A stretch of DNA of 64,000 bases from a virus, in the IMG/VR virus record IMGVR_UViG_3300027749_000107, positions 4,484 through 68,483 of that record; one strand, 5' to 3'. The notes below the pieces were generated by a model. That model was not told the origin of the DNA. It worked only from the letters and a program-made list of their open reading frames with translations, and searched no databases. The position numbers and the translations under genes were made by a program. Below are positions 1 to 64,000 of this stretch, in pieces (position 1 is the first letter of the stretch; each line of letters starts with the position of its first letter).

Positions 1-3000
1 TCTTGAACAACTGAATGTGGCATAACATAATCTGATATGCCAGTACCTAATGTGCCGCGGCGAAGTTGACTTAATTCATTTCCGTTTTTTATAAAAAACT
101 CAATTCGTTCGCCGTTAATTTCAACAATGCCAGGTTTATTAGCCGTTGGATCCGGCACTGTAAACATACTCGCATCGTTTACAAAAATACTAGTATCTGT
201 GTTTAATAACGCTTTTACTAATGTTGTTTGTTTTACTTCTGGCATCCGCTTGTAATGCGTACGATTTAGCATGTCCTTAAACTGCATATATGTATACGCA
301 GTAGTTGTGTCACTTGCGTTAGTATACACCTTAATAGATAACGAATCTGATACTTTGCCCGGGACTACTTCTTCAAGACCGCTAAATTTATTTTCAAAAT
401 TGTCACCGTCTATTATTATGTCATCAATTGCTATACCGGTAGCATCTATTGGTAACTTTATTCCAGAAAGTTCACTTGAATTAAATGTACCACCGGCTAA
501 CGAAACATCATAGTCATTATCATTTGAGGTAGCACCGTCGCTTGTTACTTCACGAATAATAAAGGTACAACTTTCTGGTACAGGTAGCCCTAAATTTATA
601 AAATGTTGGTTGAAAAAAGTTACTGGAATGATAACATTAGTTACTGATCCGGTTGCAATCGGCGATTCCATAATATCTCCGCCATCGATTCTTATTGGGT
701 CAGAACTTCCGAAAGTTGGCTCATAATAAACAGTTAATACAGTGCCTTCACTAGGCACACTAAATCCATCTTCTGGAAATGGAATAGTTATACTTGCTGC
801 ACCGCCGATGTATTTAAATACAAGGTCATTAAATTTAACATTTACATTATCCCATTTAATTGTATCAAAATTTGAACGATCCCATCCGTGTTTTACACCA
901 AAATTTAACCCAGATATTTCAACACCACCGTAATCTATACCAACTAACAACTGTGCTAAATCTTTACCAAGTTCACCAGGTGCCGGATTATAATAATGTT
1001 CAATTCTATCTACTGCATTTAATGCAGAGTTAGCTCTTACATACGTAACTTCTATAATACTGCCTTTGGCAATAGTACGGTTAAACTCTATCATTCCAGA
1101 TAGTTTTGTATAACCATTAACTTTTATTGATACAGTTGACACTTTGTAATGGTCTCGTATTTCTATAGCACCGTTAACAACTACCGATGTATTACCAACA
1201 ATTGTACTTGGTTCCCACTTTAATGGAAATTGGGTTCTTTTTCCAGTTACTAGTAAAACTGGAATTGTTTCAGTTTCACGCAGATCAGTCTGTGTTACAC
1301 TATACGTATTTCTATCAAATTTTAAATTAATAGTATTGGTACGAATTACACTCTTACCAATAACTGCAATTGCGTTAGCAACTGATCCGGCATGTGATAA
1401 ACCGCCAATAATGTGAACAGTTGGTATTGTTAAATATGATTTACCAGGTAATACTATGTTAATACGATTAACTTTACCATTTGCAATATATGCAACTGCA
1501 GTTGCACCGTATCCGGACTCACTTGAAATAACAACCTTTGGTGATAACGTATATCCCGACCCACCGTCTATCACACTTATATTAACTACTGAAAAACCTA
1601 CGTTATCTGCCCACGATTTCCATGGATATTGTTGGATAGCATCATTAGTGGACTGTAATCCTCCGCTAGCGGTTGTAGTTACTACTACCGGAACAACTCT
1701 TTTAAGATTTAGATCATATGTTGCAGGTAAATCAAAATCAGACACCTCAGATGCACTAGTCTCTATATTAGAATATAAACTAACATATTCTCTAATTTGA
1801 GTTCTATATGGTTTTACCTCTGATACATAATCTTCATAATTAGATAAATTATCATTTTGATACGTAACTGATTGATGTAAATTTCCAACATTATGAACAA
1901 CATTAACAAAACTAGTTTTAAATATCCAATCAATGTATGTTTGTTCACTCATTGCATATCGAACACTAGTAAAGAATAATTTTAAATAAGCATCGTTACT
2001 TAATATATCTTTAATTGAATTTAATATAATACGGAGTTCTGTTGCTGCACAGTTATCGTATACAATCGAGTCATATAGTACACCATCATATCCAATAGCA
2101 GTATTTATAAAATTATACAATGTTGACGTAAACTGAATAGTACCGTCTTGACTACCAACTATTTTATAAGACGCTGTCCAATCATATTCAAAAGATTCGT
2201 TATCAGGAATAAGTTCTTTTATTTCTGCATTGTATCTTTCTAATAATACCCATCTCCCTGCAGTAGTAGTACGAACAGTAACTAACTGTCCTACAGTTGC
2301 ATTAACTGAATATAAGTCAGCGTATGTATCAACAGCATAATTAGAAAAACTAAATTTACTATACCCTGTTGCATACCAATCAACTGTTTCCCAGTAATTC
2401 GTAACATTATATGCCTGTGATACAGATTTAGACCATAACCCAGTAATTGAACTATATGAATAAATAGTCCAAGAGTTATTTGCTTGCGAATCGCTAGTTA
2501 CTAATGCTGAAAAATCTCTAACTGTAAGAATAGTGTCGGTTAAATATCCATTGCCTGCATTAATAATATCAACTCCTACAATTTCACCTTTAAGATTAAT
2601 TATTGCTTTAAGTTTTGCGTTAATACCAACACCGTACACGTTAATAAATGGTGCTAGTTTATATCCATACCCGGGACTAACAATTGTTATTCCCGTAATT
2701 CTACCATTAACTACAATTGACGTTAGCTCTGGTGATTTAACATATTGTGTTACTACATATGGTAACTCTGCATCAGTATATATAACAGTATCATATAAAC
2801 ACCTTACTAATGCCGGAGGTGAATCAGACTGTTCTAAACTTGTAAGATCAATCGTATCAACAATTAAATTACTACTTAAATATCTATTAACTTCTTCAAT
2901 TAATTGTTTAAGTGCTTCAAATCGATTAACAAACATTCCCTGACGTGGGCGATTTTCAATTCCATATTTTAATTTTATTGGTAATGCTTGATCCGGAACT

Positions 3001-6000
3001 AGTCTGTCATACTCATCTTTACCACACAAACTGTCAATCCATTTTCTTTCAATATGTGCTGGCAATACAGTTTGTGGCGCTGTACTAATTAATTTCCACT
3101 GTGTATGAATATTTTGATCTGTCTTATCTGTAAGCCAATATTCAATTGATAATACTACATCAGTGTGAATCAAATGCGGTTTTATGTTTACTAAACTTAA
3201 CGAATTTCTACCAGTTACTGCAATAAATTCGTATCCTACTCCTTTTGGATTTGAAATTAACGTAGACACATCGTACGCCGATATAGATCTACCTAATAAC
3301 GGCGACACGGTAGTTTTATTTTTAACCCAAAAGTAATATGTAGGTATTTCAATCTGACTAAGTGTATCATATCGTGTTATTTTTGTGTATACAGTATCGC
3401 CATACAATGATTTCCCACTAATTCCAGTTGCTAATCCTGCTTCAGTATCTGCTTCTTCATCCCAAACTGATGGTAAAATATCAGATTCAACCCATTCGTA
3501 TATGTCAACCGACGCACCTGGTACTAACATACTAAGTACACTATTACGATACATCACGTTATCAGTAAAGCTATCAACAAATTTTGTTGTTCGTTTATCC
3601 CACCATAGTACACCTACTTGTTCACTATCCCATGCAATTCCTTCGTCAACATTAACTGCAGATGTTCCTACAGAATATACTGCAGGATCATAAGTTGTTT
3701 TAAATTTTACTTCTCTTTCTATAATATTTGGATATTTGTGTTGTATGGGATCAACGATATCTAAATATTTTATAAGTTTATTAGTACGACGATTATACAA
3801 AAATGCCTGTTTAATTTTTGTAATATCCGGTTTATCTATTGCAGCGTGTTTTACTGCCCAACTAAACTTTGTTCTATCTTTTACATATTCGTATAGTCGT
3901 GCTGTATTTTTAACATTTCTTGCACTTATAATAATACTAGTAGGAGTTACTGCAATCTGATCACCGTATCCGGTGTTATTTAATGTACTAGTTGGGGGAG
4001 ACAATCGTTCACTAAAATTCCATTTATCGTTGTACATGTTAAAAACATCAACGTCACTTGTATACGATGAAAAAGTAGTTTTACCATCATCAAATGTAGT
4101 GATCCCAACTACTAAATGTGTTATAGAATTAACTTTAGTAAATGTAGTTTCTTTAACACTACTACTAACAACTATAGTTTTATGATCATCTGAAAACTGT
4201 ATATTACTTTTATCGTAGTTGCCTTCAGATGCTGAAGGATTAGAAATATATAATTGCAATGTATTTGGCAAATAAGATCCATCATTTTGCAACGTATAAA
4301 GATACAGGTTATTAGCACTTGACACTGCAATATAGTTGGCATTATTTGAAATTGCAAGACTTTGTCCAAATGTAACATTAGCTGCTGGTAAAATTACACA
4401 TTTCTCATTTGAATAGTTGTTTGCACTAGTATACACATACACTTTGCCATTATCTGATCTATCTAACACAGCAACTACACCGTTACTTGATGATACAACT
4501 GATGTTCCAAATGTTCCCCCGTGTGTTAAATATCCCGATACCGGAAGCCAGCTATAGGTAGTAAACAGTAGTGTACCGGATGGTGTTTCAGTAGGTGCCG
4601 TTGCTAGCAATAGTGTTGTAGAATTTATTACTTCTTGCACTATAGTAGTTACTTGAGAAAACCCTGTACCACTTACTAGCATACCTGCACTAATACCAGC
4701 GGTATTAGACACTACTAATGTTGTGTTGACACTTCCTTGCGGATTATATGATCTCAATATTGGAGTAGACGATGTATAACGGTATCTGTATAATCTACCA
4801 TTGGCTGTTCCTATGAAAAATGTATCGTTAGCAAATGTTAACGTAGTACCAAACTTTACCGCACCAGTTGGCTGAATTACAGACAATGATGCGGTTTGGA
4901 AATATTGACCTACTAATTCATACAGGTATACCACTGGTGTTGTATCTGCAGTATTAACAAATGATAACCATTCTCCTGATTTAGACATTGCAATAGTGTC
5001 TGCTATCGCACGTATCTTTTGATTTAGTCTCCAATAGTGATTATTCTTATCACGATTATAAACTGATATGTAATTTTTAGACAACACTGCAACTAACGTT
5101 CCGGCGCTATTTGAAACTATTTTTCTTCCAAAGTCAGATTCAATATCATTAGTATATACTTCTGTTAATGTATATGCTGGATTAAATTCCCAAGTTTCCC
5201 ACCGGCCGTCTGTATTGTCGATCCATAATTTACAACTATATGATAACTTACCAGTTTTTGAATTAACATGTGGTAATTCGTTAAACAAGTAATTATTATG
5301 ATCTATTGACGGTAATTTTCTATTTTTCAAAATTCTAACTGTTGCATGATTTAACACAACCGTGTTAGTGTCTACAACAATTTCAAACGTAGTACTAGTA
5401 ATATTAATTGGGATATAAAATCCGTCAATTACTAAAGTGTCAGTAATACTAATAATTGTACCTGCTACTAATGTTACTGCCTTTGCAAGATTAAACACAT
5501 ATCCGTTTTCTGATATGTCTATATTGCGAACAATAAATCCTGATTCAACATATTGGTATACTGCCCACTCAGTTTCATTTACGGTAGAACATAAGATATA
5601 ATCATTTAGTGAATAATCAGCAACGTTAAGTGCTAGTATATCTTTTATTGTTTTTACACTAGTTTTAACTTCGTCTGTTCTTGCATACACTGCATTAGAT
5701 GCAACATATTTTGCTTTTGGCCAAAACTCTGATTTATATCCAATTGGTTTTACATACAAGTCAGACGGTAATTGGCGTATTACTAAACTACTTAGATTAA
5801 AACCAATAGAATCAACTAATTCAATTGGTTGCGGATTTGTTTTAAATAACGATTCATCTAGTACAAATTCAATGTTTTCAAATGCAGCACTTGCACCATA
5901 CTGCCCCGAGCGCAATGCCCATTCTTCATAAAATTGTAAACTTTCTTGTCCATCGTGACTTAATACATCAAACAGTTTATTCAAAACATTTTGAGTACCT

Positions 6001-9000
6001 TTTTCAATAATCATCCCTTGATAAAACTTAAACTCACTAACATCATCTTGAATAATGTTTTCAAGATATTGCCGTTTTTGATAGCCAGTTAAATGCTGTG
6101 CCATCGTTTGCTGCGTCTTATCAAAGTTTTCACTTTCTAAACTATAAAAATCAGTAAACTGAGATGCTTTATAATTCCAATTTGGCATTAATCTTGATAT
6201 AGGTTTTTTACTTAGTTTAATCCAAGTTTTATTATTAAAGTCAGCCTCGCCTTGCGTTGAAATTGTTGCACTATAATAATATGTTTTATAATGGACTACA
6301 TCACCAACTGCATATGATTGCCACGGCACCCATTCTGTAGTAGCTGCTTGATCAACAATAAACCCCGGAACATTAAGCGATCCATTCCAGTTAGTACTAA
6401 CATACCCAGATACTTTAAGTTTGTCTTGTTTATAGCCGCTTGTTGGATTATAAATTGTATCATTAAACATTGTTGAATTATTAATAACTATTATATGTTC
6501 TTTTTGAACTAAGTAAAAACTTGCACAATACACACCAATGTTATTTCTTGGTGTATACGATATTGAGTTGTCTGTTCTATATAATTGTAAAAATGGTGTT
6601 TTAATCTCATTACCAGATTCGTCTAAAATTTCAATAATATTATTTTTATTTGTAACATCATCAATTACAGTAAGTACTGATTTAAATGTTAACAAAGTAG
6701 CAGCAGGACTTAACGATAAAACTGCAGAACCTGCATTATCAAGACCGTTTAACAAATAAAAATCTGCAAAATTAAAGACTTCCGAATCAACCGGCCGTAA
6801 CGCTTTGTAGTAGCTGCCGTTATATCTTATAATATCACCGTACACAATTGGAGTAGACGGAATCCAATCTTTCCACACTTCTTGCATTGACGCCCAGTTA
6901 TGTGTACTCCAGAATAAAAACTCTTTTGCACTAGTTTCCCAGTTTGACACTGCGCCTAACGCTTGATTATATTCGTTAAATTCAAACCCTTGTTCTGTTA
7001 ACCATCTGCCATGTCCAATTAAAAAATCCACAACTTCTTGAATTGATGAAAGTTTACTTGAATACGGCAATATCGCTACTGTAGTACCCCACTTCTGTTT
7101 AAACTCTGCAGAAATGCCACCGACAATAGGCAACGCTGGCAATAATGCAAATTGTGCCTGATCAAACGTAAGAGTTGAAGTATGTGAAGATACTGTTCTA
7201 TAATATCTAGAATTATACGATACTATTTTTCCTGCAACATAGTTCTGTTGCACTGACCACTCGGAGTAAGATTCTGATATTCCGCCAATTGTAAGTGATC
7301 GACCTGAACCGATTGGTTGGTAATATTTAAAATACGGCTGTACTTTACTATATCCTTTGATTTCAAATCCGCCTTGAATTTTAGTAATAATCACACCACT
7401 GTATGTCATTACTGTTATCGGTGACGATGTGCTTAATACAAGTTTATAATCTTCTTGAGGTATAAAAATACTACCAGATTCTGTTGGAGATTTTGAATCT
7501 AACAATAAATTAAATTTCTCTTTGCTTGTAAACGCACCTACACGATGACAAATTTGGGCAGTTAATAACTGTAAATTTGTCGTATATTGATTATAAAATT
7601 TTAATGTTTCGCAATTTAGATAATCAACTAGATAGTTTACTAATCCTGCAGTTTGCACACGCGCAGCACTTAGATATATACTAGGGAGTTTCATATCAGA
7701 TACTTTAATTCGTACTCCGGTGTCTGAATAAACAAGCTGTCCGGCAACATTTCGTATAATACGAGACCTGTCAAACAATACACCAATTGTTTTAGCAGGT
7801 GCTAACAAAATTGCTGCCTTAATAACACTAAACGGGTAATGTGAATGACGTTTCCATGCTGCTTCAATAGGCGATACATCACCAAAGGAAAAATCACCTT
7901 GTTCTGATTGAGATATAACACCAGATGTAAAGTTAGTATAAATTGGACTAACTAAGTTTCCATTAGAATCAACCGGAATATGTTTTAATAAATTAGGTCT
8001 AGCATACTTTGATAATGTGATTGCAGCTTTACCTGGTTCTTTTACAAAACCGTTGCTTAAATCGTGCCATAATACTAAATTATCTTTTGTATACGGCGCT
8101 GGACCATATACGCTAACCCACCATGTTGGCTCTACGCTAAACCCTAAAATTTCCCATGGACAAATGTGAGGACGGTCTGTACCTAACATCCATTGATATA
8201 TACCTCTCCAATATCTTGGACTAATCTGCCCATCGGGTGTATAATGATTTTTATACGCAAATGTAAACGAATTAGTTGCATCGTATGTTAATGCAGTTGA
8301 AAAATCAATTCCAATAACAGACGACCATTGATAAAAATCTGGCATTATTACTGAATTAAATTCAGCCAAACTATAATCTTGTTTTTGATAGTAACTAGGA
8401 ATAAAATCATGAATATTAAAAATAGACGCATTGTACTCTATTTTTATATTATTATAAATCCGTTTTTCTACCTCTAATATTAGATCATCTCTATAATCAC
8501 CATATGCTAATAGTAAACTACCATCATGTCCTTGAATCATCATTCTTGGTATAACTAATGAGGTATCATTATATATCTTAGGTTCATATTTAGGCCACAT
8601 ACCTAGTTTAGTAGGTGTTGCCGGAACTAAACATCCATCAGTTGTATCATACTCTATTATTGTTATAGTATCACCAATAGTAAGAATAGCAGATATTTCT
8701 ACAAATCCTTGACTACTAAATGTATAATCTTTACTATGTAGTAACTGAATATCGTTAACATATACACCAACTGCTTTATTAGATAAGTGGTCTAACGTAA
8801 ATACTTTAGATAACGAATACACATTAATTTCAGAATCATACACTGTAAAATTCGTAGTAATTGCTGCGCCATACGGAATCATATCACTAAAATAGTACGG
8901 AGCAGTTGATGGTGTATCTTTATTAATTTCCAACAGTATTGCATCAACATGCGATCTAGTGTCAGTGTCAATGCCTAATCGTTCTGCAATAACCATAAAT

Positions 9001-11930
9001 GATCTTTTAAATTTAGCATAATCATTACGAGCTAATTCAATTGCACGAATCAAACTGTTGTCAGTTGATGTTATATGATACAACGACAAACTAACAGGTC
9101 CGCTATGTTGTACAAACTTTGTGCCATATGCTGATACTGTACCTAAATCACGTAAATTGCTACGACCTGGATACGTGCCAATAAACGGCAATCTTGTACG
9201 AATATTATCTACAATACTGTCAACATGATCAATAACCTCTCCTAATGTAAACTCTGTTAGTACATTATTCAATGGATTATTTTGTAAATTAATAGGTATA
9301 GCATAATACCCGTTTTTATTAATAGTATAATCAGAATATACTTCAATTACAAGAGTATCAGTTAACTTAAGATTAGTTTTAAATATTATTTGATTATACG
9401 GGAGTTCGTCTTTGTTTTCGTCATACAAGTTTAAGATCCAGTTATTATCCAGATCATTTATCGTATTAGGGGTTTGTTTTGGAACATAATTACCGTTAAC
9501 ATATACTCTGATATCAGTTAATATCGGTAACGAGTACGACGGTATGTTTATGTCAACTAACGATTTAGTATTAAACACTTTATTAAACATGCTAATGTTA
9601 AAATTATTAACGTTATTAGAATTTCTATATACCTGCACTGCTGCTTGCAGATTATCAATACTAGATGTTATCCATCCATTTTCGTAAGATATGTTGCCAT
9701 TAGGTTGCGATATAACTACAAATCCAGTATCGATTGTTTTTGAAATAGTGTTCCCTGATAGATCATAGTAAAATAAATCAGACAGTAACGGAAAGTTAAA
9801 AACAATATCCCCAATATTATTAATATTTTTATACGATATCGGAAAACCTAACTTAGCATCGTTAGTGCCACTACTGCTAATTTTATAAGAAAAAATTGGA
9901 GTACCGATAAATGTTGAACCAGTATATACAGATTTGTCACCAAAACTTATATAGTTGTTATCAACAACATCAAACAATGGTGGCTGATTTATAGCTAGTT
10001 TTTGCTGACACGATTTCCATGTAGTACCATTATACCAATACAGCAATCCCTGGGATGTAATTCCATTCTGTACTAATACTACTTGATTAAGTTCTGGTGT
10101 AGATTCTAGCACTAATCGTAGTTGTCTGCTATTTAACAAGCTGGTAATATTTTTAATTAACCCATATTCAGGAGGAGTATCTTCTAAAACAACTGTATAC
10201 TCTATAGATGTGTTATTAATAATCTTAGTTACTACTGCATTTCCAGTAGTGCTGCTACTTAATTTACCACCAGCTGGTGTTGCAGTAATTACTGATCCAA
10301 CTATTAACCCACTAGTAGAATTCATATTAGTAATAGTTGCTCGCCACCCTGTACTGTCTTTTTCAACTACTGAAATCGTGCCAACGCTACTAACAGTTGT
10401 TGAACTAGTAGTGTGCCTAACATTAATAAACTCAGCACGATAGATGTTATTTGCAACAAATACATCAGTATCGGCAGTAAAAATAACACGCTGTCCGTGT
10501 GTTATTGGTACACTATCAATTCTATAACCTAACGATCCCTCAACAGTTGAAAATACATCAGTAGTAACATGATCAATCAACGAAATATCATCAATTGCAG
10601 TTATTCCACAATTAAATAATTTTAAATTTTTCTTAAACTCAATAATCGGTCTAGCTGCTCGCATTGACTGATCATACGTAGGATAAATTTTATTAAATCC
10701 TGCACTTGTTTCAATAATATCTTTATGAAACCATCTGTTATTTCTACTCCAACAATTTTTATCCTGACTGCCACGGTTTATTGTTATGTAGTCAGGCGTT
10801 CCAGAAAAAGATATCGCATCACTAAATGGTGTTGAATCAAATAATGGAATATCAAATAACATCTCTTTTTGGGTAGTATATTGAGTAACAACTTCTAATT
10901 GTGCTTCGTTAATTAATTGTATCGAGTTACCTACTCCTTCTACGTAATATCTTCCAGATTTATAAGACTCTGGAATAACATTACCAACAAAACGAACTTT
11001 CATGCCGTTACTTAGGGTAGTTCCGTTATCTAAAATAGATTTGTTAAAAGTAAAATCACGTTTTCCTAATATTGTTGACTCAACATCAATTGTGCCGCTA
11101 GTTAACGGATCTGCAATACGGAACACTCCGCCTGCATTAGCATTGTTTTCATTTACATAATACAATGTAGTAAGACCGTCTACCGGCACAGTAAATGTAA
11201 TTACACCAGTTTCAATAGTATTATTTGTAAGACCAATGTTTGTGTATCGTTCTAACGGTCCTTCAACTCGCGATGTTTTAATACTGAATGGATTTCCTAC
11301 ACTGTTAATATTGAAACGGTAAGTACACCCTTTGTACAATGTAATAACTGGATTATTTGTCATCCCATCTGGTGTAAAGATATAAGAATTATCGTTAAGA
11401 TCTACAGTAAATGCACTACTAATAGACTCTACTTGTATTTCTGAACTAATTGTAATAATATCCGGACCATTTGGTAACCAATAATAATTTTGAAAATTAA
11501 CAAACTTGTCCCAATCAATATGCGGATTCCAACTATAAAATTCCTGTTTGTTTAATCGCGGGTGATTAGTAACGTCTGCACCAAACACTTTTAGTTGATT
11601 TATATAATCTTGATAATCTCTCAAAAAAGTAGTATTATCAAGATCGTCGGTAATTAAGAATCCAGGCTCTAATTGATAATCTTGACGTATTTTTGAAGGA
11701 GCTTTTACAAATACATCAGACGACGTTGCTTTTGAATTTACTCTACCTATATAACCACTAACCTTATTAACAACACCTGGTTGAGCAAGCTGAGTCATAG
11801 TTGCTTGCAAAAACTTTTTGTTAGAATCAGTTCTGTAAAAGGTAGGTAAAAACCCTGCAACATTTGCACTGTTGCTGTCGTCAACTGCAGTTGTTCTAGG
11901 TAATAAATTTTGTGTGTTGCTATCTGCCAT
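1..11930 (-). CDS. Giant baseplate wedge/virion structural protein (gp7-like position), >=3976 aa, truncated at the window edge
   Basis: ATG at 11930-11928 overlaps the gp6 stop (TAATG) and reads MADSNTQNLLPRTTAVDDSNSANVAGFLPTFYRTDSNKKFLQAT. The same frame is open where I spot-checked (about 10300 and 4650) and at the edge (PGIVEINGERIEFFIKNGNELSQLRRGTLGTG). It is probably absent from the ORF track because it has no in-window stop. It lies directly downstream of gp6. Confidence 0.85.
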   Translation of the reverse strand, partial: MADSNTQNLLPRTTAVDDSNSANVAGFLPTFYRTDSNKKFLQATMTQLAQPGVVNKVSGYIGRVNSKATSSDVFVKAPSKIRQDYQLEPGFLITDDLDNTTFLRDYQDYINQLKVFGADVTNHPRLNKQEFYSWNPHIDWDKFVNFQNYYWLPNGPDIITISSEIQVESISSAFTVDLNDNSYIFTPDGMTNNPVITLYKGCTYRFNINSVGNPFSIKTSRVEGPLERYTNIGLTNNTIETGVITFTVPVDGLTTLYYVNENNANAGGVFRIADPLTSGTIDVESTILGKRDFTFNKSILDNGTTLSNGMKVRFVGNVIPESYKSGRYYVEGVGNSIQLINEAQLEVVTQYTTQKEMLFDIPLFDSTPFSDAISFSGTPDYITINRGSQDKNCWSRNNRWFHKDIIETSAGFNKIYPTYDQSMRAARPIIEFKKNLKLFNCGITAIDDISLIDHVTTDVFSTVEGSLGYRIDSVPITHGQRVIFTADTDVFVANNIYRAEFINVRHTTSSTTVSSVGTISVVEKDSTGWRATITNMNSTSGLIVGSVITATPAGGKLSSSTTGNAVVTKIINNTSIEYTVVLEDTPPEYGLIKNITSLLNSRQLRLVLESTPELNQVVLVQNGITSQGLLYWYNGTTWKSCQQKLAINQPPLFDVVDNNYISFGDKSVYTGSTFIGTPIFSYKISSSGTNDAKLGFPISYKNINNIGDIVFNFPLLSDLFYYDLSGNTISKTIDTGFVVISQPNGNISYENGWITSSIDNLQAAVQVYRNSNNVNNFNISMFNKVFNTKSLVDINIPSYSLPILTDIRVYVNGNYVPKQTPNTINDLDNNWILNLYDENKDELPYNQIIFKTNLKLTDTLVIEVYSDYTINKNGYYAIPINLQNNPLNNVLTEFTLGEVIDHVDSIVDNIRTRLPFIGTYPGRSNLRDLGTVSAYGTKFVQHSGPVSLSLYHITSTDNSLIRAIELARNDYAKFKRSFMVIAERLGIDTDTRSHVDAILLEINKDTPSTAPYYFSDMIPYGAAITTNFTVYDSEINVYSLSKVFTLDHLSNKAVGVYVNDIQLLHSKDYTFSSQGFVEISAILTIGDTITIIEYDTTDGCLVPATPTKLGMWPKYEPKIYNDTSLVIPRMMIQGHDGSLLLAYGDYRDDLILEVEKRIYNNIKIEYNASIFNIHDFIPSYYQKQDYSLAEFNSVIMPDFYQWSSVIGIDFSTALTYDATNSFTFAYKNHYTPDGQISPRYWRGIYQWMLGTDRPHICPWEILGFSVEPTWWVSVYGPAPYTKDNLVLWHDLSNGFVKEPGKAAITLSKYARPNLLKHIPVDSNGNLVSPIYTNFTSGVISQSEQGDFSFGDVSPIEAAWKRHSHYPFSVIKAAILLAPAKTIGVLFDRSRIIRNVAGQLVYSDTGVRIKVSDMKLPSIYLSAARVQTAGLVNYLVDYLNCETLKFYNQYTTNLQLLTAQICHRVGAFTSKEKFNLLLDSKSPTESGSIFIPQEDYKLVLSTSSPITVMTYSGVIITKIQGGFEIKGYSKVQPYFKYYQPIGSGRSLTIGGISESYSEWSVQQNYVAGKIVSYNSRYYRTVSSHTSTLTFDQAQFALLPALPIVGGISAEFKQKWGTTVAILPYSSKLSSIQEVVDFLIGHGRWLTEQGFEFNEYNQALGAVSNWETSAKEFLFWSTHNWASMQEVWKDWIPSTPIVYGDIIRYNGSYYKALRPVDSEVFNFADFYLLNGLDNAGSAVLSLSPAATLLTFKSVLTVIDDVTNKNNIIEILDESGNEIKTPFLQLYRTDNSISYTPRNNIGVYCASFYLVQKEHIIVINNSTMFNDTIYNPTSGYKQDKLKVSGYVSTNWNGSLNVPGFIVDQAATTEWVPWQSYAVGDVVHYKTYYYSATISTQGEADFNNKTWIKLSKKPISRLMPNWNYKASQFTDFYSLESENFDKTQQTMAQHLTGYQKRQYLENIIQDDVSEFKFYQGMIIEKGTQNVLNKLFDVLSHDGQESLQFYEEWALRSGQYGASAAFENIEFVLDESLFKTNPQPIELVDSIGFNLSSLVIRQLPSDLYVKPIGYKSEFWPKAKYVASNAVYARTDEVKTSVKTIKDILALNVADYSLNDYILCSTVNETEWAVYQYVESGFIVRNIDISENGYVFNLAKAVTLVAGTIISITDTLVIDGFYIPINITSTTFEIVVDTNTVVLNHATVRILKNRKLPSIDHNNYLFNELPHVNSKTGKLSYSCKLWIDNTDGRWETWEFNPAYTLTEVYTNDIESDFGRKIVSNSAGTLVAVLSKNYISVYNRDKNNHYWRLNQKIRAIADTIAMSKSGEWLSFVNTADTTPVVYLYELVGQYFQTASLSVIQPTGAVKFGTTLTFANDTFFIGTANGRLYRYRYTSSTPILRSYNPQGSVNTTLVVSNTAGISAGMLVSGTGFSQVTTIVQEVINSTTLLLATAPTETPSGTLLFTTYSWLPVSGYLTHGGTFGTSVVSSSNGVVAVLDRSDNGKVYVYTSANNYSNEKCVILPAANVTFGQSLAISNNANYIAVSSANNLYLYTLQNDGSYLPNTLQLYISNPSASEGNYDKSNIQFSDDHKTIVVSSSVKETTFTKVNSITHLVVGITTFDDGKTTFSSYTSDVDVFNMYNDKWNFSERLSPPTSTLNNTGYGDQIAVTPTSIIISARNVKNTARLYEYVKDRTKFSWAVKHAAIDKPDITKIKQAFLYNRRTNKLIKYLDIVDPIQHKYPNIIEREVKFKTTYDPAVYSVGTSAVNVDEGIAWDSEQVGVLWWDKRTTKFVDSFTDNVMYRNSVLSMLVPGASVDIYEWVESDILPSVWDEEADTEAGLATGISGKSLYGDTVYTKITRYDTLSQIEIPTYYFWVKNKTTVSPLLGRSISAYDVSTLISNPKGVGYEFIAVTGRNSLSLVNIKPHLIHTDVVLSIEYWLTDKTDQNIHTQWKLISTAPQTVLPAHIERKWIDSLCGKDEYDRLVPDQALPIKLKYGIENRPRQGMFVNRFEALKQLIEEVNRYLSSNLIVDTIDLTSLEQSDSPPALVRCLYDTVIYTDAELPYVVTQYVKSPELTSIVVNGRITGITIVSPGYGYKLAPFINVYGVGINAKLKAIINLKGEIVGVDIINAGNGYLTDTILTVRDFSALVTSDSQANNSWTIYSYSSITGLWSKSVSQAYNVTNYWETVDWYATGYSKFSFSNYAVDTYADLYSVNATVGQLVTVRTTTAGRWVLLERYNAEIKELIPDNESFEYDWTASYKIVGSQDGTIQFTSTLYNFINTAIGYDGVLYDSIVYDNCAATELRIILNSIKDILSNDAYLKLFFTSVRYAMSEQTYIDWIFKTSFVNVVHNVGNLHQSVTYQNDNLSNYEDYVSEVKPYRTQIREYVSLYSNIETSASEVSDFDLPATYDLNLKRVVPVVVTTTASGGLQSTNDAIQQYPWKSWADNVGFSVVNISVIDGGSGYTLSPKVVISSESGYGATAVAYIANGKVNRINIVLPGKSYLTIPTVHIIGGLSHAGSVANAIAVIGKSVIRTNTINLKFDRNTYSVTQTDLRETETIPVLLVTGKRTQFPLKWEPSTIVGNTSVVVNGAIEIRDHYKVSTVSIKVNGYTKLSGMIEFNRTIAKGSIIEVTYVRANSALNAVDRIEHYYNPAPGELGKDLAQLLVGIDYGGVEISGLNFGVKHGWDRSNFDTIKWDNVNVKFNDLVFKYIGGAASITIPFPEDGFSVPSEGTVLTVYYEPTFGSSDPIRIDGGDIMESPIATGSVTNVIIPVTFFNQHFINLGLPVPESCTFIIREVTSDGATSNDNDYDVSLAGGTFNSSELSGIKLPIDATGIAIDDIIIDGDNFENKFSGLEEVVPGKVSDSLSIKVYTNASDTTTAYTYMQFKDMLNRTHYKRMPEVKQTTLVKALLNTDTSIFVNDASMFTVPDPTANKPGIVEINGERIEFFIKNGNELSQLRRGTLGTGISDYVMPHSVVQ

Positions 11931-14900
11931 TAGATACTCCTATATGATGAGCTAGAAACTTGTTGTTGATTAAATGTAGTATTGTTTAAAGTTAAATTTG
12001 ACGATTTAATATTATTTGAAGTCATTCCTGTTATAATTTCAATTTCGTTAACTGTAGCACAACTAATTAAAATTTGGTTACTTAACGATTTAATTTCAAA
12101 TAATCCGCCAAAATTAAGATCAGCATGCTTTGGAACAATTACAAAATTTGAAATAAACGGTGTTGATTGATTTAATACGTAAGTCGATAACTCTGAAAAG
12201 AAAAATGTATCTCCAAAATCCCAATTTTCTAAAGCAAAAAATGTGTTAATTGAAGTAATCACCTTTGACTTAATGTCATTATTTGAAATAACTTGTCCAG
12301 GAGATTTTGTAACTTTAAATATAGCCTGGACTTCATCAGCTGCTGCCTCTCCAAATAATAATTTGTAACTAACCGGGTGGTATACTACTTCATCTGATAT
12401 CGATTTAATTAAATTTAAAGACGGTGATACGGTAGTATATAATTCATCTGAACTTGGAGGTAACGGTCTTGTTGTTATTGCACCATTTACCCACTGTCTA
12501 AATTCTATATCATAACCTTTTGTTAAAATATACACATCTATAATGTTACTCACACTTGGATCTATTCTTGAATTAGCACCTGCATTATGAGTATATTGAA
12601 ATTTTATGTTGTCTCGACCGTTATATACTTTATAATCTAACGTAGGTATACCAGTGTTAGATGTTGTGCCTTTCATTACAACCATGTCAGATGTGACATA
12701 GTAATATTTGCCAACTTGAAACGACGACGGCATGAACTGAACAATTTCAACTTTATTGTCAGCATTACTTACATACCGATAATCTTCTTGGCCATCGGCT
12801 ATTAAATAGCGTTCTTGAACAATGTATTGCGTATCTGCTACAAAATTGTCAAATAATGTTGGATTATCTACTACACCGTTATCGTCAGTATCTGCAAACG
12901 TAATAACGATTTTCTTATTATCAATATAACCATCTAAACCGTGAAATTCATTAATAATATCCCATTTAGAATCGTTAATCATTGGCGATGCATAATTAGG
13001 TAGTGTGTTAATACCTAAAATATTAATTTTGTCTCTTACTAACGAACTAGACACACTATTAAATATTTTTTCACTACTGTCAAAATAAAACCGTAGTTGC
13101 TGATTACTTTCAAAAATGTATCGTAATTCTCTAGTTGTAATTGTATAAAATTCATTATCACTAACAAATGACATCATCCAACTAGCATCTTCATGCTTAT
13201 TAGATACATCACCTTGCGAATTTAAATTAAACTGAGATGATGTGTTTAAATTTGCCTCAAAAACAACTTGCCATGTTTGTGTTATGGCATTATACGACAA
13301 TCCAAACGATTTATTTTCAAAAATTAAATCAGTCATTGTTGTTACAACAGTTGACTCAAGCGAAGTTCTCCATCTAGGTATAACTTGAACAATTAATGCT
13401 GCCGGAATACTAACATTTATTTGTATTTCAGTTGCAGCAACTCCTACAATAGAAGCCCATATGTATTCATGAAAATAGTCATATGTTTTAAATAATAACA
13501 ATGTACCAACTGTCATAAATGATAATTCTGTGTTAGTAACGTTAATTGTATTTTTAGTTGTAGATACAGGTGTAAGCCACTGAATTGACCACGATAATGT
13601 TGTAGCATCTGCATAATTAGCATAATAGAAATTTTGCAATCCGTCTGTTTTAAGAAGAGGTTTTACTGTATTAATAATAATGCCTTGAATATCAGATTTA
13701 GTTAAGTACGAAACCTTTTTAGTTGATTCGATTAACTCTTTGTATATAACGCCGTCATCAGCAAATAAATTTGTAGAACTAAACTTGCCAGTTGGGTCAA
13801 CTAAATCAAAATATCGACTAATACCGCTAGATGCTCTGTTAACAGCTTTAACTTTTAATACTTGTTGACTTGCACTCAATGGGCAAATATTATAATCTTC
13901 ACCAGTTATCATTCTGTTTTGTGTATAAAACGTTGCAGGTGCATTAGACTTAATACTTAGATTAGTTTCCGATGCTTCTGCTGTGTTAACAGAAGTAGAT
14001 AACGATAATGTAAGTGTTAATGTTTCCGGATTGCCTGTATTAGAAGTATACGGGATTGCTAACGTAACATTTCTAATATCACGAGGATGTACTGTATACG
14101 AAATACCATTTGATGTTCTATAATATACACGAAAATCGCCTAATGGCTTATTTCCAAATGTACCGTCACTAAATGTTAAACTAACTGCATCATTAGCGCG
14201 AGTTGTAACACCAAATATGTTTTTAATGTCTTTGTTAACGCTATTGTAAATTATGTTGTTACCTTCTAAACTAGATACCTTAGTCCATAATTCTGATTCA
14301 GTACCAGTTTGATTTAATTTATACAACCAGATGTCTGAATCGTTAATCCCGGTTGTACCAACATCAACAATCTCATTGCTTCTAGGTTGAGTGATAGAAA
14401 ATTTACTCCACGCAAGTGTGCCTTGGGTAAAATTAAAAAAGAATCCCGAACCTGAACTTCCGTATCCTCGACCGTCATTTCTAAAAATATAAGATAATTT
14501 ATTTCCAATTTTTGGAACTTCTTCGTATATGTAATCTTGACCAGAGAATGCTGTACTAGTTACTTCAAAGGTCATTGATCGCCCGGCAACTGTTTTACTA
14601 AACGAATACACTGGTAATCCAGCTGATGATGTTTGTAATACATATTGCTCAGTTGGAATACTATAAATTGACGCTTTATCTTTTGGATTACCAAATTGTT
14701 GCGAGGTATTCATTGCAGAATTCATAATCCTAATAAACTGATCATACCAACTAGCATTTGACGAATCATTCCAGGTAACTGGTTGGCCTGACAAATTTCT
14801 GTTGTTACTGTCAAGTATGTTTTGTGTTGTTTGGACTGATGTAACTTTTAACAATCCTTTTGCAGGTATGTTACGTTTTGCATTATAACTTACTAATCTC

Positions 14901-15202
14901 GATAATCTTAATACACTCTCACGACGTTCTGCTAATTCTAAAAAGTTTTCACGCGCATTTAAATCAACACGAAACGCTACACTTTGTCCTAAGAATGCAA
15001 TCACATCAAGCAATGCTAAGTATTCCGAACTCTCAATATAATCATTGAAATCTTCTGGATAATTTTGGCGAATATAATCAACCATTGTACGCCGTAAATT
15101 TTCAAAATCATAACTTTGAAAGTCTGCGTTTCTAAAAGATTGGTATATTTTTTTCCAATCTTCAGCTACTAATAATCTGTTTTGTCTGTCAGTTGCACTC
15201 AT
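11930..15202 (-). CDS. gp6: Baseplate wedge subunit (T4 gp6-like)
   Basis: N-terminal DFQSYDFENLR...YPEDFNDYIESSE...LLDVIAFLG...RVDLNARENFLELAERRESVLRL, later QNRMITGEDY. Follows gp25. Confidence 0.85.
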   Translation of the reverse strand: MSATDRQNRLLVAEDWKKIYQSFRNADFQSYDFENLRRTMVDYIRQNYPEDFNDYIESSEYLALLDVIAFLGQSVAFRVDLNARENFLELAERRESVLRLSRLVSYNAKRNIPAKGLLKVTSVQTTQNILDSNNRNLSGQPVTWNDSSNASWYDQFIRIMNSAMNTSQQFGNPKDKASIYSIPTEQYVLQTSSAGLPVYSFSKTVAGRSMTFEVTSTAFSGQDYIYEEVPKIGNKLSYIFRNDGRGYGSSGSGFFFNFTQGTLAWSKFSITQPRSNEIVDVGTTGINDSDIWLYKLNQTGTESELWTKVSSLEGNNIIYNSVNKDIKNIFGVTTRANDAVSLTFSDGTFGNKPLGDFRVYYRTSNGISYTVHPRDIRNVTLAIPYTSNTGNPETLTLTLSLSTSVNTAEASETNLSIKSNAPATFYTQNRMITGEDYNICPLSASQQVLKVKAVNRASSGISRYFDLVDPTGKFSSTNLFADDGVIYKELIESTKKVSYLTKSDIQGIIINTVKPLLKTDGLQNFYYANYADATTLSWSIQWLTPVSTTKNTINVTNTELSFMTVGTLLLFKTYDYFHEYIWASIVGVAATEIQINVSIPAALIVQVIPRWRTSLESTVVTTMTDLIFENKSFGLSYNAITQTWQVVFEANLNTSSQFNLNSQGDVSNKHEDASWMMSFVSDNEFYTITTRELRYIFESNQQLRFYFDSSEKIFNSVSSSLVRDKINILGINTLPNYASPMINDSKWDIINEFHGLDGYIDNKKIVITFADTDDNGVVDNPTLFDNFVADTQYIVQERYLIADGQEDYRYVSNADNKVEIVQFMPSSFQVGKYYYVTSDMVVMKGTTSNTGIPTLDYKVYNGRDNIKFQYTHNAGANSRIDPSVSNIIDVYILTKGYDIEFRQWVNGAITTRPLPPSSDELYTTVSPSLNLIKSISDEVVYHPVSYKLLFGEAAADEVQAIFKVTKSPGQVISNNDIKSKVITSINTFFALENWDFGDTFFFSELSTYVLNQSTPFISNFVIVPKHADLNFGGLFEIKSLSNQILISCATVNEIEIITGMTSNNIKSSNLTLNNTTFNQQQVSSSSYRSI

Positions 15203-15221
15203 GATGTTGTCCTAATAAAGG

Positions 15222-15228
15222 TATTTAT
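15222..15228 (-). promoter_or_regulatory. Late promoter ATAAATA
   Basis: Matches the T4 gp55 core; about 20 nt upstream of the gp6 start, with an AGGA RBS in between. Confidence 0.65.
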
Positions 15229-15252
15229 TGAAAAAATTAACCACACAGTTTA

Positions 15253-15687
15253 TTAAGTTACTAGCCCGTTAGCTTGATCAAACCGTAGTTGAATTTGTTC
15301 TGTAATCTTGTACGGAGTGTATGTTAACGCAAATATAATTTCAATTCCGCTGTCATATGCACTTATACTCACATCAGCAACTGCAACACGCGGGTCATAG
15401 TTAACAATGCTGTTTACATCTTGGATAATTAATGCCTTAATTGGTTCAGTCATCGGTTCAAATAATAGATCCCAAATGATTGTTCCAAATCTTGGCTGCA
15501 TTAATCGTTCTCCTTGCCTAATATGGAAGTGATTTATAATGTCTTGCTTAATTAAATCAAAATCATACAAGCTAAAATGTTCAGTGTTACTGCTTACTGT
15601 ACTAAATCCTTTATAAGTTTTAGGTGAAATTAACTCAGGTTTCTTTGCAACTGCAGGTAACTTAATCCGTGTATATAGATCTGTCAT
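15253..15687 (-). CDS. gp25: Baseplate wedge / sheath initiator (gp25-like)
   Basis: LIKQDIINHFHIRQGERLMQPRFGTIIWDLLFEP...YDPRV fits the GPW/gp25 family. Confidence 0.9.
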   Translation of the reverse strand: MTDLYTRIKLPAVAKKPELISPKTYKGFSTVSSNTEHFSLYDFDLIKQDIINHFHIRQGERLMQPRFGTIIWDLLFEPMTEPIKALIIQDVNSIVNYDPRVAVADVSISAYDSGIEIIFALTYTPYKITEQIQLRFDQANGLVT

Positions 15688-17027
15688 TTTTTATCCGGTC
15701 CTTTAACTTTATCAAATGTATCTGTTACTGTTGTATATTTCTTAAACATAGGAGGCTCTTTTGCTGCCTCTGCTTTATTAACTGCTTTTGTTTTGTCTGG
15801 TTTACTTGAAACAGGATCTAAGTTTTCGTGTCCTGCCCATGGTTCTTTAGTTGGAATTCTAACAGGTATTTTTGCTGCTCCAGCTTTTCCTGAGTTTAAA
15901 TGGACTTGTCCGCCGTCTATACTAGTGTTTGCTGCTTTGACTTCAAAGTTTGCTGCAGGTGTTATTCGTGTTGCACCTTTTGATACCATGTTAATTTCGT
16001 TACCTGCTTGAAAATTAATATCTCGATCAGCTACAAAATTAAAATCGTTCTTAGTATGAATACTAATACTGTCTTCGGCATAAATGTCAATCTTTCCGTT
16101 GCTTGTTAATTCTATCCAAGTTTTTCCGTTACCATGAGAAATATAAACTAAATCCTCGCTGTTGTGTAACAAAATTTGATGCCCTGTTCTAGTTCTAATA
16201 CGTGTTAACTCATTATGAGGTATGTTAACATCTCCGCCCTTTTGACCTTGTTCAGGAGATACGTATTCTGGTCCTGCTTCTGCTGCTGGTTTCTTACGAA
16301 GAAATTTATCATCGCCGTCGTCCATTACGAACGTAGAACCACCTCGTCTGCTTACATACCCTTTATGTGCGTGTTCTTTTTTACCAATATCACCCTTAGG
16401 ACCGTTCTTGTCTAACGGCCCCGGTGTTGAAATTCCAAATACCGAGCTTGGTGCTTCACGACGTGCGCTACTTGAAGTAATACCTCGAGTGTCGTCCATA
16501 TCTAAGCCACTAGCCTGTAATACTGCAGCAAACGGATGTAATGGTTTTTTAATTTTTGACGGATCACTAGTAGTCTGATTAGCTGCTTTGTTATATTCAG
16601 CAACTGGCAATCTTTTGCCGCCTTCTGAATTCTTAGTAGCTGCTAATCCCGGAACCATAAAATTCATAGCTTCGTCGGGAACACAACCAATCCAGTATCC
16701 ACGTTTTGGATCACCATCAATAAAAATAATAATAACAGTAGTTCCGGCATCGGGTGGAACCATCCACATACCATAACTTTTTTGAGTGTTACTAAAGTTA
16801 TTAGGATCTGCTTTTGTATGTTCAACACCAGTTACTCCGTAAAACGGACTCATGTATTTCACTTGATGTAACTGACCTTCGGATGATGTGTTACCTACTG
16901 GTCTTAGAATCTCAACTTCTAACCCGCCCATGTAACCCGGATCTAAGTGTCCTACTACTTTAGCTAAGAACGGACCGGGGGTAGGTGTTGGGTTAGATTT
17001 TTGTGACTGATCTATATTTTTGTTCAT
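15684..17027 (-). CDS. Baseplate central spike (gp5/VgrG-like OB-fold plus beta-helix; no lysozyme domain evident)
   Basis: AKVVGHLDP..MGGLEV, SYGMWMVPPDAGTTVIIIFIDGDPKRGYWIGC (OB-fold); RTRTGHQILLHNSE and beta-repeat C-terminus; upstream of gp25. Confidence 0.8.
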   Translation of the reverse strand: MNKNIDQSQKSNPTPTPGPFLAKVVGHLDPGYMGGLEVEILRPVGNTSSEGQLHQVKYMSPFYGVTGVEHTKADPNNFSNTQKSYGMWMVPPDAGTTVIIIFIDGDPKRGYWIGCVPDEAMNFMVPGLAATKNSEGGKRLPVAEYNKAANQTTSDPSKIKKPLHPFAAVLQASGLDMDDTRGITSSSARREAPSSVFGISTPGPLDKNGPKGDIGKKEHAHKGYVSRRGGSTFVMDDGDDKFLRKKPAAEAGPEYVSPEQGQKGGDVNIPHNELTRIRTRTGHQILLHNSEDLVYISHGNGKTWIELTSNGKIDIYAEDSISIHTKNDFNFVADRDINFQAGNEINMVSKGATRITPAANFEVKAANTSIDGGQVHLNSGKAGAAKIPVRIPTKEPWAGHENLDPVSSKPDKTKAVNKAEAAKEPPMFKKYTTVTDTFDKVKGPDKK

Positions 17028-17038
17028 GTTATTCCGTG

Positions 17039-19252
17039 TTAAAAAATGCTTTTAATTGCTTTGCCAATACTTTCTAAACCGTCTTTTGTAAGATTATCCA
17101 TATTAAATGACCCACCTTTTGATTCGTCTTTTGCTGACTCTTGACCCGGTGCACGTTGACATTTTAACCGTTGTTCAAATTTTCCACCTTTAAATGTACT
17201 AGTTACTTGCCGAGCTATAAACAACCCGCTATATTGCATCAACGGTGAAGATGGCATATCTCCAGTAAACTGATACATTCCGGTTTCTTGACTAAAGTCT
17301 ATAGGAGTTCTAAAATTAACAACAATATGCACTTCGCCCATTTGATAGTTAATAGTACCGTCGGCGTTTAAATTTGAATACTGTGTAGGTTTTGATGTAT
17401 AATTGCCAAAACCACTGTGATGTAAAAACGCAGGATCACCAACAATTACTAAATCTAAATTAATCATGTCATTACCACGAGTTAATGCATCATGATACAA
17501 CCTAGCTGCTCGTGTTCCTGCAGTTTCTGTACCACCGCCACCTAATCTGTCTGTACTTAAAAATGTTGCAGTGTACGAATTCTGTCCAACGTTTGTACCT
17601 TTTTCTGGTTCACTACCGGTTACTGCAACTGTATTCACAGCTTTATCATTTACTTCTGATCCTTGTGCTGCTGATGTTTTAACATCCATTGATTGCTTAC
17701 ACCAATCAGCCGCCATTAACCCTGAAAAACTATTCTCAATTTTTATATCAAAACTTATCACATCGGTGTTTAATCCAGTATACAAATAGTTGTATTCTTT
17801 TATTGCATTCTTAAACATATTTTCAAAACCTGGAGACTTTTCATTAAGCGCAACAATTCCCGAACTTGCATGAGTATTATAAGGTATTACACGGTACACA
17901 ATTATTTTTGGTTTTGTACCTGTTGACTTGTAATTTGCATCAGTTGAAACATTGTATACTTGAATATCAATTGACCACCATTTTTTATATCCTGATGCTG
18001 AAATAGCATCAGGGTCTAGTGTCTCTGTTGGGAAGTTACTTTGTAAAATTACTTGATTAATTGCATTAGGTATGTCAGTATCTTGCCTAAATTTAAACTC
18101 ACATTCAGCAGGATTTGGTGTATTGTTTGCTCTTACTTGTACAACGTGTCCGTCAACTTCTGTATGATTATCAGTTTCTTTACCATACGGTGCATCTGCA
18201 GTTTTGGCTGCACCAAACCCTAATGATGATTTTCCAATAACATTACAATCTTCAGCTTTTTGTACATGGTATTTGAGATTGTTTACTGTTACTTCGTCTA
18301 CACCTATTTTTTTATATACAGTGCTTTCGCTATCACTACCACTAGTTGCACTGTCTGAACTTTCAGCTCCGCTGTCGCCTTTATCTGAATGTATGGTTTT
18401 AGGAAATAAAATTATAATTTCATCAGGAACATCAACAATTTTATCTTCTTTAAGTTGCCGTAACTTTGCATTCCACACAGCTTGTAAACTCTTTTCACCT
18501 GTTTGTAATACTTCCTGAACAGTAGTACCTTTAACAGATACGTCTGTTGTTAATTTTGCATTTTTGTCACTTAACCCTTGTGCATTCCATACAATTGCTT
18601 TAACAAAGTATAAAGCACCATCTTGATTTACTGTCATACTTACGTTTGAAAACTTAAACGGAATGTATCTAGTACTCTCTGGTATTGGTAACATCATGCC
18701 CATTTCGTCATTACCGCGAAACTCAATCGTTAATAAAAATGGTGCAGCGTTCCAGTTTTGATGATCTGATTCCCATGCTGCTTGTTGACAAGACATTGTA
18801 AACAATCCCATGCTATACGGTTCTTTTACTGAGAACGTTAAGTTTGTAGATGACACATTGTTGCCAGTTTGAAACCCTATCATACCTTCAATAGTAACCT
18901 CGTCTACAAAGAAATCAAATTTACCATAATCAGTTCTAACACGGTTATTTGGTTCTGCGTTTGCTGACTTACATATAATTTGCGGAGCTTTTCCATATCG
19001 ATCACCTGGTTGTAACGTCTTCCATTTAAAATATGAGTTATCCGGGTCTTCAACATCTTTATCATGTAATGCACTAATTGTAAAAACACAATCATATGTT
19101 GCATAGTCATGCAACACGTTTTGCAATGGTAGTTTAATTGGCGCAATTGCATCAAAATCTAAACCAATGTCTGCTGCAAACTCTGATACACTCGTAGTAA
19201 CAGTTTTAGCTGCATCGGATAACATTGTTGTTGCTGAATCTATAAATGACAT
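17039..19252 (-). CDS. Putative baseplate hub protein (gp27/GpD-like)
   Basis: Lies between the gp53/LysM-like gene and the spike. C-terminal LDLVIVGDP...YSGLFIARQVTSTFKGGKFEQRL resembles hub proteins. Confidence 0.6.
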   Translation of the reverse strand: MSFIDSATTMLSDAAKTVTTSVSEFAADIGLDFDAIAPIKLPLQNVLHDYATYDCVFTISALHDKDVEDPDNSYFKWKTLQPGDRYGKAPQIICKSANAEPNNRVRTDYGKFDFFVDEVTIEGMIGFQTGNNVSSTNLTFSVKEPYSMGLFTMSCQQAAWESDHQNWNAAPFLLTIEFRGNDEMGMMLPIPESTRYIPFKFSNVSMTVNQDGALYFVKAIVWNAQGLSDKNAKLTTDVSVKGTTVQEVLQTGEKSLQAVWNAKLRQLKEDKIVDVPDEIIILFPKTIHSDKGDSGAESSDSATSGSDSESTVYKKIGVDEVTVNNLKYHVQKAEDCNVIGKSSLGFGAAKTADAPYGKETDNHTEVDGHVVQVRANNTPNPAECEFKFRQDTDIPNAINQVILQSNFPTETLDPDAISASGYKKWWSIDIQVYNVSTDANYKSTGTKPKIIVYRVIPYNTHASSGIVALNEKSPGFENMFKNAIKEYNYLYTGLNTDVISFDIKIENSFSGLMAADWCKQSMDVKTSAAQGSEVNDKAVNTVAVTGSEPEKGTNVGQNSYTATFLSTDRLGGGGTETAGTRAARLYHDALTRGNDMINLDLVIVGDPAFLHHSGFGNYTSKPTQYSNLNADGTINYQMGEVHIVVNFRTPIDFSQETGMYQFTGDMPSSPLMQYSGLFIARQVTSTFKGGKFEQRLKCQRAPGQESAKDESKGGSFNMDNLTKDGLESIGKAIKSIF

Positions 19253-19253
19253 T

Positions 19254-19556
19254 TTATGTACCTAATGATGTTCTTAATTTACTATATTGTGGGATATAAA
19301 TCTGTACTCCTGGTACAAAATCATATATTGGATCTTGTATTACATTGAGATTACGTTGGGTAAATACCCACCATAATGCTGCATCGCCATACAAATCAAA
19401 TGCTAATAAGTCCGGACGATTTGTATATTGCGGTTCAATAGTATACAAATAATCGGATATTTCTGCTGCTACTGGTCGTATTTTTAATATACCTAAGTAT
19501 CCGTTTGATATTGTAGTGTTAGCCCATGGGCTATGTTTACCATATGTTGCTGTCAT
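19254..19556 (-). CDS. Baseplate wedge LysM-like protein (gp53/P2 X-like)
   Basis: YTIE...RPDLLAFDLYGDAALWWVF...N...DPI...PG..IYIP motif. Confidence 0.8.
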   Translation of the reverse strand: MTATYGKHSPWANTTISNGYLGILKIRPVAAEISDYLYTIEPQYTNRPDLLAFDLYGDAALWWVFTQRNLNVIQDPIYDFVPGVQIYIPQYSKLRTSLGT

Positions 19557-20482
19557 TAAATATACCCAAAGCTATTGTTAAGGTAGCCGCCGGCTACAAA
19601 ATTATCTAAACTAAACTTACGCGCACTTGTTCTGCTGTAAGTTGGTATTAATTGTATTGTAAATGAACTTCTTGTTGGAACATGTGCAATGTCGCCGTCC
19701 ATAGAAAAACCAACACCTAGTGAGTTCATCATTTGTGCTGCTTGTCCAATGCCGTCTGTAATATCAGTAATTTGATCAGTAATCTTAGTTGCGCCAAATG
19801 CACTGCCTAACGCACCTGCTACTCCGCCTGCCATTCCGGCAACTGAACTTACTGCACCTGCTACACTAGTTTTTGTTTGAACCGGAATGTAATCACATTC
19901 TGCAGTCAACGACGTACTAAATGATGTTACTACTACTGGCACATTGTTAAAGACATAACTGCCGTATCCGCTTAATTGTACAATAGGCGGTGGATTACCT
20001 GCTTTTGGATCGTTTCCTGAAAACATTTTTGTCATTGCTCTAAAATAATGTACTGCTGCAATCCAATATAATCCTTGTGCCGAATCTTCAACATTCATAG
20101 GTGCAGTAATTGTAATTGTACCCGGGTCACTATGTTGATATGTGTTAAATTTAAAATTTGAATGTATTGGTTGCATTGCCGAATACGAAGCAGATGATCC
20201 AATATTAATAGTAGGAGTATATGGAAAAATCATACCTCCTGCATCATGTAACGGTTTTAAAACTGGACTTCCTCTAAAACTTGGCCATGTTGGTAGCGTT
20301 AGTCTTACCCGCCAATCGTCAACTGTGCTATCTTGATATACGGCATACGCACTCATTAAATCGCCAGCAATTTCTCCTGCTCTTGGTAATGTAATTGATC
20401 GCTTACCACTTAAAAAATTACCTGCGTTGCCTAATGCGCCTCCGGCTGCGCCAACTGCTGCGCCTATTCCTGCTAATGACAT
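19556..20482 (-). CDS. Putative tail tube initiator / baseplate-tube junction protein
   Basis: FPYTPTI and PPPIVQLSGYGSYVFNNVPVVVTSFS motifs typical of contractile-system tube-initiator proteins; first gene of the baseplate operon. Confidence 0.6.
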   Translation of the reverse strand: MSLAGIGAAVGAAGGALGNAGNFLSGKRSITLPRAGEIAGDLMSAYAVYQDSTVDDWRVRLTLPTWPSFRGSPVLKPLHDAGGMIFPYTPTINIGSSASYSAMQPIHSNFKFNTYQHSDPGTITITAPMNVEDSAQGLYWIAAVHYFRAMTKMFSGNDPKAGNPPPIVQLSGYGSYVFNNVPVVVTSFSTSLTAECDYIPVQTKTSVAGAVSSVAGMAGGVAGALGSAFGATKITDQITDITDGIGQAAQMMNSLGVGFSMDGDIAHVPTRSSFTIQLIPTYSRTSARKFSLDNFVAGGYLNNSFGYI

Positions 20483-20506
20483 AATTTTATTCCTTAGTTA
20501 ATGTAT

Positions 20507-20513
20507 TATTTAT
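20507..20513 (-). promoter_or_regulatory. Late promoter ATAAATA for the baseplate operon
   Basis: About 25 nt upstream of the ATG at 20482, with an AAGGA RBS. Confidence 0.65.
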
Positions 20514-20542
20514 TTGACTTTATTAAGTGTAGAGTTTATAAT
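20514..20542 (+). promoter_or_regulatory. Sigma70-type promoter for the gp55-gp47-gp46 operon
   Basis: TTGACT (20514-19), 17-nt spacer, TATAAT (20537-42), then AAGGAG RBS. Confidence 0.8.
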
Positions 20543-20568
20543 ATATATATGTAAAAGGAGATACACAC

Positions 20569-21393
20569 ATGCTTACACCAAAGGTAAATTATTTAAACAA
20601 CAAGGACATGCTATTAGAAATTCATAGATCAAAAAGCTCATTTTGTGTCTTTACAGATCCGGCATTTCATCAATATGATATTATCTTACCTAACATAGAC
20701 AAAGTTAATATCCGTACAATTGCCGAAGCTAAACGGAATCAAGCAAAGCGATTAGGTGATTTAAATTATGCTAAACGAAAAAGCGAAGGCGAAAAAATTA
20801 AACAAACTGAATGCGAAATTAATTATAAATCTATTTCAAAAAATGATGTAGTTTTTAGAATTATGTCGTATGATCATATACCACTAAATGCAACAAGAAA
20901 AAAGAATCCTAAAACAGAAGCCGATAAACGAGATAAGGTAAATTTTCCGCCGTTTCAACACTGGAAATTTGTTAATAATGAACTAGTATGTGTAGGTAAA
21001 AGCCACTGGAGTGGAGACTTAGAAACTGGGCATTTTGATAAAACTGCAGGGCAAATTACTGATACATTAGCTCGTATGATGATTAAATTATGCGAACGAT
21101 ATGCAACACGCGGCAACGTAAGAAGTTATACATACAATGACGAGATGCGTGGGCAGGCAATATTACAACTAACACAAATTGGATTACAATTTGACGAATC
21201 TAAATCAGATAATCCATTTGCATACTTTACTGCTGCAGTTACCAATTCGTTCGTAAGAGTTATAAATATAGAGAAGCGCAATCAGAATATTAGAGACGAT
21301 ATTTTAGAAATGAATGGAATGAATCCGTCGTATACTAGAACAGGTTCAGAAGAATATGAGGTAGCAATGCGAAGATCAGAGGATTACGAGTGA
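20569..21393 (+). CDS. gp55: Late-transcription sigma factor (T4 gp55-like)
   Basis: NYLNNKDML N-terminus and YTYNDEMRGQA...QFDESKSDNPFAYFTAAVTNSFVRVINIEKR; upstream of gp47/gp46 as in T4-like phages. Confidence 0.85.
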   Translation: MLTPKVNYLNNKDMLLEIHRSKSSFCVFTDPAFHQYDIILPNIDKVNIRTIAEAKRNQAKRLGDLNYAKRKSEGEKIKQTECEINYKSISKNDVVFRIMSYDHIPLNATRKKNPKTEADKRDKVNFPPFQHWKFVNNELVCVGKSHWSGDLETGHFDKTAGQITDTLARMMIKLCERYATRGNVRSYTYNDEMRGQAILQLTQIGLQFDESKSDNPFAYFTAAVTNSFVRVINIEKRNQNIRDDILEMNGMNPSYTRTGSEEYEVAMRRSEDYE

Positions 21394-23138
21394 TTGAATA
21401 TCAAAAAATTTTAACTACATTAACAGATTTAGACAGGCGACCTCGCCTGTCTTACACAGCATTATTAAAAACACCGTATGCTGAACAAATATCACAAATT
21501 TCTACATTATTGTCTAGTACAAATGCTAGACAAATAATTTATCATATTAAACAACAATCACTTGTAATTCCGTGTTGTGAATGCAGTAACCAGTTAAGTT
21601 GGCATTTAGATTTACAACAATATCGAGCATATTGCAGTCCAAAATGCACTGCAACTTATTCTACTGTTATAAAAAAGAAAAAGAATTTAGAACTTCTTGG
21701 TGTCGAATGGCACACTCAAACCAACGATTGGAAAACTAAAGTAAAATCTACTAGTTTAGAAAAATACGGTGTTGAACATTATTCTCAAACTGACGAATAC
21801 AAACAACGTGTTATTACTTCTAATTTAGAAAAATATAATGTATCACATGTTATGCATTTATCAGAGACTAAGCAAAAAATTAAAAATACTAATTTAATTA
21901 AATACGGCTTTGATAATCCTGCAAAAAATTATAATGTTCAATCTAAAATTAAAGAAACGAATCTTATTAGATACGGCTGCACTAATCCGTTACTAAATTT
22001 AGATATTCAACAACAAATTAAAGATACTAACATTATTAAATACGGTTATATTAATCCTCTAAGTAATGCAAGTATACGAGAAAAAAGCGTTGCTACTAAA
22101 CGAGAACACTATTTTTCTGCAGATACATTAGAAAAACTTACAAACGCATCTTGGCTAGAAAATGAACAGCATTCAGGTAAAACTGTACACGAGATTGCTA
22201 ATGATATAGGTATTAGTTCTAGTCAACTATGCAAAATTTTTCATTCATTAAATATTAATATCGTCCGGCATTCTGCAAGTGAATTAGAACGAAGATTATA
22301 CTTGCATTATGATCAAAAAGGTGTTAAAATAATTACGAATAATAGAACTATAATTTCACCTAAAGAATTAGATTTATATTTTCCAGACTATAATTTAGCA
22401 ATAGAAATTAACGGATGTTATTTTCATTCAGAACAGTATAACAAAACACAGATGTATCATTTACAAAAAACTAATGCATGTATATCACAAAAGATTGCAT
22501 TATTACAATTTTGGGATACAGAAATTAATGAAAAATGGGAACAAACTATTAATTTAATTGATAGTAGATTAGGGCTACATTCTAAATTATACGCAAGGCA
22601 CACTAACCTGCAAGTAGTTAATTCAGCTGAGAAGGCACAGTTTATATCAACTCATCACCTGCAGGGAGACGTTAACAGTTTAATTAACCTAGGTCTGTAC
22701 GATACTACTAATAGATTAATTATGGTTGCAACGTTTGGTAAGCCAAGATTTACTAAGGCTTCTACATTTGAACTATTACGGTTATGTTCGTTATCAGGGT
22801 TACAAGTAGTAGGCGGAGCAAGTAAACTTATTAACCATTTTGTTAAATGTTATATGGAACCCGATGATGTATTACTGTCGTATTGCAATCGTCGTTATAG
22901 CACTGGTAATGTTTATTACAAATTAGGATTTACGTTAGAATCTACATCACCACCGGGATTTTTTTATATTGATAAAGCCGGAAAGTATGCAGGTTCACGG
23001 TATCAATGGCAAAAACACTTAATGAAACACAAACTATTAACATTTGATAACACATTAACTGCATCACAAAATATGGAAAACAACGGATTTTTTAAAGTTT
23101 GGGATTGCGGACAACTAGTATTTAAATTAAAAAAATAA
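21390..23138 (+). CDS. Putative free-standing Hef-like homing endonuclease
   Basis: Zn-ribbon-like CCEC...YCSPKC; about 5 repeats of T/SNLxKYGxx(NP); Vsr/DUF559-like ELDLYFPDYNLAIEINGCYFHS; C-terminal ELLRLCS...VVGGASKL...SYCNRRYS.G.VY...GF and VWDCG. Confidence 0.7.
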   Translation: MIEYQKILTTLTDLDRRPRLSYTALLKTPYAEQISQISTLLSSTNARQIIYHIKQQSLVIPCCECSNQLSWHLDLQQYRAYCSPKCTATYSTVIKKKKNLELLGVEWHTQTNDWKTKVKSTSLEKYGVEHYSQTDEYKQRVITSNLEKYNVSHVMHLSETKQKIKNTNLIKYGFDNPAKNYNVQSKIKETNLIRYGCTNPLLNLDIQQQIKDTNIIKYGYINPLSNASIREKSVATKREHYFSADTLEKLTNASWLENEQHSGKTVHEIANDIGISSSQLCKIFHSLNINIVRHSASELERRLYLHYDQKGVKIITNNRTIISPKELDLYFPDYNLAIEINGCYFHSEQYNKTQMYHLQKTNACISQKIALLQFWDTEINEKWEQTINLIDSRLGLHSKLYARHTNLQVVNSAEKAQFISTHHLQGDVNSLINLGLYDTTNRLIMVATFGKPRFTKASTFELLRLCSLSGLQVVGGASKLINHFVKCYMEPDDVLLSYCNRRYSTGNVYYKLGFTLESTSPPGFFYIDKAGKYAGSRYQWQKHLMKHKLLTFDNTLTASQNMENNGFFKVWDCGQLVFKLKK

Positions 23139-23371
23139 TGACTATGAATAATACACTGGATATAGCACATCCTGCACTTGATGATGCTTATCAAATTCTT
23201 AAAGAAGAACACTTGGATGCTAAAGCTAGTTATATTGAAAAACTGTTTGAAGAAACTTATAAATGCAAAGTAAATTTTGACAGTAGCTTTGGCGGTTCAG
23301 TTACATTTAACACAAACAAAGATTTAGTTTGGTTTTTATTAAAACACGACTCAACAGGAAATAATGGATAA
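23138..23371 (+). CDS. Hypothetical protein
   Basis: 77-aa ORF overlapping both neighbours, consistent with translational coupling. Confidence 0.6.
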   Translation: MTMNNTLDIAHPALDDAYQILKEEHLDAKASYIEKLFEETYKCKVNFDSSFGGSVTFNTNKDLVWFLLKHDSTGNNG

Positions 23372-24377
23372 TTTATTTAAAAAAGTAGCAGTATTTACAG
23401 ATCTGCATTTTGGACTAAAGTCAAACAGCAGTGTACACAATCAAGATTGTGAAGATTTTATAGATTGGTACATTAATAAAGCTAAAGAACAAGGGTGTGA
23501 TGTTGGTATCTTTATGGGAGATTGGCATCACAATCGCAACAGTTTAAACATTACAACAATGGATTACAGTCTAAGAGCATTAGAGAAATTAGGCCAAGCG
23601 TTTGATAAATTTTACTTTTTTCCAGGTAATCACGACCTATATTACAAAGATAAACGTGACATACACAGCGTTGAATTTGGCAAATATATCCCCGGAATTA
23701 CTGTAGTTCATCATCCAACTACCATTGGAAATGTTACATTATGCCCTTGGTTAGTACATGATGAATGGAAAGAAATTGGTAAGAAAGGTGCGAAATATAT
23801 CTTTGGACACTTTGAATTACCGCATTTTTTTATGAACGCAATGGTACAAATGCCCGATCACGGTGAGATTAGTTTAGAAGCTTTTAGCAGTTATGAACTT
23901 GGTTTTAGTGGTCATTTTCACAAAAGACAGCAACGTGAAAACATGCATTACATTGGTAATGCATTCCCTCATAACTATGCAGATGCATGGGATGATGCAA
24001 GAGGTATGATGACATTAGAGTGGGGCGGACAACCAGAATTCTTTACATGGCCTAATCAACCTACATTTAGAACTGTTAAATTAAGTCAACTTTTAGACGA
24101 CGCTGATAATATTCTTAAACCAAATCAACACTTAAGAGTAGCATTAGATATTGATATTAGCTTTGAAGAAGCTAGCTTTATTAAAGAAAAGTTTATTGGA
24201 GATTACAAATTAAGAGAACTTAAAGTAATTGAAGAACGCAAATCGATAGACGTAACAAGCAATGTAGATATTGAAGCATTTGAAAGTATAGACGAAATTG
24301 TAGCTACTCAAATTGTAAACATTGACTCAGAAACATATAACAAAAATACATTATTATCAATCTATAGCAACCTATGA
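23364..24377 (+). CDS. gp47: Recombination nuclease subunit (gp47, Mre11/SbcD-like)
   Basis: Metallophosphoesterase motifs DLHFG, GDWHH, GNHD, GHFH. Confidence 0.92.
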   Translation: MDNLFKKVAVFTDLHFGLKSNSSVHNQDCEDFIDWYINKAKEQGCDVGIFMGDWHHNRNSLNITTMDYSLRALEKLGQAFDKFYFFPGNHDLYYKDKRDIHSVEFGKYIPGITVVHHPTTIGNVTLCPWLVHDEWKEIGKKGAKYIFGHFELPHFFMNAMVQMPDHGEISLEAFSSYELGFSGHFHKRQQRENMHYIGNAFPHNYADAWDDARGMMTLEWGGQPEFFTWPNQPTFRTVKLSQLLDDADNILKPNQHLRVALDIDISFEEASFIKEKFIGDYKLRELKVIEERKSIDVTSNVDIEAFESIDEIVATQIVNIDSETYNKNTLLSIYSNL

Positions 24378-26140
24378 AGATACAACAATTAACTGTAAAG
24401 AATTTTATGAGCGTTGGCAATTCTACACAAGCTGTAGACTTTGAGAAAGAAAACCTAACACTTGTACTAGGAGAAAACTTAGATCAAGGCGGCGACGATG
24501 CAGGATCTAGAAACGGTACAGGTAAAACAACTATCGTAAATGCGCTCAGTTATGCGCTTTACGGTACTGCCCTTACTAACATTAAAAAAGACAATCTAAT
24601 CAATAAAATTAACAATAAAAACATGCTAGTTACCTTAACTTTTGAAAAGGATGGTAACACATATCGCATCGAACGTGGTCGTAAACCAACTGTTCTTAAG
24701 TTTTTTGTTAATGAAGAATCACAAGTTTTAGCAGACGATGCACAAGGCGATATGCGTGAAACACAGAAAGACTTACATCATTTGTTTGGTATGAGTCATG
24801 ATATGTTCAAACATATTGTTGCATTAAACACTTATACAGAACCGTTCTTATCAATGAGAGCAAATGATCAACGAGAGATCATCGAACAATTGCTAGGTAT
24901 TACATTACTCAGTGAAAAAGCCGAAGCACTTAAAGAGCAAGTTAGGCAAACCAAAGATACGATTTATCAAGAAACTGCTAATATTGAAGCTGCTAAAAAG
25001 TCAAATGAGAAGATTCAACAGAGCATCGATACATTACTTTTAAGACAAAAAGCATGGTATAATCAACAAGAAACTGACTTAGAAAAACTTGCTCGTGCTA
25101 TTGTAGAAATGGAAGGTGTAGATATTGAAGCTGAAATTGCCAATCATGCATTGTTAAAAGAGTACTTAGAACAACGTGCAACAATGGCAAGTCTTAACAA
25201 AGAAAAAGCAACTTTAGAGTCTGCATCATCACAAGCTCTTAAAACAAGAGACAAGTATGTTAAAGAAATTGATTCATTAGATAACAAGAAATGTCATGCT
25301 TGTGACCAAGAATTACATGATCATAAACACGAAGAATTATTAGAAACTGCTACACAACATTTGCTTGAAGCACAGAAATATTATGATAAAGTACTAACAG
25401 ATCACACTAAAATCTGTGAAGAACTTAGCAAGTTTACAGTAATTAATACACGCCCAAATACATATTATGAAACACTAGAAGATGCGTTAAAACATCAAAC
25501 TAACTTTAGATCATTAGAACAACAGTTAGAAATTAAAGCAGTAGATACTGATCCGTATCAAGAACAGATTGACGAAATGCGCAATGCTGCACTACAAGAT
25601 ATTAGTTGGGATATTATCAATGAAGCAAATACACTTAAAGATCATCAAGAGTTTTTGCTTAAACTATTAACAAACAAAGACAGTTTTATCCGTAAAAAGA
25701 TTATAGATCAAAACTTAGCGTACTTAAACAACCGGTTAACATACTACTTAGATAAGATGGGATTACCGCATAATGTTGTATTCCAAAACGATTTAAGTGT
25801 TGAAATTACACAACTTGGACAGGATTTAGATTTTGATAACTTGTCACGTGGAGAACGTAATAGACTTATTTTAGGCATGTCTTGGGCATTCCGTGATGTA
25901 TGGGAAAGTTTGTATCAAGGTATTAACTTGTTGTTTGTAGACGAACTTATTGATAACGGTTTAGATGCGAATGGTATTGAAAGTGCGCTAACTGTACTAA
26001 AAGGCATGGCACGAGAACGTCATAAAAATGTATTCTTAATTAGTCACAAAGAAGAACTAGTAGGACGTGTTAACAATGTACTTAGAGTTGTAAAGGAAAA
26101 CGGTTTTACTTCCTACGATACTGATTTAGAAATACGATAA
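24374..26140 (+). CDS. gp46: Recombination ATPase subunit (gp46, Rad50/SbcC-like)
   Basis: KNFMSVG, Walker A NGTGKTT, coiled coil with CHAC Zn-hook, LSRGE signature, Walker B LLFVDE, ISH. Confidence 0.92.
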   Translation: MKIQQLTVKNFMSVGNSTQAVDFEKENLTLVLGENLDQGGDDAGSRNGTGKTTIVNALSYALYGTALTNIKKDNLINKINNKNMLVTLTFEKDGNTYRIERGRKPTVLKFFVNEESQVLADDAQGDMRETQKDLHHLFGMSHDMFKHIVALNTYTEPFLSMRANDQREIIEQLLGITLLSEKAEALKEQVRQTKDTIYQETANIEAAKKSNEKIQQSIDTLLLRQKAWYNQQETDLEKLARAIVEMEGVDIEAEIANHALLKEYLEQRATMASLNKEKATLESASSQALKTRDKYVKEIDSLDNKKCHACDQELHDHKHEELLETATQHLLEAQKYYDKVLTDHTKICEELSKFTVINTRPNTYYETLEDALKHQTNFRSLEQQLEIKAVDTDPYQEQIDEMRNAALQDISWDIINEANTLKDHQEFLLKLLTNKDSFIRKKIIDQNLAYLNNRLTYYLDKMGLPHNVVFQNDLSVEITQLGQDLDFDNLSRGERNRLILGMSWAFRDVWESLYQGINLLFVDELIDNGLDANGIESALTVLKGMARERHKNVFLISHKEELVGRVNNVLRVVKENGFTSYDTDLEIR

Positions 26141-26144
26141 TTAT

Positions 26145-26176
26145 ATGCCACTTCTTAATTGGAGTGGCATTCTCTT
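26145..26176 (+). terminator. Probable intrinsic terminator after gp46
   Basis: ATGCCACTTC-ttaatt-GGAGTGGCAT stem followed by a weak pyrimidine tract (TCTCTT). Confidence 0.6.
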
Positions 26177-26209
26177 GAGTACTAAATACATATTATTTAG
26201 GACACAACG

Positions 26210-28273
26210 ATGCGATTAAGAGAATTATACGAATCAATCAATTTATTTGAAAATTATAACGGCAAGGTTAACAAACTTAAAACAGAATTTCCAGAAGATG
26301 CTGCAGCAATTGATCAACAAGTGCAATGGGCTGTAACCTATTTGAAAAAAAATCAAGCTATACTTTGGTACTTAAGTATATTAGAAGCTGGTTTATATAA
26401 AAATCAAGCAGTATTAGCAACACTAATACCATCTGGCTTTCTTACTGACCCCTCTATATTTGATTCATTAGGTTCGATTCAGTACATGCTTACACATTGG
26501 GTTGCTTCTGAACTAGCATCAAATAGACGAATAACAGATGTAATAAATACTATTCGTCTAGGCACAAGTGTAACAAATCTAGTAACAGAACTTCGCAGAG
26601 CAGAAGAACAAATAATTAAAGATAACGAAGCTGCAAGAGCAGACGCACAACCAATAGAAATATTAGAAGGGGACCATCCTGTATTGCAAGTACCAGGCAC
26701 TAACAACACATGGTGGCAGTTACCTCATTATTCTCACAGCCCAGAGTCACAGTTTATGGGACATTGCGGTACTTGTCAATTCCCTGAAAATAACTTGTTA
26801 AGTTTAAGAACTGCAATTCCGCAACCTATGCTAACATTTGAATGGAATCCAGATACTCATGAGTTATATCAAACAAAAGGACCTAAAAACAGCAAACCTA
26901 ATAGCAAATTTTATCCAGATATATTAGCATTATTATTAAGTCCAGTTGTAAACGGAATTGCAGAAGATTCATGGCTTCCAGCAACTGATTTTTCTGTATT
27001 TGATTTACCAAATAATATGCTTAATCAAATCATAGCTACTAAACCTAAACTAATTGACGATCAAATTGAAAAATATCCAATCGATTTCTTAAGAGCACCA
27101 AAGAACGTGTTAGCTAATGAAAGATTTAGATCAGTTGCATTTGATAAATCTTCCGGTTTAAATTCACTAATAACAGAAGAAGGAGATATTGATCTGTCTA
27201 ATGACGCTTGGGAAAACGCAATTGAACAAAATAAAGATCTGATAATTTATGCACCTGACACTGTTCAAAATTACAAACAACGTGTTGGACGTTGTATTGG
27301 AGAACGTCCAAATCTACTTAATTATGTAAGTGCAAAAGTTAGAAATGATTTTGAAATACTAAAAGAAGCAGTTTATAGCAATCGACGTTACGATATATTT
27401 GAGCATATTCCGTCTCATTATAAACACTACAAAGAGTTAGTTAAAGCTGCATTTGAATCTGGAAATAATTGGGATCTTGATTCATTTGATCATCAATTTA
27501 TTGATTTAGATATCTGTATAAAAGTAGTAGCAAATTCATCAGATCCTAGCTATGCATTTTCAGATATCGAACATATAGGTATACTAAATCATCAAGATAT
27601 GGGGAAGTTACTAGGATTAGCAGTTGAAGCTAACCCTTATATAGTACAATACTTGAGAGGTGATTTAGTAGACGACTATTTAACTTTTGAACATTTAAAA
27701 ACTGCTGCGTCAGTTGACGGTAACATAATTGATCCGAGTGGAACTAGTTGGTCACTCGATGATGTTGTTAACCCGGACGAATTATACGAATTAGCAGTTA
27801 TTGCATTAAAAACAGCTCCATTTTTAATAGACGAATTTATCAATCGATATAGTTTTACAGATGAACAAGCATTTAATTTATGTATGTCTGCAGCTGGTGC
27901 TAGAGGAAATCTTAATACTCTTGATGTATTGATTGATCATAACTTCTTTAAAGGTGGTAATCAAACATTTAAAATTGCATCAAAAGCAATCGCCAACGGA
28001 GCTTCATTACAATATATTACTCCCGTTGCCGACGGTGAATCTTTGCCAATAGATGCCGGTTATGTTACAGCTGATCAGTATGAACAACTTGCGCACCAAT
28101 CGATAGCAATAGACGGTTATAACTTAAAATGGGTAGACGATAATTTTAAAACTTTCCAATTATGTAAAGCTGCAATTAAATCTAACCCAACATCATTTAA
28201 TTTTATAAATCTAAAATTGCTAACAAGTGAAGAAGAAGAAAAATTAAGAGAATTAGCGTTCGGAGGTCGATAA
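26210..28273 (+). CDS. Hypothetical protein with PcfJ-like domain and DUF4116-like helical repeats; possible head-packaged protein
   Basis: ESQFMGHCG...LLSLR...PMLTFE...QTKGPKNSKP resembles the PcfJ pattern. C-terminal repeats such as LKWVDDNFKTFQLCKAAIKSNP. CTAAATA late-type motif at 26182-26188. N-terminus MRLRELYE. Confidence 0.55.
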   Translation: MRLRELYESINLFENYNGKVNKLKTEFPEDAAAIDQQVQWAVTYLKKNQAILWYLSILEAGLYKNQAVLATLIPSGFLTDPSIFDSLGSIQYMLTHWVASELASNRRITDVINTIRLGTSVTNLVTELRRAEEQIIKDNEAARADAQPIEILEGDHPVLQVPGTNNTWWQLPHYSHSPESQFMGHCGTCQFPENNLLSLRTAIPQPMLTFEWNPDTHELYQTKGPKNSKPNSKFYPDILALLLSPVVNGIAEDSWLPATDFSVFDLPNNMLNQIIATKPKLIDDQIEKYPIDFLRAPKNVLANERFRSVAFDKSSGLNSLITEEGDIDLSNDAWENAIEQNKDLIIYAPDTVQNYKQRVGRCIGERPNLLNYVSAKVRNDFEILKEAVYSNRRYDIFEHIPSHYKHYKELVKAAFESGNNWDLDSFDHQFIDLDICIKVVANSSDPSYAFSDIEHIGILNHQDMGKLLGLAVEANPYIVQYLRGDLVDDYLTFEHLKTAASVDGNIIDPSGTSWSLDDVVNPDELYELAVIALKTAPFLIDEFINRYSFTDEQAFNLCMSAAGARGNLNTLDVLIDHNFFKGGNQTFKIASKAIANGASLQYITPVADGESLPIDAGYVTADQYEQLAHQSIAIDGYNLKWVDDNFKTFQLCKAAIKSNPTSFNFINLKLLTSEEEEKLRELAFGGR

Positions 28274-28572
28274 TGTTACCAAATGAAGAACTACATGACG
28301 AAATAATGAAAGCATTTGACGAATACTTTAGAGCAAATCAAAGATGGGCTACTAATCAAACTGATATTAGTTGTGTTCAAGTACGCAAATGTTTACAAGA
28401 ACTTAAACGAGTTAGCCTTAAATTAAGACAACTATGTGATCAGCAACGTACTGTTGTACAAGATTGGAGATATGCAAATTTTTCACCTAAACAACCTAGC
28501 AGACGTGCAATTGCTATGATAGCAGAACGTAATCAAAAAGCACTTGATGCTAAGAAAGATAAGGATAATTAA
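28273..28572 (+). CDS. Small basic helical protein (possibly Hc1/histone-H1-like phage protein)
   Basis: FDEYFRANQRW...QVRKCLQELKR...QRTVVQ loosely resembles phage Hc1-like proteins; TAATG-coupled to the upstream gene. The ORF is likely real, the family call is weak. Confidence 0.4.
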   Translation: MLPNEELHDEIMKAFDEYFRANQRWATNQTDISCVQVRKCLQELKRVSLKLRQLCDQQRTVVQDWRYANFSPKQPSRRAIAMIAERNQKALDAKKDKDN

Positions 28573-28587
28573 AGTAAAAAGGACTTT

Positions 28588-29109
28588 ATGCCAAGTAAAA
28601 GCAAATCAAAAGGTAATAACTGGGAAAACACGGTATCAAAACATTTAAGCTCACTGTATAGTGCATCTTTCATTCGTGTTCCGGGAAGTGGTGCATACAT
28701 TGGAGGTAAGAATGCAGTGCGCAAAGACTTCTTACACGAAGGACAAATTCGTTCTATGAAAGGTGATATTGTACCGCCATTAAATTGGAAACACTTTAAT
28801 GCTGAATGTAAATCGTATGCTGATTTTCCATTTCATCAATTGTTTACTGCAGGTGAAATTAAGATTTTAGATACTTGGATTGAGCAAACTTTAGAAGTTG
28901 CTGATACAGATGACTTTAATATTATCATGATGAAGTTTAATCGCAAAGGCTCCTATATTGCGTTTGAACATAAGCATATCAAAAAATTCAAACTACAAAA
29001 AAGTGTAGACTATTACTCTAAAAAGAACGGTAAATGGGTATTTACTGATTACGATTCTTTTTGGAATGCAAATCACGAAGTTGTTAAAACGTTGTGTTTG
29101 GCTAAATGA
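28588..29109 (+). CDS. PD-(D/E)XK nuclease, Hjc-type Holliday junction resolvase-like
   Basis: SKSKGNNWE...RVPGSGA...GDIV...AECKSY matches the Hjc pattern. Confidence 0.7.
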   Translation: MPSKSKSKGNNWENTVSKHLSSLYSASFIRVPGSGAYIGGKNAVRKDFLHEGQIRSMKGDIVPPLNWKHFNAECKSYADFPFHQLFTAGEIKILDTWIEQTLEVADTDDFNIIMMKFNRKGSYIAFEHKHIKKFKLQKSVDYYSKKNGKWVFTDYDSFWNANHEVVKTLCLAK

Positions 29110-29113
29110 TTAG

Positions 29114-29142
29114 TTGACTTCCTTCCACTATTACTGTATAAT
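29114..29142 (+). promoter_or_regulatory. Sigma70-type promoter for RNase HI, plus late motif ATAAATA at 29173-29179
   Basis: TTGACT (29114-19), 17-nt spacer, TATAAT (29137-42); same boxes as the gp55 promoter. Confidence 0.8.
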
Positions 29143-29222
29143 CGTTTTCAAGAAGAAGTAAAAAGTGTTCAGATAAATATTTGTTTAACAACTAAACACA
29201 CTAAAATCTAACACAAAACACT

Positions 29223-29639
29223 ATGGACGAACTCGTAATAATATACACAGACGGTGCATGTGTTCCTAATCCAGGTAAAGGCGGATGGGGAGCTACTATG
29301 CAATACAAAGGCGTTATAAAAGAATTTTCTGGAACAGATACACAAACTACTAACAATCGCATGGAAATGCAAGCTGCTATTGAAGCACTGTCGCGTTTAA
29401 AAAGACCATGTAATGTTAAAATTTATTCTGATTCAAGATATCTTATAGACGGCTTTACTCAATGGTTACCTAATTGGAAAAAGAAAGGACGTACAGATTA
29501 CTTAAATCGTGATTTGTGGTTACAATTAGAAAACGTTGCACTTACTCATAACATTCAATGGGAATGGGTTAAGGCACATGTTGGAATTCCAGGTAACGAA
29601 CGCGCTAACGACTTAGCTGAAGCTGCTGCTCGTAAGTAG
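29223..29639 (+). CDS. rnhA: Ribonuclease HI
   Basis: IYTDGAC.PNPGKGGWG, TTNNRMEM.AAIEAL, YSDSRY, N.DLW, WEWVKAH.G.PGNERA. The D10/E48/D70/H124 equivalents are present. Confidence 0.95.
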   Translation: MDELVIIYTDGACVPNPGKGGWGATMQYKGVIKEFSGTDTQTTNNRMEMQAAIEALSRLKRPCNVKIYSDSRYLIDGFTQWLPNWKKKGRTDYLNRDLWLQLENVALTHNIQWEWVKAHVGIPGNERANDLAEAAARK

Positions 29640-29669
29640 CCATTTTTGCGCTTCTTGCAAATATACATT

Positions 29670-29677
29670 TATAAATA
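29670..29677 (+). promoter_or_regulatory. Perfect T4 late promoter TATAAATA upstream of an ORF-free structured region
   Basis: Exact consensus match; no ORF of 60 aa or more until 30315. Confidence 0.65.
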
Positions 29678-29684
29678 TCAAGCA

Positions 29685-30110
29685 ACAAATACACTAACAT
29701 AAGGTTGGCAGGCCGGTTTGTAATACTGCTGAGACAAGTTCTGGAAACGAGAACCGCTGCTCAAATCGTTGATTGTGCAACGGCTTTTAAACACTACCCT
29801 CACGCGAGAGGATGCCAAAAGCAACGTCCATTGACGTCAATGCTTTGTTTAATCGGAATGGTGGACTAGCTGTATTTGAAAAAGAATACATAGGCCTTAA
29901 ATCTGTAGAATACTAGTAATAGTAACAATTTCGTAATGATATACATAGCACCTGAAAGTTATATCTTAAAAATACCTGTAAGTAGTGGTCCGGAGGTAGC
30001 CAATACGAGAGTTTACAGTCACGTAAAATCTTACTGCGATTCCATGGCGATGGGGTGAAATCATGCATCCAAGTTTATTAGGGTGCATCTGACTTCAAAA
30101 GTGATATCTA
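29685..30110 (+). ncRNA. Candidate large structured non-coding RNA, family not recognised; boundaries approximate
   Basis: ORF-free, richer in G+C than its flanks, at least 8 local hairpins plus possible long-range pairings, directly behind a late promoter. Confidence 0.55.
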
Positions 30111-30192
30111 TTATCTTTCATAATTAAAATATAAATTATATTATTTCATATATAATTTAATTTTTTTCTTTCTTAAGTTTCTTTAGATAAAA

Positions 30193-30238
30193 GTATTGAG
30201 CGATAGCGAAAATACAGATGAACGTTAGTTCATCTTTT
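30193..30238 (+). terminator. Tandem hairpins: GTATT-gagcgatagcgaa-AATAC and AGATGAAC-gtta-GTTCATCT-TTT (terminator or ssDNA-origin signal)
   Basis: Perfect 8-bp stem at 30216-30235 followed by T residues; preceded by an AT-rich tract at about 30110-30195. Confidence 0.5.
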
Positions 30239-30314
30239 AATATGAGAATTAATTTTTTATAAATATTCATATTATATAAGGGATATTACGAAAGCAATAT
30301 CATAAAGGATCATT

Positions 30315-31124
30315 ATGAAAATACAAGAAATTATAGAAACTTCTGATGAAAGGTTTCTACGTGAAGCAGATGGTTTTATTAAACAAGGACTTAAAGCCTT
30401 AGGTAACAAGGTATTTCCTAGTGCAGGAAATAGAATGGCCGGCGCATCAGAAAAGATGAGTATGTTACGTGCTGACTTTAGTGTACTAGCAACAGCTGGT
30501 AAATTTGCAGCATTAGTAGCACCATTTTGGACATATTATAAAAATATGTCAAATGTAGAAGACAATTATAAAAGCGGTGCATACACTGTAGAGCAATATA
30601 AAGAGAATCATCAAATACAATTAGGATTATTAATTGAAGAAGAGGCTGCTATATTAGGAACGCTTGGAGCCATGGCTTCGATAAATGTTTTATCAATGTT
30701 GTTTAATGTATTACCTATTTTTGGTCCTATTTTAGGAGCAATATTTAGAGGGTTAGCACCCGCAGCAGGTGCTTATATGTTAGTTTGGCTTAACACAGAT
30801 GAAGGGCGTAAAGCTCTAGCATCATTAGTGTCTGCAGAATTTATTAAAAACACTGGAGCAGTAGCTGAAACAGCAATAAATGCAATACGTGATAAAGCAC
30901 ACGAAGCATTAGGCATGAAACCAGAAACTGATCCAGCATACACAAATACACCATCTCCAAACGGTACTACGCCAAATGCAGATCCTGCTAAACCCGATGA
31001 TAAAAAAGATGATAAAAAAGATGCAGCTCCTAAATCAAAATATAATCCAAAAACTGACTTTACACCAGAAAGATTTAAAAGAGATGCTAATGGCGAGTTA
31101 ACATTAGCATACGATAAAGGCTAA
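30315..31124 (+). CDS. Hypothetical late protein with hydrophobic central segment
   Basis: TATAAATA at 30258-30265, AAGGA RBS, N-terminus MKIQEIIE, hydrophobic stretch AAILGTLGAMASINVLSMLFNVLPIFGPILGAIF. Confidence 0.75.
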   Translation: MKIQEIIETSDERFLREADGFIKQGLKALGNKVFPSAGNRMAGASEKMSMLRADFSVLATAGKFAALVAPFWTYYKNMSNVEDNYKSGAYTVEQYKENHQIQLGLLIEEEAAILGTLGAMASINVLSMLFNVLPIFGPILGAIFRGLAPAAGAYMLVWLNTDEGRKALASLVSAEFIKNTGAVAETAINAIRDKAHEALGMKPETDPAYTNTPSPNGTTPNADPAKPDDKKDDKKDAAPKSKYNPKTDFTPERFKRDANGELTLAYDKG

Positions 31125-31364
31125 CTAAAGCAGCGGCATTCTAGATAATTTAGTTAGTTCAATATTTTCTTCTATAACATTATACATTACCATACGATCT
31201 TCATAACTTAGGTTATACAGAAGATCGTTTATGGAAACTCCTCCTCGCATATACCACGCAATTTTAAATAATTCATGTTTAAATCGTTTGGCCTCGTTAT
31301 CAAGCCTAACTAGATATTGGCTAATGTCATCACGCGACAATCCAATTAGGCGGGATCGAAAAAA
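31125..31364 (-). CDS. Probable -1 frameshift extension of the tail assembly chaperone (the 71-aa ORF 31125..31340 in the track)
   Basis: Has only a TTG start at 31340 with no clear RBS. The frame is open back to the slippery heptamer TTTTTTC at 31358-31364. Confidence 0.65.
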   Translation of the reverse strand, partial: FFRSRLIGLSRDDISQYLVRLDNEAKRFKHELFKIAWYMRGGVSINDLLYNLSYEDRMVMYNVIEENIELTKLSRMPLL

Positions 31365-32176
31365 TTTGTTTGATCTAACTCAATCGATACTTCGGATTTA
31401 TGACCACATTCTTTGTTACTGCATACTACATTTACTTCAGGTATTTTCCAAATAGATTTATTCTTATTAAATTTTTCTTTAATTAAATCAAATACCGTTT
31501 TGTCACAATTTTGCAGCCATTCTGCAATAAAATCTCTTTCAGACACTAAAATTTTACCTGTATCAATTGATTCAATGCTAGTAGTATAAATTTCATTTTG
31601 AATATCACCTAATTCAATAAACAAACTAGAAATAAGTTTCTTTTGGTCGTCTGCGTCTGCATCTTTAGTTGCAGCTAATCGTTGTTGCAATTGAAAATTC
31701 CTTAAAGAAAAATCAGTAGTTTGTCTATATGTTAACGGCTGTAATTTGATAGTTAATGTTCCATATTCAATAGTGTTTTCATATTTGCATGATGCAAAGT
31801 GATCAATTACCGTGCCTAAGTCTACATCATACTCATTTTCTGTCTTACATTTAGAACACGTATGTACAATTTCTAATACATTACCGTGAGTTGCAATTCG
31901 TATTGCAGTTAATAGTAAATCAGTATCTAATGTAGTTACTTCCCATCCGTCTTTAATACTTGGACAGCAGCTTTCAAACAATTTGGTTGTACTTTCACCT
32001 GTTAATAATGCATCAGGTGTTTTCATTATAATGTCATCCATGCCTGTCATGCCGTAAATTGGCATGTGCAATGGATCACCGCTAATTGATCCTAGTTTAT
32101 TGTAAATTCCTTTTGATGGTAAAGAAATAAAAATTCTAGGTTGTCTATAGTATTCTTGTAAAGGGTTTTGTGCCAT
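31346..32176 (-). CDS. Baseplate hub assembly protein / tail assembly chaperone (gp26-like)
   Basis: LPSKG..Y, MTGMDDIIMKTPDALL.G, DTDLLLTAIRIATHG, two Cys pairs (CSKC, CSNKEC), ending TNFF; adjacent to the tape-measure-like gene. Confidence 0.75.
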   Translation of the reverse strand: MAQNPLQEYYRQPRIFISLPSKGIYNKLGSISGDPLHMPIYGMTGMDDIIMKTPDALLTGESTTKLFESCCPSIKDGWEVTTLDTDLLLTAIRIATHGNVLEIVHTCSKCKTENEYDVDLGTVIDHFASCKYENTIEYGTLTIKLQPLTYRQTTDFSLRNFQLQQRLAATKDADADDQKKLISSLFIELGDIQNEIYTTSIESIDTGKILVSERDFIAEWLQNCDKTVFDLIKEKFNKNKSIWKIPEVNVVCSNKECGHKSEVSIELDQTNFFDPA

Positions 32177-32188
32177 ATGTAACTCCGG

Positions 32189-32212
32189 ATAAATATATTA
32201 ACCGTATTTATA
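32189..32212. promoter_or_regulatory. Face-to-face late promoters: ATAAATA (+, 32189-95) and TATAAATA (-, 32205-12)
   Basis: Both motifs lie in the 61-bp gap between the divergent chaperone and tape-measure genes. Confidence 0.65.
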
Positions 32213-32237
32213 TACACAAAATAATAGGAAAAATAAA

Positions 32238-35200
32238 ATGAGCCAAGATTTTGAAAATGACATGCTTGAACTTCAAAAACAGAACAATGCGCTTCTTAAG
32301 TCTCTAGGTGGTAAATTATCCCCAGGAAGTAGCGGAGGTGGTAGTAGCAGTGGAGGTGGTAGTAGCAGTGGAACAGGTGGGTTTGATGCACTAGGTGGTG
32401 TATTTACTAATGCCGCTAGCGGACTTAATTCGTTATGGCAAGGCACTCTCAATGTATCAAACGGCTTTGACGGTCTTACTACTGCAATACAACAAAATGG
32501 CGGAGCATTAGGTAAAGTTTTTGGTGGCATTTCAAAAGATATTGGCAATGCAATTTTAGAAACTAATAAACATATGAATACTGCTGGCCAAGTAGGCGCC
32601 AACATGAATAATGACATGGCTGAATATGATCGCTTAATTAAAGGCGCTCGGATGACCCATGAACAATATAATGACATGGTTAAAAAAGGCGCAGTTGACT
32701 TAGACGGATTAGGGTCTACTGTTAATCGATCACAGAAAAACTTTTTAGAAGTTACTAAAGTACTCCAAGAAGGAAATGTAGCTGCTAAAATGAAAGAAAT
32801 GGGGCTTTCAGCTGAAGAAGTTACAGAAGTTGCAAAAGCATCCATGGCGCATCAACGCGGCATGGACATGTCCGACGAAACAAACAAACGCCGCGCTGCA
32901 GAAGCAGCAATGAATTTAGCTGCTTCTATGGAAGAAACTACTCGTATTACCGGATTAAGTAGAAAACAGCAACTAGATGCAATGGATAAAGCACAAGCAG
33001 ATACTAGAACTAAGATTGCGTTATCTAGAATGGATAAAGGTGCGCAAGATCGATATCGCGGCGCAGTGTCTGACTCCGCAGGAATGGGTGATGCATTTAA
33101 AATTGTACTTAAAGAGACATTAACCGGCGGCGTTAAAAGCGAAGAAGGTCGCAACGCCATGGCTGCATTAGGTACATCGGCTGCAGACGTGCAACGATAC
33201 GCATTGTCACTAAAAGATTCGTCGGTCGAAGGTCAACAACGCAGTCAAGAACTTGGTAACATTGCTCGCTCGCGTGCTGAAGAATGGAATATGTCAGAAG
33301 GCGCATCTAACTTAGGTCAGTTTGGCGAAGGCGGCGCAGCTGAAATGTTTAGAAAAAATTACGAAACTGACACGATGCGTGAAACTGTTCGTGCTAAAAT
33401 AGACGAGAACAAAGGCGGTATTGACGTTGCAACTGCAATGAAAATGCAAAAAGATGAAGTTAGACATAATATTGTTGGAGAAAACGAAAAAGGTGAAGCA
33501 ATTAAAACACCAGGTCATGAACTTGCTACTACTATTAACAAAGCCGATCGTGCATTATCAGATTTAAGTGCAGGAACAACAGAAGTATTTGGGAAATTAG
33601 TTGAAAAGTCTAACAGCCTTGTACAATCTTTTGGTAATCTAAATGAAGTATTAAAACCTAAAACTCAAGAACAGTCGCATCCAAGTGAATTGCTAGGCGG
33701 AGCTGTAGAACAATTTAAAGCTAAGATTCCATTCTATGATGCATATAATAAAGGCGTACAAAATCGATCTAATGAAAAAACTACAACTGATCAACTAGTT
33801 GCACCTGTAGAAAAAATAAGTCGTGCATCAGGATCTCCAACTCTTGATAGTTTTCTTAATGGTTCCGGTTCATTTAATGACATGTTTGAGCATTTTGATC
33901 CAAAAGGTACTCCTGCAGAGTTACATGGGACAGAATTAGTAGCAACACAAGCACAAATGAAGAAACTAGTTGAACAATTAGTTCCAAATATGCAAGCATC
34001 AGCTGCTCCTAAACCAGCAACGTCAACTTCTACTTCAGATCCAATTGGTCAATTAAAATTACCAGCAAATCCTGTACCAACTACTGCAACTGTACAACAA
34101 ACTGTTGCACCTCCTACAGCTAAATCTGAATTTGAAACTAATTTTATTAAAACAGTTGCAGACCGTGTTGAAAAAACACTCGCAACTGCATTTGAACCTG
34201 CAGTAAAAAATTTACATGCACAAGCAGTAAAATCAGCACAGCCGCAGACTGCAGAAGTTAAACAACCTGAAACAAAAAAAGAAGTACCTAAAGTTGAACC
34301 CAAAGTTGAACCCAAAAAAGAAGAAGTTAAGAAAGAAGAAGTTAAACCAGTTGAACCAAAACCAATTGACGATAAATTTGCACAATTATCTAAAACTATT
34401 GACGCTGTTACTGGAGAAATTCAAACAGGCGGTATTAGAACTAAAGAAGGTGCTGAAAAAATGGCATCTCTTGGCCCAGCTGGTATGGATTTACAAAAAG
34501 CAATACTAGCACACAAGAATGCAACTACTGATCAACAAAAAGCTGATGCAATTAACGCAGAAACCACTGCAGTTGCTAAAATTAAAGATTATCAAAGCAG
34601 TAAAGCAGCAACTGATATGCAAGTATATGCATCAAAAGAGAAACTTAAAACTGAAAATACTATAGCACCAATTAAAACAACTGCTGATCTTAATAAAATG
34701 TTGTTTGGGAATGAAGAAGGACTTAAAACATCTTTAACTCCTGCGCCTAAAGATGAAAAAGATAAAGAGAAAGCAAGATTAGAAGGACAGTCAATAATTG
34801 ATCAAATGTCAAAACAGTCACCTATTAATGGTATGATGACTGATATGAAATCATTTGTTCAAAATACTGAAAAGAATGGTGACGTTATATCAAGTAAAAT
34901 TGCCGAATCAGTAAAACTTCCTGACTTTGAATCTACCTTTAAAGGGTTGTCTGAGCAAATAAGTGGTTCTATTACTACAGTGTTACCATCACTTGACAAC
35001 ACCGATCAATTAAAAGATGCTATGGAGATATTTAAGTCTCCTGATTACACTGAATTCTTTACATCTATGACTGATAACTTATCATCTGTAGTAGATAATA
35101 CCGGTGATGCATTAGAAATAGACGAAGATACAGAAGATGATAGTAGTAGCATGTTTGATAGTTTACCTGATTTTGGTGAAATATTGTCCGATGCAGGTAA

Positions 35201-35870
35201 CTCTATATCAACTGGGTTTGATGATATGTTTTCTGATGATGAAAAACCAGAAGAAGGCAAAGACGAATCATCGATTCTTGATGGATTTCCAAGTGTATCA
35301 GGAATGTTTAATAGTATAGGCAACAGTTTATCTAGTGCATTTAAGTCTGATAAACCCTCTGCTACTAGTGGCAATGTAAAATATGAAGAAATTCCTCAAG
35401 CAGAAATAGAAGCTAGGAACAAAAAACTTCAAGCTACTATTGGACAAAAAGAAACTAATCCGTCTGTATTACAGGAATTAGCTGCAGAACGTGCTAGACA
35501 AGCAGATTCCACTAGATATAAACAAAAAGAAGTACCGAAGCCAGAGATTGCTAAGATTAATGACACACATCAAACGACTGCAACTATTAAATCGCATGAT
35601 TTAAGCCATCCGTCGATTTCTGCTCAATCATTAAAACATACTGAACAGCATACTGCACCTAAACCACCGGTTATTGAACCACCTAAACCGGTAGAGCAAC
35701 CTAAACCATTAGTTGCTGCAATACACGAAACTACATTAAAAGATCTTCATGAAGCTCTGATGCAGTTAAATAAGACTATGGGCCAAATGGCACAACATAC
35801 TGATAATATCAGCTCAAATAGTAGAAAACAAATCGATGCAACATCAAGTTTATCTAATAGTAGATGGTAA
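32238..35870 (+). CDS. Tape-measure-like protein
   Basis: 1210 aa, Ala/Gly/Met-rich and helical, with LHGTELV motif and C-terminal L.QLNKTM.QM coil; adjacent to the chaperone. Confidence 0.65.
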   Translation: MSQDFENDMLELQKQNNALLKSLGGKLSPGSSGGGSSSGGGSSSGTGGFDALGGVFTNAASGLNSLWQGTLNVSNGFDGLTTAIQQNGGALGKVFGGISKDIGNAILETNKHMNTAGQVGANMNNDMAEYDRLIKGARMTHEQYNDMVKKGAVDLDGLGSTVNRSQKNFLEVTKVLQEGNVAAKMKEMGLSAEEVTEVAKASMAHQRGMDMSDETNKRRAAEAAMNLAASMEETTRITGLSRKQQLDAMDKAQADTRTKIALSRMDKGAQDRYRGAVSDSAGMGDAFKIVLKETLTGGVKSEEGRNAMAALGTSAADVQRYALSLKDSSVEGQQRSQELGNIARSRAEEWNMSEGASNLGQFGEGGAAEMFRKNYETDTMRETVRAKIDENKGGIDVATAMKMQKDEVRHNIVGENEKGEAIKTPGHELATTINKADRALSDLSAGTTEVFGKLVEKSNSLVQSFGNLNEVLKPKTQEQSHPSELLGGAVEQFKAKIPFYDAYNKGVQNRSNEKTTTDQLVAPVEKISRASGSPTLDSFLNGSGSFNDMFEHFDPKGTPAELHGTELVATQAQMKKLVEQLVPNMQASAAPKPATSTSTSDPIGQLKLPANPVPTTATVQQTVAPPTAKSEFETNFIKTVADRVEKTLATAFEPAVKNLHAQAVKSAQPQTAEVKQPETKKEVPKVEPKVEPKKEEVKKEEVKPVEPKPIDDKFAQLSKTIDAVTGEIQTGGIRTKEGAEKMASLGPAGMDLQKAILAHKNATTDQQKADAINAETTAVAKIKDYQSSKAATDMQVYASKEKLKTENTIAPIKTTADLNKMLFGNEEGLKTSLTPAPKDEKDKEKARLEGQSIIDQMSKQSPINGMMTDMKSFVQNTEKNGDVISSKIAESVKLPDFESTFKGLSEQISGSITTVLPSLDNTDQLKDAMEIFKSPDYTEFFTSMTDNLSSVVDNTGDALEIDEDTEDDSSSMFDSLPDFGEILSDAGNSISTGFDDMFSDDEKPEEGKDESSILDGFPSVSGMFNSIGNSLSSAFKSDKPSATSGNVKYEEIPQAEIEARNKKLQATIGQKETNPSVLQELAAERARQADSTRYKQKEVPKPEIAKINDTHQTTATIKSHDLSHPSISAQSLKHTEQHTAPKPPVIEPPKPVEQPKPLVAAIHETTLKDLHEALMQLNKTMGQMAQHTDNISSNSRKQIDATSSLSNSRW

Positions 35871-35914
35871 TCAGAGCATATTATACAGTAAACTCCAAAT
35901 AAGGAATAATTTTA

Positions 35915-37657
35915 ATGACATGGCGAAAACACTTTACACCAGTTGATAATGATTACGAACATAACCGGTCATCAAACAACTCTCAGAATTCAAAAGCAGG
36001 ACCTGCTAGGACTAACTATTCAAGTTACCTACCTGATGTGTATACAGGTAGTCCTAATCGTGTTGAGCGATATCAACAATACGAAGTTATGGATAGTGAT
36101 CCAGAAATTAATGCAGCATTAGACATTTTAGCTGAATTTTGCACACAAAAGCTAAAAGATGGCAAAAGTCCGTTTACAGTTAGATGGAATAGTAAAGCAA
36201 CTAACTCAGAAATACGTATTTTAGGTGAATATTTACAACAATGGAATAAATTACAGCAGTTTGATACTAGAATATTCCGTATTGTTCGTAACGTATTCAA
36301 ATACGGCGATGCTTTCTTTATTAGAGATCCGGAAACACAGAAGTGGCACTGGGTTGATAACAGTAAAATTGTAAAAATTATTGCAAATGAAAGCGATGGT
36401 AAGAAGCCAGAGCAGTATATCATTAAAGAGTTAGCTCCTAATTTTGAAAATTTAGTAGTAACACAGATAACACCTAATATTAATCCTAGACAAGCAGGTG
36501 GCGGAATGACATCTGGCGCTGGATATATGGGTGCACCTGGAGCTCAAAAAGGTGCAAGTGGTCCGTATCCTAGCTCAAGTTCTGGTTCTAGATTTGGTTT
36601 AGCTGAAACAGAACATGCAATTAATGCAGAACATGTTGTACATTTGTCATTGTCAGAAGGGTTAGATAACAATTTTCCGTTTGGTAACAGCTTATTAGAA
36701 AATATTTTTAAAGTTTATAAGCAAAAAGAGCTTTTAGAAGATGCTATTTTAATTTATCGTATACAACGAGCTCCAGAAAGACGTGTATTTCATATTGACG
36801 TAGGTAACATGCCAAGTCATTTAGCCATGTCATTTGTAGAAAGAGTTAAAAATGAGATACATCAACGTAGAATTCCAAGTCAAAGTGGCGGTGGGCAGAA
36901 CGTAATTGACAGTGCATACAATCCTTTAAGCATAAATGAAGACTATTTCTTCCCGCAAACTGCAGAAGGACGTGGTTCTAAAGTTGAAACGTTACCAGGC
37001 GGTACTAATTTAGGTGAAATTGACGATTTAAAATTTTTTACAAACAAGTTATTTCGCGGTTTACGTATACCAAGTAGCTACTTACCAACCGGCGCAGACG
37101 ATTCTCAAGCAAGTTTTAACGATGGTCGCGTAGGTACAGCATACATTCAAGAGCTACGTTTTAACAAATACTGTGAAAGATTGCAAAGTTTAATCACAGA
37201 AGCATTTACAAATGAATTTAAAATGTATATGTATGGGCGAGGTGTTAACATTGATGCAAACTTATTTGAATTAGCGTTTAATCCTCCAATGAACTTTGCT
37301 AGTGCTCGTCAAGCAGGACTAGATTCAGAAAGAATTAATACATTTAACACTATTCAAGCAGTACCGTTTATGAGTAAACGCTTTGCACTTAAAAGATTTT
37401 TAGGATTAAATGAAGATGAAATTGCAGAAAACGAAAGATTATGGGGCGAGGAACAAGGTAAAGGGCAGCCTACGCATACAGATGCCGCAGGAGAACTACG
37501 TAGTGCAGGGTTATCCGCAGCAGGCATGGAAGGCGATTTGGGAATGGCAGGAAATTTATCTGCTCCTGCTGATATGGGAATGGGTATGGATCAAGGAATG
37601 GGAGCAGGCATGGCGCCAGCAGCCCCTATGCCAGGTGCAGCGCCTCCAATGGGATAA
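35915..37657 (+). CDS. gp20: Portal protein (gp20)
   Basis: MDSDPEINAALD, LLEDAILIYRIQRAPERRVFHIDVGNMP, EDYFFP...GRGSKVETLPGG.NLGEIDDL, QELRFNKYCERLQ. Confidence 0.95.
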   Translation: MTWRKHFTPVDNDYEHNRSSNNSQNSKAGPARTNYSSYLPDVYTGSPNRVERYQQYEVMDSDPEINAALDILAEFCTQKLKDGKSPFTVRWNSKATNSEIRILGEYLQQWNKLQQFDTRIFRIVRNVFKYGDAFFIRDPETQKWHWVDNSKIVKIIANESDGKKPEQYIIKELAPNFENLVVTQITPNINPRQAGGGMTSGAGYMGAPGAQKGASGPYPSSSSGSRFGLAETEHAINAEHVVHLSLSEGLDNNFPFGNSLLENIFKVYKQKELLEDAILIYRIQRAPERRVFHIDVGNMPSHLAMSFVERVKNEIHQRRIPSQSGGGQNVIDSAYNPLSINEDYFFPQTAEGRGSKVETLPGGTNLGEIDDLKFFTNKLFRGLRIPSSYLPTGADDSQASFNDGRVGTAYIQELRFNKYCERLQSLITEAFTNEFKMYMYGRGVNIDANLFELAFNPPMNFASARQAGLDSERINTFNTIQAVPFMSKRFALKRFLGLNEDEIAENERLWGEEQGKGQPTHTDAAGELRSAGLSAAGMEGDLGMAGNLSAPADMGMGMDQGMGAGMAPAAPMPGAAPPMG

Positions 37658-37665
37658 ATAGATAT

Positions 37666-37902
37666 ATGATACTTAGAGAACTTTTTTATATTGATCCTAA
37701 CACTCGGAATGTAGCAAATGATTTGCGATATACTGAGGACAACGATAACTCTGCGATGCATCGGTCTGATACACGCAAAACGCGATTGTCACTTAGGCAA
37801 ATTAACGAATTACGTAAGAGCAGTGAAGCTCATATTTTAGAACAAGAAGTTGAATTACAGTTTGTTAATGCAATGTATTCTACTCCAGCCCCGGCTGCTT
37901 AA
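37666..37902 (+). CDS. Small prohead-associated protein
   Basis: Between portal and core/protease genes; DTRKTRLSLRQINELRK; ATAAATA (37654-60) 5 nt before the ATG. Confidence 0.7.
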   Translation: MILRELFYIDPNTRNVANDLRYTEDNDNSAMHRSDTRKTRLSLRQINELRKSSEAHILEQEVELQFVNAMYSTPAPAA

Positions 37903-38018
37903 AAAAATCTAAAACGATTCAAAAACCACCGGTTTGACCCTATTTTTACCTTCTTTTTTATAAGTAGTGTAAATATAAGACAGCCTTGTAGAAAAATAGA
38001 ATATCACAGGAGATTAAC

Positions 38019-38873
38019 ATGACTGACCGTACAAAATTTGAAGCCATGCTTGAGGCCTTGATCAATGAAGATCATGAAGCAGCAAAAGATATATTTCACA
38101 ACATTGTAGTAGGTAAATCTCGCGAGATTTATGAAAAATTGTTAGCAGAAGAATTTGAAGAAGAAGAAGTTGACGAAGCATTTGGCGACGAAGAAGAAAG
38201 CGACGACGAATTTGGTAGTGATGACGAAGAAGAAGGCGACGAAGAAGAAAACGATGACGAATTTGGTAGTGATGACGAAGAAGAAAACGATGACGAATTT
38301 GGTAGTGATGACGAATTTGGTAGTGATGACGAATTTGGTGATGAAGAAAGTGACGGCGATTTAGAAGACCGCGTTATGGATCTTGAAGATGCATTAGACG
38401 AATTAAAATCAGAATTTGAACAATTGTTAGCCGGTGAAGAAGACGAACCAGAACACGATGACATGTTTGGCGGCGATGATGAATTAGCTGGCGACATGGG
38501 CATGGATGACATGGGCGGCGAAGAAGAAGATGAATTCCAAAGCATGTTTGAATATGTAAACAAAGTTGCATTACCTAAACACGGTGATAACGGCGTTAAC
38601 ACAAAAAGTATGTTTAACAAACCTAAATACAATGACATGGGCGGTGTAGCTCCTAAATTTGGTAAAACTGCGTCAGGCGAAGGTACCAAAGGCGGATTAT
38701 TAAATCCATCTACACAAGACTTAACTGCAGGTTTAGGAAAAATCCACAACCGTAAAGACAGTAAAGCTGGAAAAACAGCGTTCAAAACAAGAGAACCTGG
38801 TCACGGTGCAGAATCAAAAGGTAAACGCGAATCAGCTCCAAACACTAAAAGTTTGATTCCAGGAAGAAAGTAA
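38019..38873 (+). CDS. Highly acidic prohead core/scaffold-like protein (gp67/68 position)
   Basis: Long D/E-rich tract and basic C-terminus; immediately upstream of the prohead protease; CAGGAG RBS; GTAAATA motif upstream. Confidence 0.7.
   Translation: MTDRTKFEAMLEALINEDHEAAKDIFHNIVVGKSREIYEKLLAEEFEEEEVDEAFGDEEESDDEFGSDDEEEGDEEENDDEFGSDDEEENDDEFGSDDEFGSDDEFGDEESDGDLEDRVMDLEDALDELKSEFEQLLAGEEDEPEHDDMFGGDDELAGDMGMDDMGGEEEDEFQSMFEYVNKVALPKHGDNGVNTKSMFNKPKYNDMGGVAPKFGKTASGEGTKGGLLNPSTQDLTAGLGKIHNRKDSKAGKTAFKTREPGHGAESKGKRESAPNTKSLIPGRK
38202..38342 (+). repeat. Coding repeats GA(T/C)GACGAATTTGGT(AGT), encoding DDEFGS, 5 copies
   Basis: 18-bp unit in tandem at 38289-38339 plus two spaced copies upstream. 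Confidence 0.9.
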
Positions 38874-38876
38874 TCT

Positions 38877-39503
38877 ATGTTACATCTCCGAGAAAACCTT
38901 AGCTTCAACGAAGCACAAATGATCGTTGAATCTGACGACAAGGAAGGAAAGAACCTGTATATGAGCGGTATTTGTATACAAGGTGGCATCCGTAACGCAA
39001 ATCAACGTGTGTATCCTGTGAGTGAGATTGGCAAGGCTGTTAAGACCCTCAACGATCAGATTCAAAATGGTTATTCTGTGCTCGGAGAAGTAGATCATCC
39101 AGATGATCTTAAAATTAATTTAGATAGAGTTTCACATATGATAACTAACATGTGGATGGAAGGACCAAATGGTTACGGTAAACTTAAAATTTTACCAACA
39201 CCAATGGGACAACTTATTAAAACAATGTTAGAAAGCGGTGTAAAGCTTGGAGTCAGTTCACGTGGTTCTGGTAATGTTAGCGATAACGGATCAGGCGAAG
39301 TATCAGATTTTGAGATTATTACCGTTGATATGGTAGCTCAACCAAGTGCGCCCGGCGCATATCCTACACCGATCTATGAACACCTTATGAATTCAAAAGG
39401 CGGTCTTAGTTCAATCCGTTTAGCGGAAGAGGTAAGAGGTGATGCAAAAGCGCAAAAATACCTCAAAGAAAGTTTATTAAATATAATAAACGGACTCCAA
39501 TAG
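38877..39503 (+). CDS. gp21: Prohead protease (gp21)
   Basis: GICIQGGIRNANQRVYP, LGEVDHP, RVSH, GVSSRGSG, DMVAQPSAPGAY. Confidence 0.95.
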   Translation: MLHLRENLSFNEAQMIVESDDKEGKNLYMSGICIQGGIRNANQRVYPVSEIGKAVKTLNDQIQNGYSVLGEVDHPDDLKINLDRVSHMITNMWMEGPNGYGKLKILPTPMGQLIKTMLESGVKLGVSSRGSGNVSDNGSGEVSDFEIITVDMVAQPSAPGAYPTPIYEHLMNSKGGLSSIRLAEEVRGDAKAQKYLKESLLNIINGLQ

Positions 39504-39517
39504 TAAAGGAGAATCAC

Positions 39518-40606
39518 ATGTTGGAAGCACTAAAAACTTTATTTGAAAACAATGTGGTTTCGGAAGAGATCAAAGAGTCGATCACACAAGCATGGGATCA
39601 ACGTATTGTTGAAAACCGTGAAATTGTTGCTCAACAACTACGCGAAGAATTTGCTCAAAAATATGAACACGACAAAAACACTATGGTTGAAGCAGTAGAT
39701 CGTATGATCTCTGAACAGCTATCAAGTGAACTTGGCGAGTTTGTAGCAGATCGTAAACAACTAGCAGAAATGAAAGTTAAATTTGCTAGAAAAATGACTG
39801 AAAGTGCAAAAACGGTTAACACATTTGTTACACGTCAATTAGCACAAGAAGTTAAAGAACTGCATGAAGATCAAATGACAATGGCTAATAAATTTGGCAC
39901 ATTGGAACATTTCGTAGTTGAAGCTCTTGCTCAAGAAATTACAGAATTTTATAAAGACAAACAGGATTTAGCCGAATCAAAAGTTCGTTTAATTCGTGAA
40001 GGTCGTCAAGAAATCAAACAAGTAAAAAAACAATTTGTTCAACGCGCAGCTGCAATGGTTGAAAGTGTTGTAGGTCAGACGTTAAATGCTGAAATTACAT
40101 CATTAAAAGAAGACATCGACTCTGCTCGCCGTGCTGATTTTGGCCGCAAATTATTTGAAGCGTTTGCTAGCGAGTATCAAACTAGCTACTTGAATGATAA
40201 ATCAGAAACTGCAAAATTGCTCAAAGTCATAGACATGAAAGATTTAGCCATCAATGAAGCTGCATCTGCAGTTATCAAAGCTGAAAGAATATTAGAAAGC
40301 AAACAAGCAGAAATATTTGCGTTGAAAGAATCGCAAGAAAGAAAATCGGTTATGAATGATCTGTTAGCTCCGCTTAATGCAGAGCACCGTGAGATTATGA
40401 GCGAATTGATGACGAGTGTAAAAACTTCAAAACTTAATGAAAGTTTTGAAAAATATTTACCCGCAGTTGTTGCAGGTAGAGCACCACAAAAAAGACAGGC
40501 TCTTGTAGAAGCTAAAGAAATAACAGGAAATAAAATTTCCACAACCACTCGTAGCAGCGAAGATGAATCGAACATTATCGATATCCGCCGCCTTGCTGGA
40601 CTATAA
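39518..40606 (+). CDS. gp22: Prohead core scaffolding protein (gp22-like)
   Basis: Coiled-coil protein between protease and MCP; FGRKLFEAFASE. Confidence 0.8.
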   Translation: MLEALKTLFENNVVSEEIKESITQAWDQRIVENREIVAQQLREEFAQKYEHDKNTMVEAVDRMISEQLSSELGEFVADRKQLAEMKVKFARKMTESAKTVNTFVTRQLAQEVKELHEDQMTMANKFGTLEHFVVEALAQEITEFYKDKQDLAESKVRLIREGRQEIKQVKKQFVQRAAAMVESVVGQTLNAEITSLKEDIDSARRADFGRKLFEAFASEYQTSYLNDKSETAKLLKVIDMKDLAINEAASAVIKAERILESKQAEIFALKESQERKSVMNDLLAPLNAEHREIMSELMTSVKTSKLNESFEKYLPAVVAGRAPQKRQALVEAKEITGNKISTTTRSSEDESNIIDIRRLAGL

Positions 40607-40624
40607 AGATTTAGGAGAATTTAA

Positions 40625-41791
40625 ATGTCAGAATTACTTAATGGCCGTTGGGCAGAAACAAAGCAAGCACTTTTAGAAGGCTTGTCAGGCACAAAAAAAT
40701 CAGTAATGGGAGTTACACTTGAAAATACACGTAAGTATTTGATGGAAAGTCCAACTGCTGGTGCTACATCTGCTGGCAATATATCAACTTTAAACCGCGT
40801 GATTTTACCAGTAATCCGTCGTGTAATGCCAACCGTTATTGCTAACGAATTGGTAGGTGTACAACCAATGACTGGTCCTGTTGGTCAAATCCACACATTG
40901 CGTGTTCGTTATGCTGATAATGGTCAAGACGTATTAGCAGGCGAAGAAGCATTGAGCCCATTCAAAATTGCAGAAGCTTATTCAGGTAACAACAGTTCTA
41001 CAGCAAAAGCTGCTTCAACTGCAACACTTGAAGGACAAGCTGGCAAAAAAATGAGCATTCAAATCTTGAAACAAACTGTTGAAGCAAAAACTCGTAAATT
41101 ATCAGCTCGTTGGACTTTTGAAGCTGCACAAGATGCGCAAGCACAACAAGGTATTGACGTTGAAGCAGAAATTATGGCTGCATTAGCTCAAGAAATTACT
41201 GCTGAGATTGATCAAGAAATCATCGCTTCATTATTAACATTAGCTGGTTCAGACGTTGAAACATACAACCAAGCTGCAGTATCAGGTACAGCTACTTTCG
41301 TAGGTGACGAACACGCTGCATTGGCTGTTCAAATCAACCGTGTAAGTAACTTAATTGCACAACGTACACGTCGTGGCGCTGGCAACTATGCTGTTGTATC
41401 TCCATTTGCTTTAACAATTTTACAATCAGCTACTACTTCAGCTTTTGCTCGTACAACTGAAGGTACTTTCGAAGCTCCTACTAACACTAAATTTGTTGGT
41501 ACTTTAAACAATTCATTGAAAGTTTATGTAAACAGCTATGCAACTGATGACAAATCAATCTTAATTGGTTACAAAGGTGGTTCAGAATCAGACGCACCTG
41601 CGTTTTATTGCCCTTACATTCCTTTGATGTCTTCAGGTGTTGTTTTAGATCCATCAACATTTGAACCAGTTGTATCGTTCATGACACGTTATGGTTATGT
41701 TGAACTTTCTAATACTGCGTCATCTTTGGGTAACGCTGCTGATTATTTAGGTCGTGTTGGTATTAACAACGGTAACGTTAGATTTAGCTAA
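40625..41791 (+). CDS. gp23: Major capsid protein (gp23)
   Basis: LPVIRRVMP..IANELVGVQPMTGPVGQI, VEAKTRKLSARWTFE.AQD, EIDQEII, FYCPYIPL, MTRYG. Confidence 0.97.
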   Translation: MSELLNGRWAETKQALLEGLSGTKKSVMGVTLENTRKYLMESPTAGATSAGNISTLNRVILPVIRRVMPTVIANELVGVQPMTGPVGQIHTLRVRYADNGQDVLAGEEALSPFKIAEAYSGNNSSTAKAASTATLEGQAGKKMSIQILKQTVEAKTRKLSARWTFEAAQDAQAQQGIDVEAEIMAALAQEITAEIDQEIIASLLTLAGSDVETYNQAAVSGTATFVGDEHAALAVQINRVSNLIAQRTRRGAGNYAVVSPFALTILQSATTSAFARTTEGTFEAPTNTKFVGTLNNSLKVYVNSYATDDKSILIGYKGGSESDAPAFYCPYIPLMSSGVVLDPSTFEPVVSFMTRYGYVELSNTASSLGNAADYLGRVGINNGNVRFS

Positions 41792-41815
41792 TATAAACTT
41801 AGGAATATATTATTT

Positions 41816-41842
41816 AAAAAGGCTCCTTTGGAGCCTTTTTTT
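41816..41842. terminator. Intrinsic terminator after MCP, potentially bidirectional
   Basis: AAAAA-GGCTCC-ttt-GGAGCC-TTTTTTT. Confidence 0.9.
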
Positions 41843-41856
41843 ATGATAAATACATC

Positions 41857-42435
41857 ATGACAACACAATTCTATACACCTACAACAATTCAAGAAGTTAC
41901 ACCTACAGACGATTATTTGATGCAACCTATTATAGGATGGAATCACAATGGCGCAATATCTGATAACAACTATGCTGTTAGCAAGCAACCGCTTTATACT
42001 ATTAGTGGGTTGTGGATGGAGAAATATCTCAGTCATACTAGCGAGCTATGGTGTACTGGACTTAATATTCCAGACAATGGCCAACAAGTAGTAGGAATAG
42101 AATTTTCATTATTAATGCATAGATTTTCTAGAATTGAAGATTTGCGCTTACAATTAATACTAAACGGTGAAGCAATAGGCGATAACATGGCAAGCCCAGT
42201 TGATCCTGTACAAAGTAACATGTACACAGGTGATAATAGTCCATTACTTCCTATAATAGGCGACTCAAATGTTTATGGTGGGCTTAATAACTTGTGGGGA
42301 ACTACTAATTTAACTAGTGCAGATGTTGCAGATCCGTCATTTGGAATTATAATTAGTTTTCGCAGTAATCAAGTATATCCACATCGCGATATAGCGCAGA
42401 TAAATCAGATCGCGTTAGGTATCACCTACGGATAA
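41857..42435 (+). CDS. Hypothetical late (probably virion) protein
   Basis: 192-aa ORF; ATAAATA at 41846-52 is 4 nt before the ATG. Confidence 0.7.
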   Translation: MTTQFYTPTTIQEVTPTDDYLMQPIIGWNHNGAISDNNYAVSKQPLYTISGLWMEKYLSHTSELWCTGLNIPDNGQQVVGIEFSLLMHRFSRIEDLRLQLILNGEAIGDNMASPVDPVQSNMYTGDNSPLLPIIGDSNVYGGLNNLWGTTNLTSADVADPSFGIIISFRSNQVYPHRDIAQINQIALGITYG

Positions 42436-42517
42436 ATACTTAGTCATTCAAGTGCTGCAATTGCAGACTTATGCAGTACCCACTGCGTATGGCTTAAAAC
42501 GTCAAAGGAGAAAAACA
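42432..42517 (+). promoter_or_regulatory. Late promoter plus structured 5' UTR (three-way junction)
   Basis: ATAAATA at 42432-38; AGTCAT/ATGGCT encloses two hairpins; AAGGAG RBS follows. Confidence 0.55.
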
Positions 42518-43483
42518 ATGGGACGTCCATTAAATAAAAAATATTTTGGTAACCGCAACGTCGGTTCAGCATCAACTACTGCAGATGACGGCATCGGCGG
42601 TAAAAGCGTAGCAAGCATTCCTGTTACTACTGCTAGTTCATACACTACTCGTCCGTTAGTAACATTAACCGGTGCACCTAATTTACTTAGCGGTGTAGCT
42701 GCAACTGCAACTATTACTTCAGAAGCAGCTACTGGTGCAACTACTACTCCGGGTACAGGTTATACTGTTGGCGACACTCTTACATTATCAACTGCAGGCG
42801 GAACAGCTGTTGCAGTTGTAGCTAGCATCACTGGCGGTGGCGCAACTGGCCCAATTGGCGTAGTTAACTTTACAGGTACAGGCGCAAGTCGTGGTAGTTT
42901 TGAAGCATTACCTGGTGTTAAAGTTGCTGCAGTTGGCGGAACTGGCACAGGCGCTGAAATTACTATTACTTTCCAAGCTAAATCAGTAAAAGTATTACCT
43001 GGTTCAGGTTACACAACTACAACTCCAACTGCAGCAGCAACACAATCTGTTGTATTAGGAACAGTGGTAATGACTACTCCAATTGCAAATACTGCTACAG
43101 TAGGTTCAGGATTTAATCCAGAGTCTGCTATCATTGCATCTGCATATACTAGTTCAAGTAGTAAACAAGCTGATATTATTAAACAAGTTTCAACTTATCG
43201 TTATAAAGTAAAAACATCTGATGGTACAGTTATTGCAAAATTAGTAACAGTTGCAGCAGCTGCTCCCGGGTCTGATGGTATTAATCAAATGACAATTACA
43301 GCAACCGATAGTGGTGGATTTACATACTACGTTCAAAAACTAACTTCACGTAAAGCAGCTATTGTTCCTTACGGTATTGGTACTCATCAGTTTCCGCTTA
43401 ATTCAGACAACACCGCAAAACGTGTACAATGGACATTAGGCACTGCAGTAGCAAACACATCAGTAAAATTAGAAAACGGTTAA
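42518..43483 (+). CDS. Virion structural protein (start revised to MGRPLNKKYFG, 321 aa)
   Basis: Strong AAGGAG RBS before the ATG at 42518. The track's GTG start at 42452 lies in the UTR structure. Thr/Gly/Ala-rich beta protein. Confidence 0.75.
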   Translation: MGRPLNKKYFGNRNVGSASTTADDGIGGKSVASIPVTTASSYTTRPLVTLTGAPNLLSGVAATATITSEAATGATTTPGTGYTVGDTLTLSTAGGTAVAVVASITGGGATGPIGVVNFTGTGASRGSFEALPGVKVAAVGGTGTGAEITITFQAKSVKVLPGSGYTTTTPTAAATQSVVLGTVVMTTPIANTATVGSGFNPESAIIASAYTSSSSKQADIIKQVSTYRYKVKTSDGTVIAKLVTVAAAAPGSDGINQMTITATDSGGFTYYVQKLTSRKAAIVPYGIGTHQFPLNSDNTAKRVQWTLGTAVANTSVKLENG

Positions 43484-43496
43484 TTAAAACAATGCG

Positions 43497-43519
43497 AAGG
43501 GGTCGCAAGACCCCTTTTT
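43497..43519 (+). terminator. Intrinsic terminator
   Basis: AAGGGGTC-gcaa-GACCCCTT-TTT with a GNRA loop. Confidence 0.9.
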
Positions 43520-43530
43520 GAGGAATATAA

Positions 43531-45357
43531 ATGTCAAGAATATTAAAAGTTAGCCAGGGAGATTATATAGTTCAAACATCTGGTGAAATTAAATTATCAC
43601 CAGGTTCTACAGTAACTATTAACGGTAACCTTACAGTTACAGGTACGACTACTTCTGTTTCATCTGACAATACTACACTTAAAGATAACATAATTGTTTT
43701 AAATAGCGGTGAAACAGGAAGCAGCATATCTCTAGGTTCATCAGGTATTCAAATTGATCGCGGAAAATTGTTAACTAACCCTATTGCAGCTCGTATACTA
43801 TTTGATGAAACAATAGAACACACGCCGTATGGAGCAGCCAATGTTGGATCTTTTGTTTTAGATACTGCAATTGAAACAACTCCTGGTACGTGGGAACGGA
43901 CATTAAGTAATTTACAAGTAAATGCAATTGAACTTAATACAGTTGCAACAAACGGCAGCGGGATAACATTTAATTTAAAAGATACTAGCACAGTATTATC
44001 AATTGAAGTTGATGCAGATTCAACACCGTATCACGAAAGACTGTCATCACCTAATCAAATTCCTAATGTTAATTTTGTTACTGAATATGTATCAGCAAGT
44101 CTCTTATCAGCTAATCAAATTGCAACAACTGATACTAATAATGATATATTGTCACAAGTATTGTCAACTAGTGAGTCAATTGAATTTTACATAGCCGAAA
44201 CAAAAGTTGGTCAATTTAAATCAACCGGATTACAGGTTGACGCAATTGTAAATTTAACTACAACAACTGCTGGTACAATTGATAACATGTCAATTGGTGC
44301 AACTACTCCAAGTACCGGTAAATTTACGTCTTTAGAATCAACAGATCATGTTACACTTACTGCATCTAATTCAAATATTATTGCTATCACATCCGGTTCT
44401 CTTGGTTCAATTAACAACATGTCAATTGGTGCAACTACTCCAAGTACCGGTAAGTTTACTAATGTAGCAGTAACAACAGATATAAAAATTCCATCAGGAA
44501 CTACAGCTACACGCCCGGTAGTTACGAGCGGCACTACACCGGCTGGTAATCTACGATACAACACAGATATCAGATCTTTTGAAGGATGGAATGGAGCAAT
44601 ATGGGGAGCAGTCGGCGGTGGGTTGCAATCAACACCTGGCATTATTATTGAAAACTTTACAGCATTATCAAACAACTTAGTTAGAGCAGATTCGTCAAAT
44701 GGGTCGTTTACTATTACACTACCAGATGCACCAAATGACGGCGATGTTGTAGGTGTTATTGACGTTTCAAATTCGTTTGGAACAGCTGGTAAAGAAGTTT
44801 ATGTTGTTCCTGGAGCAATTGGCAGTATTGAAGGAACTAGCTCTGTAATATTAGATTTAGATAGCACGTTTGTAACATTTGTTTACATTAGTAGCGGAAC
44901 AAACTGGAAACTTGAACAAACTCCTGCAGGTCCAACCAGCGGCTCAGTAGGTTTAACAAATTTTAATAGCCGAGTAATATCTCGAGCTACAACTACTAGT
45001 GCAGCAGCAACTCCGTTAACATTTGACGGAGGATTACCGACTGCTAATAATCAACTAGTACTACCAAATAACAGCACTTTTACTTTTTCTATATTAGTCA
45101 CTGCAAGACGAACAGATCAAATCGGTGAGTCAGCAGGCTATAAACTTGAAGGAGTAATTTCGCGAAATAGTCTCGCCGGAACTACTGTATTAATCGGAAC
45201 ACCTATTAAAACAGTGTTAGGCGAAACTACTGCTGCATGGGATTGTAATGTCTCGGCAGATCTAAGTAATGGCGGGTTAGCAATAATTGCAATCGGCGAA
45301 CTGAACAAAACAATTAAATGGGTCTCAGTATGTAATACTGCAGAAGTCCTATTTTAA
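43531..45357 (+). CDS. Fibre-like virion structural protein
   Basis: INGNLTVTGTTT...DNIIVLN; IGATTPSTGKFT twice; GNLRYNT...FEGW; FTITLPDAPNDGD.V.VID (gp34 proximal-fibre-like). Confidence 0.7.
   Translation: MSRILKVSQGDYIVQTSGEIKLSPGSTVTINGNLTVTGTTTSVSSDNTTLKDNIIVLNSGETGSSISLGSSGIQIDRGKLLTNPIAARILFDETIEHTPYGAANVGSFVLDTAIETTPGTWERTLSNLQVNAIELNTVATNGSGITFNLKDTSTVLSIEVDADSTPYHERLSSPNQIPNVNFVTEYVSASLLSANQIATTDTNNDILSQVLSTSESIEFYIAETKVGQFKSTGLQVDAIVNLTTTTAGTIDNMSIGATTPSTGKFTSLESTDHVTLTASNSNIIAITSGSLGSINNMSIGATTPSTGKFTNVAVTTDIKIPSGTTATRPVVTSGTTPAGNLRYNTDIRSFEGWNGAIWGAVGGGLQSTPGIIIENFTALSNNLVRADSSNGSFTITLPDAPNDGDVVGVIDVSNSFGTAGKEVYVVPGAIGSIEGTSSVILDLDSTFVTFVYISSGTNWKLEQTPAGPTSGSVGLTNFNSRVISRATTTSAAATPLTFDGGLPTANNQLVLPNNSTFTFSILVTARRTDQIGESAGYKLEGVISRNSLAGTTVLIGTPIKTVLGETTAAWDCNVSADLSNGGLAIIAIGELNKTIKWVSVCNTAEVLF
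44284..44453 (+). repeat. 38-bp exact direct repeat (44284-44321 and 44416-44453)
   Basis: AACATGTCAATTGGTGCAACTACTCCAAGTACCGGTAA occurs twice. Confidence 0.9.
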
Positions 45358-45394
45358 TTTTAAAATAAAACCGTATATCAACAAGGAATTTTAA

Positions 45395-48300
45395 ATGTCA
45401 ATAAATCTTTCAAGCATTCTAAAAGGAGGAACACTACCAGTTATCCACGGTGGTACTGGAGTAACTGTTTCAACAGGTTCTGGAAGTCTTGTGCTATCAA
45501 CAAGTCCTTCATTAGTTACTCCTGATTTAGGAATTGCGACTGCTACTTCTGTTAATAAAGTTGTATTCACAACTCCGTCCTCTGATGCAACTTTGACATT
45601 AGCCGGTGGAAAAACATTAACAGTTAATAACACACTAACGTTTAACGGTACAGATAACTCAACAGTGTTGTTTAGCTCAGGCGGAACAATAATTTATGCT
45701 GCAGATAAACTTTCTGCATTTACATCATCATCGTCATCTGCTGATTTAGCAGGTATTATTAATGATGAAACTGGTTACATAACAGGTGCAAAATTAATGT
45801 TTAGCACTAGCCCGCAAGTAACTACATCATTAACAACTAATTCGGTAAGTTTTGATTTGATTAATACTACTGCAAGTACTGTAAATTTTGCAAAAGCTGC
45901 AACTGCACTTAGCATAGGCGCATCGACTGGAACTACAACTGTTAATAATAATTTACAAGTTGCTGGAAACATTTACTTTAACGGAACTGCTAGTCAACTT
46001 AGCTCAACAACTATTGAAGTTGCCGATACGTTATTAATGTTAGCTAAAAGTAACCCAGCAGACTTAGTTGATATTGGTGTATACGGGTCATATGTTTCTT
46101 CAATTACTAACAATGTAACATACACTGGCTTAATAAGAGATGCAAACGATAATGGCACATGGAAGTTGTTTAGTAGGCTTACTGAGAACCCAACTACTAC
46201 TGCAGATTTTAATACTGCAGTTTATGATAACTTAAAAATAGCTGCATTAACTGCAACTACTGGTAACTTTTCAGGACAAATAACATCAACACTTGCAACA
46301 GGTACTGCACCATTTTCAGTTGTGTCAACTACTCCAGTTACAAATTTAAGTATTGGTGGTAACGCTGCTACTGTTACAACCAACGCAAATATGACAGGGC
46401 CAATTACAGGAACTGGTAATGTTACCTCTATTACAAGTCAAACTGGTACAGGTACTAAATTTGTTGTTGACACTAGTCCAACGTTAATTACTCCTGTATT
46501 AGGAGCAGCAACTGCAACGTCTATAAACGGTTTAACAATATCAAATTCAACTGGTACATTAACTGTTGCAAATTCTAAAACATTAACTGCAAGTAACACA
46601 CTGACATTTACAGGCACTGATACATCAACTGTTGCATTTGGTGCAGGCGGTACTGTTGTATACACGAGCAATAACTTATCTGTATTTTCAACTACTACAT
46701 CTGCTCAATTAGCAGGTATTATTTCAGACGAAACTGGCACAGGGGGATTAGTATTTGCAAATACTCCAACATTAATTACACCAGAAATTGGTGCTGCAAC
46801 TGGTACATCTGTTGTATTAACTAGCGATTCAAAAATTAACGGATTAACAGTTGGTAAAGGTGCAAGCAATATTGTAACCAACACTGCAGTTGGTTATCAA
46901 ACACTGTTAACTAACACATCAGGAGCACACAATTCTGCATTTGGCTACCGATCACTTACACTAGCAACTATTGCAGCAAACAATACTGCAATTGGCGATT
47001 CATCAATGGCATTAACAGTTGACGGTGGAGACAATGTTGCAATTGGTTTTAAATCATTATTAAGCAATACTTCAGGTGCTCAAAATGTTGCAATAGGGGC
47101 ATTTGCAGGTTACAATCTTGGTACTAATGCAAATACTACAGGGACTAACAACACATATATTGGATATCGTACAATTGGATCAGCTGCTGCGAATACAAAC
47201 GAATTAGTAATTGGTGCAAATGCAGTTGGCTTAGGTTCTAACAATACTGTACTTGGTAACACTAACACAACTAACACAACAATTTACGGTGCGCTTTCAA
47301 TACCCAATACTACTGCATCATCAAGTTCTATTACAGGTGCATTAACAGTTGCCGGCGGATTAGGAGTTTCTGGAGACATTTATGTTGGCGGAAATCTAAC
47401 GGTAGACGGCTTAGTTACTACTATTAATTCTAGTACAATCACAGTTGATGATAAAAATATTGAATTAGGATCAACAGCAACACCAACTGACGTAACAGCA
47501 GACGGCGGCGGTATTACATTAAAAGGGTTAACTGATAAAACATTTACGTGGTATGCGGCATCTAATAGTTGGGTAAGTAACGTTGGCATTAAAGCAGACA
47601 GTATTCAAAATACACCAATTGGTTCAATTACTCCTAGTACAGGCGAGTTTACTAGTGTTACTGTTGAAGATGCAGGAAATTTAATATTTAAAGAATCTGC
47701 AATTAACGGCGTAAATTATATTACTATTAAATCACCAAACAGCGTTGCAGTTGATTATGTGTTAACATTACCGGCATCTCAAGGCGCTCGCGGGCAAATA
47801 TTAACCAATGTCGGCACAGGACAATTAGAGTTTACTGATGCTGATGCGTTTGGCGGCAACAGAATCTACGCATCATCAATAAAAGGTGACGATAATAACG
47901 ACGGTATTTCTGCTCCAGTTAGAACAATTAAACGTGCATTGCAGATTGCATCAGGATATGTATATAACTCGATAGGTGCAGTAACAGGAGACCGTGTTGT
48001 AGTATCAGTGTCAACAGGATCTTATGTAGAAAACAATCCAATGATTATTCCTGATAACGTTAGTGTAATAGGTGACGCATTAAGAGCATGTTTAATTAGA
48101 CCTGCAAACGCAAATAAAGACATGTTTAGATTGCGTAATGGCGGTTACTTTGCAGAATTTACATTTAGAGACAATATAACAGCGTTAGGGGTTGCATCGT
48201 TTACATGGGCATACGCTTTTGCATTTGATGATGTATTTGATACTGGATGTAGTCGTGTAGGATATATTAACTTACCAAGTACTAAACCTATCATGACATT

Positions 48301-51300
48301 GTCACCATACATTCAAAATTGTTCTATTATTAGTTTCTTAGGCGGTAATGGTGCATACGTAGACGGGAGTAAAGTTTCTGATCCTAACGTACCAACTAGC
48401 TTATTAGAAGTAGAAATTAACCCAACAGGTGCAGTTCCAGTACAATGCAAATCAATGATCGCTAACGCGTTTACTATGGTTACATTTGGTGGTACTGGCT
48501 GGCGTGTAGTAAATGAAGCATATGTCCAGTTAGTATCATGTTTCCAATTATTTGCATTAAACGGTGTTTATACACAAAGCGGCGGCTATGCATCTATTAC
48601 AAACTCTGCAACTAACTTTGGTAAGTACGCACTTCGCTCTTCTGGATTTTCGCCAACTGCGTATACCTATGATAGAGGTTTTGTTGCAGCAGTTGGTTCT
48701 TCAGGTAGTGATCAGAATATTACAGCAATTGGGTTTACAAGACCAAACGGTCCTGTTGAACAGTATGTTATTAGAATTTATGATAACAATGCATTCACAT
48801 ATAACGTAGCAATATGCCAACGTGATGTTGGGTTTATTATTGATGCAATTAGTTATGATATGATGTTTGGATCTAACTTTAGATCGATTAGTGCTGCAAA
48901 AACTTACTATTCTGCACAAGCATCAACTGTAATTGGATTACAAAAAACTGCAACAATAGCGGCATTTACGTACTTACGAGATTACGTTGCTAATGCAGTT
49001 AACGGTGACCCAACTGCAGGTACATCTGTTATTACTAATATGAATATTATTAATAATATTATCGATACTGGATTAAGCAGTATTCCTGCATACGTGTTAC
49101 CTATTCCTCCTAATCGTGCTGCAGGATATTTAAATGCTGCAAGATTGTTTTATGCTAATAAATCATTTATCCAATACGAAGTTGTTGCATTTTTAAATAC
49201 AAATTATAATACATTATGGAATACAACTTTAAACTCAACACAACGCTCACAATGTACTCGTGACATAGGATATGTAGTTGATGCAATAAACTACGATTTA
49301 ACGTATGGCGGTAACTTAGAAACTGCAGTATCTGCTCGTATGATGAAAAATCAACTAACTGGCGTACTAGTTGAACCACCAAGTGAAACTGCTGCTATTA
49401 CTGCTGTATATTCTAGACTATACAGCATTGCTGAATACATAGTAACAAATTCAACATCATGGATTAAATCAACCGGTAACGTAGCAACGCAGTACATTAG
49501 TGGTACTGCTGCAACACTTGATGCAATTAATGCCACAAAAGCACGTTTAGAAGAAATGAGAGTAATGGTAAGTACTGGAGTTGAACCAACAGTATTGTAT
49601 CCAGATACAACATGGGTTTCAAATGCAAATTTAGTTACTCAGTATTCTATTTTACAAACTAATAAAGATGCAATTAAAGGTTTTGTTACTGATTATATAT
49701 CAACACAATATGGTGCAACTGATAAAACATCAGAATATAAAATGCAATCGCCTGGTTATGTATCTGTAAACATTAATGCAATAACCGGCATAGACTTAAC
49801 ATCAAATGTATTTACTACTAGTGTAAATCACGGATTTAGTAACGGTGACACCGTTGTTTATAATAGCACAGGTCATAGTCCAATTGGCGGAATGTTTACT
49901 GGTGGCACATACTATGTATTGTACTTAAATGCACTGCAATTTAAATTAGCACACGATAATAGTTTAAGTATTTTACTTGATATTGTATCTACTAGCACAG
50001 GTATCCATACATTTGTTAAAAATCAATACGAATTGTGTGTTAATGCAGTGTCTGCCTCTCATAATACATTCCAAACGCTAGTGTTAATATCAAATTTGCA
50101 TACGTTTGAACCTGGTGATCAAATTGAAGCTACGGTTAGTGGATTCCCAGCAAATGCAAGTGTATACAGTTACGATGGTGCAACTACAATAGTAGTTGCT
50201 ATTAATCAAGTTACTATTAACTCAGCACTAGTTCGTAAATTATTCATCGGTGGCAGTTCTACAATTATAAAAGTTAATTCTGCAGACGGTACATCAACTG
50301 TGTTTAGTCCAGGAATTGCAGTAAATACTGCAACACTACGAGCTGATTTGTATGCTGCAACATTTAATGTTGTACCAACCCTAATTGGTGGATCATTTGA
50401 TAATACCGGAACAATGGTAGGTAAACAGATTTACTTCCATAGAGCAAGTATTATTAACTCGTCAAGTCATACTTGGGAATATGCAGGATCAGGCATTGAT
50501 TATAACGCATTACCGGTCAATGGCGGGAGATCTAATCCATTATTTGAACAACAACAAGAAAATGCAGGCCGTGTTTATACTTCAGGTACAAATGAACTAG
50601 GCGACTTTAAAGTTGGTGATTTTATTATTGCGTACAACAGAACAGGTAATATTGAATTTAAAAACACAGTTACTGTTAGTCAATTAAACGTATTAAAATT
50701 AGCATTAAGTGATATTTCAGTTAACGCAATTAGTAACGATATTGGATTAGGCGAAAACGAAGTAGGTGGCCCAACTGACAACAAATTAAGTACCCAATTA
50801 TCAATATGGACTTATGCAAATACTCGATTAGGCGCATTTATTGATAAGTCAGTTAGTACTAATGCAATTCCTGGTGCGCTTGTACAATTAAATGCAACAG
50901 GTCAGATTAATTCTGATTTAATTCCTGCACAACGTACTGCAGCATCAATTATTACATCAGGTTACCGTTCAAGATTACTTGCATACGAAGATGTGCCGCC
51001 TTTCAACTTCTTATCAGGCGATGGCAGTACAGAAGATTTCCAAATAGTTACATTAACATTAAGTTTACCAATAACTGCGTTAGACGGTGCAGTAGTTACA
51101 CAATCAACTAGCGGAGCATCTGGTTTATTAAAAGGAAATCATACTAACGCTACTTCAATATTAGTTGCTAGTGCTACTGCTACATTTATTACGTTATTTG
51201 ATACTACTGCCGCTCATGTTTTAATTATTAATTCTAATTCTGCACCAAGTACAACTGGAACTGCTGTGTATTGTACAACAGTTGGCACTGCAATTGATGC

Positions 51301-54300
51301 AACTGATAACAATGTATTACGTAATTCAGCAACTAGTCAATATTTAGTAGTACCAGCTGGCTCTTATACATATACGTATGTTAACATTAATAAAGTTCTT
51401 CGATACAATAATATTTCGTATCTAGAAACTAGTTCATCTCATTCTTTAGTAACAAATAATCGAGTTAAGATATCACCAGCTATATTAAATTCGTATGCTG
51501 CTACCCCGTTAGTTACAGTATTAAGTTCTACTAGAATTAGATATGCAAATACCGGAACACAAACAACCGCAGCTGCTACAACAACTGCAACTACGACTAT
51601 TATTGCCGGAACTGGAAGTTGCACTGCATCTGTTGCAGCTGCAAGTGTAACAGGCACATTTGCAAATGGTGATTATGTATTCAGTACTGGATCACCTACA
51701 TTGCCACTTGGATCTGTTATATCAGGAGTGTCCGGAACTACAACACTCACATTTACAATTACATTCCCATCTAGTGGTGATTCAGTTTCGTCCTCATCGA
51801 CTGCAACGTTAGTATTCATTAGACCAATTACTGAAACAGGAACAGTAAAAACAGTAATAACAGCAGTAAACAACCATGCACAAGGTGAAGTTACTGAACT
51901 GCGCACAGGTATGGCAACAGCTGTTAATAACTTAGCAATCACTAGTGGTAACGGCTATGTATCAGGAACATATCTTAAAGTTCCATTAACATCAAGTACT
52001 GGATCAGGTGCGTTGGCTAATATTACAGTTACTCAAGGGTCTGTATCTACAGTTGATTTAACTTTTGCCGGTACTGGATATCCATCCAATACCATATTTA
52101 GTGCTTCACCTTCTAATTTAGGTGGAACAGGTGCAGGATTTGAAATTCCTATATCAGCTATTGAAACTAGAATTTACATTAACAATATTGCTGGAAATAT
52201 GTTCATTGGGTCACCAACAGCACCTGACTTTACTAGTGATAACAATAGTGCATCAGTAACATTTACTGCAGCCGGTACTATTGTTAAGTCGTTTGATGCA
52301 GTTTCAAATGTAAACTATGGTACAAACAGAATTACAATTGCAACACACGGGTTTGTTAATGGCGATTGTGTAATGTATAGTCCACTAGCTAATGCATCTA
52401 TATCTGGGTTATCGTCAGTAATTCCATATTTTATTAAAAGAATTGATGCTAATACTGTTGAATTATATGCAGAATATTATCTAACTAATATTATAGCACT
52501 TGGTACTAGCTCAACTGGAACCCATACATTAACAATTAATTCAATCAATACAACAAACAATAGATTTTATGTTGTATCACACGGGTTATCAACTGGTGCT
52601 TCAGTTACAATGTTAGGTAGCAATCTACCATATGTCGGTACTGATCAGATTAGTAACTACGAAACATTCTTTATTGGATCTGTAACTACTAATACATTTA
52701 CGCTGCATATGATTATAAGTGATGCGCAGGCTAGTACACTAGGTGCAATCATTGCTCCGGTTGATATTACCAGTATTGGCGGCAGTACAATATCGTTATT
52801 ACATAACCAAGTTGAGATTACTGGATATTCAAACACTAGTAGTAAAACATTAGCTAACTGGGGATTGTTAACATCGTCAAGTATTGATGCAAGCAATATT
52901 GTGTCAGGCGTGGTTGCAACAAGTAGATTAGCATCGGCAGGAACTGCATCTAGTACAACGTTCTTGAGAGGTGATTCAACATGGTCAACTGCAGTTACTA
53001 GTGTACAGCTTGGAACTGGCAGTGTACTAACCTTATCAGGCACTGGTGGTATTCCGCCACAAGTATTTGGTGCGGTAACAATTGATGTTTCAAAAACTAC
53101 AGCTCCAGCAGATTCAAGTACATACTCATCGTTAGGTGTTGCTAGTTTTAATGTTAGTCAATTTGCTGTCGGTACTGGACTTACTGCAGGGCAAGTGTAT
53201 ATTAAATCAAATACAATAGATGCAGGAACATTGAACGGTAATCTTCCATCATATTTTACAGATCCAAATAATTTATCTTCAGCAATACCGCTTAGTAAAG
53301 GCGGAACTGGAATAACAACTTACGTTTCTGGTGATATGATTTACGCAAGTACAACATCAAGTTTAAATCAGCTTGCAATTGGACCAGCAGGCACTATTTT
53401 ATCTAGTAATGGATCAACACCGTACTGGTCTACATCGTTATCGGTAGCAACTAACCTTAACACTGGTGCAGGATCAGTAACTACTACTAATGCAGGTGCT
53501 GCAAATGTGTTTAATTCAAATGCATTAACTCTTAATATTGGCGGATCAGCAACTAGTGTTTACTTAGGTGCGTCGTCAACTAATATTACGTTAAATGTGA
53601 AAAATTATACAACTAATGGATCAGCAAGTACAACAGTTTCAGCAGTATTTGGCTTGTCAGTAGGAATTAGTACAGTTGCTAGAAATATTAGCGATGTGTC
53701 AACTATTGTTACCAACACAGCACACGGCTTATCAACCGGTGATTTAATTACAGTAATTTGCTCTTCTAATAATACATTTAATGTAAAAAATGTAGCAGTT
53801 TTAGCCATTGTAAACACTACAACATTTACATACACTAATGTTGGCTCGTTAACTACAACAGTCTCAGGTACTGGCAGTGTATATATTGGTGGGTTAGGTG
53901 TTAGTTTAGCAGTAACTGCAGTAAATACCGATACAAAATTAGGGTTTGCTACTACTAGTGGAATTGTTATTGGTCAAGTAGTAGTTGGTGATAGTCACAT
54001 TCCTGCTAATACTACAGTAATTGGAATTGACAGTTCGTATGTATACCTTAGTGCAGCACTTACAGATATAATTGTGTCGCCGGCAACTATTGTGTTTATG
54101 CATACTAATGCAAGTTTAGGCATTGTTGCTGGAAATCGAATAACAATTGCTGGTTCAGGTTTTGCTAATTTAAATGGAACATGGCCAGTTACTAGCGCAA
54201 GTACAAGTTCACCATCGTTTAGCATTGTTATTTCTAGTGCAATAACTGCAACCAATGCACCAAAAGTTGGTACAATTGTAAAAGCTAATTCATTAGTATT

Positions 54301-54913
54301 AAAAAATAGAAATGTAACATTTGGAAGTAGTGAAGCAAGTTCATCGCCAGTTGGTGCTACATTAACAGGTGAAAATGCAGTTGGCACTAATGTTGCAGGC
54401 GTAGATTTTACTATTATTCCAGGAACCGGAACAGGTAATGCTGCAGCAGGTAATTTTGTAGTAAAAACAGGTGACACTGGATCATCAGGAACTGCACCGC
54501 AGCCTGCAACTACTAAACTGTCAATTGACAGTGCAGGGTTAGCAACATTTACACATTCAGTTGTTGTTAATGATGATATTGAAGTTCACGGTGTTGAAAC
54601 TACTATTACTAATACAACAGTAACTCCTGTTAAATCATTCTCAGCAGCAGCATATAGGAGTGCTAAAATGATATTTCAAATAACTTGTACTTCTGGAACA
54701 AATGTTAATACATATCAAATAGGTGAAGTATTAATTATTCACGACGGTACTACTGCATATATGGCAGAATACGGTGATATTAAAACTGGCGCAAATATGC
54801 TAGCAACATTCACTTGTGATATTGACGGGTTAAACAACGTTCGAATTTTAGCACAAGCATTAACTGGTGATACAATTAAAGTTAGAGTAGTAAGTAGTTT
54901 AAACATAATATAA
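45395..54913 (+). CDS. Giant (3172 aa) modular fibre/virion protein
   Basis: Fibre repeats; NTAVG/NSAFG beta-roll; GDDNNDG..APVRTIKRAL followed by a pectin-lyase-like region; CxRDxGxxxDAIxYD repeats; HG(F/L)xxGD repeats; C-terminal YRSAK...EVLIIHDGT domain. Confidence 0.75.
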   Translation: MSINLSSILKGGTLPVIHGGTGVTVSTGSGSLVLSTSPSLVTPDLGIATATSVNKVVFTTPSSDATLTLAGGKTLTVNNTLTFNGTDNSTVLFSSGGTIIYAADKLSAFTSSSSSADLAGIINDETGYITGAKLMFSTSPQVTTSLTTNSVSFDLINTTASTVNFAKAATALSIGASTGTTTVNNNLQVAGNIYFNGTASQLSSTTIEVADTLLMLAKSNPADLVDIGVYGSYVSSITNNVTYTGLIRDANDNGTWKLFSRLTENPTTTADFNTAVYDNLKIAALTATTGNFSGQITSTLATGTAPFSVVSTTPVTNLSIGGNAATVTTNANMTGPITGTGNVTSITSQTGTGTKFVVDTSPTLITPVLGAATATSINGLTISNSTGTLTVANSKTLTASNTLTFTGTDTSTVAFGAGGTVVYTSNNLSVFSTTTSAQLAGIISDETGTGGLVFANTPTLITPEIGAATGTSVVLTSDSKINGLTVGKGASNIVTNTAVGYQTLLTNTSGAHNSAFGYRSLTLATIAANNTAIGDSSMALTVDGGDNVAIGFKSLLSNTSGAQNVAIGAFAGYNLGTNANTTGTNNTYIGYRTIGSAAANTNELVIGANAVGLGSNNTVLGNTNTTNTTIYGALSIPNTTASSSSITGALTVAGGLGVSGDIYVGGNLTVDGLVTTINSSTITVDDKNIELGSTATPTDVTADGGGITLKGLTDKTFTWYAASNSWVSNVGIKADSIQNTPIGSITPSTGEFTSVTVEDAGNLIFKESAINGVNYITIKSPNSVAVDYVLTLPASQGARGQILTNVGTGQLEFTDADAFGGNRIYASSIKGDDNNDGISAPVRTIKRALQIASGYVYNSIGAVTGDRVVVSVSTGSYVENNPMIIPDNVSVIGDALRACLIRPANANKDMFRLRNGGYFAEFTFRDNITALGVASFTWAYAFAFDDVFDTGCSRVGYINLPSTKPIMTLSPYIQNCSIISFLGGNGAYVDGSKVSDPNVPTSLLEVEINPTGAVPVQCKSMIANAFTMVTFGGTGWRVVNEAYVQLVSCFQLFALNGVYTQSGGYASITNSATNFGKYALRSSGFSPTAYTYDRGFVAAVGSSGSDQNITAIGFTRPNGPVEQYVIRIYDNNAFTYNVAICQRDVGFIIDAISYDMMFGSNFRSISAAKTYYSAQASTVIGLQKTATIAAFTYLRDYVANAVNGDPTAGTSVITNMNIINNIIDTGLSSIPAYVLPIPPNRAAGYLNAARLFYANKSFIQYEVVAFLNTNYNTLWNTTLNSTQRSQCTRDIGYVVDAINYDLTYGGNLETAVSARMMKNQLTGVLVEPPSETAAITAVYSRLYSIAEYIVTNSTSWIKSTGNVATQYISGTAATLDAINATKARLEEMRVMVSTGVEPTVLYPDTTWVSNANLVTQYSILQTNKDAIKGFVTDYISTQYGATDKTSEYKMQSPGYVSVNINAITGIDLTSNVFTTSVNHGFSNGDTVVYNSTGHSPIGGMFTGGTYYVLYLNALQFKLAHDNSLSILLDIVSTSTGIHTFVKNQYELCVNAVSASHNTFQTLVLISNLHTFEPGDQIEATVSGFPANASVYSYDGATTIVVAINQVTINSALVRKLFIGGSSTIIKVNSADGTSTVFSPGIAVNTATLRADLYAATFNVVPTLIGGSFDNTGTMVGKQIYFHRASIINSSSHTWEYAGSGIDYNALPVNGGRSNPLFEQQQENAGRVYTSGTNELGDFKVGDFIIAYNRTGNIEFKNTVTVSQLNVLKLALSDISVNAISNDIGLGENEVGGPTDNKLSTQLSIWTYANTRLGAFIDKSVSTNAIPGALVQLNATGQINSDLIPAQRTAASIITSGYRSRLLAYEDVPPFNFLSGDGSTEDFQIVTLTLSLPITALDGAVVTQSTSGASGLLKGNHTNATSILVASATATFITLFDTTAAHVLIINSNSAPSTTGTAVYCTTVGTAIDATDNNVLRNSATSQYLVVPAGSYTYTYVNINKVLRYNNISYLETSSSHSLVTNNRVKISPAILNSYAATPLVTVLSSTRIRYANTGTQTTAAATTTATTTIIAGTGSCTASVAAASVTGTFANGDYVFSTGSPTLPLGSVISGVSGTTTLTFTITFPSSGDSVSSSSTATLVFIRPITETGTVKTVITAVNNHAQGEVTELRTGMATAVNNLAITSGNGYVSGTYLKVPLTSSTGSGALANITVTQGSVSTVDLTFAGTGYPSNTIFSASPSNLGGTGAGFEIPISAIETRIYINNIAGNMFIGSPTAPDFTSDNNSASVTFTAAGTIVKSFDAVSNVNYGTNRITIATHGFVNGDCVMYSPLANASISGLSSVIPYFIKRIDANTVELYAEYYLTNIIALGTSSTGTHTLTINSINTTNNRFYVVSHGLSTGASVTMLGSNLPYVGTDQISNYETFFIGSVTTNTFTLHMIISDAQASTLGAIIAPVDITSIGGSTISLLHNQVEITGYSNTSSKTLANWGLLTSSSIDASNIVSGVVATSRLASAGTASSTTFLRGDSTWSTAVTSVQLGTGSVLTLSGTGGIPPQVFGAVTIDVSKTTAPADSSTYSSLGVASFNVSQFAVGTGLTAGQVYIKSNTIDAGTLNGNLPSYFTDPNNLSSAIPLSKGGTGITTYVSGDMIYASTTSSLNQLAIGPAGTILSSNGSTPYWSTSLSVATNLNTGAGSVTTTNAGAANVFNSNALTLNIGGSATSVYLGASSTNITLNVKNYTTNGSASTTVSAVFGLSVGISTVARNISDVSTIVTNTAHGLSTGDLITVICSSNNTFNVKNVAVLAIVNTTTFTYTNVGSLTTTVSGTGSVYIGGLGVSLAVTAVNTDTKLGFATTSGIVIGQVVVGDSHIPANTTVIGIDSSYVYLSAALTDIIVSPATIVFMHTNASLGIVAGNRITIAGSGFANLNGTWPVTSASTSSPSFSIVISSAITATNAPKVGTIVKANSLVLKNRNVTFGSSEASSSPVGATLTGENAVGTNVAGVDFTIIPGTGTGNAAAGNFVVKTGDTGSSGTAPQPATTKLSIDSAGLATFTHSVVVNDDIEVHGVETTITNTTVTPVKSFSAAAYRSAKMIFQITCTSGTNVNTYQIGEVLIIHDGTTAYMAEYGDIKTGANMLATFTCDIDGLNNVRILAQALTGDTIKVRVVSSLNII

Positions 54914-54944
54914 ATACTGCATATTAGCAGGAAAAGGAGATCGA

Positions 54945-57900
54945 ATGGCTATAGCAGATTTTGTCGTTAAGCACGGTACAACCGTTAACGAACTAGCAAC
55001 TTTTAATTCAACTACCGATGCAACATCAACATCGTCGGCTGCATTAACTGTAGCAGGCGGTGCTGGCATCGCAAAAAGCCTCATTGTTGGAGGAAGTATT
55101 AACACCACAAATACTGCAGCTAGTACTGCGGCATGGACAACAAGTGGTGTTAACTTAAAATTATCAGCACGTACTTATACAGATACAACTAGTATATCGG
55201 CAGTTCCAGCTAGTTACGTTAACGCAGTTTTAGCACCAACATTTGCAAGTACTAATGTAATTACAATTGCAAATGCTGCAAATTTATTTGTCGATGCACC
55301 AGTTGCTGGTACAAACAGTACATTAACAAATGCGTGGGCTATTTTAGCAAATGGAAAAATTAAAGCATCTGATTTTACTGGAACAATTGGTGCTACTACT
55401 GCATCATCTGGTGCATTTACAACAATATCTGCAACTGGACAAATAACATCAACTATTGCAATTGGGACTGCACCATTTATAGTTGCATCAACTACTAATG
55501 TTGCTAACTTAAATGCTAGTTCATTAAATGGTTCTACATTTGCTGCACCCGGTGCACTTGGTTCTACAACTGCAAGTACCGGTAGATTTACAACAGTTGA
55601 ATCAACTATTGCAGCTGGGACTGCTCCATTTATAGTTGCATCAAATACTGTTGTTGCTAACTTAAATGCTAGTTCATTAAATGGTTCTACATTTGCTGCA
55701 CCTGGTCCTATTGGTGCAACTACTGCAAGTACTGGTGCATTTACTACATTAACTACTACAGGTGATACTACAATTGGTGGTAATTTAACAGTTAATGGTA
55801 CTACTGTAACAGTAAACTCGTCAACAATAACAGTTGATGATAAAAATATTGAATTAGGTTCTGTTGCCGCAGTTACAGGTATTACCGGAACTATTACTAG
55901 CAGTGCATTGTCAACGACTATTACTAATCTAAGCACAGTTACTGGTTTAATACCAGGAATGTTGTTAACTAAAACTGCCGGAACTGGTGTGTTTGGTACA
56001 ACCCCTTTAATAATTAGCATCGATAGTGCTACACAGATAACAATAACTGCTATTAGTTCTAACACGCTAGGAAGCATTACATTTAATGCAAGTGGTGCAA
56101 CAAATGATACAGCTAACGGCGGCGGTATTACATTGCGAGGAGCAACTGATAAAACTATTATATGGGATTCTGCTGCTAACTGGACATCTAGTGAAAATTG
56201 GAACATTGCTACAAGTAAAACTTATAAAATTAATAATGTTAACGTATTAACAGCATCTGCAGTGCTTAATGATTCAACTCAAACTACGGTATCGGTTGGT
56301 AGTTATGCAACTACACTTAATTTAGGTGCATCAAATAGCGGAAACGCATTTGTTAATAATAACGTGTTATATGTTGGCGGTGCAACGTCATTATCGACTG
56401 CATCGGCCGGTATTGAAGTTGGCGGCGGCAGAACAGGTAGCGGCGATTCTTATGTTGATTTAACAGCAGATACTACGTATGTAGACTTTGGTGCAAGATT
56501 TATTCGATCATCCGGTGCAACCGGTGTTACAAAAATAGTTACGCGTGGTACCGGTAATCTTACTCTTGAAACTAATGAAGCTGCTCCAATAACGTTTAAT
56601 ACAACTGCAACTGAAAGAATGCGTATTGATTCTAGTGGTCGCGTATTAATTGGCAATTCCACCACCACCGGCGCTGCAGGATTACAATTATGGGGTATTG
56701 ATGCAGCGGCACAACAGCATATTCGACGCTACTCAAATGACGCTGCCGGAGCATCAATTAATCTCTTTAAAGGTCGGGGTGATGCAACAACATCTGCGAT
56801 TGTCCAAAATGGAGATTCTTTAGGTTACATTGGATTTTCCGGCCATGATGGCTCGTCTACCTTACCTACCGCAACTATTTTCACCGCACGTATTGAAGCA
56901 GTAGTGGACGGTGTACCTGGTACTAGTGATATGCCTAGTAGATTGGTGTTCAGCACTACGCCCGATGGCTCGGCTACATTAACTGAAAGTATGCGTATTG
57001 ATTCTAGCGGTAATGTTGGAATTGGGGTTACTCCGAGTGCTAGATTGCAAGTTGTTGGTTCTACAGCAATTAGTTCTCAAGCAAATGTTGCTGCCGTTAT
57101 TGGTGCAAACATGACATCTGACTTGTTATTAGGGTCAATAAATGGTAATGCACCATTTATTGCATCACAAGGTGCATATCCGTTATTAATGTATACAAAT
57201 GCAACTGAAAAAATGCGAATTAATAGCGACGGTAACGTTGGTATTGGTACACCTGCAGGAAGTGATTCTGCGCTGCAAGTTAATAAACCAATTACTACTG
57301 GTACTAACGAGTATGCAATACGCACGTATGTAACAGTACCGTCAAATATTACCGGTACTCATTTTAGTTTTAACTCATCTGCATTTACTGCAGCTACACC
57401 ATTTACGTTATCTAACTATGTACATTATATTGCAGGGCAAGCTCCACCAGGGCAAGGGTCTATAATCACTGCCCAGTATGGGTTTTCTGCAGACTCTTCG
57501 TTAACAAGTGCTACTAATAACTATGGTTTTTTTAGTAATTTAACTGCTCCAACATCAGGCGGAACAACTGCTGCTACTATTTCAACTATTTCTAGTAGTA
57601 CAACAACTGTTACAATTAATACTAGTGCAGCACATGGTTACTCAAGTAACCAAATAGTTACTATTGCTGCAACTGCATCTGCATCTGCGTTAACCAGTGG
57701 CGCATCTGTTACTATTTTAACTCCGGGAAATACTACCTGGGCAAATATTGGTGCTCCGGCAAGTACTGCCGGAACTACATTTACAACAACTGCAGCAGGA
57801 TCAGTAGCTGGTGTAACTGGTACAACCGGAACGGTTATTATTAATGCACAAGGTAGCGGTAAAACAATTACAGTAACATCAACTACTGCGTTTACATACA

Positions 57901-59348
57901 CTTCTACATCTGCAACATTTACTGCAATCTCAGTAACTGGCACAGTAACTGTTGCTAAAAACTGGAACTTATATGTAGCTGGAACGGCTGATAACTATAT
58001 CAATGGTACTTTAGGTATTGGAACAACATCTCCACTTGCAAAATTGCATGTTAAGACTGCAAGTGCAGTAGCTGGCGAGCAAGTTATATTTGAAAACGGA
58101 ACTAATGTTGCATATTCAACATTATATATGGTGTTAAAAGCAAATGGGTTAGCTAGAGCAACACTTGCTGGACAGCAAGATAATACAACCAATGGTGGGA
58201 TATTTGTACTACAAGTTGCAGATTCCGCTGGAACTATTACAGAACGATTACGAGTTGATGCATCAGGCAACTGTTCTATTAAAGGTACTTACTTAGAAGT
58301 ACGTGCTGCTGACACGGGTGTTAGATCAAGAATAGTTAATTCAAGTTCAGAAGCAACTAGATATCCAGGATTTGAAGCATTTCATTATTCCGGAAACTTA
58401 GCAGGCACTTTAGATAACGGTGGTTTTCCAGTATTAGAGTTCTTTAGAAGTAGAGGCACTGAAGCAGCTAAAATTGCAGTTAGTAGTGGTGACTATATTG
58501 CTAGTGTTACTGGTTGGGGTTGGGACGGTACTGGGCAAAATGATGTTTGCCGTATAAACTTCTTAGCAGACAATACACTAGCTGCTGCAGATGCACGCGG
58601 TAGAATAGAATTCCAAACTCAAACTGGCACTACATTATCAACTGCAATGACAATTAAGTCAGATGGATCAGTTGGTATTGGTACAACTACACCAGGTTAT
58701 AAACTTGATGTTGTTACAACTGGGGTTAGATTTCAAAGCGGTACATCTGAGACTGATATATTTTTAGGACCTCAGACTAATCAAGGATTTGTGTATGGTA
58801 ATAGTACTGCAATGGGATTTTATAGTGCAACTACTGGTGCAACCATTGCACTAAACAAAGATACTGCTAATGCAGGGGTATTCATATCTAGCGGAACCGG
58901 TTCATACCAAATTGGATTTGATACTGCATCAACACGTAGAATGACAATTTTCGGCAATGGTAACGTTGCAATTGGTACTGCGACAGACAGCGGTTACAAA
59001 CTTCAAGTAAACGGTTCATTTGCTGCTACTACTAAATCATTCGTAATTGACCATCCAACTAAACCAGATATGAAACTACGTTATGGTAGTTTAGAGGGAC
59101 CAGAAAATGGTGTATATGTTCGTGGTAGATTGAAAGATTCTAATGTTATAGAATTACCAGATTACTGGATTGGATTAGTTAATGAAGATACTATTACAGT
59201 AAACTTAACTGCTATTGGTAAAATACAAAAATTATTTGTTAAGGATATTAAAAATAATACTGTAATAATTGGTGGTAAAAATATCAACTGTTTCTACACT
59301 GTATTTGCAGAACGTAAAGATGTTGAAAAATTAATTGTGGAATTTTAA
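54945..59348 (+). CDS. Long tail fibre-like protein with C-terminal chaperone-like domain
   Basis: Repeated ERMRIDSSGNVGIG-type motifs; C-terminal TKSFVIDHPTK...LRYGSLEGPENGVYVRG; late motif ATAAATA and AAGGAG RBS upstream. Confidence 0.75.
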   Translation: MAIADFVVKHGTTVNELATFNSTTDATSTSSAALTVAGGAGIAKSLIVGGSINTTNTAASTAAWTTSGVNLKLSARTYTDTTSISAVPASYVNAVLAPTFASTNVITIANAANLFVDAPVAGTNSTLTNAWAILANGKIKASDFTGTIGATTASSGAFTTISATGQITSTIAIGTAPFIVASTTNVANLNASSLNGSTFAAPGALGSTTASTGRFTTVESTIAAGTAPFIVASNTVVANLNASSLNGSTFAAPGPIGATTASTGAFTTLTTTGDTTIGGNLTVNGTTVTVNSSTITVDDKNIELGSVAAVTGITGTITSSALSTTITNLSTVTGLIPGMLLTKTAGTGVFGTTPLIISIDSATQITITAISSNTLGSITFNASGATNDTANGGGITLRGATDKTIIWDSAANWTSSENWNIATSKTYKINNVNVLTASAVLNDSTQTTVSVGSYATTLNLGASNSGNAFVNNNVLYVGGATSLSTASAGIEVGGGRTGSGDSYVDLTADTTYVDFGARFIRSSGATGVTKIVTRGTGNLTLETNEAAPITFNTTATERMRIDSSGRVLIGNSTTTGAAGLQLWGIDAAAQQHIRRYSNDAAGASINLFKGRGDATTSAIVQNGDSLGYIGFSGHDGSSTLPTATIFTARIEAVVDGVPGTSDMPSRLVFSTTPDGSATLTESMRIDSSGNVGIGVTPSARLQVVGSTAISSQANVAAVIGANMTSDLLLGSINGNAPFIASQGAYPLLMYTNATEKMRINSDGNVGIGTPAGSDSALQVNKPITTGTNEYAIRTYVTVPSNITGTHFSFNSSAFTAATPFTLSNYVHYIAGQAPPGQGSIITAQYGFSADSSLTSATNNYGFFSNLTAPTSGGTTAATISTISSSTTTVTINTSAAHGYSSNQIVTIAATASASALTSGASVTILTPGNTTWANIGAPASTAGTTFTTTAAGSVAGVTGTTGTVIINAQGSGKTITVTSTTAFTYTSTSATFTAISVTGTVTVAKNWNLYVAGTADNYINGTLGIGTTSPLAKLHVKTASAVAGEQVIFENGTNVAYSTLYMVLKANGLARATLAGQQDNTTNGGIFVLQVADSAGTITERLRVDASGNCSIKGTYLEVRAADTGVRSRIVNSSSEATRYPGFEAFHYSGNLAGTLDNGGFPVLEFFRSRGTEAAKIAVSSGDYIASVTGWGWDGTGQNDVCRINFLADNTLAAADARGRIEFQTQTGTTLSTAMTIKSDGSVGIGTTTPGYKLDVVTTGVRFQSGTSETDIFLGPQTNQGFVYGNSTAMGFYSATTGATIALNKDTANAGVFISSGTGSYQIGFDTASTRRMTIFGNGNVAIGTATDSGYKLQVNGSFAATTKSFVIDHPTKPDMKLRYGSLEGPENGVYVRGRLKDSNVIELPDYWIGLVNEDTITVNLTAIGKIQKLFVKDIKNNTVIIGGKNINCFYTVFAERKDVEKLIVEF
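55448..55753 (+). repeat. 153-bp (51 aa) tandem duplication within the fibre gene
   Basis: 50-bp identical cores at 55500-55549 and 55653-55702; protein GTAPFIVAS...VANLNASSLNGSTFAAPG occurs twice. Confidence 0.85.
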
Positions 59349-59350
59349 TT

Positions 59351-60583
59351 ATGGGAGTTAGTTATAATCCACAAATTGTTACTAACGGGTTGGTTTGTAA
59401 TTTTGATATTGCAAACCAAAAAAGCTATAGTCCAAATGTACATCCAAAACCACTAGATTTATATTCTTGGATTAATACTCCTACTGGTTACAACTGTACT
59501 CTATCAGTTGATACTACAACTACATCTCCAGTTGGTAATTTAAATAGACCATTAAAGATGGTTCAAACAGGAAACGATACCTACACTTTCACCTACAATG
59601 CATCTACTTGGAACTTAGCTCCGGCTGTTGCAGGACAAACTTGGACAGTTAGTGTTTGGGTTAAAGCATCTGTAGCAATGTCAATTGAAGGATGTTGGAT
59701 TGTAGAACATAGTGCAGCCGGAGGATACTTAGCAGGCGGTGGATCGCCAAATCCATCAATTGGTACTAACTGGACTCGTATAAGTGGTACGTATACACTA
59801 GTAAATGCATCAACGGCATACGTTGCAGTTAGACTTGATGGTACACAAGTATCAGGAACTGGAACCGTTTGGTGGGATGGATTGCAATTAGAACGTAGTG
59901 CTAGTATGACTGCATTTAATCCAAATACAAATGTCAATAATGTCTTAGTAACTGACACTAGTAATACCGCTAATAACGGAACACTTACTAATAATCCAAT
60001 TTACAGCGCAGCAGGCTACCTAACTTATACCGCAGCATCATTACATTACATTAGTTTAGCATCTGTTTCAAATTTACAGTTTTTAGGTGTGTTACCGTTT
60101 TCATATGAAGCATGGGTATATCCTACAATTAATCCAGGTGCTACTGGTTTTCTTGGAATTATTTGTAGAGAAAGTAATCCAGGGGCTGGTAGAGATGGAT
60201 ATAACTTATTATTCCATGGTAGTGCTACTACAGATACTAGTTTTGCAATTGAAAGATTTGTTGCAGGCGTAAATAGTGGAACTGGATATAGCACAATTAT
60301 AAGTTCAGTAGATGCACTTAATACATGGCATCATATTGTAGGAACTTATGACGGATACAATGTATCGTTGTATCGTAATGGAGTATTTGTGTCATCAGCT
60401 GCGACTACCGCGTCTATAACAAATACCACTGCAGTAACAAATATTGGCATGCTAGGATCTACTCCATCAGCAACTAATAATTTTACTGGTAGAATTTCTG
60501 CAACTAGAATTTATAATAAAGCATTAACCGCAACTGAAGTACAACAAAACTTTAATGCAATTAGAGGGAGATACGGAATATGA
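59351..60583 (+). CDS. LamG/concanavalin-A-like lectin-domain protein with CBM-like insert
   Basis: IVTNGLV..FD N-terminus; WHHIVGTYDG..VSLYRNG; RIYNKALTATEVQQNFNAIRGRYGI. Confidence 0.8.
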   Translation: MGVSYNPQIVTNGLVCNFDIANQKSYSPNVHPKPLDLYSWINTPTGYNCTLSVDTTTTSPVGNLNRPLKMVQTGNDTYTFTYNASTWNLAPAVAGQTWTVSVWVKASVAMSIEGCWIVEHSAAGGYLAGGGSPNPSIGTNWTRISGTYTLVNASTAYVAVRLDGTQVSGTGTVWWDGLQLERSASMTAFNPNTNVNNVLVTDTSNTANNGTLTNNPIYSAAGYLTYTAASLHYISLASVSNLQFLGVLPFSYEAWVYPTINPGATGFLGIICRESNPGAGRDGYNLLFHGSATTDTSFAIERFVAGVNSGTGYSTIISSVDALNTWHHIVGTYDGYNVSLYRNGVFVSSAATTASITNTTAVTNIGMLGSTPSATNNFTGRISATRIYNKALTATEVQQNFNAIRGRYGI

Positions 60584-61833
60584 GTATAGTAACTAATGGA
60601 TTGGCATTCTATTTAGACCCGTCTAATACTAAAAAATCTTATAAAGGTGCTCCTACTACTAATTTTGCATTGTATTCCGAGCAGTTTACTAATGCAATTT
60701 GGTTGTTTGATGCATCATTTCCGCCAAGTGGCAGAACTGAAAATGCAACAACCGGCCCCGATGGACAAATGTCAGGCGATTTATTTTATATGACAACTGC
60801 ATCAATGGGACTGTTTTATCAACCATTTTTAGTTTCTACAATTGGTACCGGCCAACAGATATCTTCAGTATACGCCAAAGCAGGAACATGTAGTACTATT
60901 ATTTTTAATAGTTATTATATAGGTGATACCGAAGTTAACGTTACCTTTACGCTATTGGGAAATGGTACAACAGATACCCCGGCTTCATCGTCTATTACGG
61001 CTGTAGGTAATGGATGGTATAGATGTGTGATTAGTACACCTGCAAGAATAAACGCAGGAACTACGTTTCTATGGAGAGTTTGGTTATACGGAAGAAGTGC
61101 ACCTACTAACACTAACACAAGTGTTTATTTTTGGGGAGCGCAGTTAGAATCAGGTTCGTATGTAACTCCGTATATTTCTACAATATCTGCTGCAAGTGTG
61201 CGATCAACAACACAAGCATTTTTAGATATAACAGGTAATACTACATTAACATCAAATGTAACTTTTGCAAGTGATGGATCGTTTAGTTTTAATGGTACGA
61301 GTAGTGCAATTTATTCACTTACTCCTGTAAATCTACCATTAGGATCATCAAATCGCACTATGATATGCTGGTGTAAACCAGATACTACACAAGTTAATGC
61401 TGATGCATATACTGGTCTAATCGCTTACGGTGCTAGAACTGCATCAGGCGGGGCATTGCTATCAATTAATACTAGCGGATCTACCTTTTACGCTACTTCT
61501 GCATATTGGAATAATGATTACACTCCATCTACAGTAGTTGTAAATAAGGCAGCATGGAATATGGTTGCAGTGACTACACTAGGAGACGGTGTTGTAAACA
61601 ATACAACATTATACTGTGGTAATTCATCTGGTATAAATTCAGTAACTGGCAGTTCGTCAAGTTATGCTACTCCATTAAATCTTGCAAGTTCGCTTTTAAC
61701 TATTGGATCTACTGATTACTTTGGTAGATGGTTTAAAGGAAGTATCGGAGCGGCAATGATTTATAATAGACAGTTATCACTTGCAGAACTTAATCAAATT
61801 TTTTATGCAACTAAAGCGAGATATGGATTATGA
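60580..61833 (+). CDS. LamG/concanavalin-A-like lectin-domain protein
   Basis: IVTNGLAFYLD; GNGWYRC...WGAQLE; IYNRQLSLAELNQIFYATKARYGL; ATGA overlap. Confidence 0.8.
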   Translation: MSIVTNGLAFYLDPSNTKKSYKGAPTTNFALYSEQFTNAIWLFDASFPPSGRTENATTGPDGQMSGDLFYMTTASMGLFYQPFLVSTIGTGQQISSVYAKAGTCSTIIFNSYYIGDTEVNVTFTLLGNGTTDTPASSSITAVGNGWYRCVISTPARINAGTTFLWRVWLYGRSAPTNTNTSVYFWGAQLESGSYVTPYISTISAASVRSTTQAFLDITGNTTLTSNVTFASDGSFSFNGTSSAIYSLTPVNLPLGSSNRTMICWCKPDTTQVNADAYTGLIAYGARTASGGALLSINTSGSTFYATSAYWNNDYTPSTVVVNKAAWNMVAVTTLGDGVVNNTTLYCGNSSGINSVTGSSSSYATPLNLASSLLTIGSTDYFGRWFKGSIGAAMIYNRQLSLAELNQIFYATKARYGL

Positions 61834-63047
61834 GTTTAACACACAGCCCAAATATAGTTACTGATAGTTTACTGTTAAACTTAGATTTTAAAAATCCTAA
61901 GAAATTTTCTTCAACATTAGGCACTGGGAACTTAGCACAAGCATTTACGTGGAATAGATATTTTCCAGAAAACAACGTATACACTACTGGAATAGATGCA
62001 CCGGATGGTAGTATGACTGCTGTTAGGATGTCATGTAGAACTTCTGGAAATAGCTTATTAAGAGTTGCATTTAATAGTTTTACGCCAAATGGTACTGATA
62101 CTTATATTGTTAGTTTTTATGTTAGGAAAATAAGTGGTACAACCTCAACTAGTGGACAGCTAACTTGTGACTTGGCAGATGCAACTCCAAGTGGTGACTA
62201 CTTACCTCAACTAGTAACTGGAAAATGGGTTAGAGTAGTAGTTTCTGCAGTTCCGACTGCAGTTGTTAAAAGTTTTTTTGATGTATTAAGTGATAATACT
62301 AATGATTATGTATTAGATTTCTGGGGTGTAAAAGTAGAAAATCTTACATCTGTTGCGCCGATGCCATTTAAAGATACAGTTGGTGGTTATACTATGAATT
62401 TGTATCGTAATCAATTTACTACAGTAAATGAAGATAGTATAACATTTACTAGAAGTGCATCTACTCCAAAAGATGGTCCGTGCATGTATTTAACTGCAAC
62501 AGGTAATTTAACCGCTGCAAACTTCATGTATAATAATTTTACATGGGAAGTATGGTTTAAAATAAATGATATTAACCCAGGTGTGTATGCAGGCAACGAA
62601 GCGTGGAGTAACCTTATAATATATAGAGGTTGTCATGCAGGATTTATGTATAATACTGCAACTGGTCTAGTATTTACAATGTGGACTGGTGCATCAACTT
62701 CGGTTACTCCTGCATCATGGTCTGTAGGTACATCCGGATCTCATATAAATCAAGGAACCTGGTATCAAGTTTTACTTGTTAGAACAGGGGATGTTTTTAC
62801 CCCTTATGTTAATGGTGCTCCATTAGGTACAGGATCTACAACTGCAACTTCAGTAACTGGTATTAATATCCAAAATGATATATTTTTAGGTGGGATAGGT
62901 GCTGGTGGTGGTTCAGGTGCAAATGCAACTGATTATAATTATTTTCCAAAAAACACAATTGCAAACTCAAAAATGTATAACCGTGCGCTAACTGCAGCAG
63001 AAGTATTACAAAATTTTAATGCCCTAAGAGGCAGATTTGGTATTTAA
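61830..63047 (+). CDS. LamG/concanavalin-A-like lectin-domain protein
   Basis: PNIVTDSLLLNLD; FTWEVWFK; YNRALTAAEVLQNFNALRGRFGI; ATGA overlap. Confidence 0.8.
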   Translation: MSLTHSPNIVTDSLLLNLDFKNPKKFSSTLGTGNLAQAFTWNRYFPENNVYTTGIDAPDGSMTAVRMSCRTSGNSLLRVAFNSFTPNGTDTYIVSFYVRKISGTTSTSGQLTCDLADATPSGDYLPQLVTGKWVRVVVSAVPTAVVKSFFDVLSDNTNDYVLDFWGVKVENLTSVAPMPFKDTVGGYTMNLYRNQFTTVNEDSITFTRSASTPKDGPCMYLTATGNLTAANFMYNNFTWEVWFKINDINPGVYAGNEAWSNLIIYRGCHAGFMYNTATGLVFTMWTGASTSVTPASWSVGTSGSHINQGTWYQVLLVRTGDVFTPYVNGAPLGTGSTTATSVTGINIQNDIFLGGIGAGGGSGANATDYNYFPKNTIANSKMYNRALTAAEVLQNFNALRGRFGI

Positions 63048-63073
63048 TAAATACATAATAATAAGGACACACG

Positions 63074-64000
63074 ATGGCATTAGCTGATAAAAATATAGTC
63101 ATTACACCAAATATAAGCGCAGCAAGCGACCCTAAGATTGTATTTTCTGGGGCAGATTTAAGTACTACAGCTCAGAATATTACGTTAACTGCATACCCAA
63201 CTTTAAATGGTATGCTTAGTTTTGATGGTTCAAATGGACAATTACTTTCCGTTACTAATAGTTTAACTGGAACTATATTTGCAGCAAATGACGTATCTGG
63301 TATTCCAAGTATAGAAGTTCTTGATACTGGTTTAGTAAAACTAGCACAATATGGCGGTAACGTATTAATTGGTACTGGTACAGATGACGGAATTAACAAG
63401 TTACAAGTAGCATCAGTAAAGATTTCATCATCTTTAGTTTTACCAAATACAACAACGTTGCCCACATCTCCAGTTACTGGTAATTTACGATATAACACTA
63501 CTTCAAATAAATTTGAAGGCTACAGCTTGGCAGGATGGGGAGCAATTGGCGGGGGCGGTGGATTAACGCCAACTGCAATAAAAACTTCTGCATCAGCAGC
63601 ATATACTGCTGCTGCGAACGATTTAGTTAGATGTGATACTACTACTGGTGCATTTAGTATAACCTTACCGCTGTCACCAGCTGATGGTGATCAATTGGGT
63701 GTAATTGATGTTGCTAATACATTTGCAACTTATAATTTAACAGTTTTACCAAATGGGAATAAGATTGAAAATTCAGTTCAATCGTTAATATTAGATATTA
63801 GTGGTTCAAATGTATCACTTATATACATAGCAGCAACTACTAATTGGAGAATAGAAAATACACCAGGTGCGTATACCTCAACAGCAGCTACTACAACTAC
63901 ATTAGGTGGGGTAATTATTCCAGCAGTAGGAACTAGTGGCATTACAAATACAAGTGGTACAATTGGATTAGCAACTGCATCCACTACACAATTAGGTGGG
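63074..64000 (+). CDS. Fibre-like virion protein, truncated at the window edge; not in the ORF track
   Basis: ATAAATA and AAGGA RBS, then ATG at 63074: MALADKNIVITPNISAASDPKIVFSGAD...NDVSGIPSIEV...GNLRYNTTSNKFEGY...FSITLPLSPADGD. Appears open to the edge. Confidence 0.8.
   Translation, partial: MALADKNIVITPNISAASDPKIVFSGADLSTTAQNITLTAYPTLNGMLSFDGSNGQLLSVTNSLTGTIFAANDVSGIPSIEVLDTGLVKLAQYGGNVLIGTGTDDGINKLQVASVKISSSLVLPNTTTLPTSPVTGNLRYNTTSNKFEGYSLAGWGAIGGGGGLTPTAIKTSASAAYTAAANDLVRCDTTTGAFSITLPLSPADGDQLGVIDVANTFATYNLTVLPNGNKIENSVQSLILDISGSNVSLIYIAATTNWRIENTPGAYTSTAATTTTLGGVIIPAVGTSGITNTSGTIGLATASTTQLGG

Follow-up and report, generated by a model that had tools for sequence, protein, structure and literature searches.

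A large structured RNA of freshwater T4-like jumbo phages, probably a divergent long-form member of the Polynucleobacter-1 family

Analysis of a 64,000-nucleotide stretch of viral DNA (IMG/VR record IMGVR_UViG_3300027749_000107, positions 4,484 to 68,483; referred to here as the window) revealed a predicted structured RNA core of 410 nt on the + strand (29696..30105), which reached about 545 nt when the 3' hairpins were included. It is probably a stand-alone, non-coding RNA gene of the + strand and a divergent, long-form (type-A) member of the Polynucleobacter-1 family. A reading of the sequence alone had proposed a novel large phage non-coding RNA at this place. The large, structured, non-coding RNA on the + strand and the lack of any Rfam match were upheld; a wholly novel class was not supported, since the RNA shares its locus, its 3' module and its 5' topology with RNAs that bear the Polynucleobacter-1 motif (RF01718).

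Position and conservation of the RNA

The RNA lay within 675 nt that held no ORF of at least 90 aa, between an RNase H (RNase HI) gene (29223-29639) and a downstream gene (30315-31124). The next-largest spacing between large ORFs of the window was 361 nt (37658-38018), so that this was the largest ORF-free gap, as the sequence-only reading had stated. A coding gene, or a gene in another genetic code, was rejected: 1-nt indels occurred in conserved parts of the core, and the region is therefore taken as non-coding; the rest of the window was tightly packed under table 11.

The locus formed the end of a DNA-metabolism module that included gp46/47-like genes, and the core started 6219 nt ahead of the portal gene. 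In related jumbo phages, the RNA (roughly 430-520 nt) preceded the portal gene by 4.4-6.8 kb, and wherever the sequence in front of the portal gene extended for 6.5 kb or more (29 loci), an RNA of the family was present at the same place. The carriers are freshwater T4-like jumbo phages of about 330-372 kb; they make up a large clade, every sampled member of which carries the RNA. The flanking genes were swapped cassettes and the position of the RNA was constant across loci. In the other two phage subtypes, types B and C, the preceding gene was a PDDEXK nuclease (L057, L116, and L134) or another gene. No homologue of the downstream 269-aa protein was found in the viral contig collection or in the deposited-phage set. 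The tRNA genes were more than 80 kb from the RNA in G001 and G002, and a GOLLD-like tRNA neighbourhood was therefore rejected. A retron RNA was also rejected, as RVT_1 was absent from both complete relatives, with a control that matched in 3 of 14 genomes.

Conservation is higher in the core than in the genes around it: core identity was 98, 97, 94, and 92% in L013, L017, L003, and L009, where that of RNase H was 84-87% and that of the baseplate hub 71-77%. DNA search of the deposited-phage set gave no match for the gap and none for a type-B RNA. Pattern scans of viral contigs found the clade of the window only, plus five chance 17-mers in coding DNA; a metagenome pattern scan found five close relatives and, in two of these, new variants of the sequence. 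The Rfam comparison proposed by the sequence-only reading returned no family for the window sequence, either at the gathering cut-off or at E ≤ 10 (2001 nt and 561 nt scanned). Its statement that core motifs of known classes were absent also stood: no Rfam 15 match to tRNA, tmRNA, RNase P, or group I/II introns was obtained in the element at E ≤ 10, and ARAGORN found 0 genes in the window. The Rfam 15 models of 6S, SRP, GOLLD, ROOL, OLE, HEARO, raiA, and pRNA likewise gave no match in the element at E ≤ 10.

Structure and boundaries of the RNA

The type-A set, drawn from 41 loci, comprised 11 distinct homologues with lengths of 406-436 nt (alignment A3). In the curated model, 98.5% of cells were paired. 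Both-side changes were found in 12 of the 83 curated pairs, compared with 4.1 ± 1.2 in shuffles (0 of 500 reached 12), although the counts of changed cells are of non-independent events because type A holds only about five deep lineages. Slid controls of the pair model gave 0-1 both-side changes. Covariation, whose absence the sequence-only reading had named as evidence against itself, was thus present among the homologues. The folding energy that it had also named gave the opposite result: the single-sequence minimum free energy was -96.6 kcal/mol, compared with -98.7 ± 5.2 kcal/mol for shuffled sequences (z +0.41), and 65 of 100 shuffles folded at least as well. What exceeds chance is the comparison of homologues and not the folding energy. 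Many of the pair-preserving changes were G-U pairs, which would be A.C on the other strand; the RNA was therefore assigned to the + strand, in agreement with the earlier proposal. Helices H4, H6a, and H11 never varied, nor did H8 save for one G-U. The long-range topologies differed between two RNAalifold runs.

All features described here are on the + strand. The 5' domain (29707..29852) had the Polynucleobacter-1 topology, with helices H1-H6 derived from type-A covariation: H1 (29707-11/29726-30), H2 (29731-36/29758-62 plus 29738-42/29750-54), H3 (29766-71/29778-83), and H4 (29787-92/29847-52), which encloses H5 (29798-801/29808-11) and H6 (29818-28/29833-46). In H1, an A-U pair was replaced by G-C in a related subtype. 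The 5' domain was followed by a peripheral hairpin of variable length (29863..29896; base 29863-66/29893-96), in which the insert was shorter in L012 and both larger and of another kind in L019. The base pair at A3 columns 175:231 was A-U in four sequences and U-G in five.

The central domain (29903..30018) was closed by two stacked long-range helices. In H8 (29903-09/30012-18), CTGTAGA pairs with T(T/C)TACAG, and pairing was kept in all 11 sequences. In H10 (29929-33/30006-10), three of the five pairs changed on both sides (C-G in six and U-A in five; U-A, U-G, and C-G; G-C in nine and A-U in two). The domain also contained H9 (29911-24), a GUAA hairpin in which U-A was replaced by C-G in L017 and L019 and the loop (29916-29919) was conserved, as well as H11 (29938-43/29960-65) and an invariant stretch of 36 nt (29948-29983). 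The 3' hairpin region (30039..30087) consisted of H12 (30039-45/30050-56) and H13 (30064-70/30081-87), and was followed by UCUGAC, a word common to types A, B, and C.

The eight local hairpins of the sequence-only reading were all located where it had placed them. Seven of them recurred in the comparative model; the eighth, TGTATT/AATACA, was part of the variable-length hairpin; 9 of the 11 distinct homologues had it, and other sequence took its place in L012 and L019. Of the three long-range pairs of that reading, two were contradicted. For TTGGC/GCCAA, position 29707 was A in L005 and L012, which gives A.C, and 29707-29711 pair locally in H1. For CTGTAA/TTACAG, C at 30013 in 10 of 11 sequences gives A.C, and 30012-30018 are taken by CTGTAGA in H8 instead. 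CTACC/GGTAG showed no sequence variation among homologues. The GNRA loop that it had read in GGAAACG was not conserved.

Upstream of the core, the T4 late-promoter word TATAAATA was found at 29670..29677. The sequence-only reading had called it a perfect late promoter. The word was present, and TAAATA (29672-29677) was its only invariant part among relatives; a perfect late promoter was found in only 4 of the 10 distinct rows of alignment A1, which read TATAAATA in three, CATAAATA in one, and TGTAAATA in six. In the window, TATAAATA occurred 6 times, compared with 13 expected, and besides the copy ahead of the RNA, four of the six were about 29-57 nt before a start codon. A late-promoter word ahead of the RNA was not found in type-B relatives.

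Downstream, the core was separated from the 3' hairpins by about 85 nt of AU-rich, poorly conserved linker (30106..30192; GC 0.13-0.26, identity 73-98%). The GA-hairpin (30193..30215), with an outer stem (30193-97/30211-15), a putative tandem G.A, G-C pairs, and a 4-nt loop, had 91-100% identity among type-A relatives; it was common to all subtypes and the bacterial copies, and its outer stem covaried across subtypes. The terminator-like hairpin (30216..30238) had eight pairs and a GTTA loop, followed by TTTT, and one of its A-U pairs was U-A in L132. A second TATAAATA (30258..30265), outside the RNA and marking its boundary, was the promoter-like word of the next gene. For the phage RNA, we infer both the expression time and the transcript ends: transcription would probably start a few bases past TAAATA, run through the core and the AU-rich linker, and likely end at the terminator-like hairpin, at about 30238. 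RNA-library contigs from two metatranscriptome runs of one study covered 29713-30183 and 29707-30002, a weak sign that supports no claim on expression or transcript ends and in which uncovered stretches carry no meaning. Contig depth in the same study was low, at 3.8-5.8 for the element, and similar for an RNase H piece, at 2.5-4.3.

Relationship to Polynucleobacter-1 and alternative explanations

The available text of Weinberg et al. (2010; PMC2864571) describes the Polynucleobacter-1 motif (RF01718) from Burkholderiales and from fresh-water and estuary metagenomes, and classifies it provisionally as cis-regulatory. Among the phage RNAs, type B was the commonest form, and its 5' third was RF01718, with scores of 66-121 bits in 9 of 10 loci (gathering cut-off, 37 bits); L059 added a match of 66.8 bits. 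As described, the motif thus covers no more than the opening domain of an RNA of about 430-520 nt. The window RNA fell below the cut-off, with no RF01718 match even at E ≤ 10; L019, of the same subtype, likewise had none, and no RF01718 match was found in type C.

Type C formed a bridge between the two. The type-C HMM aligned to the window end to end (29697-30240) in five colinear blocks (nhmmer E 4.3e-9), and type C matched type B over the last approximately 200 positions. Model R1, built from 23 type-B 5' domains and holding only 18 base pairs, had its top match in 29600-30300 at the expected place (29775-29851, model 68-136), with just 2.4 bits (E 0.29). For L136, the same part of the model gave 15.7 bits (E 1e-3), and this locus combined the first hairpin of types A and C with the canonical 18-nt family hallmark. 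The order and nesting of the 5' helices in the window, compared by eye with no statistic, were those of the RF01718 structure line, namely three hairpins in a row and then two more within a closing stem. The 5' strand of that stem was followed at once by ACUACCC...GGAUG (29793-29813), a variant that also occurred in the full-length type-B members L065, L094, L120, and L128. The same locus, the 3' module, the 5' topology, this word, and the type-C bridge together led to the reading of the window RNA as a family member.

Types B and C also carried paired 13-nt repeats, which changed in parallel. Pairing of the repeats with each other or as a palindromic dimer was rejected because it failed in L087/L088 and in type C. 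The idea that the repeat dinucleotide of type B tracks the bases before the late-promoter word was also rejected, with no correlation in the five loci read.

Four other explanations were considered. A different structured RNA, of a truly new class, would have displaced the Polynucleobacter-1-type RNA at the locus and kept only the GA-hairpin and the terminator. The covariance models of RF01718 and R1 indeed gave no significant match, the type-B HMM reached only the 3' element of the window (30196-30240, E 5e-6), and nothing recognisable in type B corresponded to the type-A core in its central and 3' parts. However, displacement is improbable given the end-to-end alignment of type C and the 3' third that it shares with type B, the identical helix order with ACUACCC...GGAUG at the same point, the mixed features of L136, and scores that descend in a gradient from 66-121 bits with the Rfam model to 15.7 and 2.4 bits with R1. 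There is about a one-in-ten expectation that the RNA is instead a cis-acting leader, a riboswitch or attenuator controlling the gene behind it. The table of 2010, in the available text (PMC2864571), labels the motif as cis-regulatory ('y') and as a switch with '?', a same-strand gene followed the RNA in all phage loci read, and the terminator-like hairpin stood between them. Against such a leader, a promoter-like (T/C/G)ATAAATA lay between the terminator and the next gene, both in the window and in the majority of the 12 loci read (none in L077, L073, and L098), and the linker of about 85 nt separated core and hairpins. Moreover, the gene behind the RNA was unalignable between subtypes and formed no conserved class, tblastn finding it only in L056 among the matches listed (portal loci L055-L156), and among the 12 bacterial or MAG loci in which the 3' element was present, 10 had no ORF of at least 40 aa beginning within 260 nt (ATG starts only).

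The remaining two explanations concern the RNase HI gene and the possibility that no RNA is made use of at all. The gene was directly upstream in all type-A loci, a very AT-rich stretch followed the core, and the locus ended a DNA-metabolism module, which would fit a primer transcript with an R-loop in that stretch, cut by RNase H, as in ColE1 or a T4 origin, or a 3' UTR of the RNase H message. Such a link is very improbable: RNase H at this position was an insertion specific to the type-A clade, absent there in types B and C, the RNA was single-copy in two complete relative genomes, and the strand-switch point of the window was elsewhere, at about 20.5 kb. In addition, selection on about 15 helices, the 36-nt invariant stretch, and the bacterial chromosomal copies misfit a simple primer. 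A decayed gene or a DNA-level element with no functional RNA would agree with a single-sequence fold no better than shuffles, but it is hardly credible for a core that outconserves its neighbouring genes, whose indels among homologues disrupt every reading frame, and in which changes often keep a pair as G-U, where the opposite strand would have A.C.

Bacterial copies, proposed role, and comparison with known systems

Polynucleobacter chromosomes, among them those behind loci L138, L141, and L142, carried the same long RNA beside a gene for a DUF6641 protein. In the bacterial loci, RF01718 scored 86-98 bits in six of the seven scanned, the 3' element was 322-376 nt past the hallmark in 12 of 22, and L141 had the full layout of the RNA. 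The DUF6641 gene adjoined the RNA in 13 loci; among related Burkholderiales, this adjacency may reflect a gene order inherited in common and no link in function. DUF6641 was not found in five phage records, in a search whose control matched nothing in any genome, and the protein had no match in the deposited-phage set. Its AlphaFold2 model had a pLDDT of 73.2 and 0 PDB matches at E ≤ 0.001; search of a protein atlas returned its own family only, and no mention of DUF6641 was found in the literature.

The folded RNA may act in trans by binding a particular protein or serving as its scaffold, a tentative proposal that has nearly even chances. In bacteria the partner would most likely be DUF6641, and the phage copy, which comes without DUF6641, would provide the infected cell with the host RNA or a mimic of it. 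It is less likely, though conceivable, that the RNA is one of the rare large "ornate" RNAs, working as a ribozyme or, in Polynucleobacter and relatives, as the RNA component of a DUF6641 ribonucleoprotein, and that it was captured alone by jumbo phages to take over or neutralise the host system. If so, the phage RNA could mimic the host RNA and titrate or disarm its DUF6641 partner, in the way of pseudo-ToxI (a phage-borne copy of the host antitoxin RNA of a type III toxin-antitoxin system) against ToxN, and the paired 13-nt repeats of types B and C could be two recognition sites. To our knowledge, few bacterial or phage RNAs are so large and complex, and those of known function are ribozymes or the cores of ribonucleoproteins.

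No follow-up on Polynucleobacter-1 since 2010 was found in the open literature. The results indicate that this orphan motif makes up only the opening domain of a longer RNA (roughly 430-520 nt) that has several domains and is in part pseudoknotted; one candidate pseudoknot is a helix between a loop and a distal segment in type B (A5 columns 244-250/384-390). They also give the motif a context as a constant gene (29 of 29 loci) of freshwater T4-like jumbo phages whose clade is large and abundant. A large RNA is shared by host and phage, beside DUF6641 in Polynucleobacter chromosomes and without that gene in the phages, and the cultivable Polynucleobacter and a candidate protein partner make it testable. 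A fast-diverging subtype can escape both the curated Rfam model and the shuffle test, yet be recovered through synteny. According to the available text, the candidates of Fremin (2023; PMC10690425) from IMG/VR v3 were of 29-151 nt; that of Perez-Hernandez (2025; PMC12619734) does not mention non-coding RNA or Polynucleobacter.

Among known systems, RF01718 was the closest. The window RNA had its helix order and, behind the 5' strand of the closing stem, its ACUA(U/C)CC...GGA(C/U)G word, and the phage RNAs that bear RF01718 had the locus, the 3' GA-hairpin, and the terminator in common with the window RNA. However, the first hairpin and the loop sequences differed, the core of 410 nt is about three times longer than the described motif of 141 nt, and RF01718 has been called cis-regulatory, whereas the window RNA looks like a stand-alone gene of a T4-like jumbo phage.

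GOLLD and ROOL, frequent in phages or prophages, belong to the large ornate RNAs, and their structures were studied by cryo-EM (available text of PMC12286853). The window RNA resembled them in being large, multi-domain, and phage-borne, with highly conserved unpaired stretches, but it was smaller, had no Rfam match, and lay away from tRNA genes. Self-assembly of the GOLLD/ROOL kind was unsupported for the window RNA; the one palindrome examined, in the type-B repeats, failed in L087/L088 and type C.

The pRNA of phi29 is a phage-encoded structured packaging RNA that acts in trans with phage proteins. The window RNA is similar in being structured, phage-encoded, and proposed to act in trans; its size and fold differed from those of pRNA, and it had no Rfam match. 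A purely virion-assembly role of this kind is disfavoured because homologous copies occur in bacterial chromosomes. ToxI is an array of short repeats, whereas the window RNA would form a single large fold, and DUF6641 showed no sign of being a toxin, with no PDB fold match at E ≤ 0.001 and no mention in the literature; the present system is nevertheless like that of pseudo-ToxI in its arrangement, with an RNA gene beside a small protein gene in the host and the RNA alone in the phage.

Locus and conservation of the RNA

The window covers 64 kb of a 68-kb viral contig estimated to be 19% complete; its complete close relatives are 372-kb genomes with terminal repeats, and the RNA is single-copy in complete genomes. 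The ORF map bore out that the interval 29640–30314, which holds the RNA core (plus strand, 29696–30105), is the largest ORF-free gap of the window, and no ORF of at least 90 aa was found within it. The gap is flanked upstream by a cellular-type RNase HI gene (29223–29639; Pfam RNase_H, E 3.5e-43) and downstream by a 269-aa ORF without family (30315–31124). Genes for gp47/gp46-like SbcD/SbcC, a DUF4116 protein and a PDDEXK nuclease lie upstream of the locus; a baseplate-hub gene (opposite strand), a 1210-aa ORF and a T4 gp20-like portal gene lie downstream. GC content was 0.42–0.47 across 29700–29899 and 0.41–0.42 across 29950–30099, and dropped to 0.13–0.26 across 30050–30299. The second-largest gap between large ORFs was located directly past the portal gene (37658–38018, 361 nt), and the window also carried very large ORFs at 3–11930 (minus strand, more than 3976 aa, open-ended), 45395–54913 (plus strand, 3172 aa) and 54945–59348 (plus strand, 1467 aa).

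Twenty viral loci were gathered by RNase H protein search, and the gap sequence was present at 77–99.8% identity in all 19 of them that were in the blastn database (which also contained locus L021). Pattern scans of viral and metagenome collections added members solely from the window's own clade, designated type A; five additional pattern matches were rejected as chance 17-mers within coding DNA. From 41 loci, 11 distinct full-length cores of 406–436 nt were aligned (alignment A3). In L013, L017, L003 and L009 the core was 98, 97, 94 and 92% identical to that of the window, compared with 84–87% for RNase H and 71–77% for the hub gene. Core identity was 82% and 79% in the two remotest members, partly because one hairpin had been replaced.

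The flanks of the type-A RNA are swapped cassettes: the DUF4116 gene (687 aa in the window) was absent in most relatives (four of the five compared, L003, L009, L012, L013 and L019), an insert of about 2 kb separated the PDDEXK and RNase H genes in three (L003, L009 and L019), and the gene 3' of the RNA was not alignable as DNA. Against the same five relatives, 26210–29223 was a mosaic region. Single-base indels occurred within conserved stretches of the core; therefore, no reading frame is kept. Conservation above that of the neighbours, swapped flanks and frame-breaking indels mark the core as a constrained non-coding element.

Fold of the type-A RNA

All eight hairpins proposed in the sequence-only reading were present at their coordinates. 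The region did not pass the test against chance set in that reading, a comparison with dinucleotide shuffles: the plus strand had a minimum free energy of −96.6 against −98.7 ± 5.2 kcal/mol (z +0.41), a value equalled or bettered by 65 of 100 shuffles, and the minus strand gave z −0.92. Since two RNAalifold runs produced the same local hairpins and different long-range helices, the helix set was restricted to supported or uncontradicted helices (83 pairs in 15 helix segments). Over these 83 pairs, 98.5% of the cells of A3 were paired. Twelve pairs changed on both sides, compared with 4.1 ± 1.2 in shuffles (none of 500 reached 12) and 0–1 when partners were slid by 1–3 columns, counts of changed cells not being independent events because type A samples only about five deep lineages.

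The best-supported helices were H3 (29766–71/29778–83; three covarying pairs), H6b, the GUAA hairpin H9 (29911–24; U-A to C-G in L017 and L019, on separate branches), the long-range helix H10 (29929–33 with 30006–10) and H8 (29903–09 with 30012–18), which stacks on H10. The pairs of H10 included C-G in six and U-A in five sequences, a U-A, U-G and C-G series, and G-C in nine and A-U in two. H4 (29787–92/29847–52), H6a and H11 were invariant in the type-A clade, where covariation neither supported nor contradicted them. Two of the three long-range pairings suggested earlier were contradicted by the alignment of homologues. The preference for a plus-strand RNA held: read from the minus strand, the many G-U pairs would become A.C, which fixes the strand. 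A hairpin of variable length (29863–29896) and an invariant stretch of 36 nt (29948–29983) are features usual in functional RNAs with a defined fold. ARAGORN found no tRNA or tmRNA gene in the window, and no Rfam family matched in the element (Rfam 15; gathering and E ≤ 10), both as anticipated. The RNA is a conserved, folded, non-coding element of the plus strand with 3' hairpins of its own.

Types B and C and the relation to Polynucleobacter-1

Portal homologues were aligned (A4), and 80 loci were fetched whose portals were 62–95% identical to that of the window. An RNA match lay 4.4–6.8 kb upstream of the portal gene in all 29 loci with at least 6.5 kb of upstream flank, a count of presence at the locus and not of independent detection, the HMMs having been built partly from the same loci; in the window, the core begins 6219 nt ahead of that gene. 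Six portal homologues of about 1000 aa (P0016, P0047–P0049, P0051 and P0079) carried the intein domain PF14890 in precomputed Pfam annotation.

The RNAs fell into three sequence types. Type C (L100/L101, L116, L132 and others) had its first ~40 nt in common with type A, and an A-U to G-C change supported the first hairpin; its HMM aligned end to end with positions 29697–30240 (E 4.3e-9), in five colinear high-confidence blocks. Type B (25 full-length and two partial loci) shared with type C the last ~65 nt of the core plus the 3' hairpins. Covariation within type B was itself strong: of the 67 pairs given by RNAalifold, 33 changed on both sides, and a 7-bp helix that joins a hairpin loop to a distant strand covaried at all seven pairs. 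Two 13-nt direct repeats flanked the last conserved hairpin in types B and C (columns 406–418 and 463–477 of the type-B alignment A5; L059 ~5385–5450) and changed in parallel: in several lineages both copies had acquired the same substitution, and the changes were never Watson-Crick complementary. No partner was found for the repeats, and they were not recognisable in type A. Matches to freshwater-2 RNA (RF02980) occurred in type-B loci ~6–6.8 kb downstream of the portal start (L082:16834–16916, 75 bits; L062:16018–16094, 62.7 bits), with no gathering match in the window.

The gene behind the RNA (window 30315–31124; L059, L062, L064, L074, L082, L098, L101, L116 and L132) was not alignable between subtypes and kept one N-terminal pattern of ~9 residues (MK, I/V, x, E/D, I, ...E). 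The pattern is presumably similar to the capsid-targeting sequence that T4 internal proteins carry; if it is such a sequence, the gene would encode a hypervariable injected protein.

The 3' end was alike in all types and in the bacterial copies: an AU-rich linker, a hairpin and an 8-bp terminator-like hairpin (in the window the two hairpins lie at 30193–30215 and 30216–30238, plus strand). In the first hairpin, the GA-hairpin, the outer stem covaried and the inner GAGC...GCGA was kept, which can be read as tandem G.A pairs and two G-C pairs under a 4–5-nt loop; in L086 this hairpin was paired throughout and had a GCAA loop.

Past these hairpins, the window and most loci read had a promoter-like (T/C/G)ATAAATA ahead of the next gene (none in L077, L073 and L098). 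The word TATAAATA was found six times in the window, where 13 copies would be expected; four copies were followed by a start codon ~29–57 nt later and one other lay ahead of the RNA, a placement that makes T4-type late promoters plausible. Of the perfect late promoter claimed for the RNA, TAAATA alone was invariant within type A and the longer word was not kept; type-B RNAs started directly where the ORF before them ends, and no promoter-like word was seen there, so late expression is no more than possible. Metatranscriptome contigs from two runs of one study covered 29713–30183 and 29707–30002; because depth was low and a piece of RNase H was present in the same runs, they give just a weak hint of expression.

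The 5' third of type B corresponded to Rfam RF01718, Polynucleobacter-1 (66.8 bits in L059, gathering cut-off 37; 66–121 bits in nine of ten additional loci, the tenth being a contig without that part). The window RNA fell below every threshold of RF01718, and a covariance model of 23 type-B 5' domains (R1) placed its best window match at the expected position, 29775–29851, with only 2.4 bits (E 0.29). Membership was therefore judged on other evidence: the shared locus; the common 3' GA-hairpin and terminator (type-B HMM at 30196–30240, E 5e-6); the sequence chain from A through C to B; an order and nesting of 5'-domain helices as in RF01718, derived independently from type-A covariation; and the word ACUACCC...GGAUG, which stands where the 5' strand of the enclosing stem ends and which type-B L065, L094, L120 and L128 have in the same variant form. 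A bridge sequence, L136, combined the first hairpin of types A and C (nhmmer E 0.066) with the exact 18-nt family hallmark; it was below Rfam gathering, and R1 saw part of it (15.7 bits). On this evidence type A is probably a diverged orthologue of the Polynucleobacter-1-type RNA, and replacement of that RNA at the same locus by an unrelated one appears rather unlikely.

Bacterial copies and possible role

Scanning for the 18-nt hallmark, with one genome per species, gave 22 loci. Some were in chromosomes of Polynucleobacter isolates (two copies on one 2.15-Mb contig; a 3.15-Mb P. rarus contig), and others in MAGs whose labels span many phyla. RF01718 scored 86–98 bits in six of the seven bacterial loci scanned. 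L141 had the full layout (5' domain, ~250 nt, hairpin, linker, GA-hairpin and terminator) among ordinary chromosomal genes. A DUF6641 gene (PF20346, also phrog_31551) adjoined the RNA in 13 loci of bacterial genomes and MAGs (L135–L138, L140–L147 and L155), divergent from it in the loci whose ORF map was examined, and these proteins were 44–81% identical to one another. DUF6641 was not found in five phage records (four 93–100% complete), a soft absence, as the search control matched no genome. Its AlphaFold2 model (pLDDT 73) had no PDB match, and no paper on it was found in the literature searched. The loci with the hallmark included 80–200-kb MAG contigs labelled Nitrospira, Bordetella, Chitinophagaceae and Hyphomicrobiales (L137, L140, L151, L152 and others). 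L137 and L140 are true RF01718 matches with adjoining DUF6641, so the taxonomic labels of such bins may be wrong; the others may be chance matches.

The RNA is constant over the phage clade while its neighbours change, and host-type chromosomes carry it too. A trans-acting RNA with a protein partner is the favoured, if tentative, reading: standing alone, the RNA would serve as a specific protein-binding scaffold, with DUF6641 as the leading candidate partner in bacteria, and the copy in the phage would mimic the host's RNA or provide more of it. That it is instead a ribozyme or a self-assembling 'ornate' RNA seems unlikely. A cis leader is quite improbable: of the 22 loci, 12 had the 3' element 322–376 nt past the hallmark, and in ten of these 12 no ATG-started ORF of at least 40 aa began within 260 nt, which argues against a leader role. 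Links with RNase H, with retrons and with tRNA clusters were each tested and given up; types B and C have no RNase H gene at this place.

In the 2010 survey, the table row for Polynucleobacter-1 gives RNA 'y', cis-regulatory 'y' and switch '?', with Burkholderiales and fresh water/estuary as its sources (PMC2864571, table listing). The motif was named in no other paper of the open literature searched. The novel large RNA proposed in the sequence-only reading is real and large. Rather than a new class, it is probably a subtype, diverged at a fast rate, of an RNA that Rfam has represented by its first domain since 2010. What is new is the full length and domain structure of the RNA, its phage home, its being held in common by host and phage, and DUF6641 as its neighbour gene.
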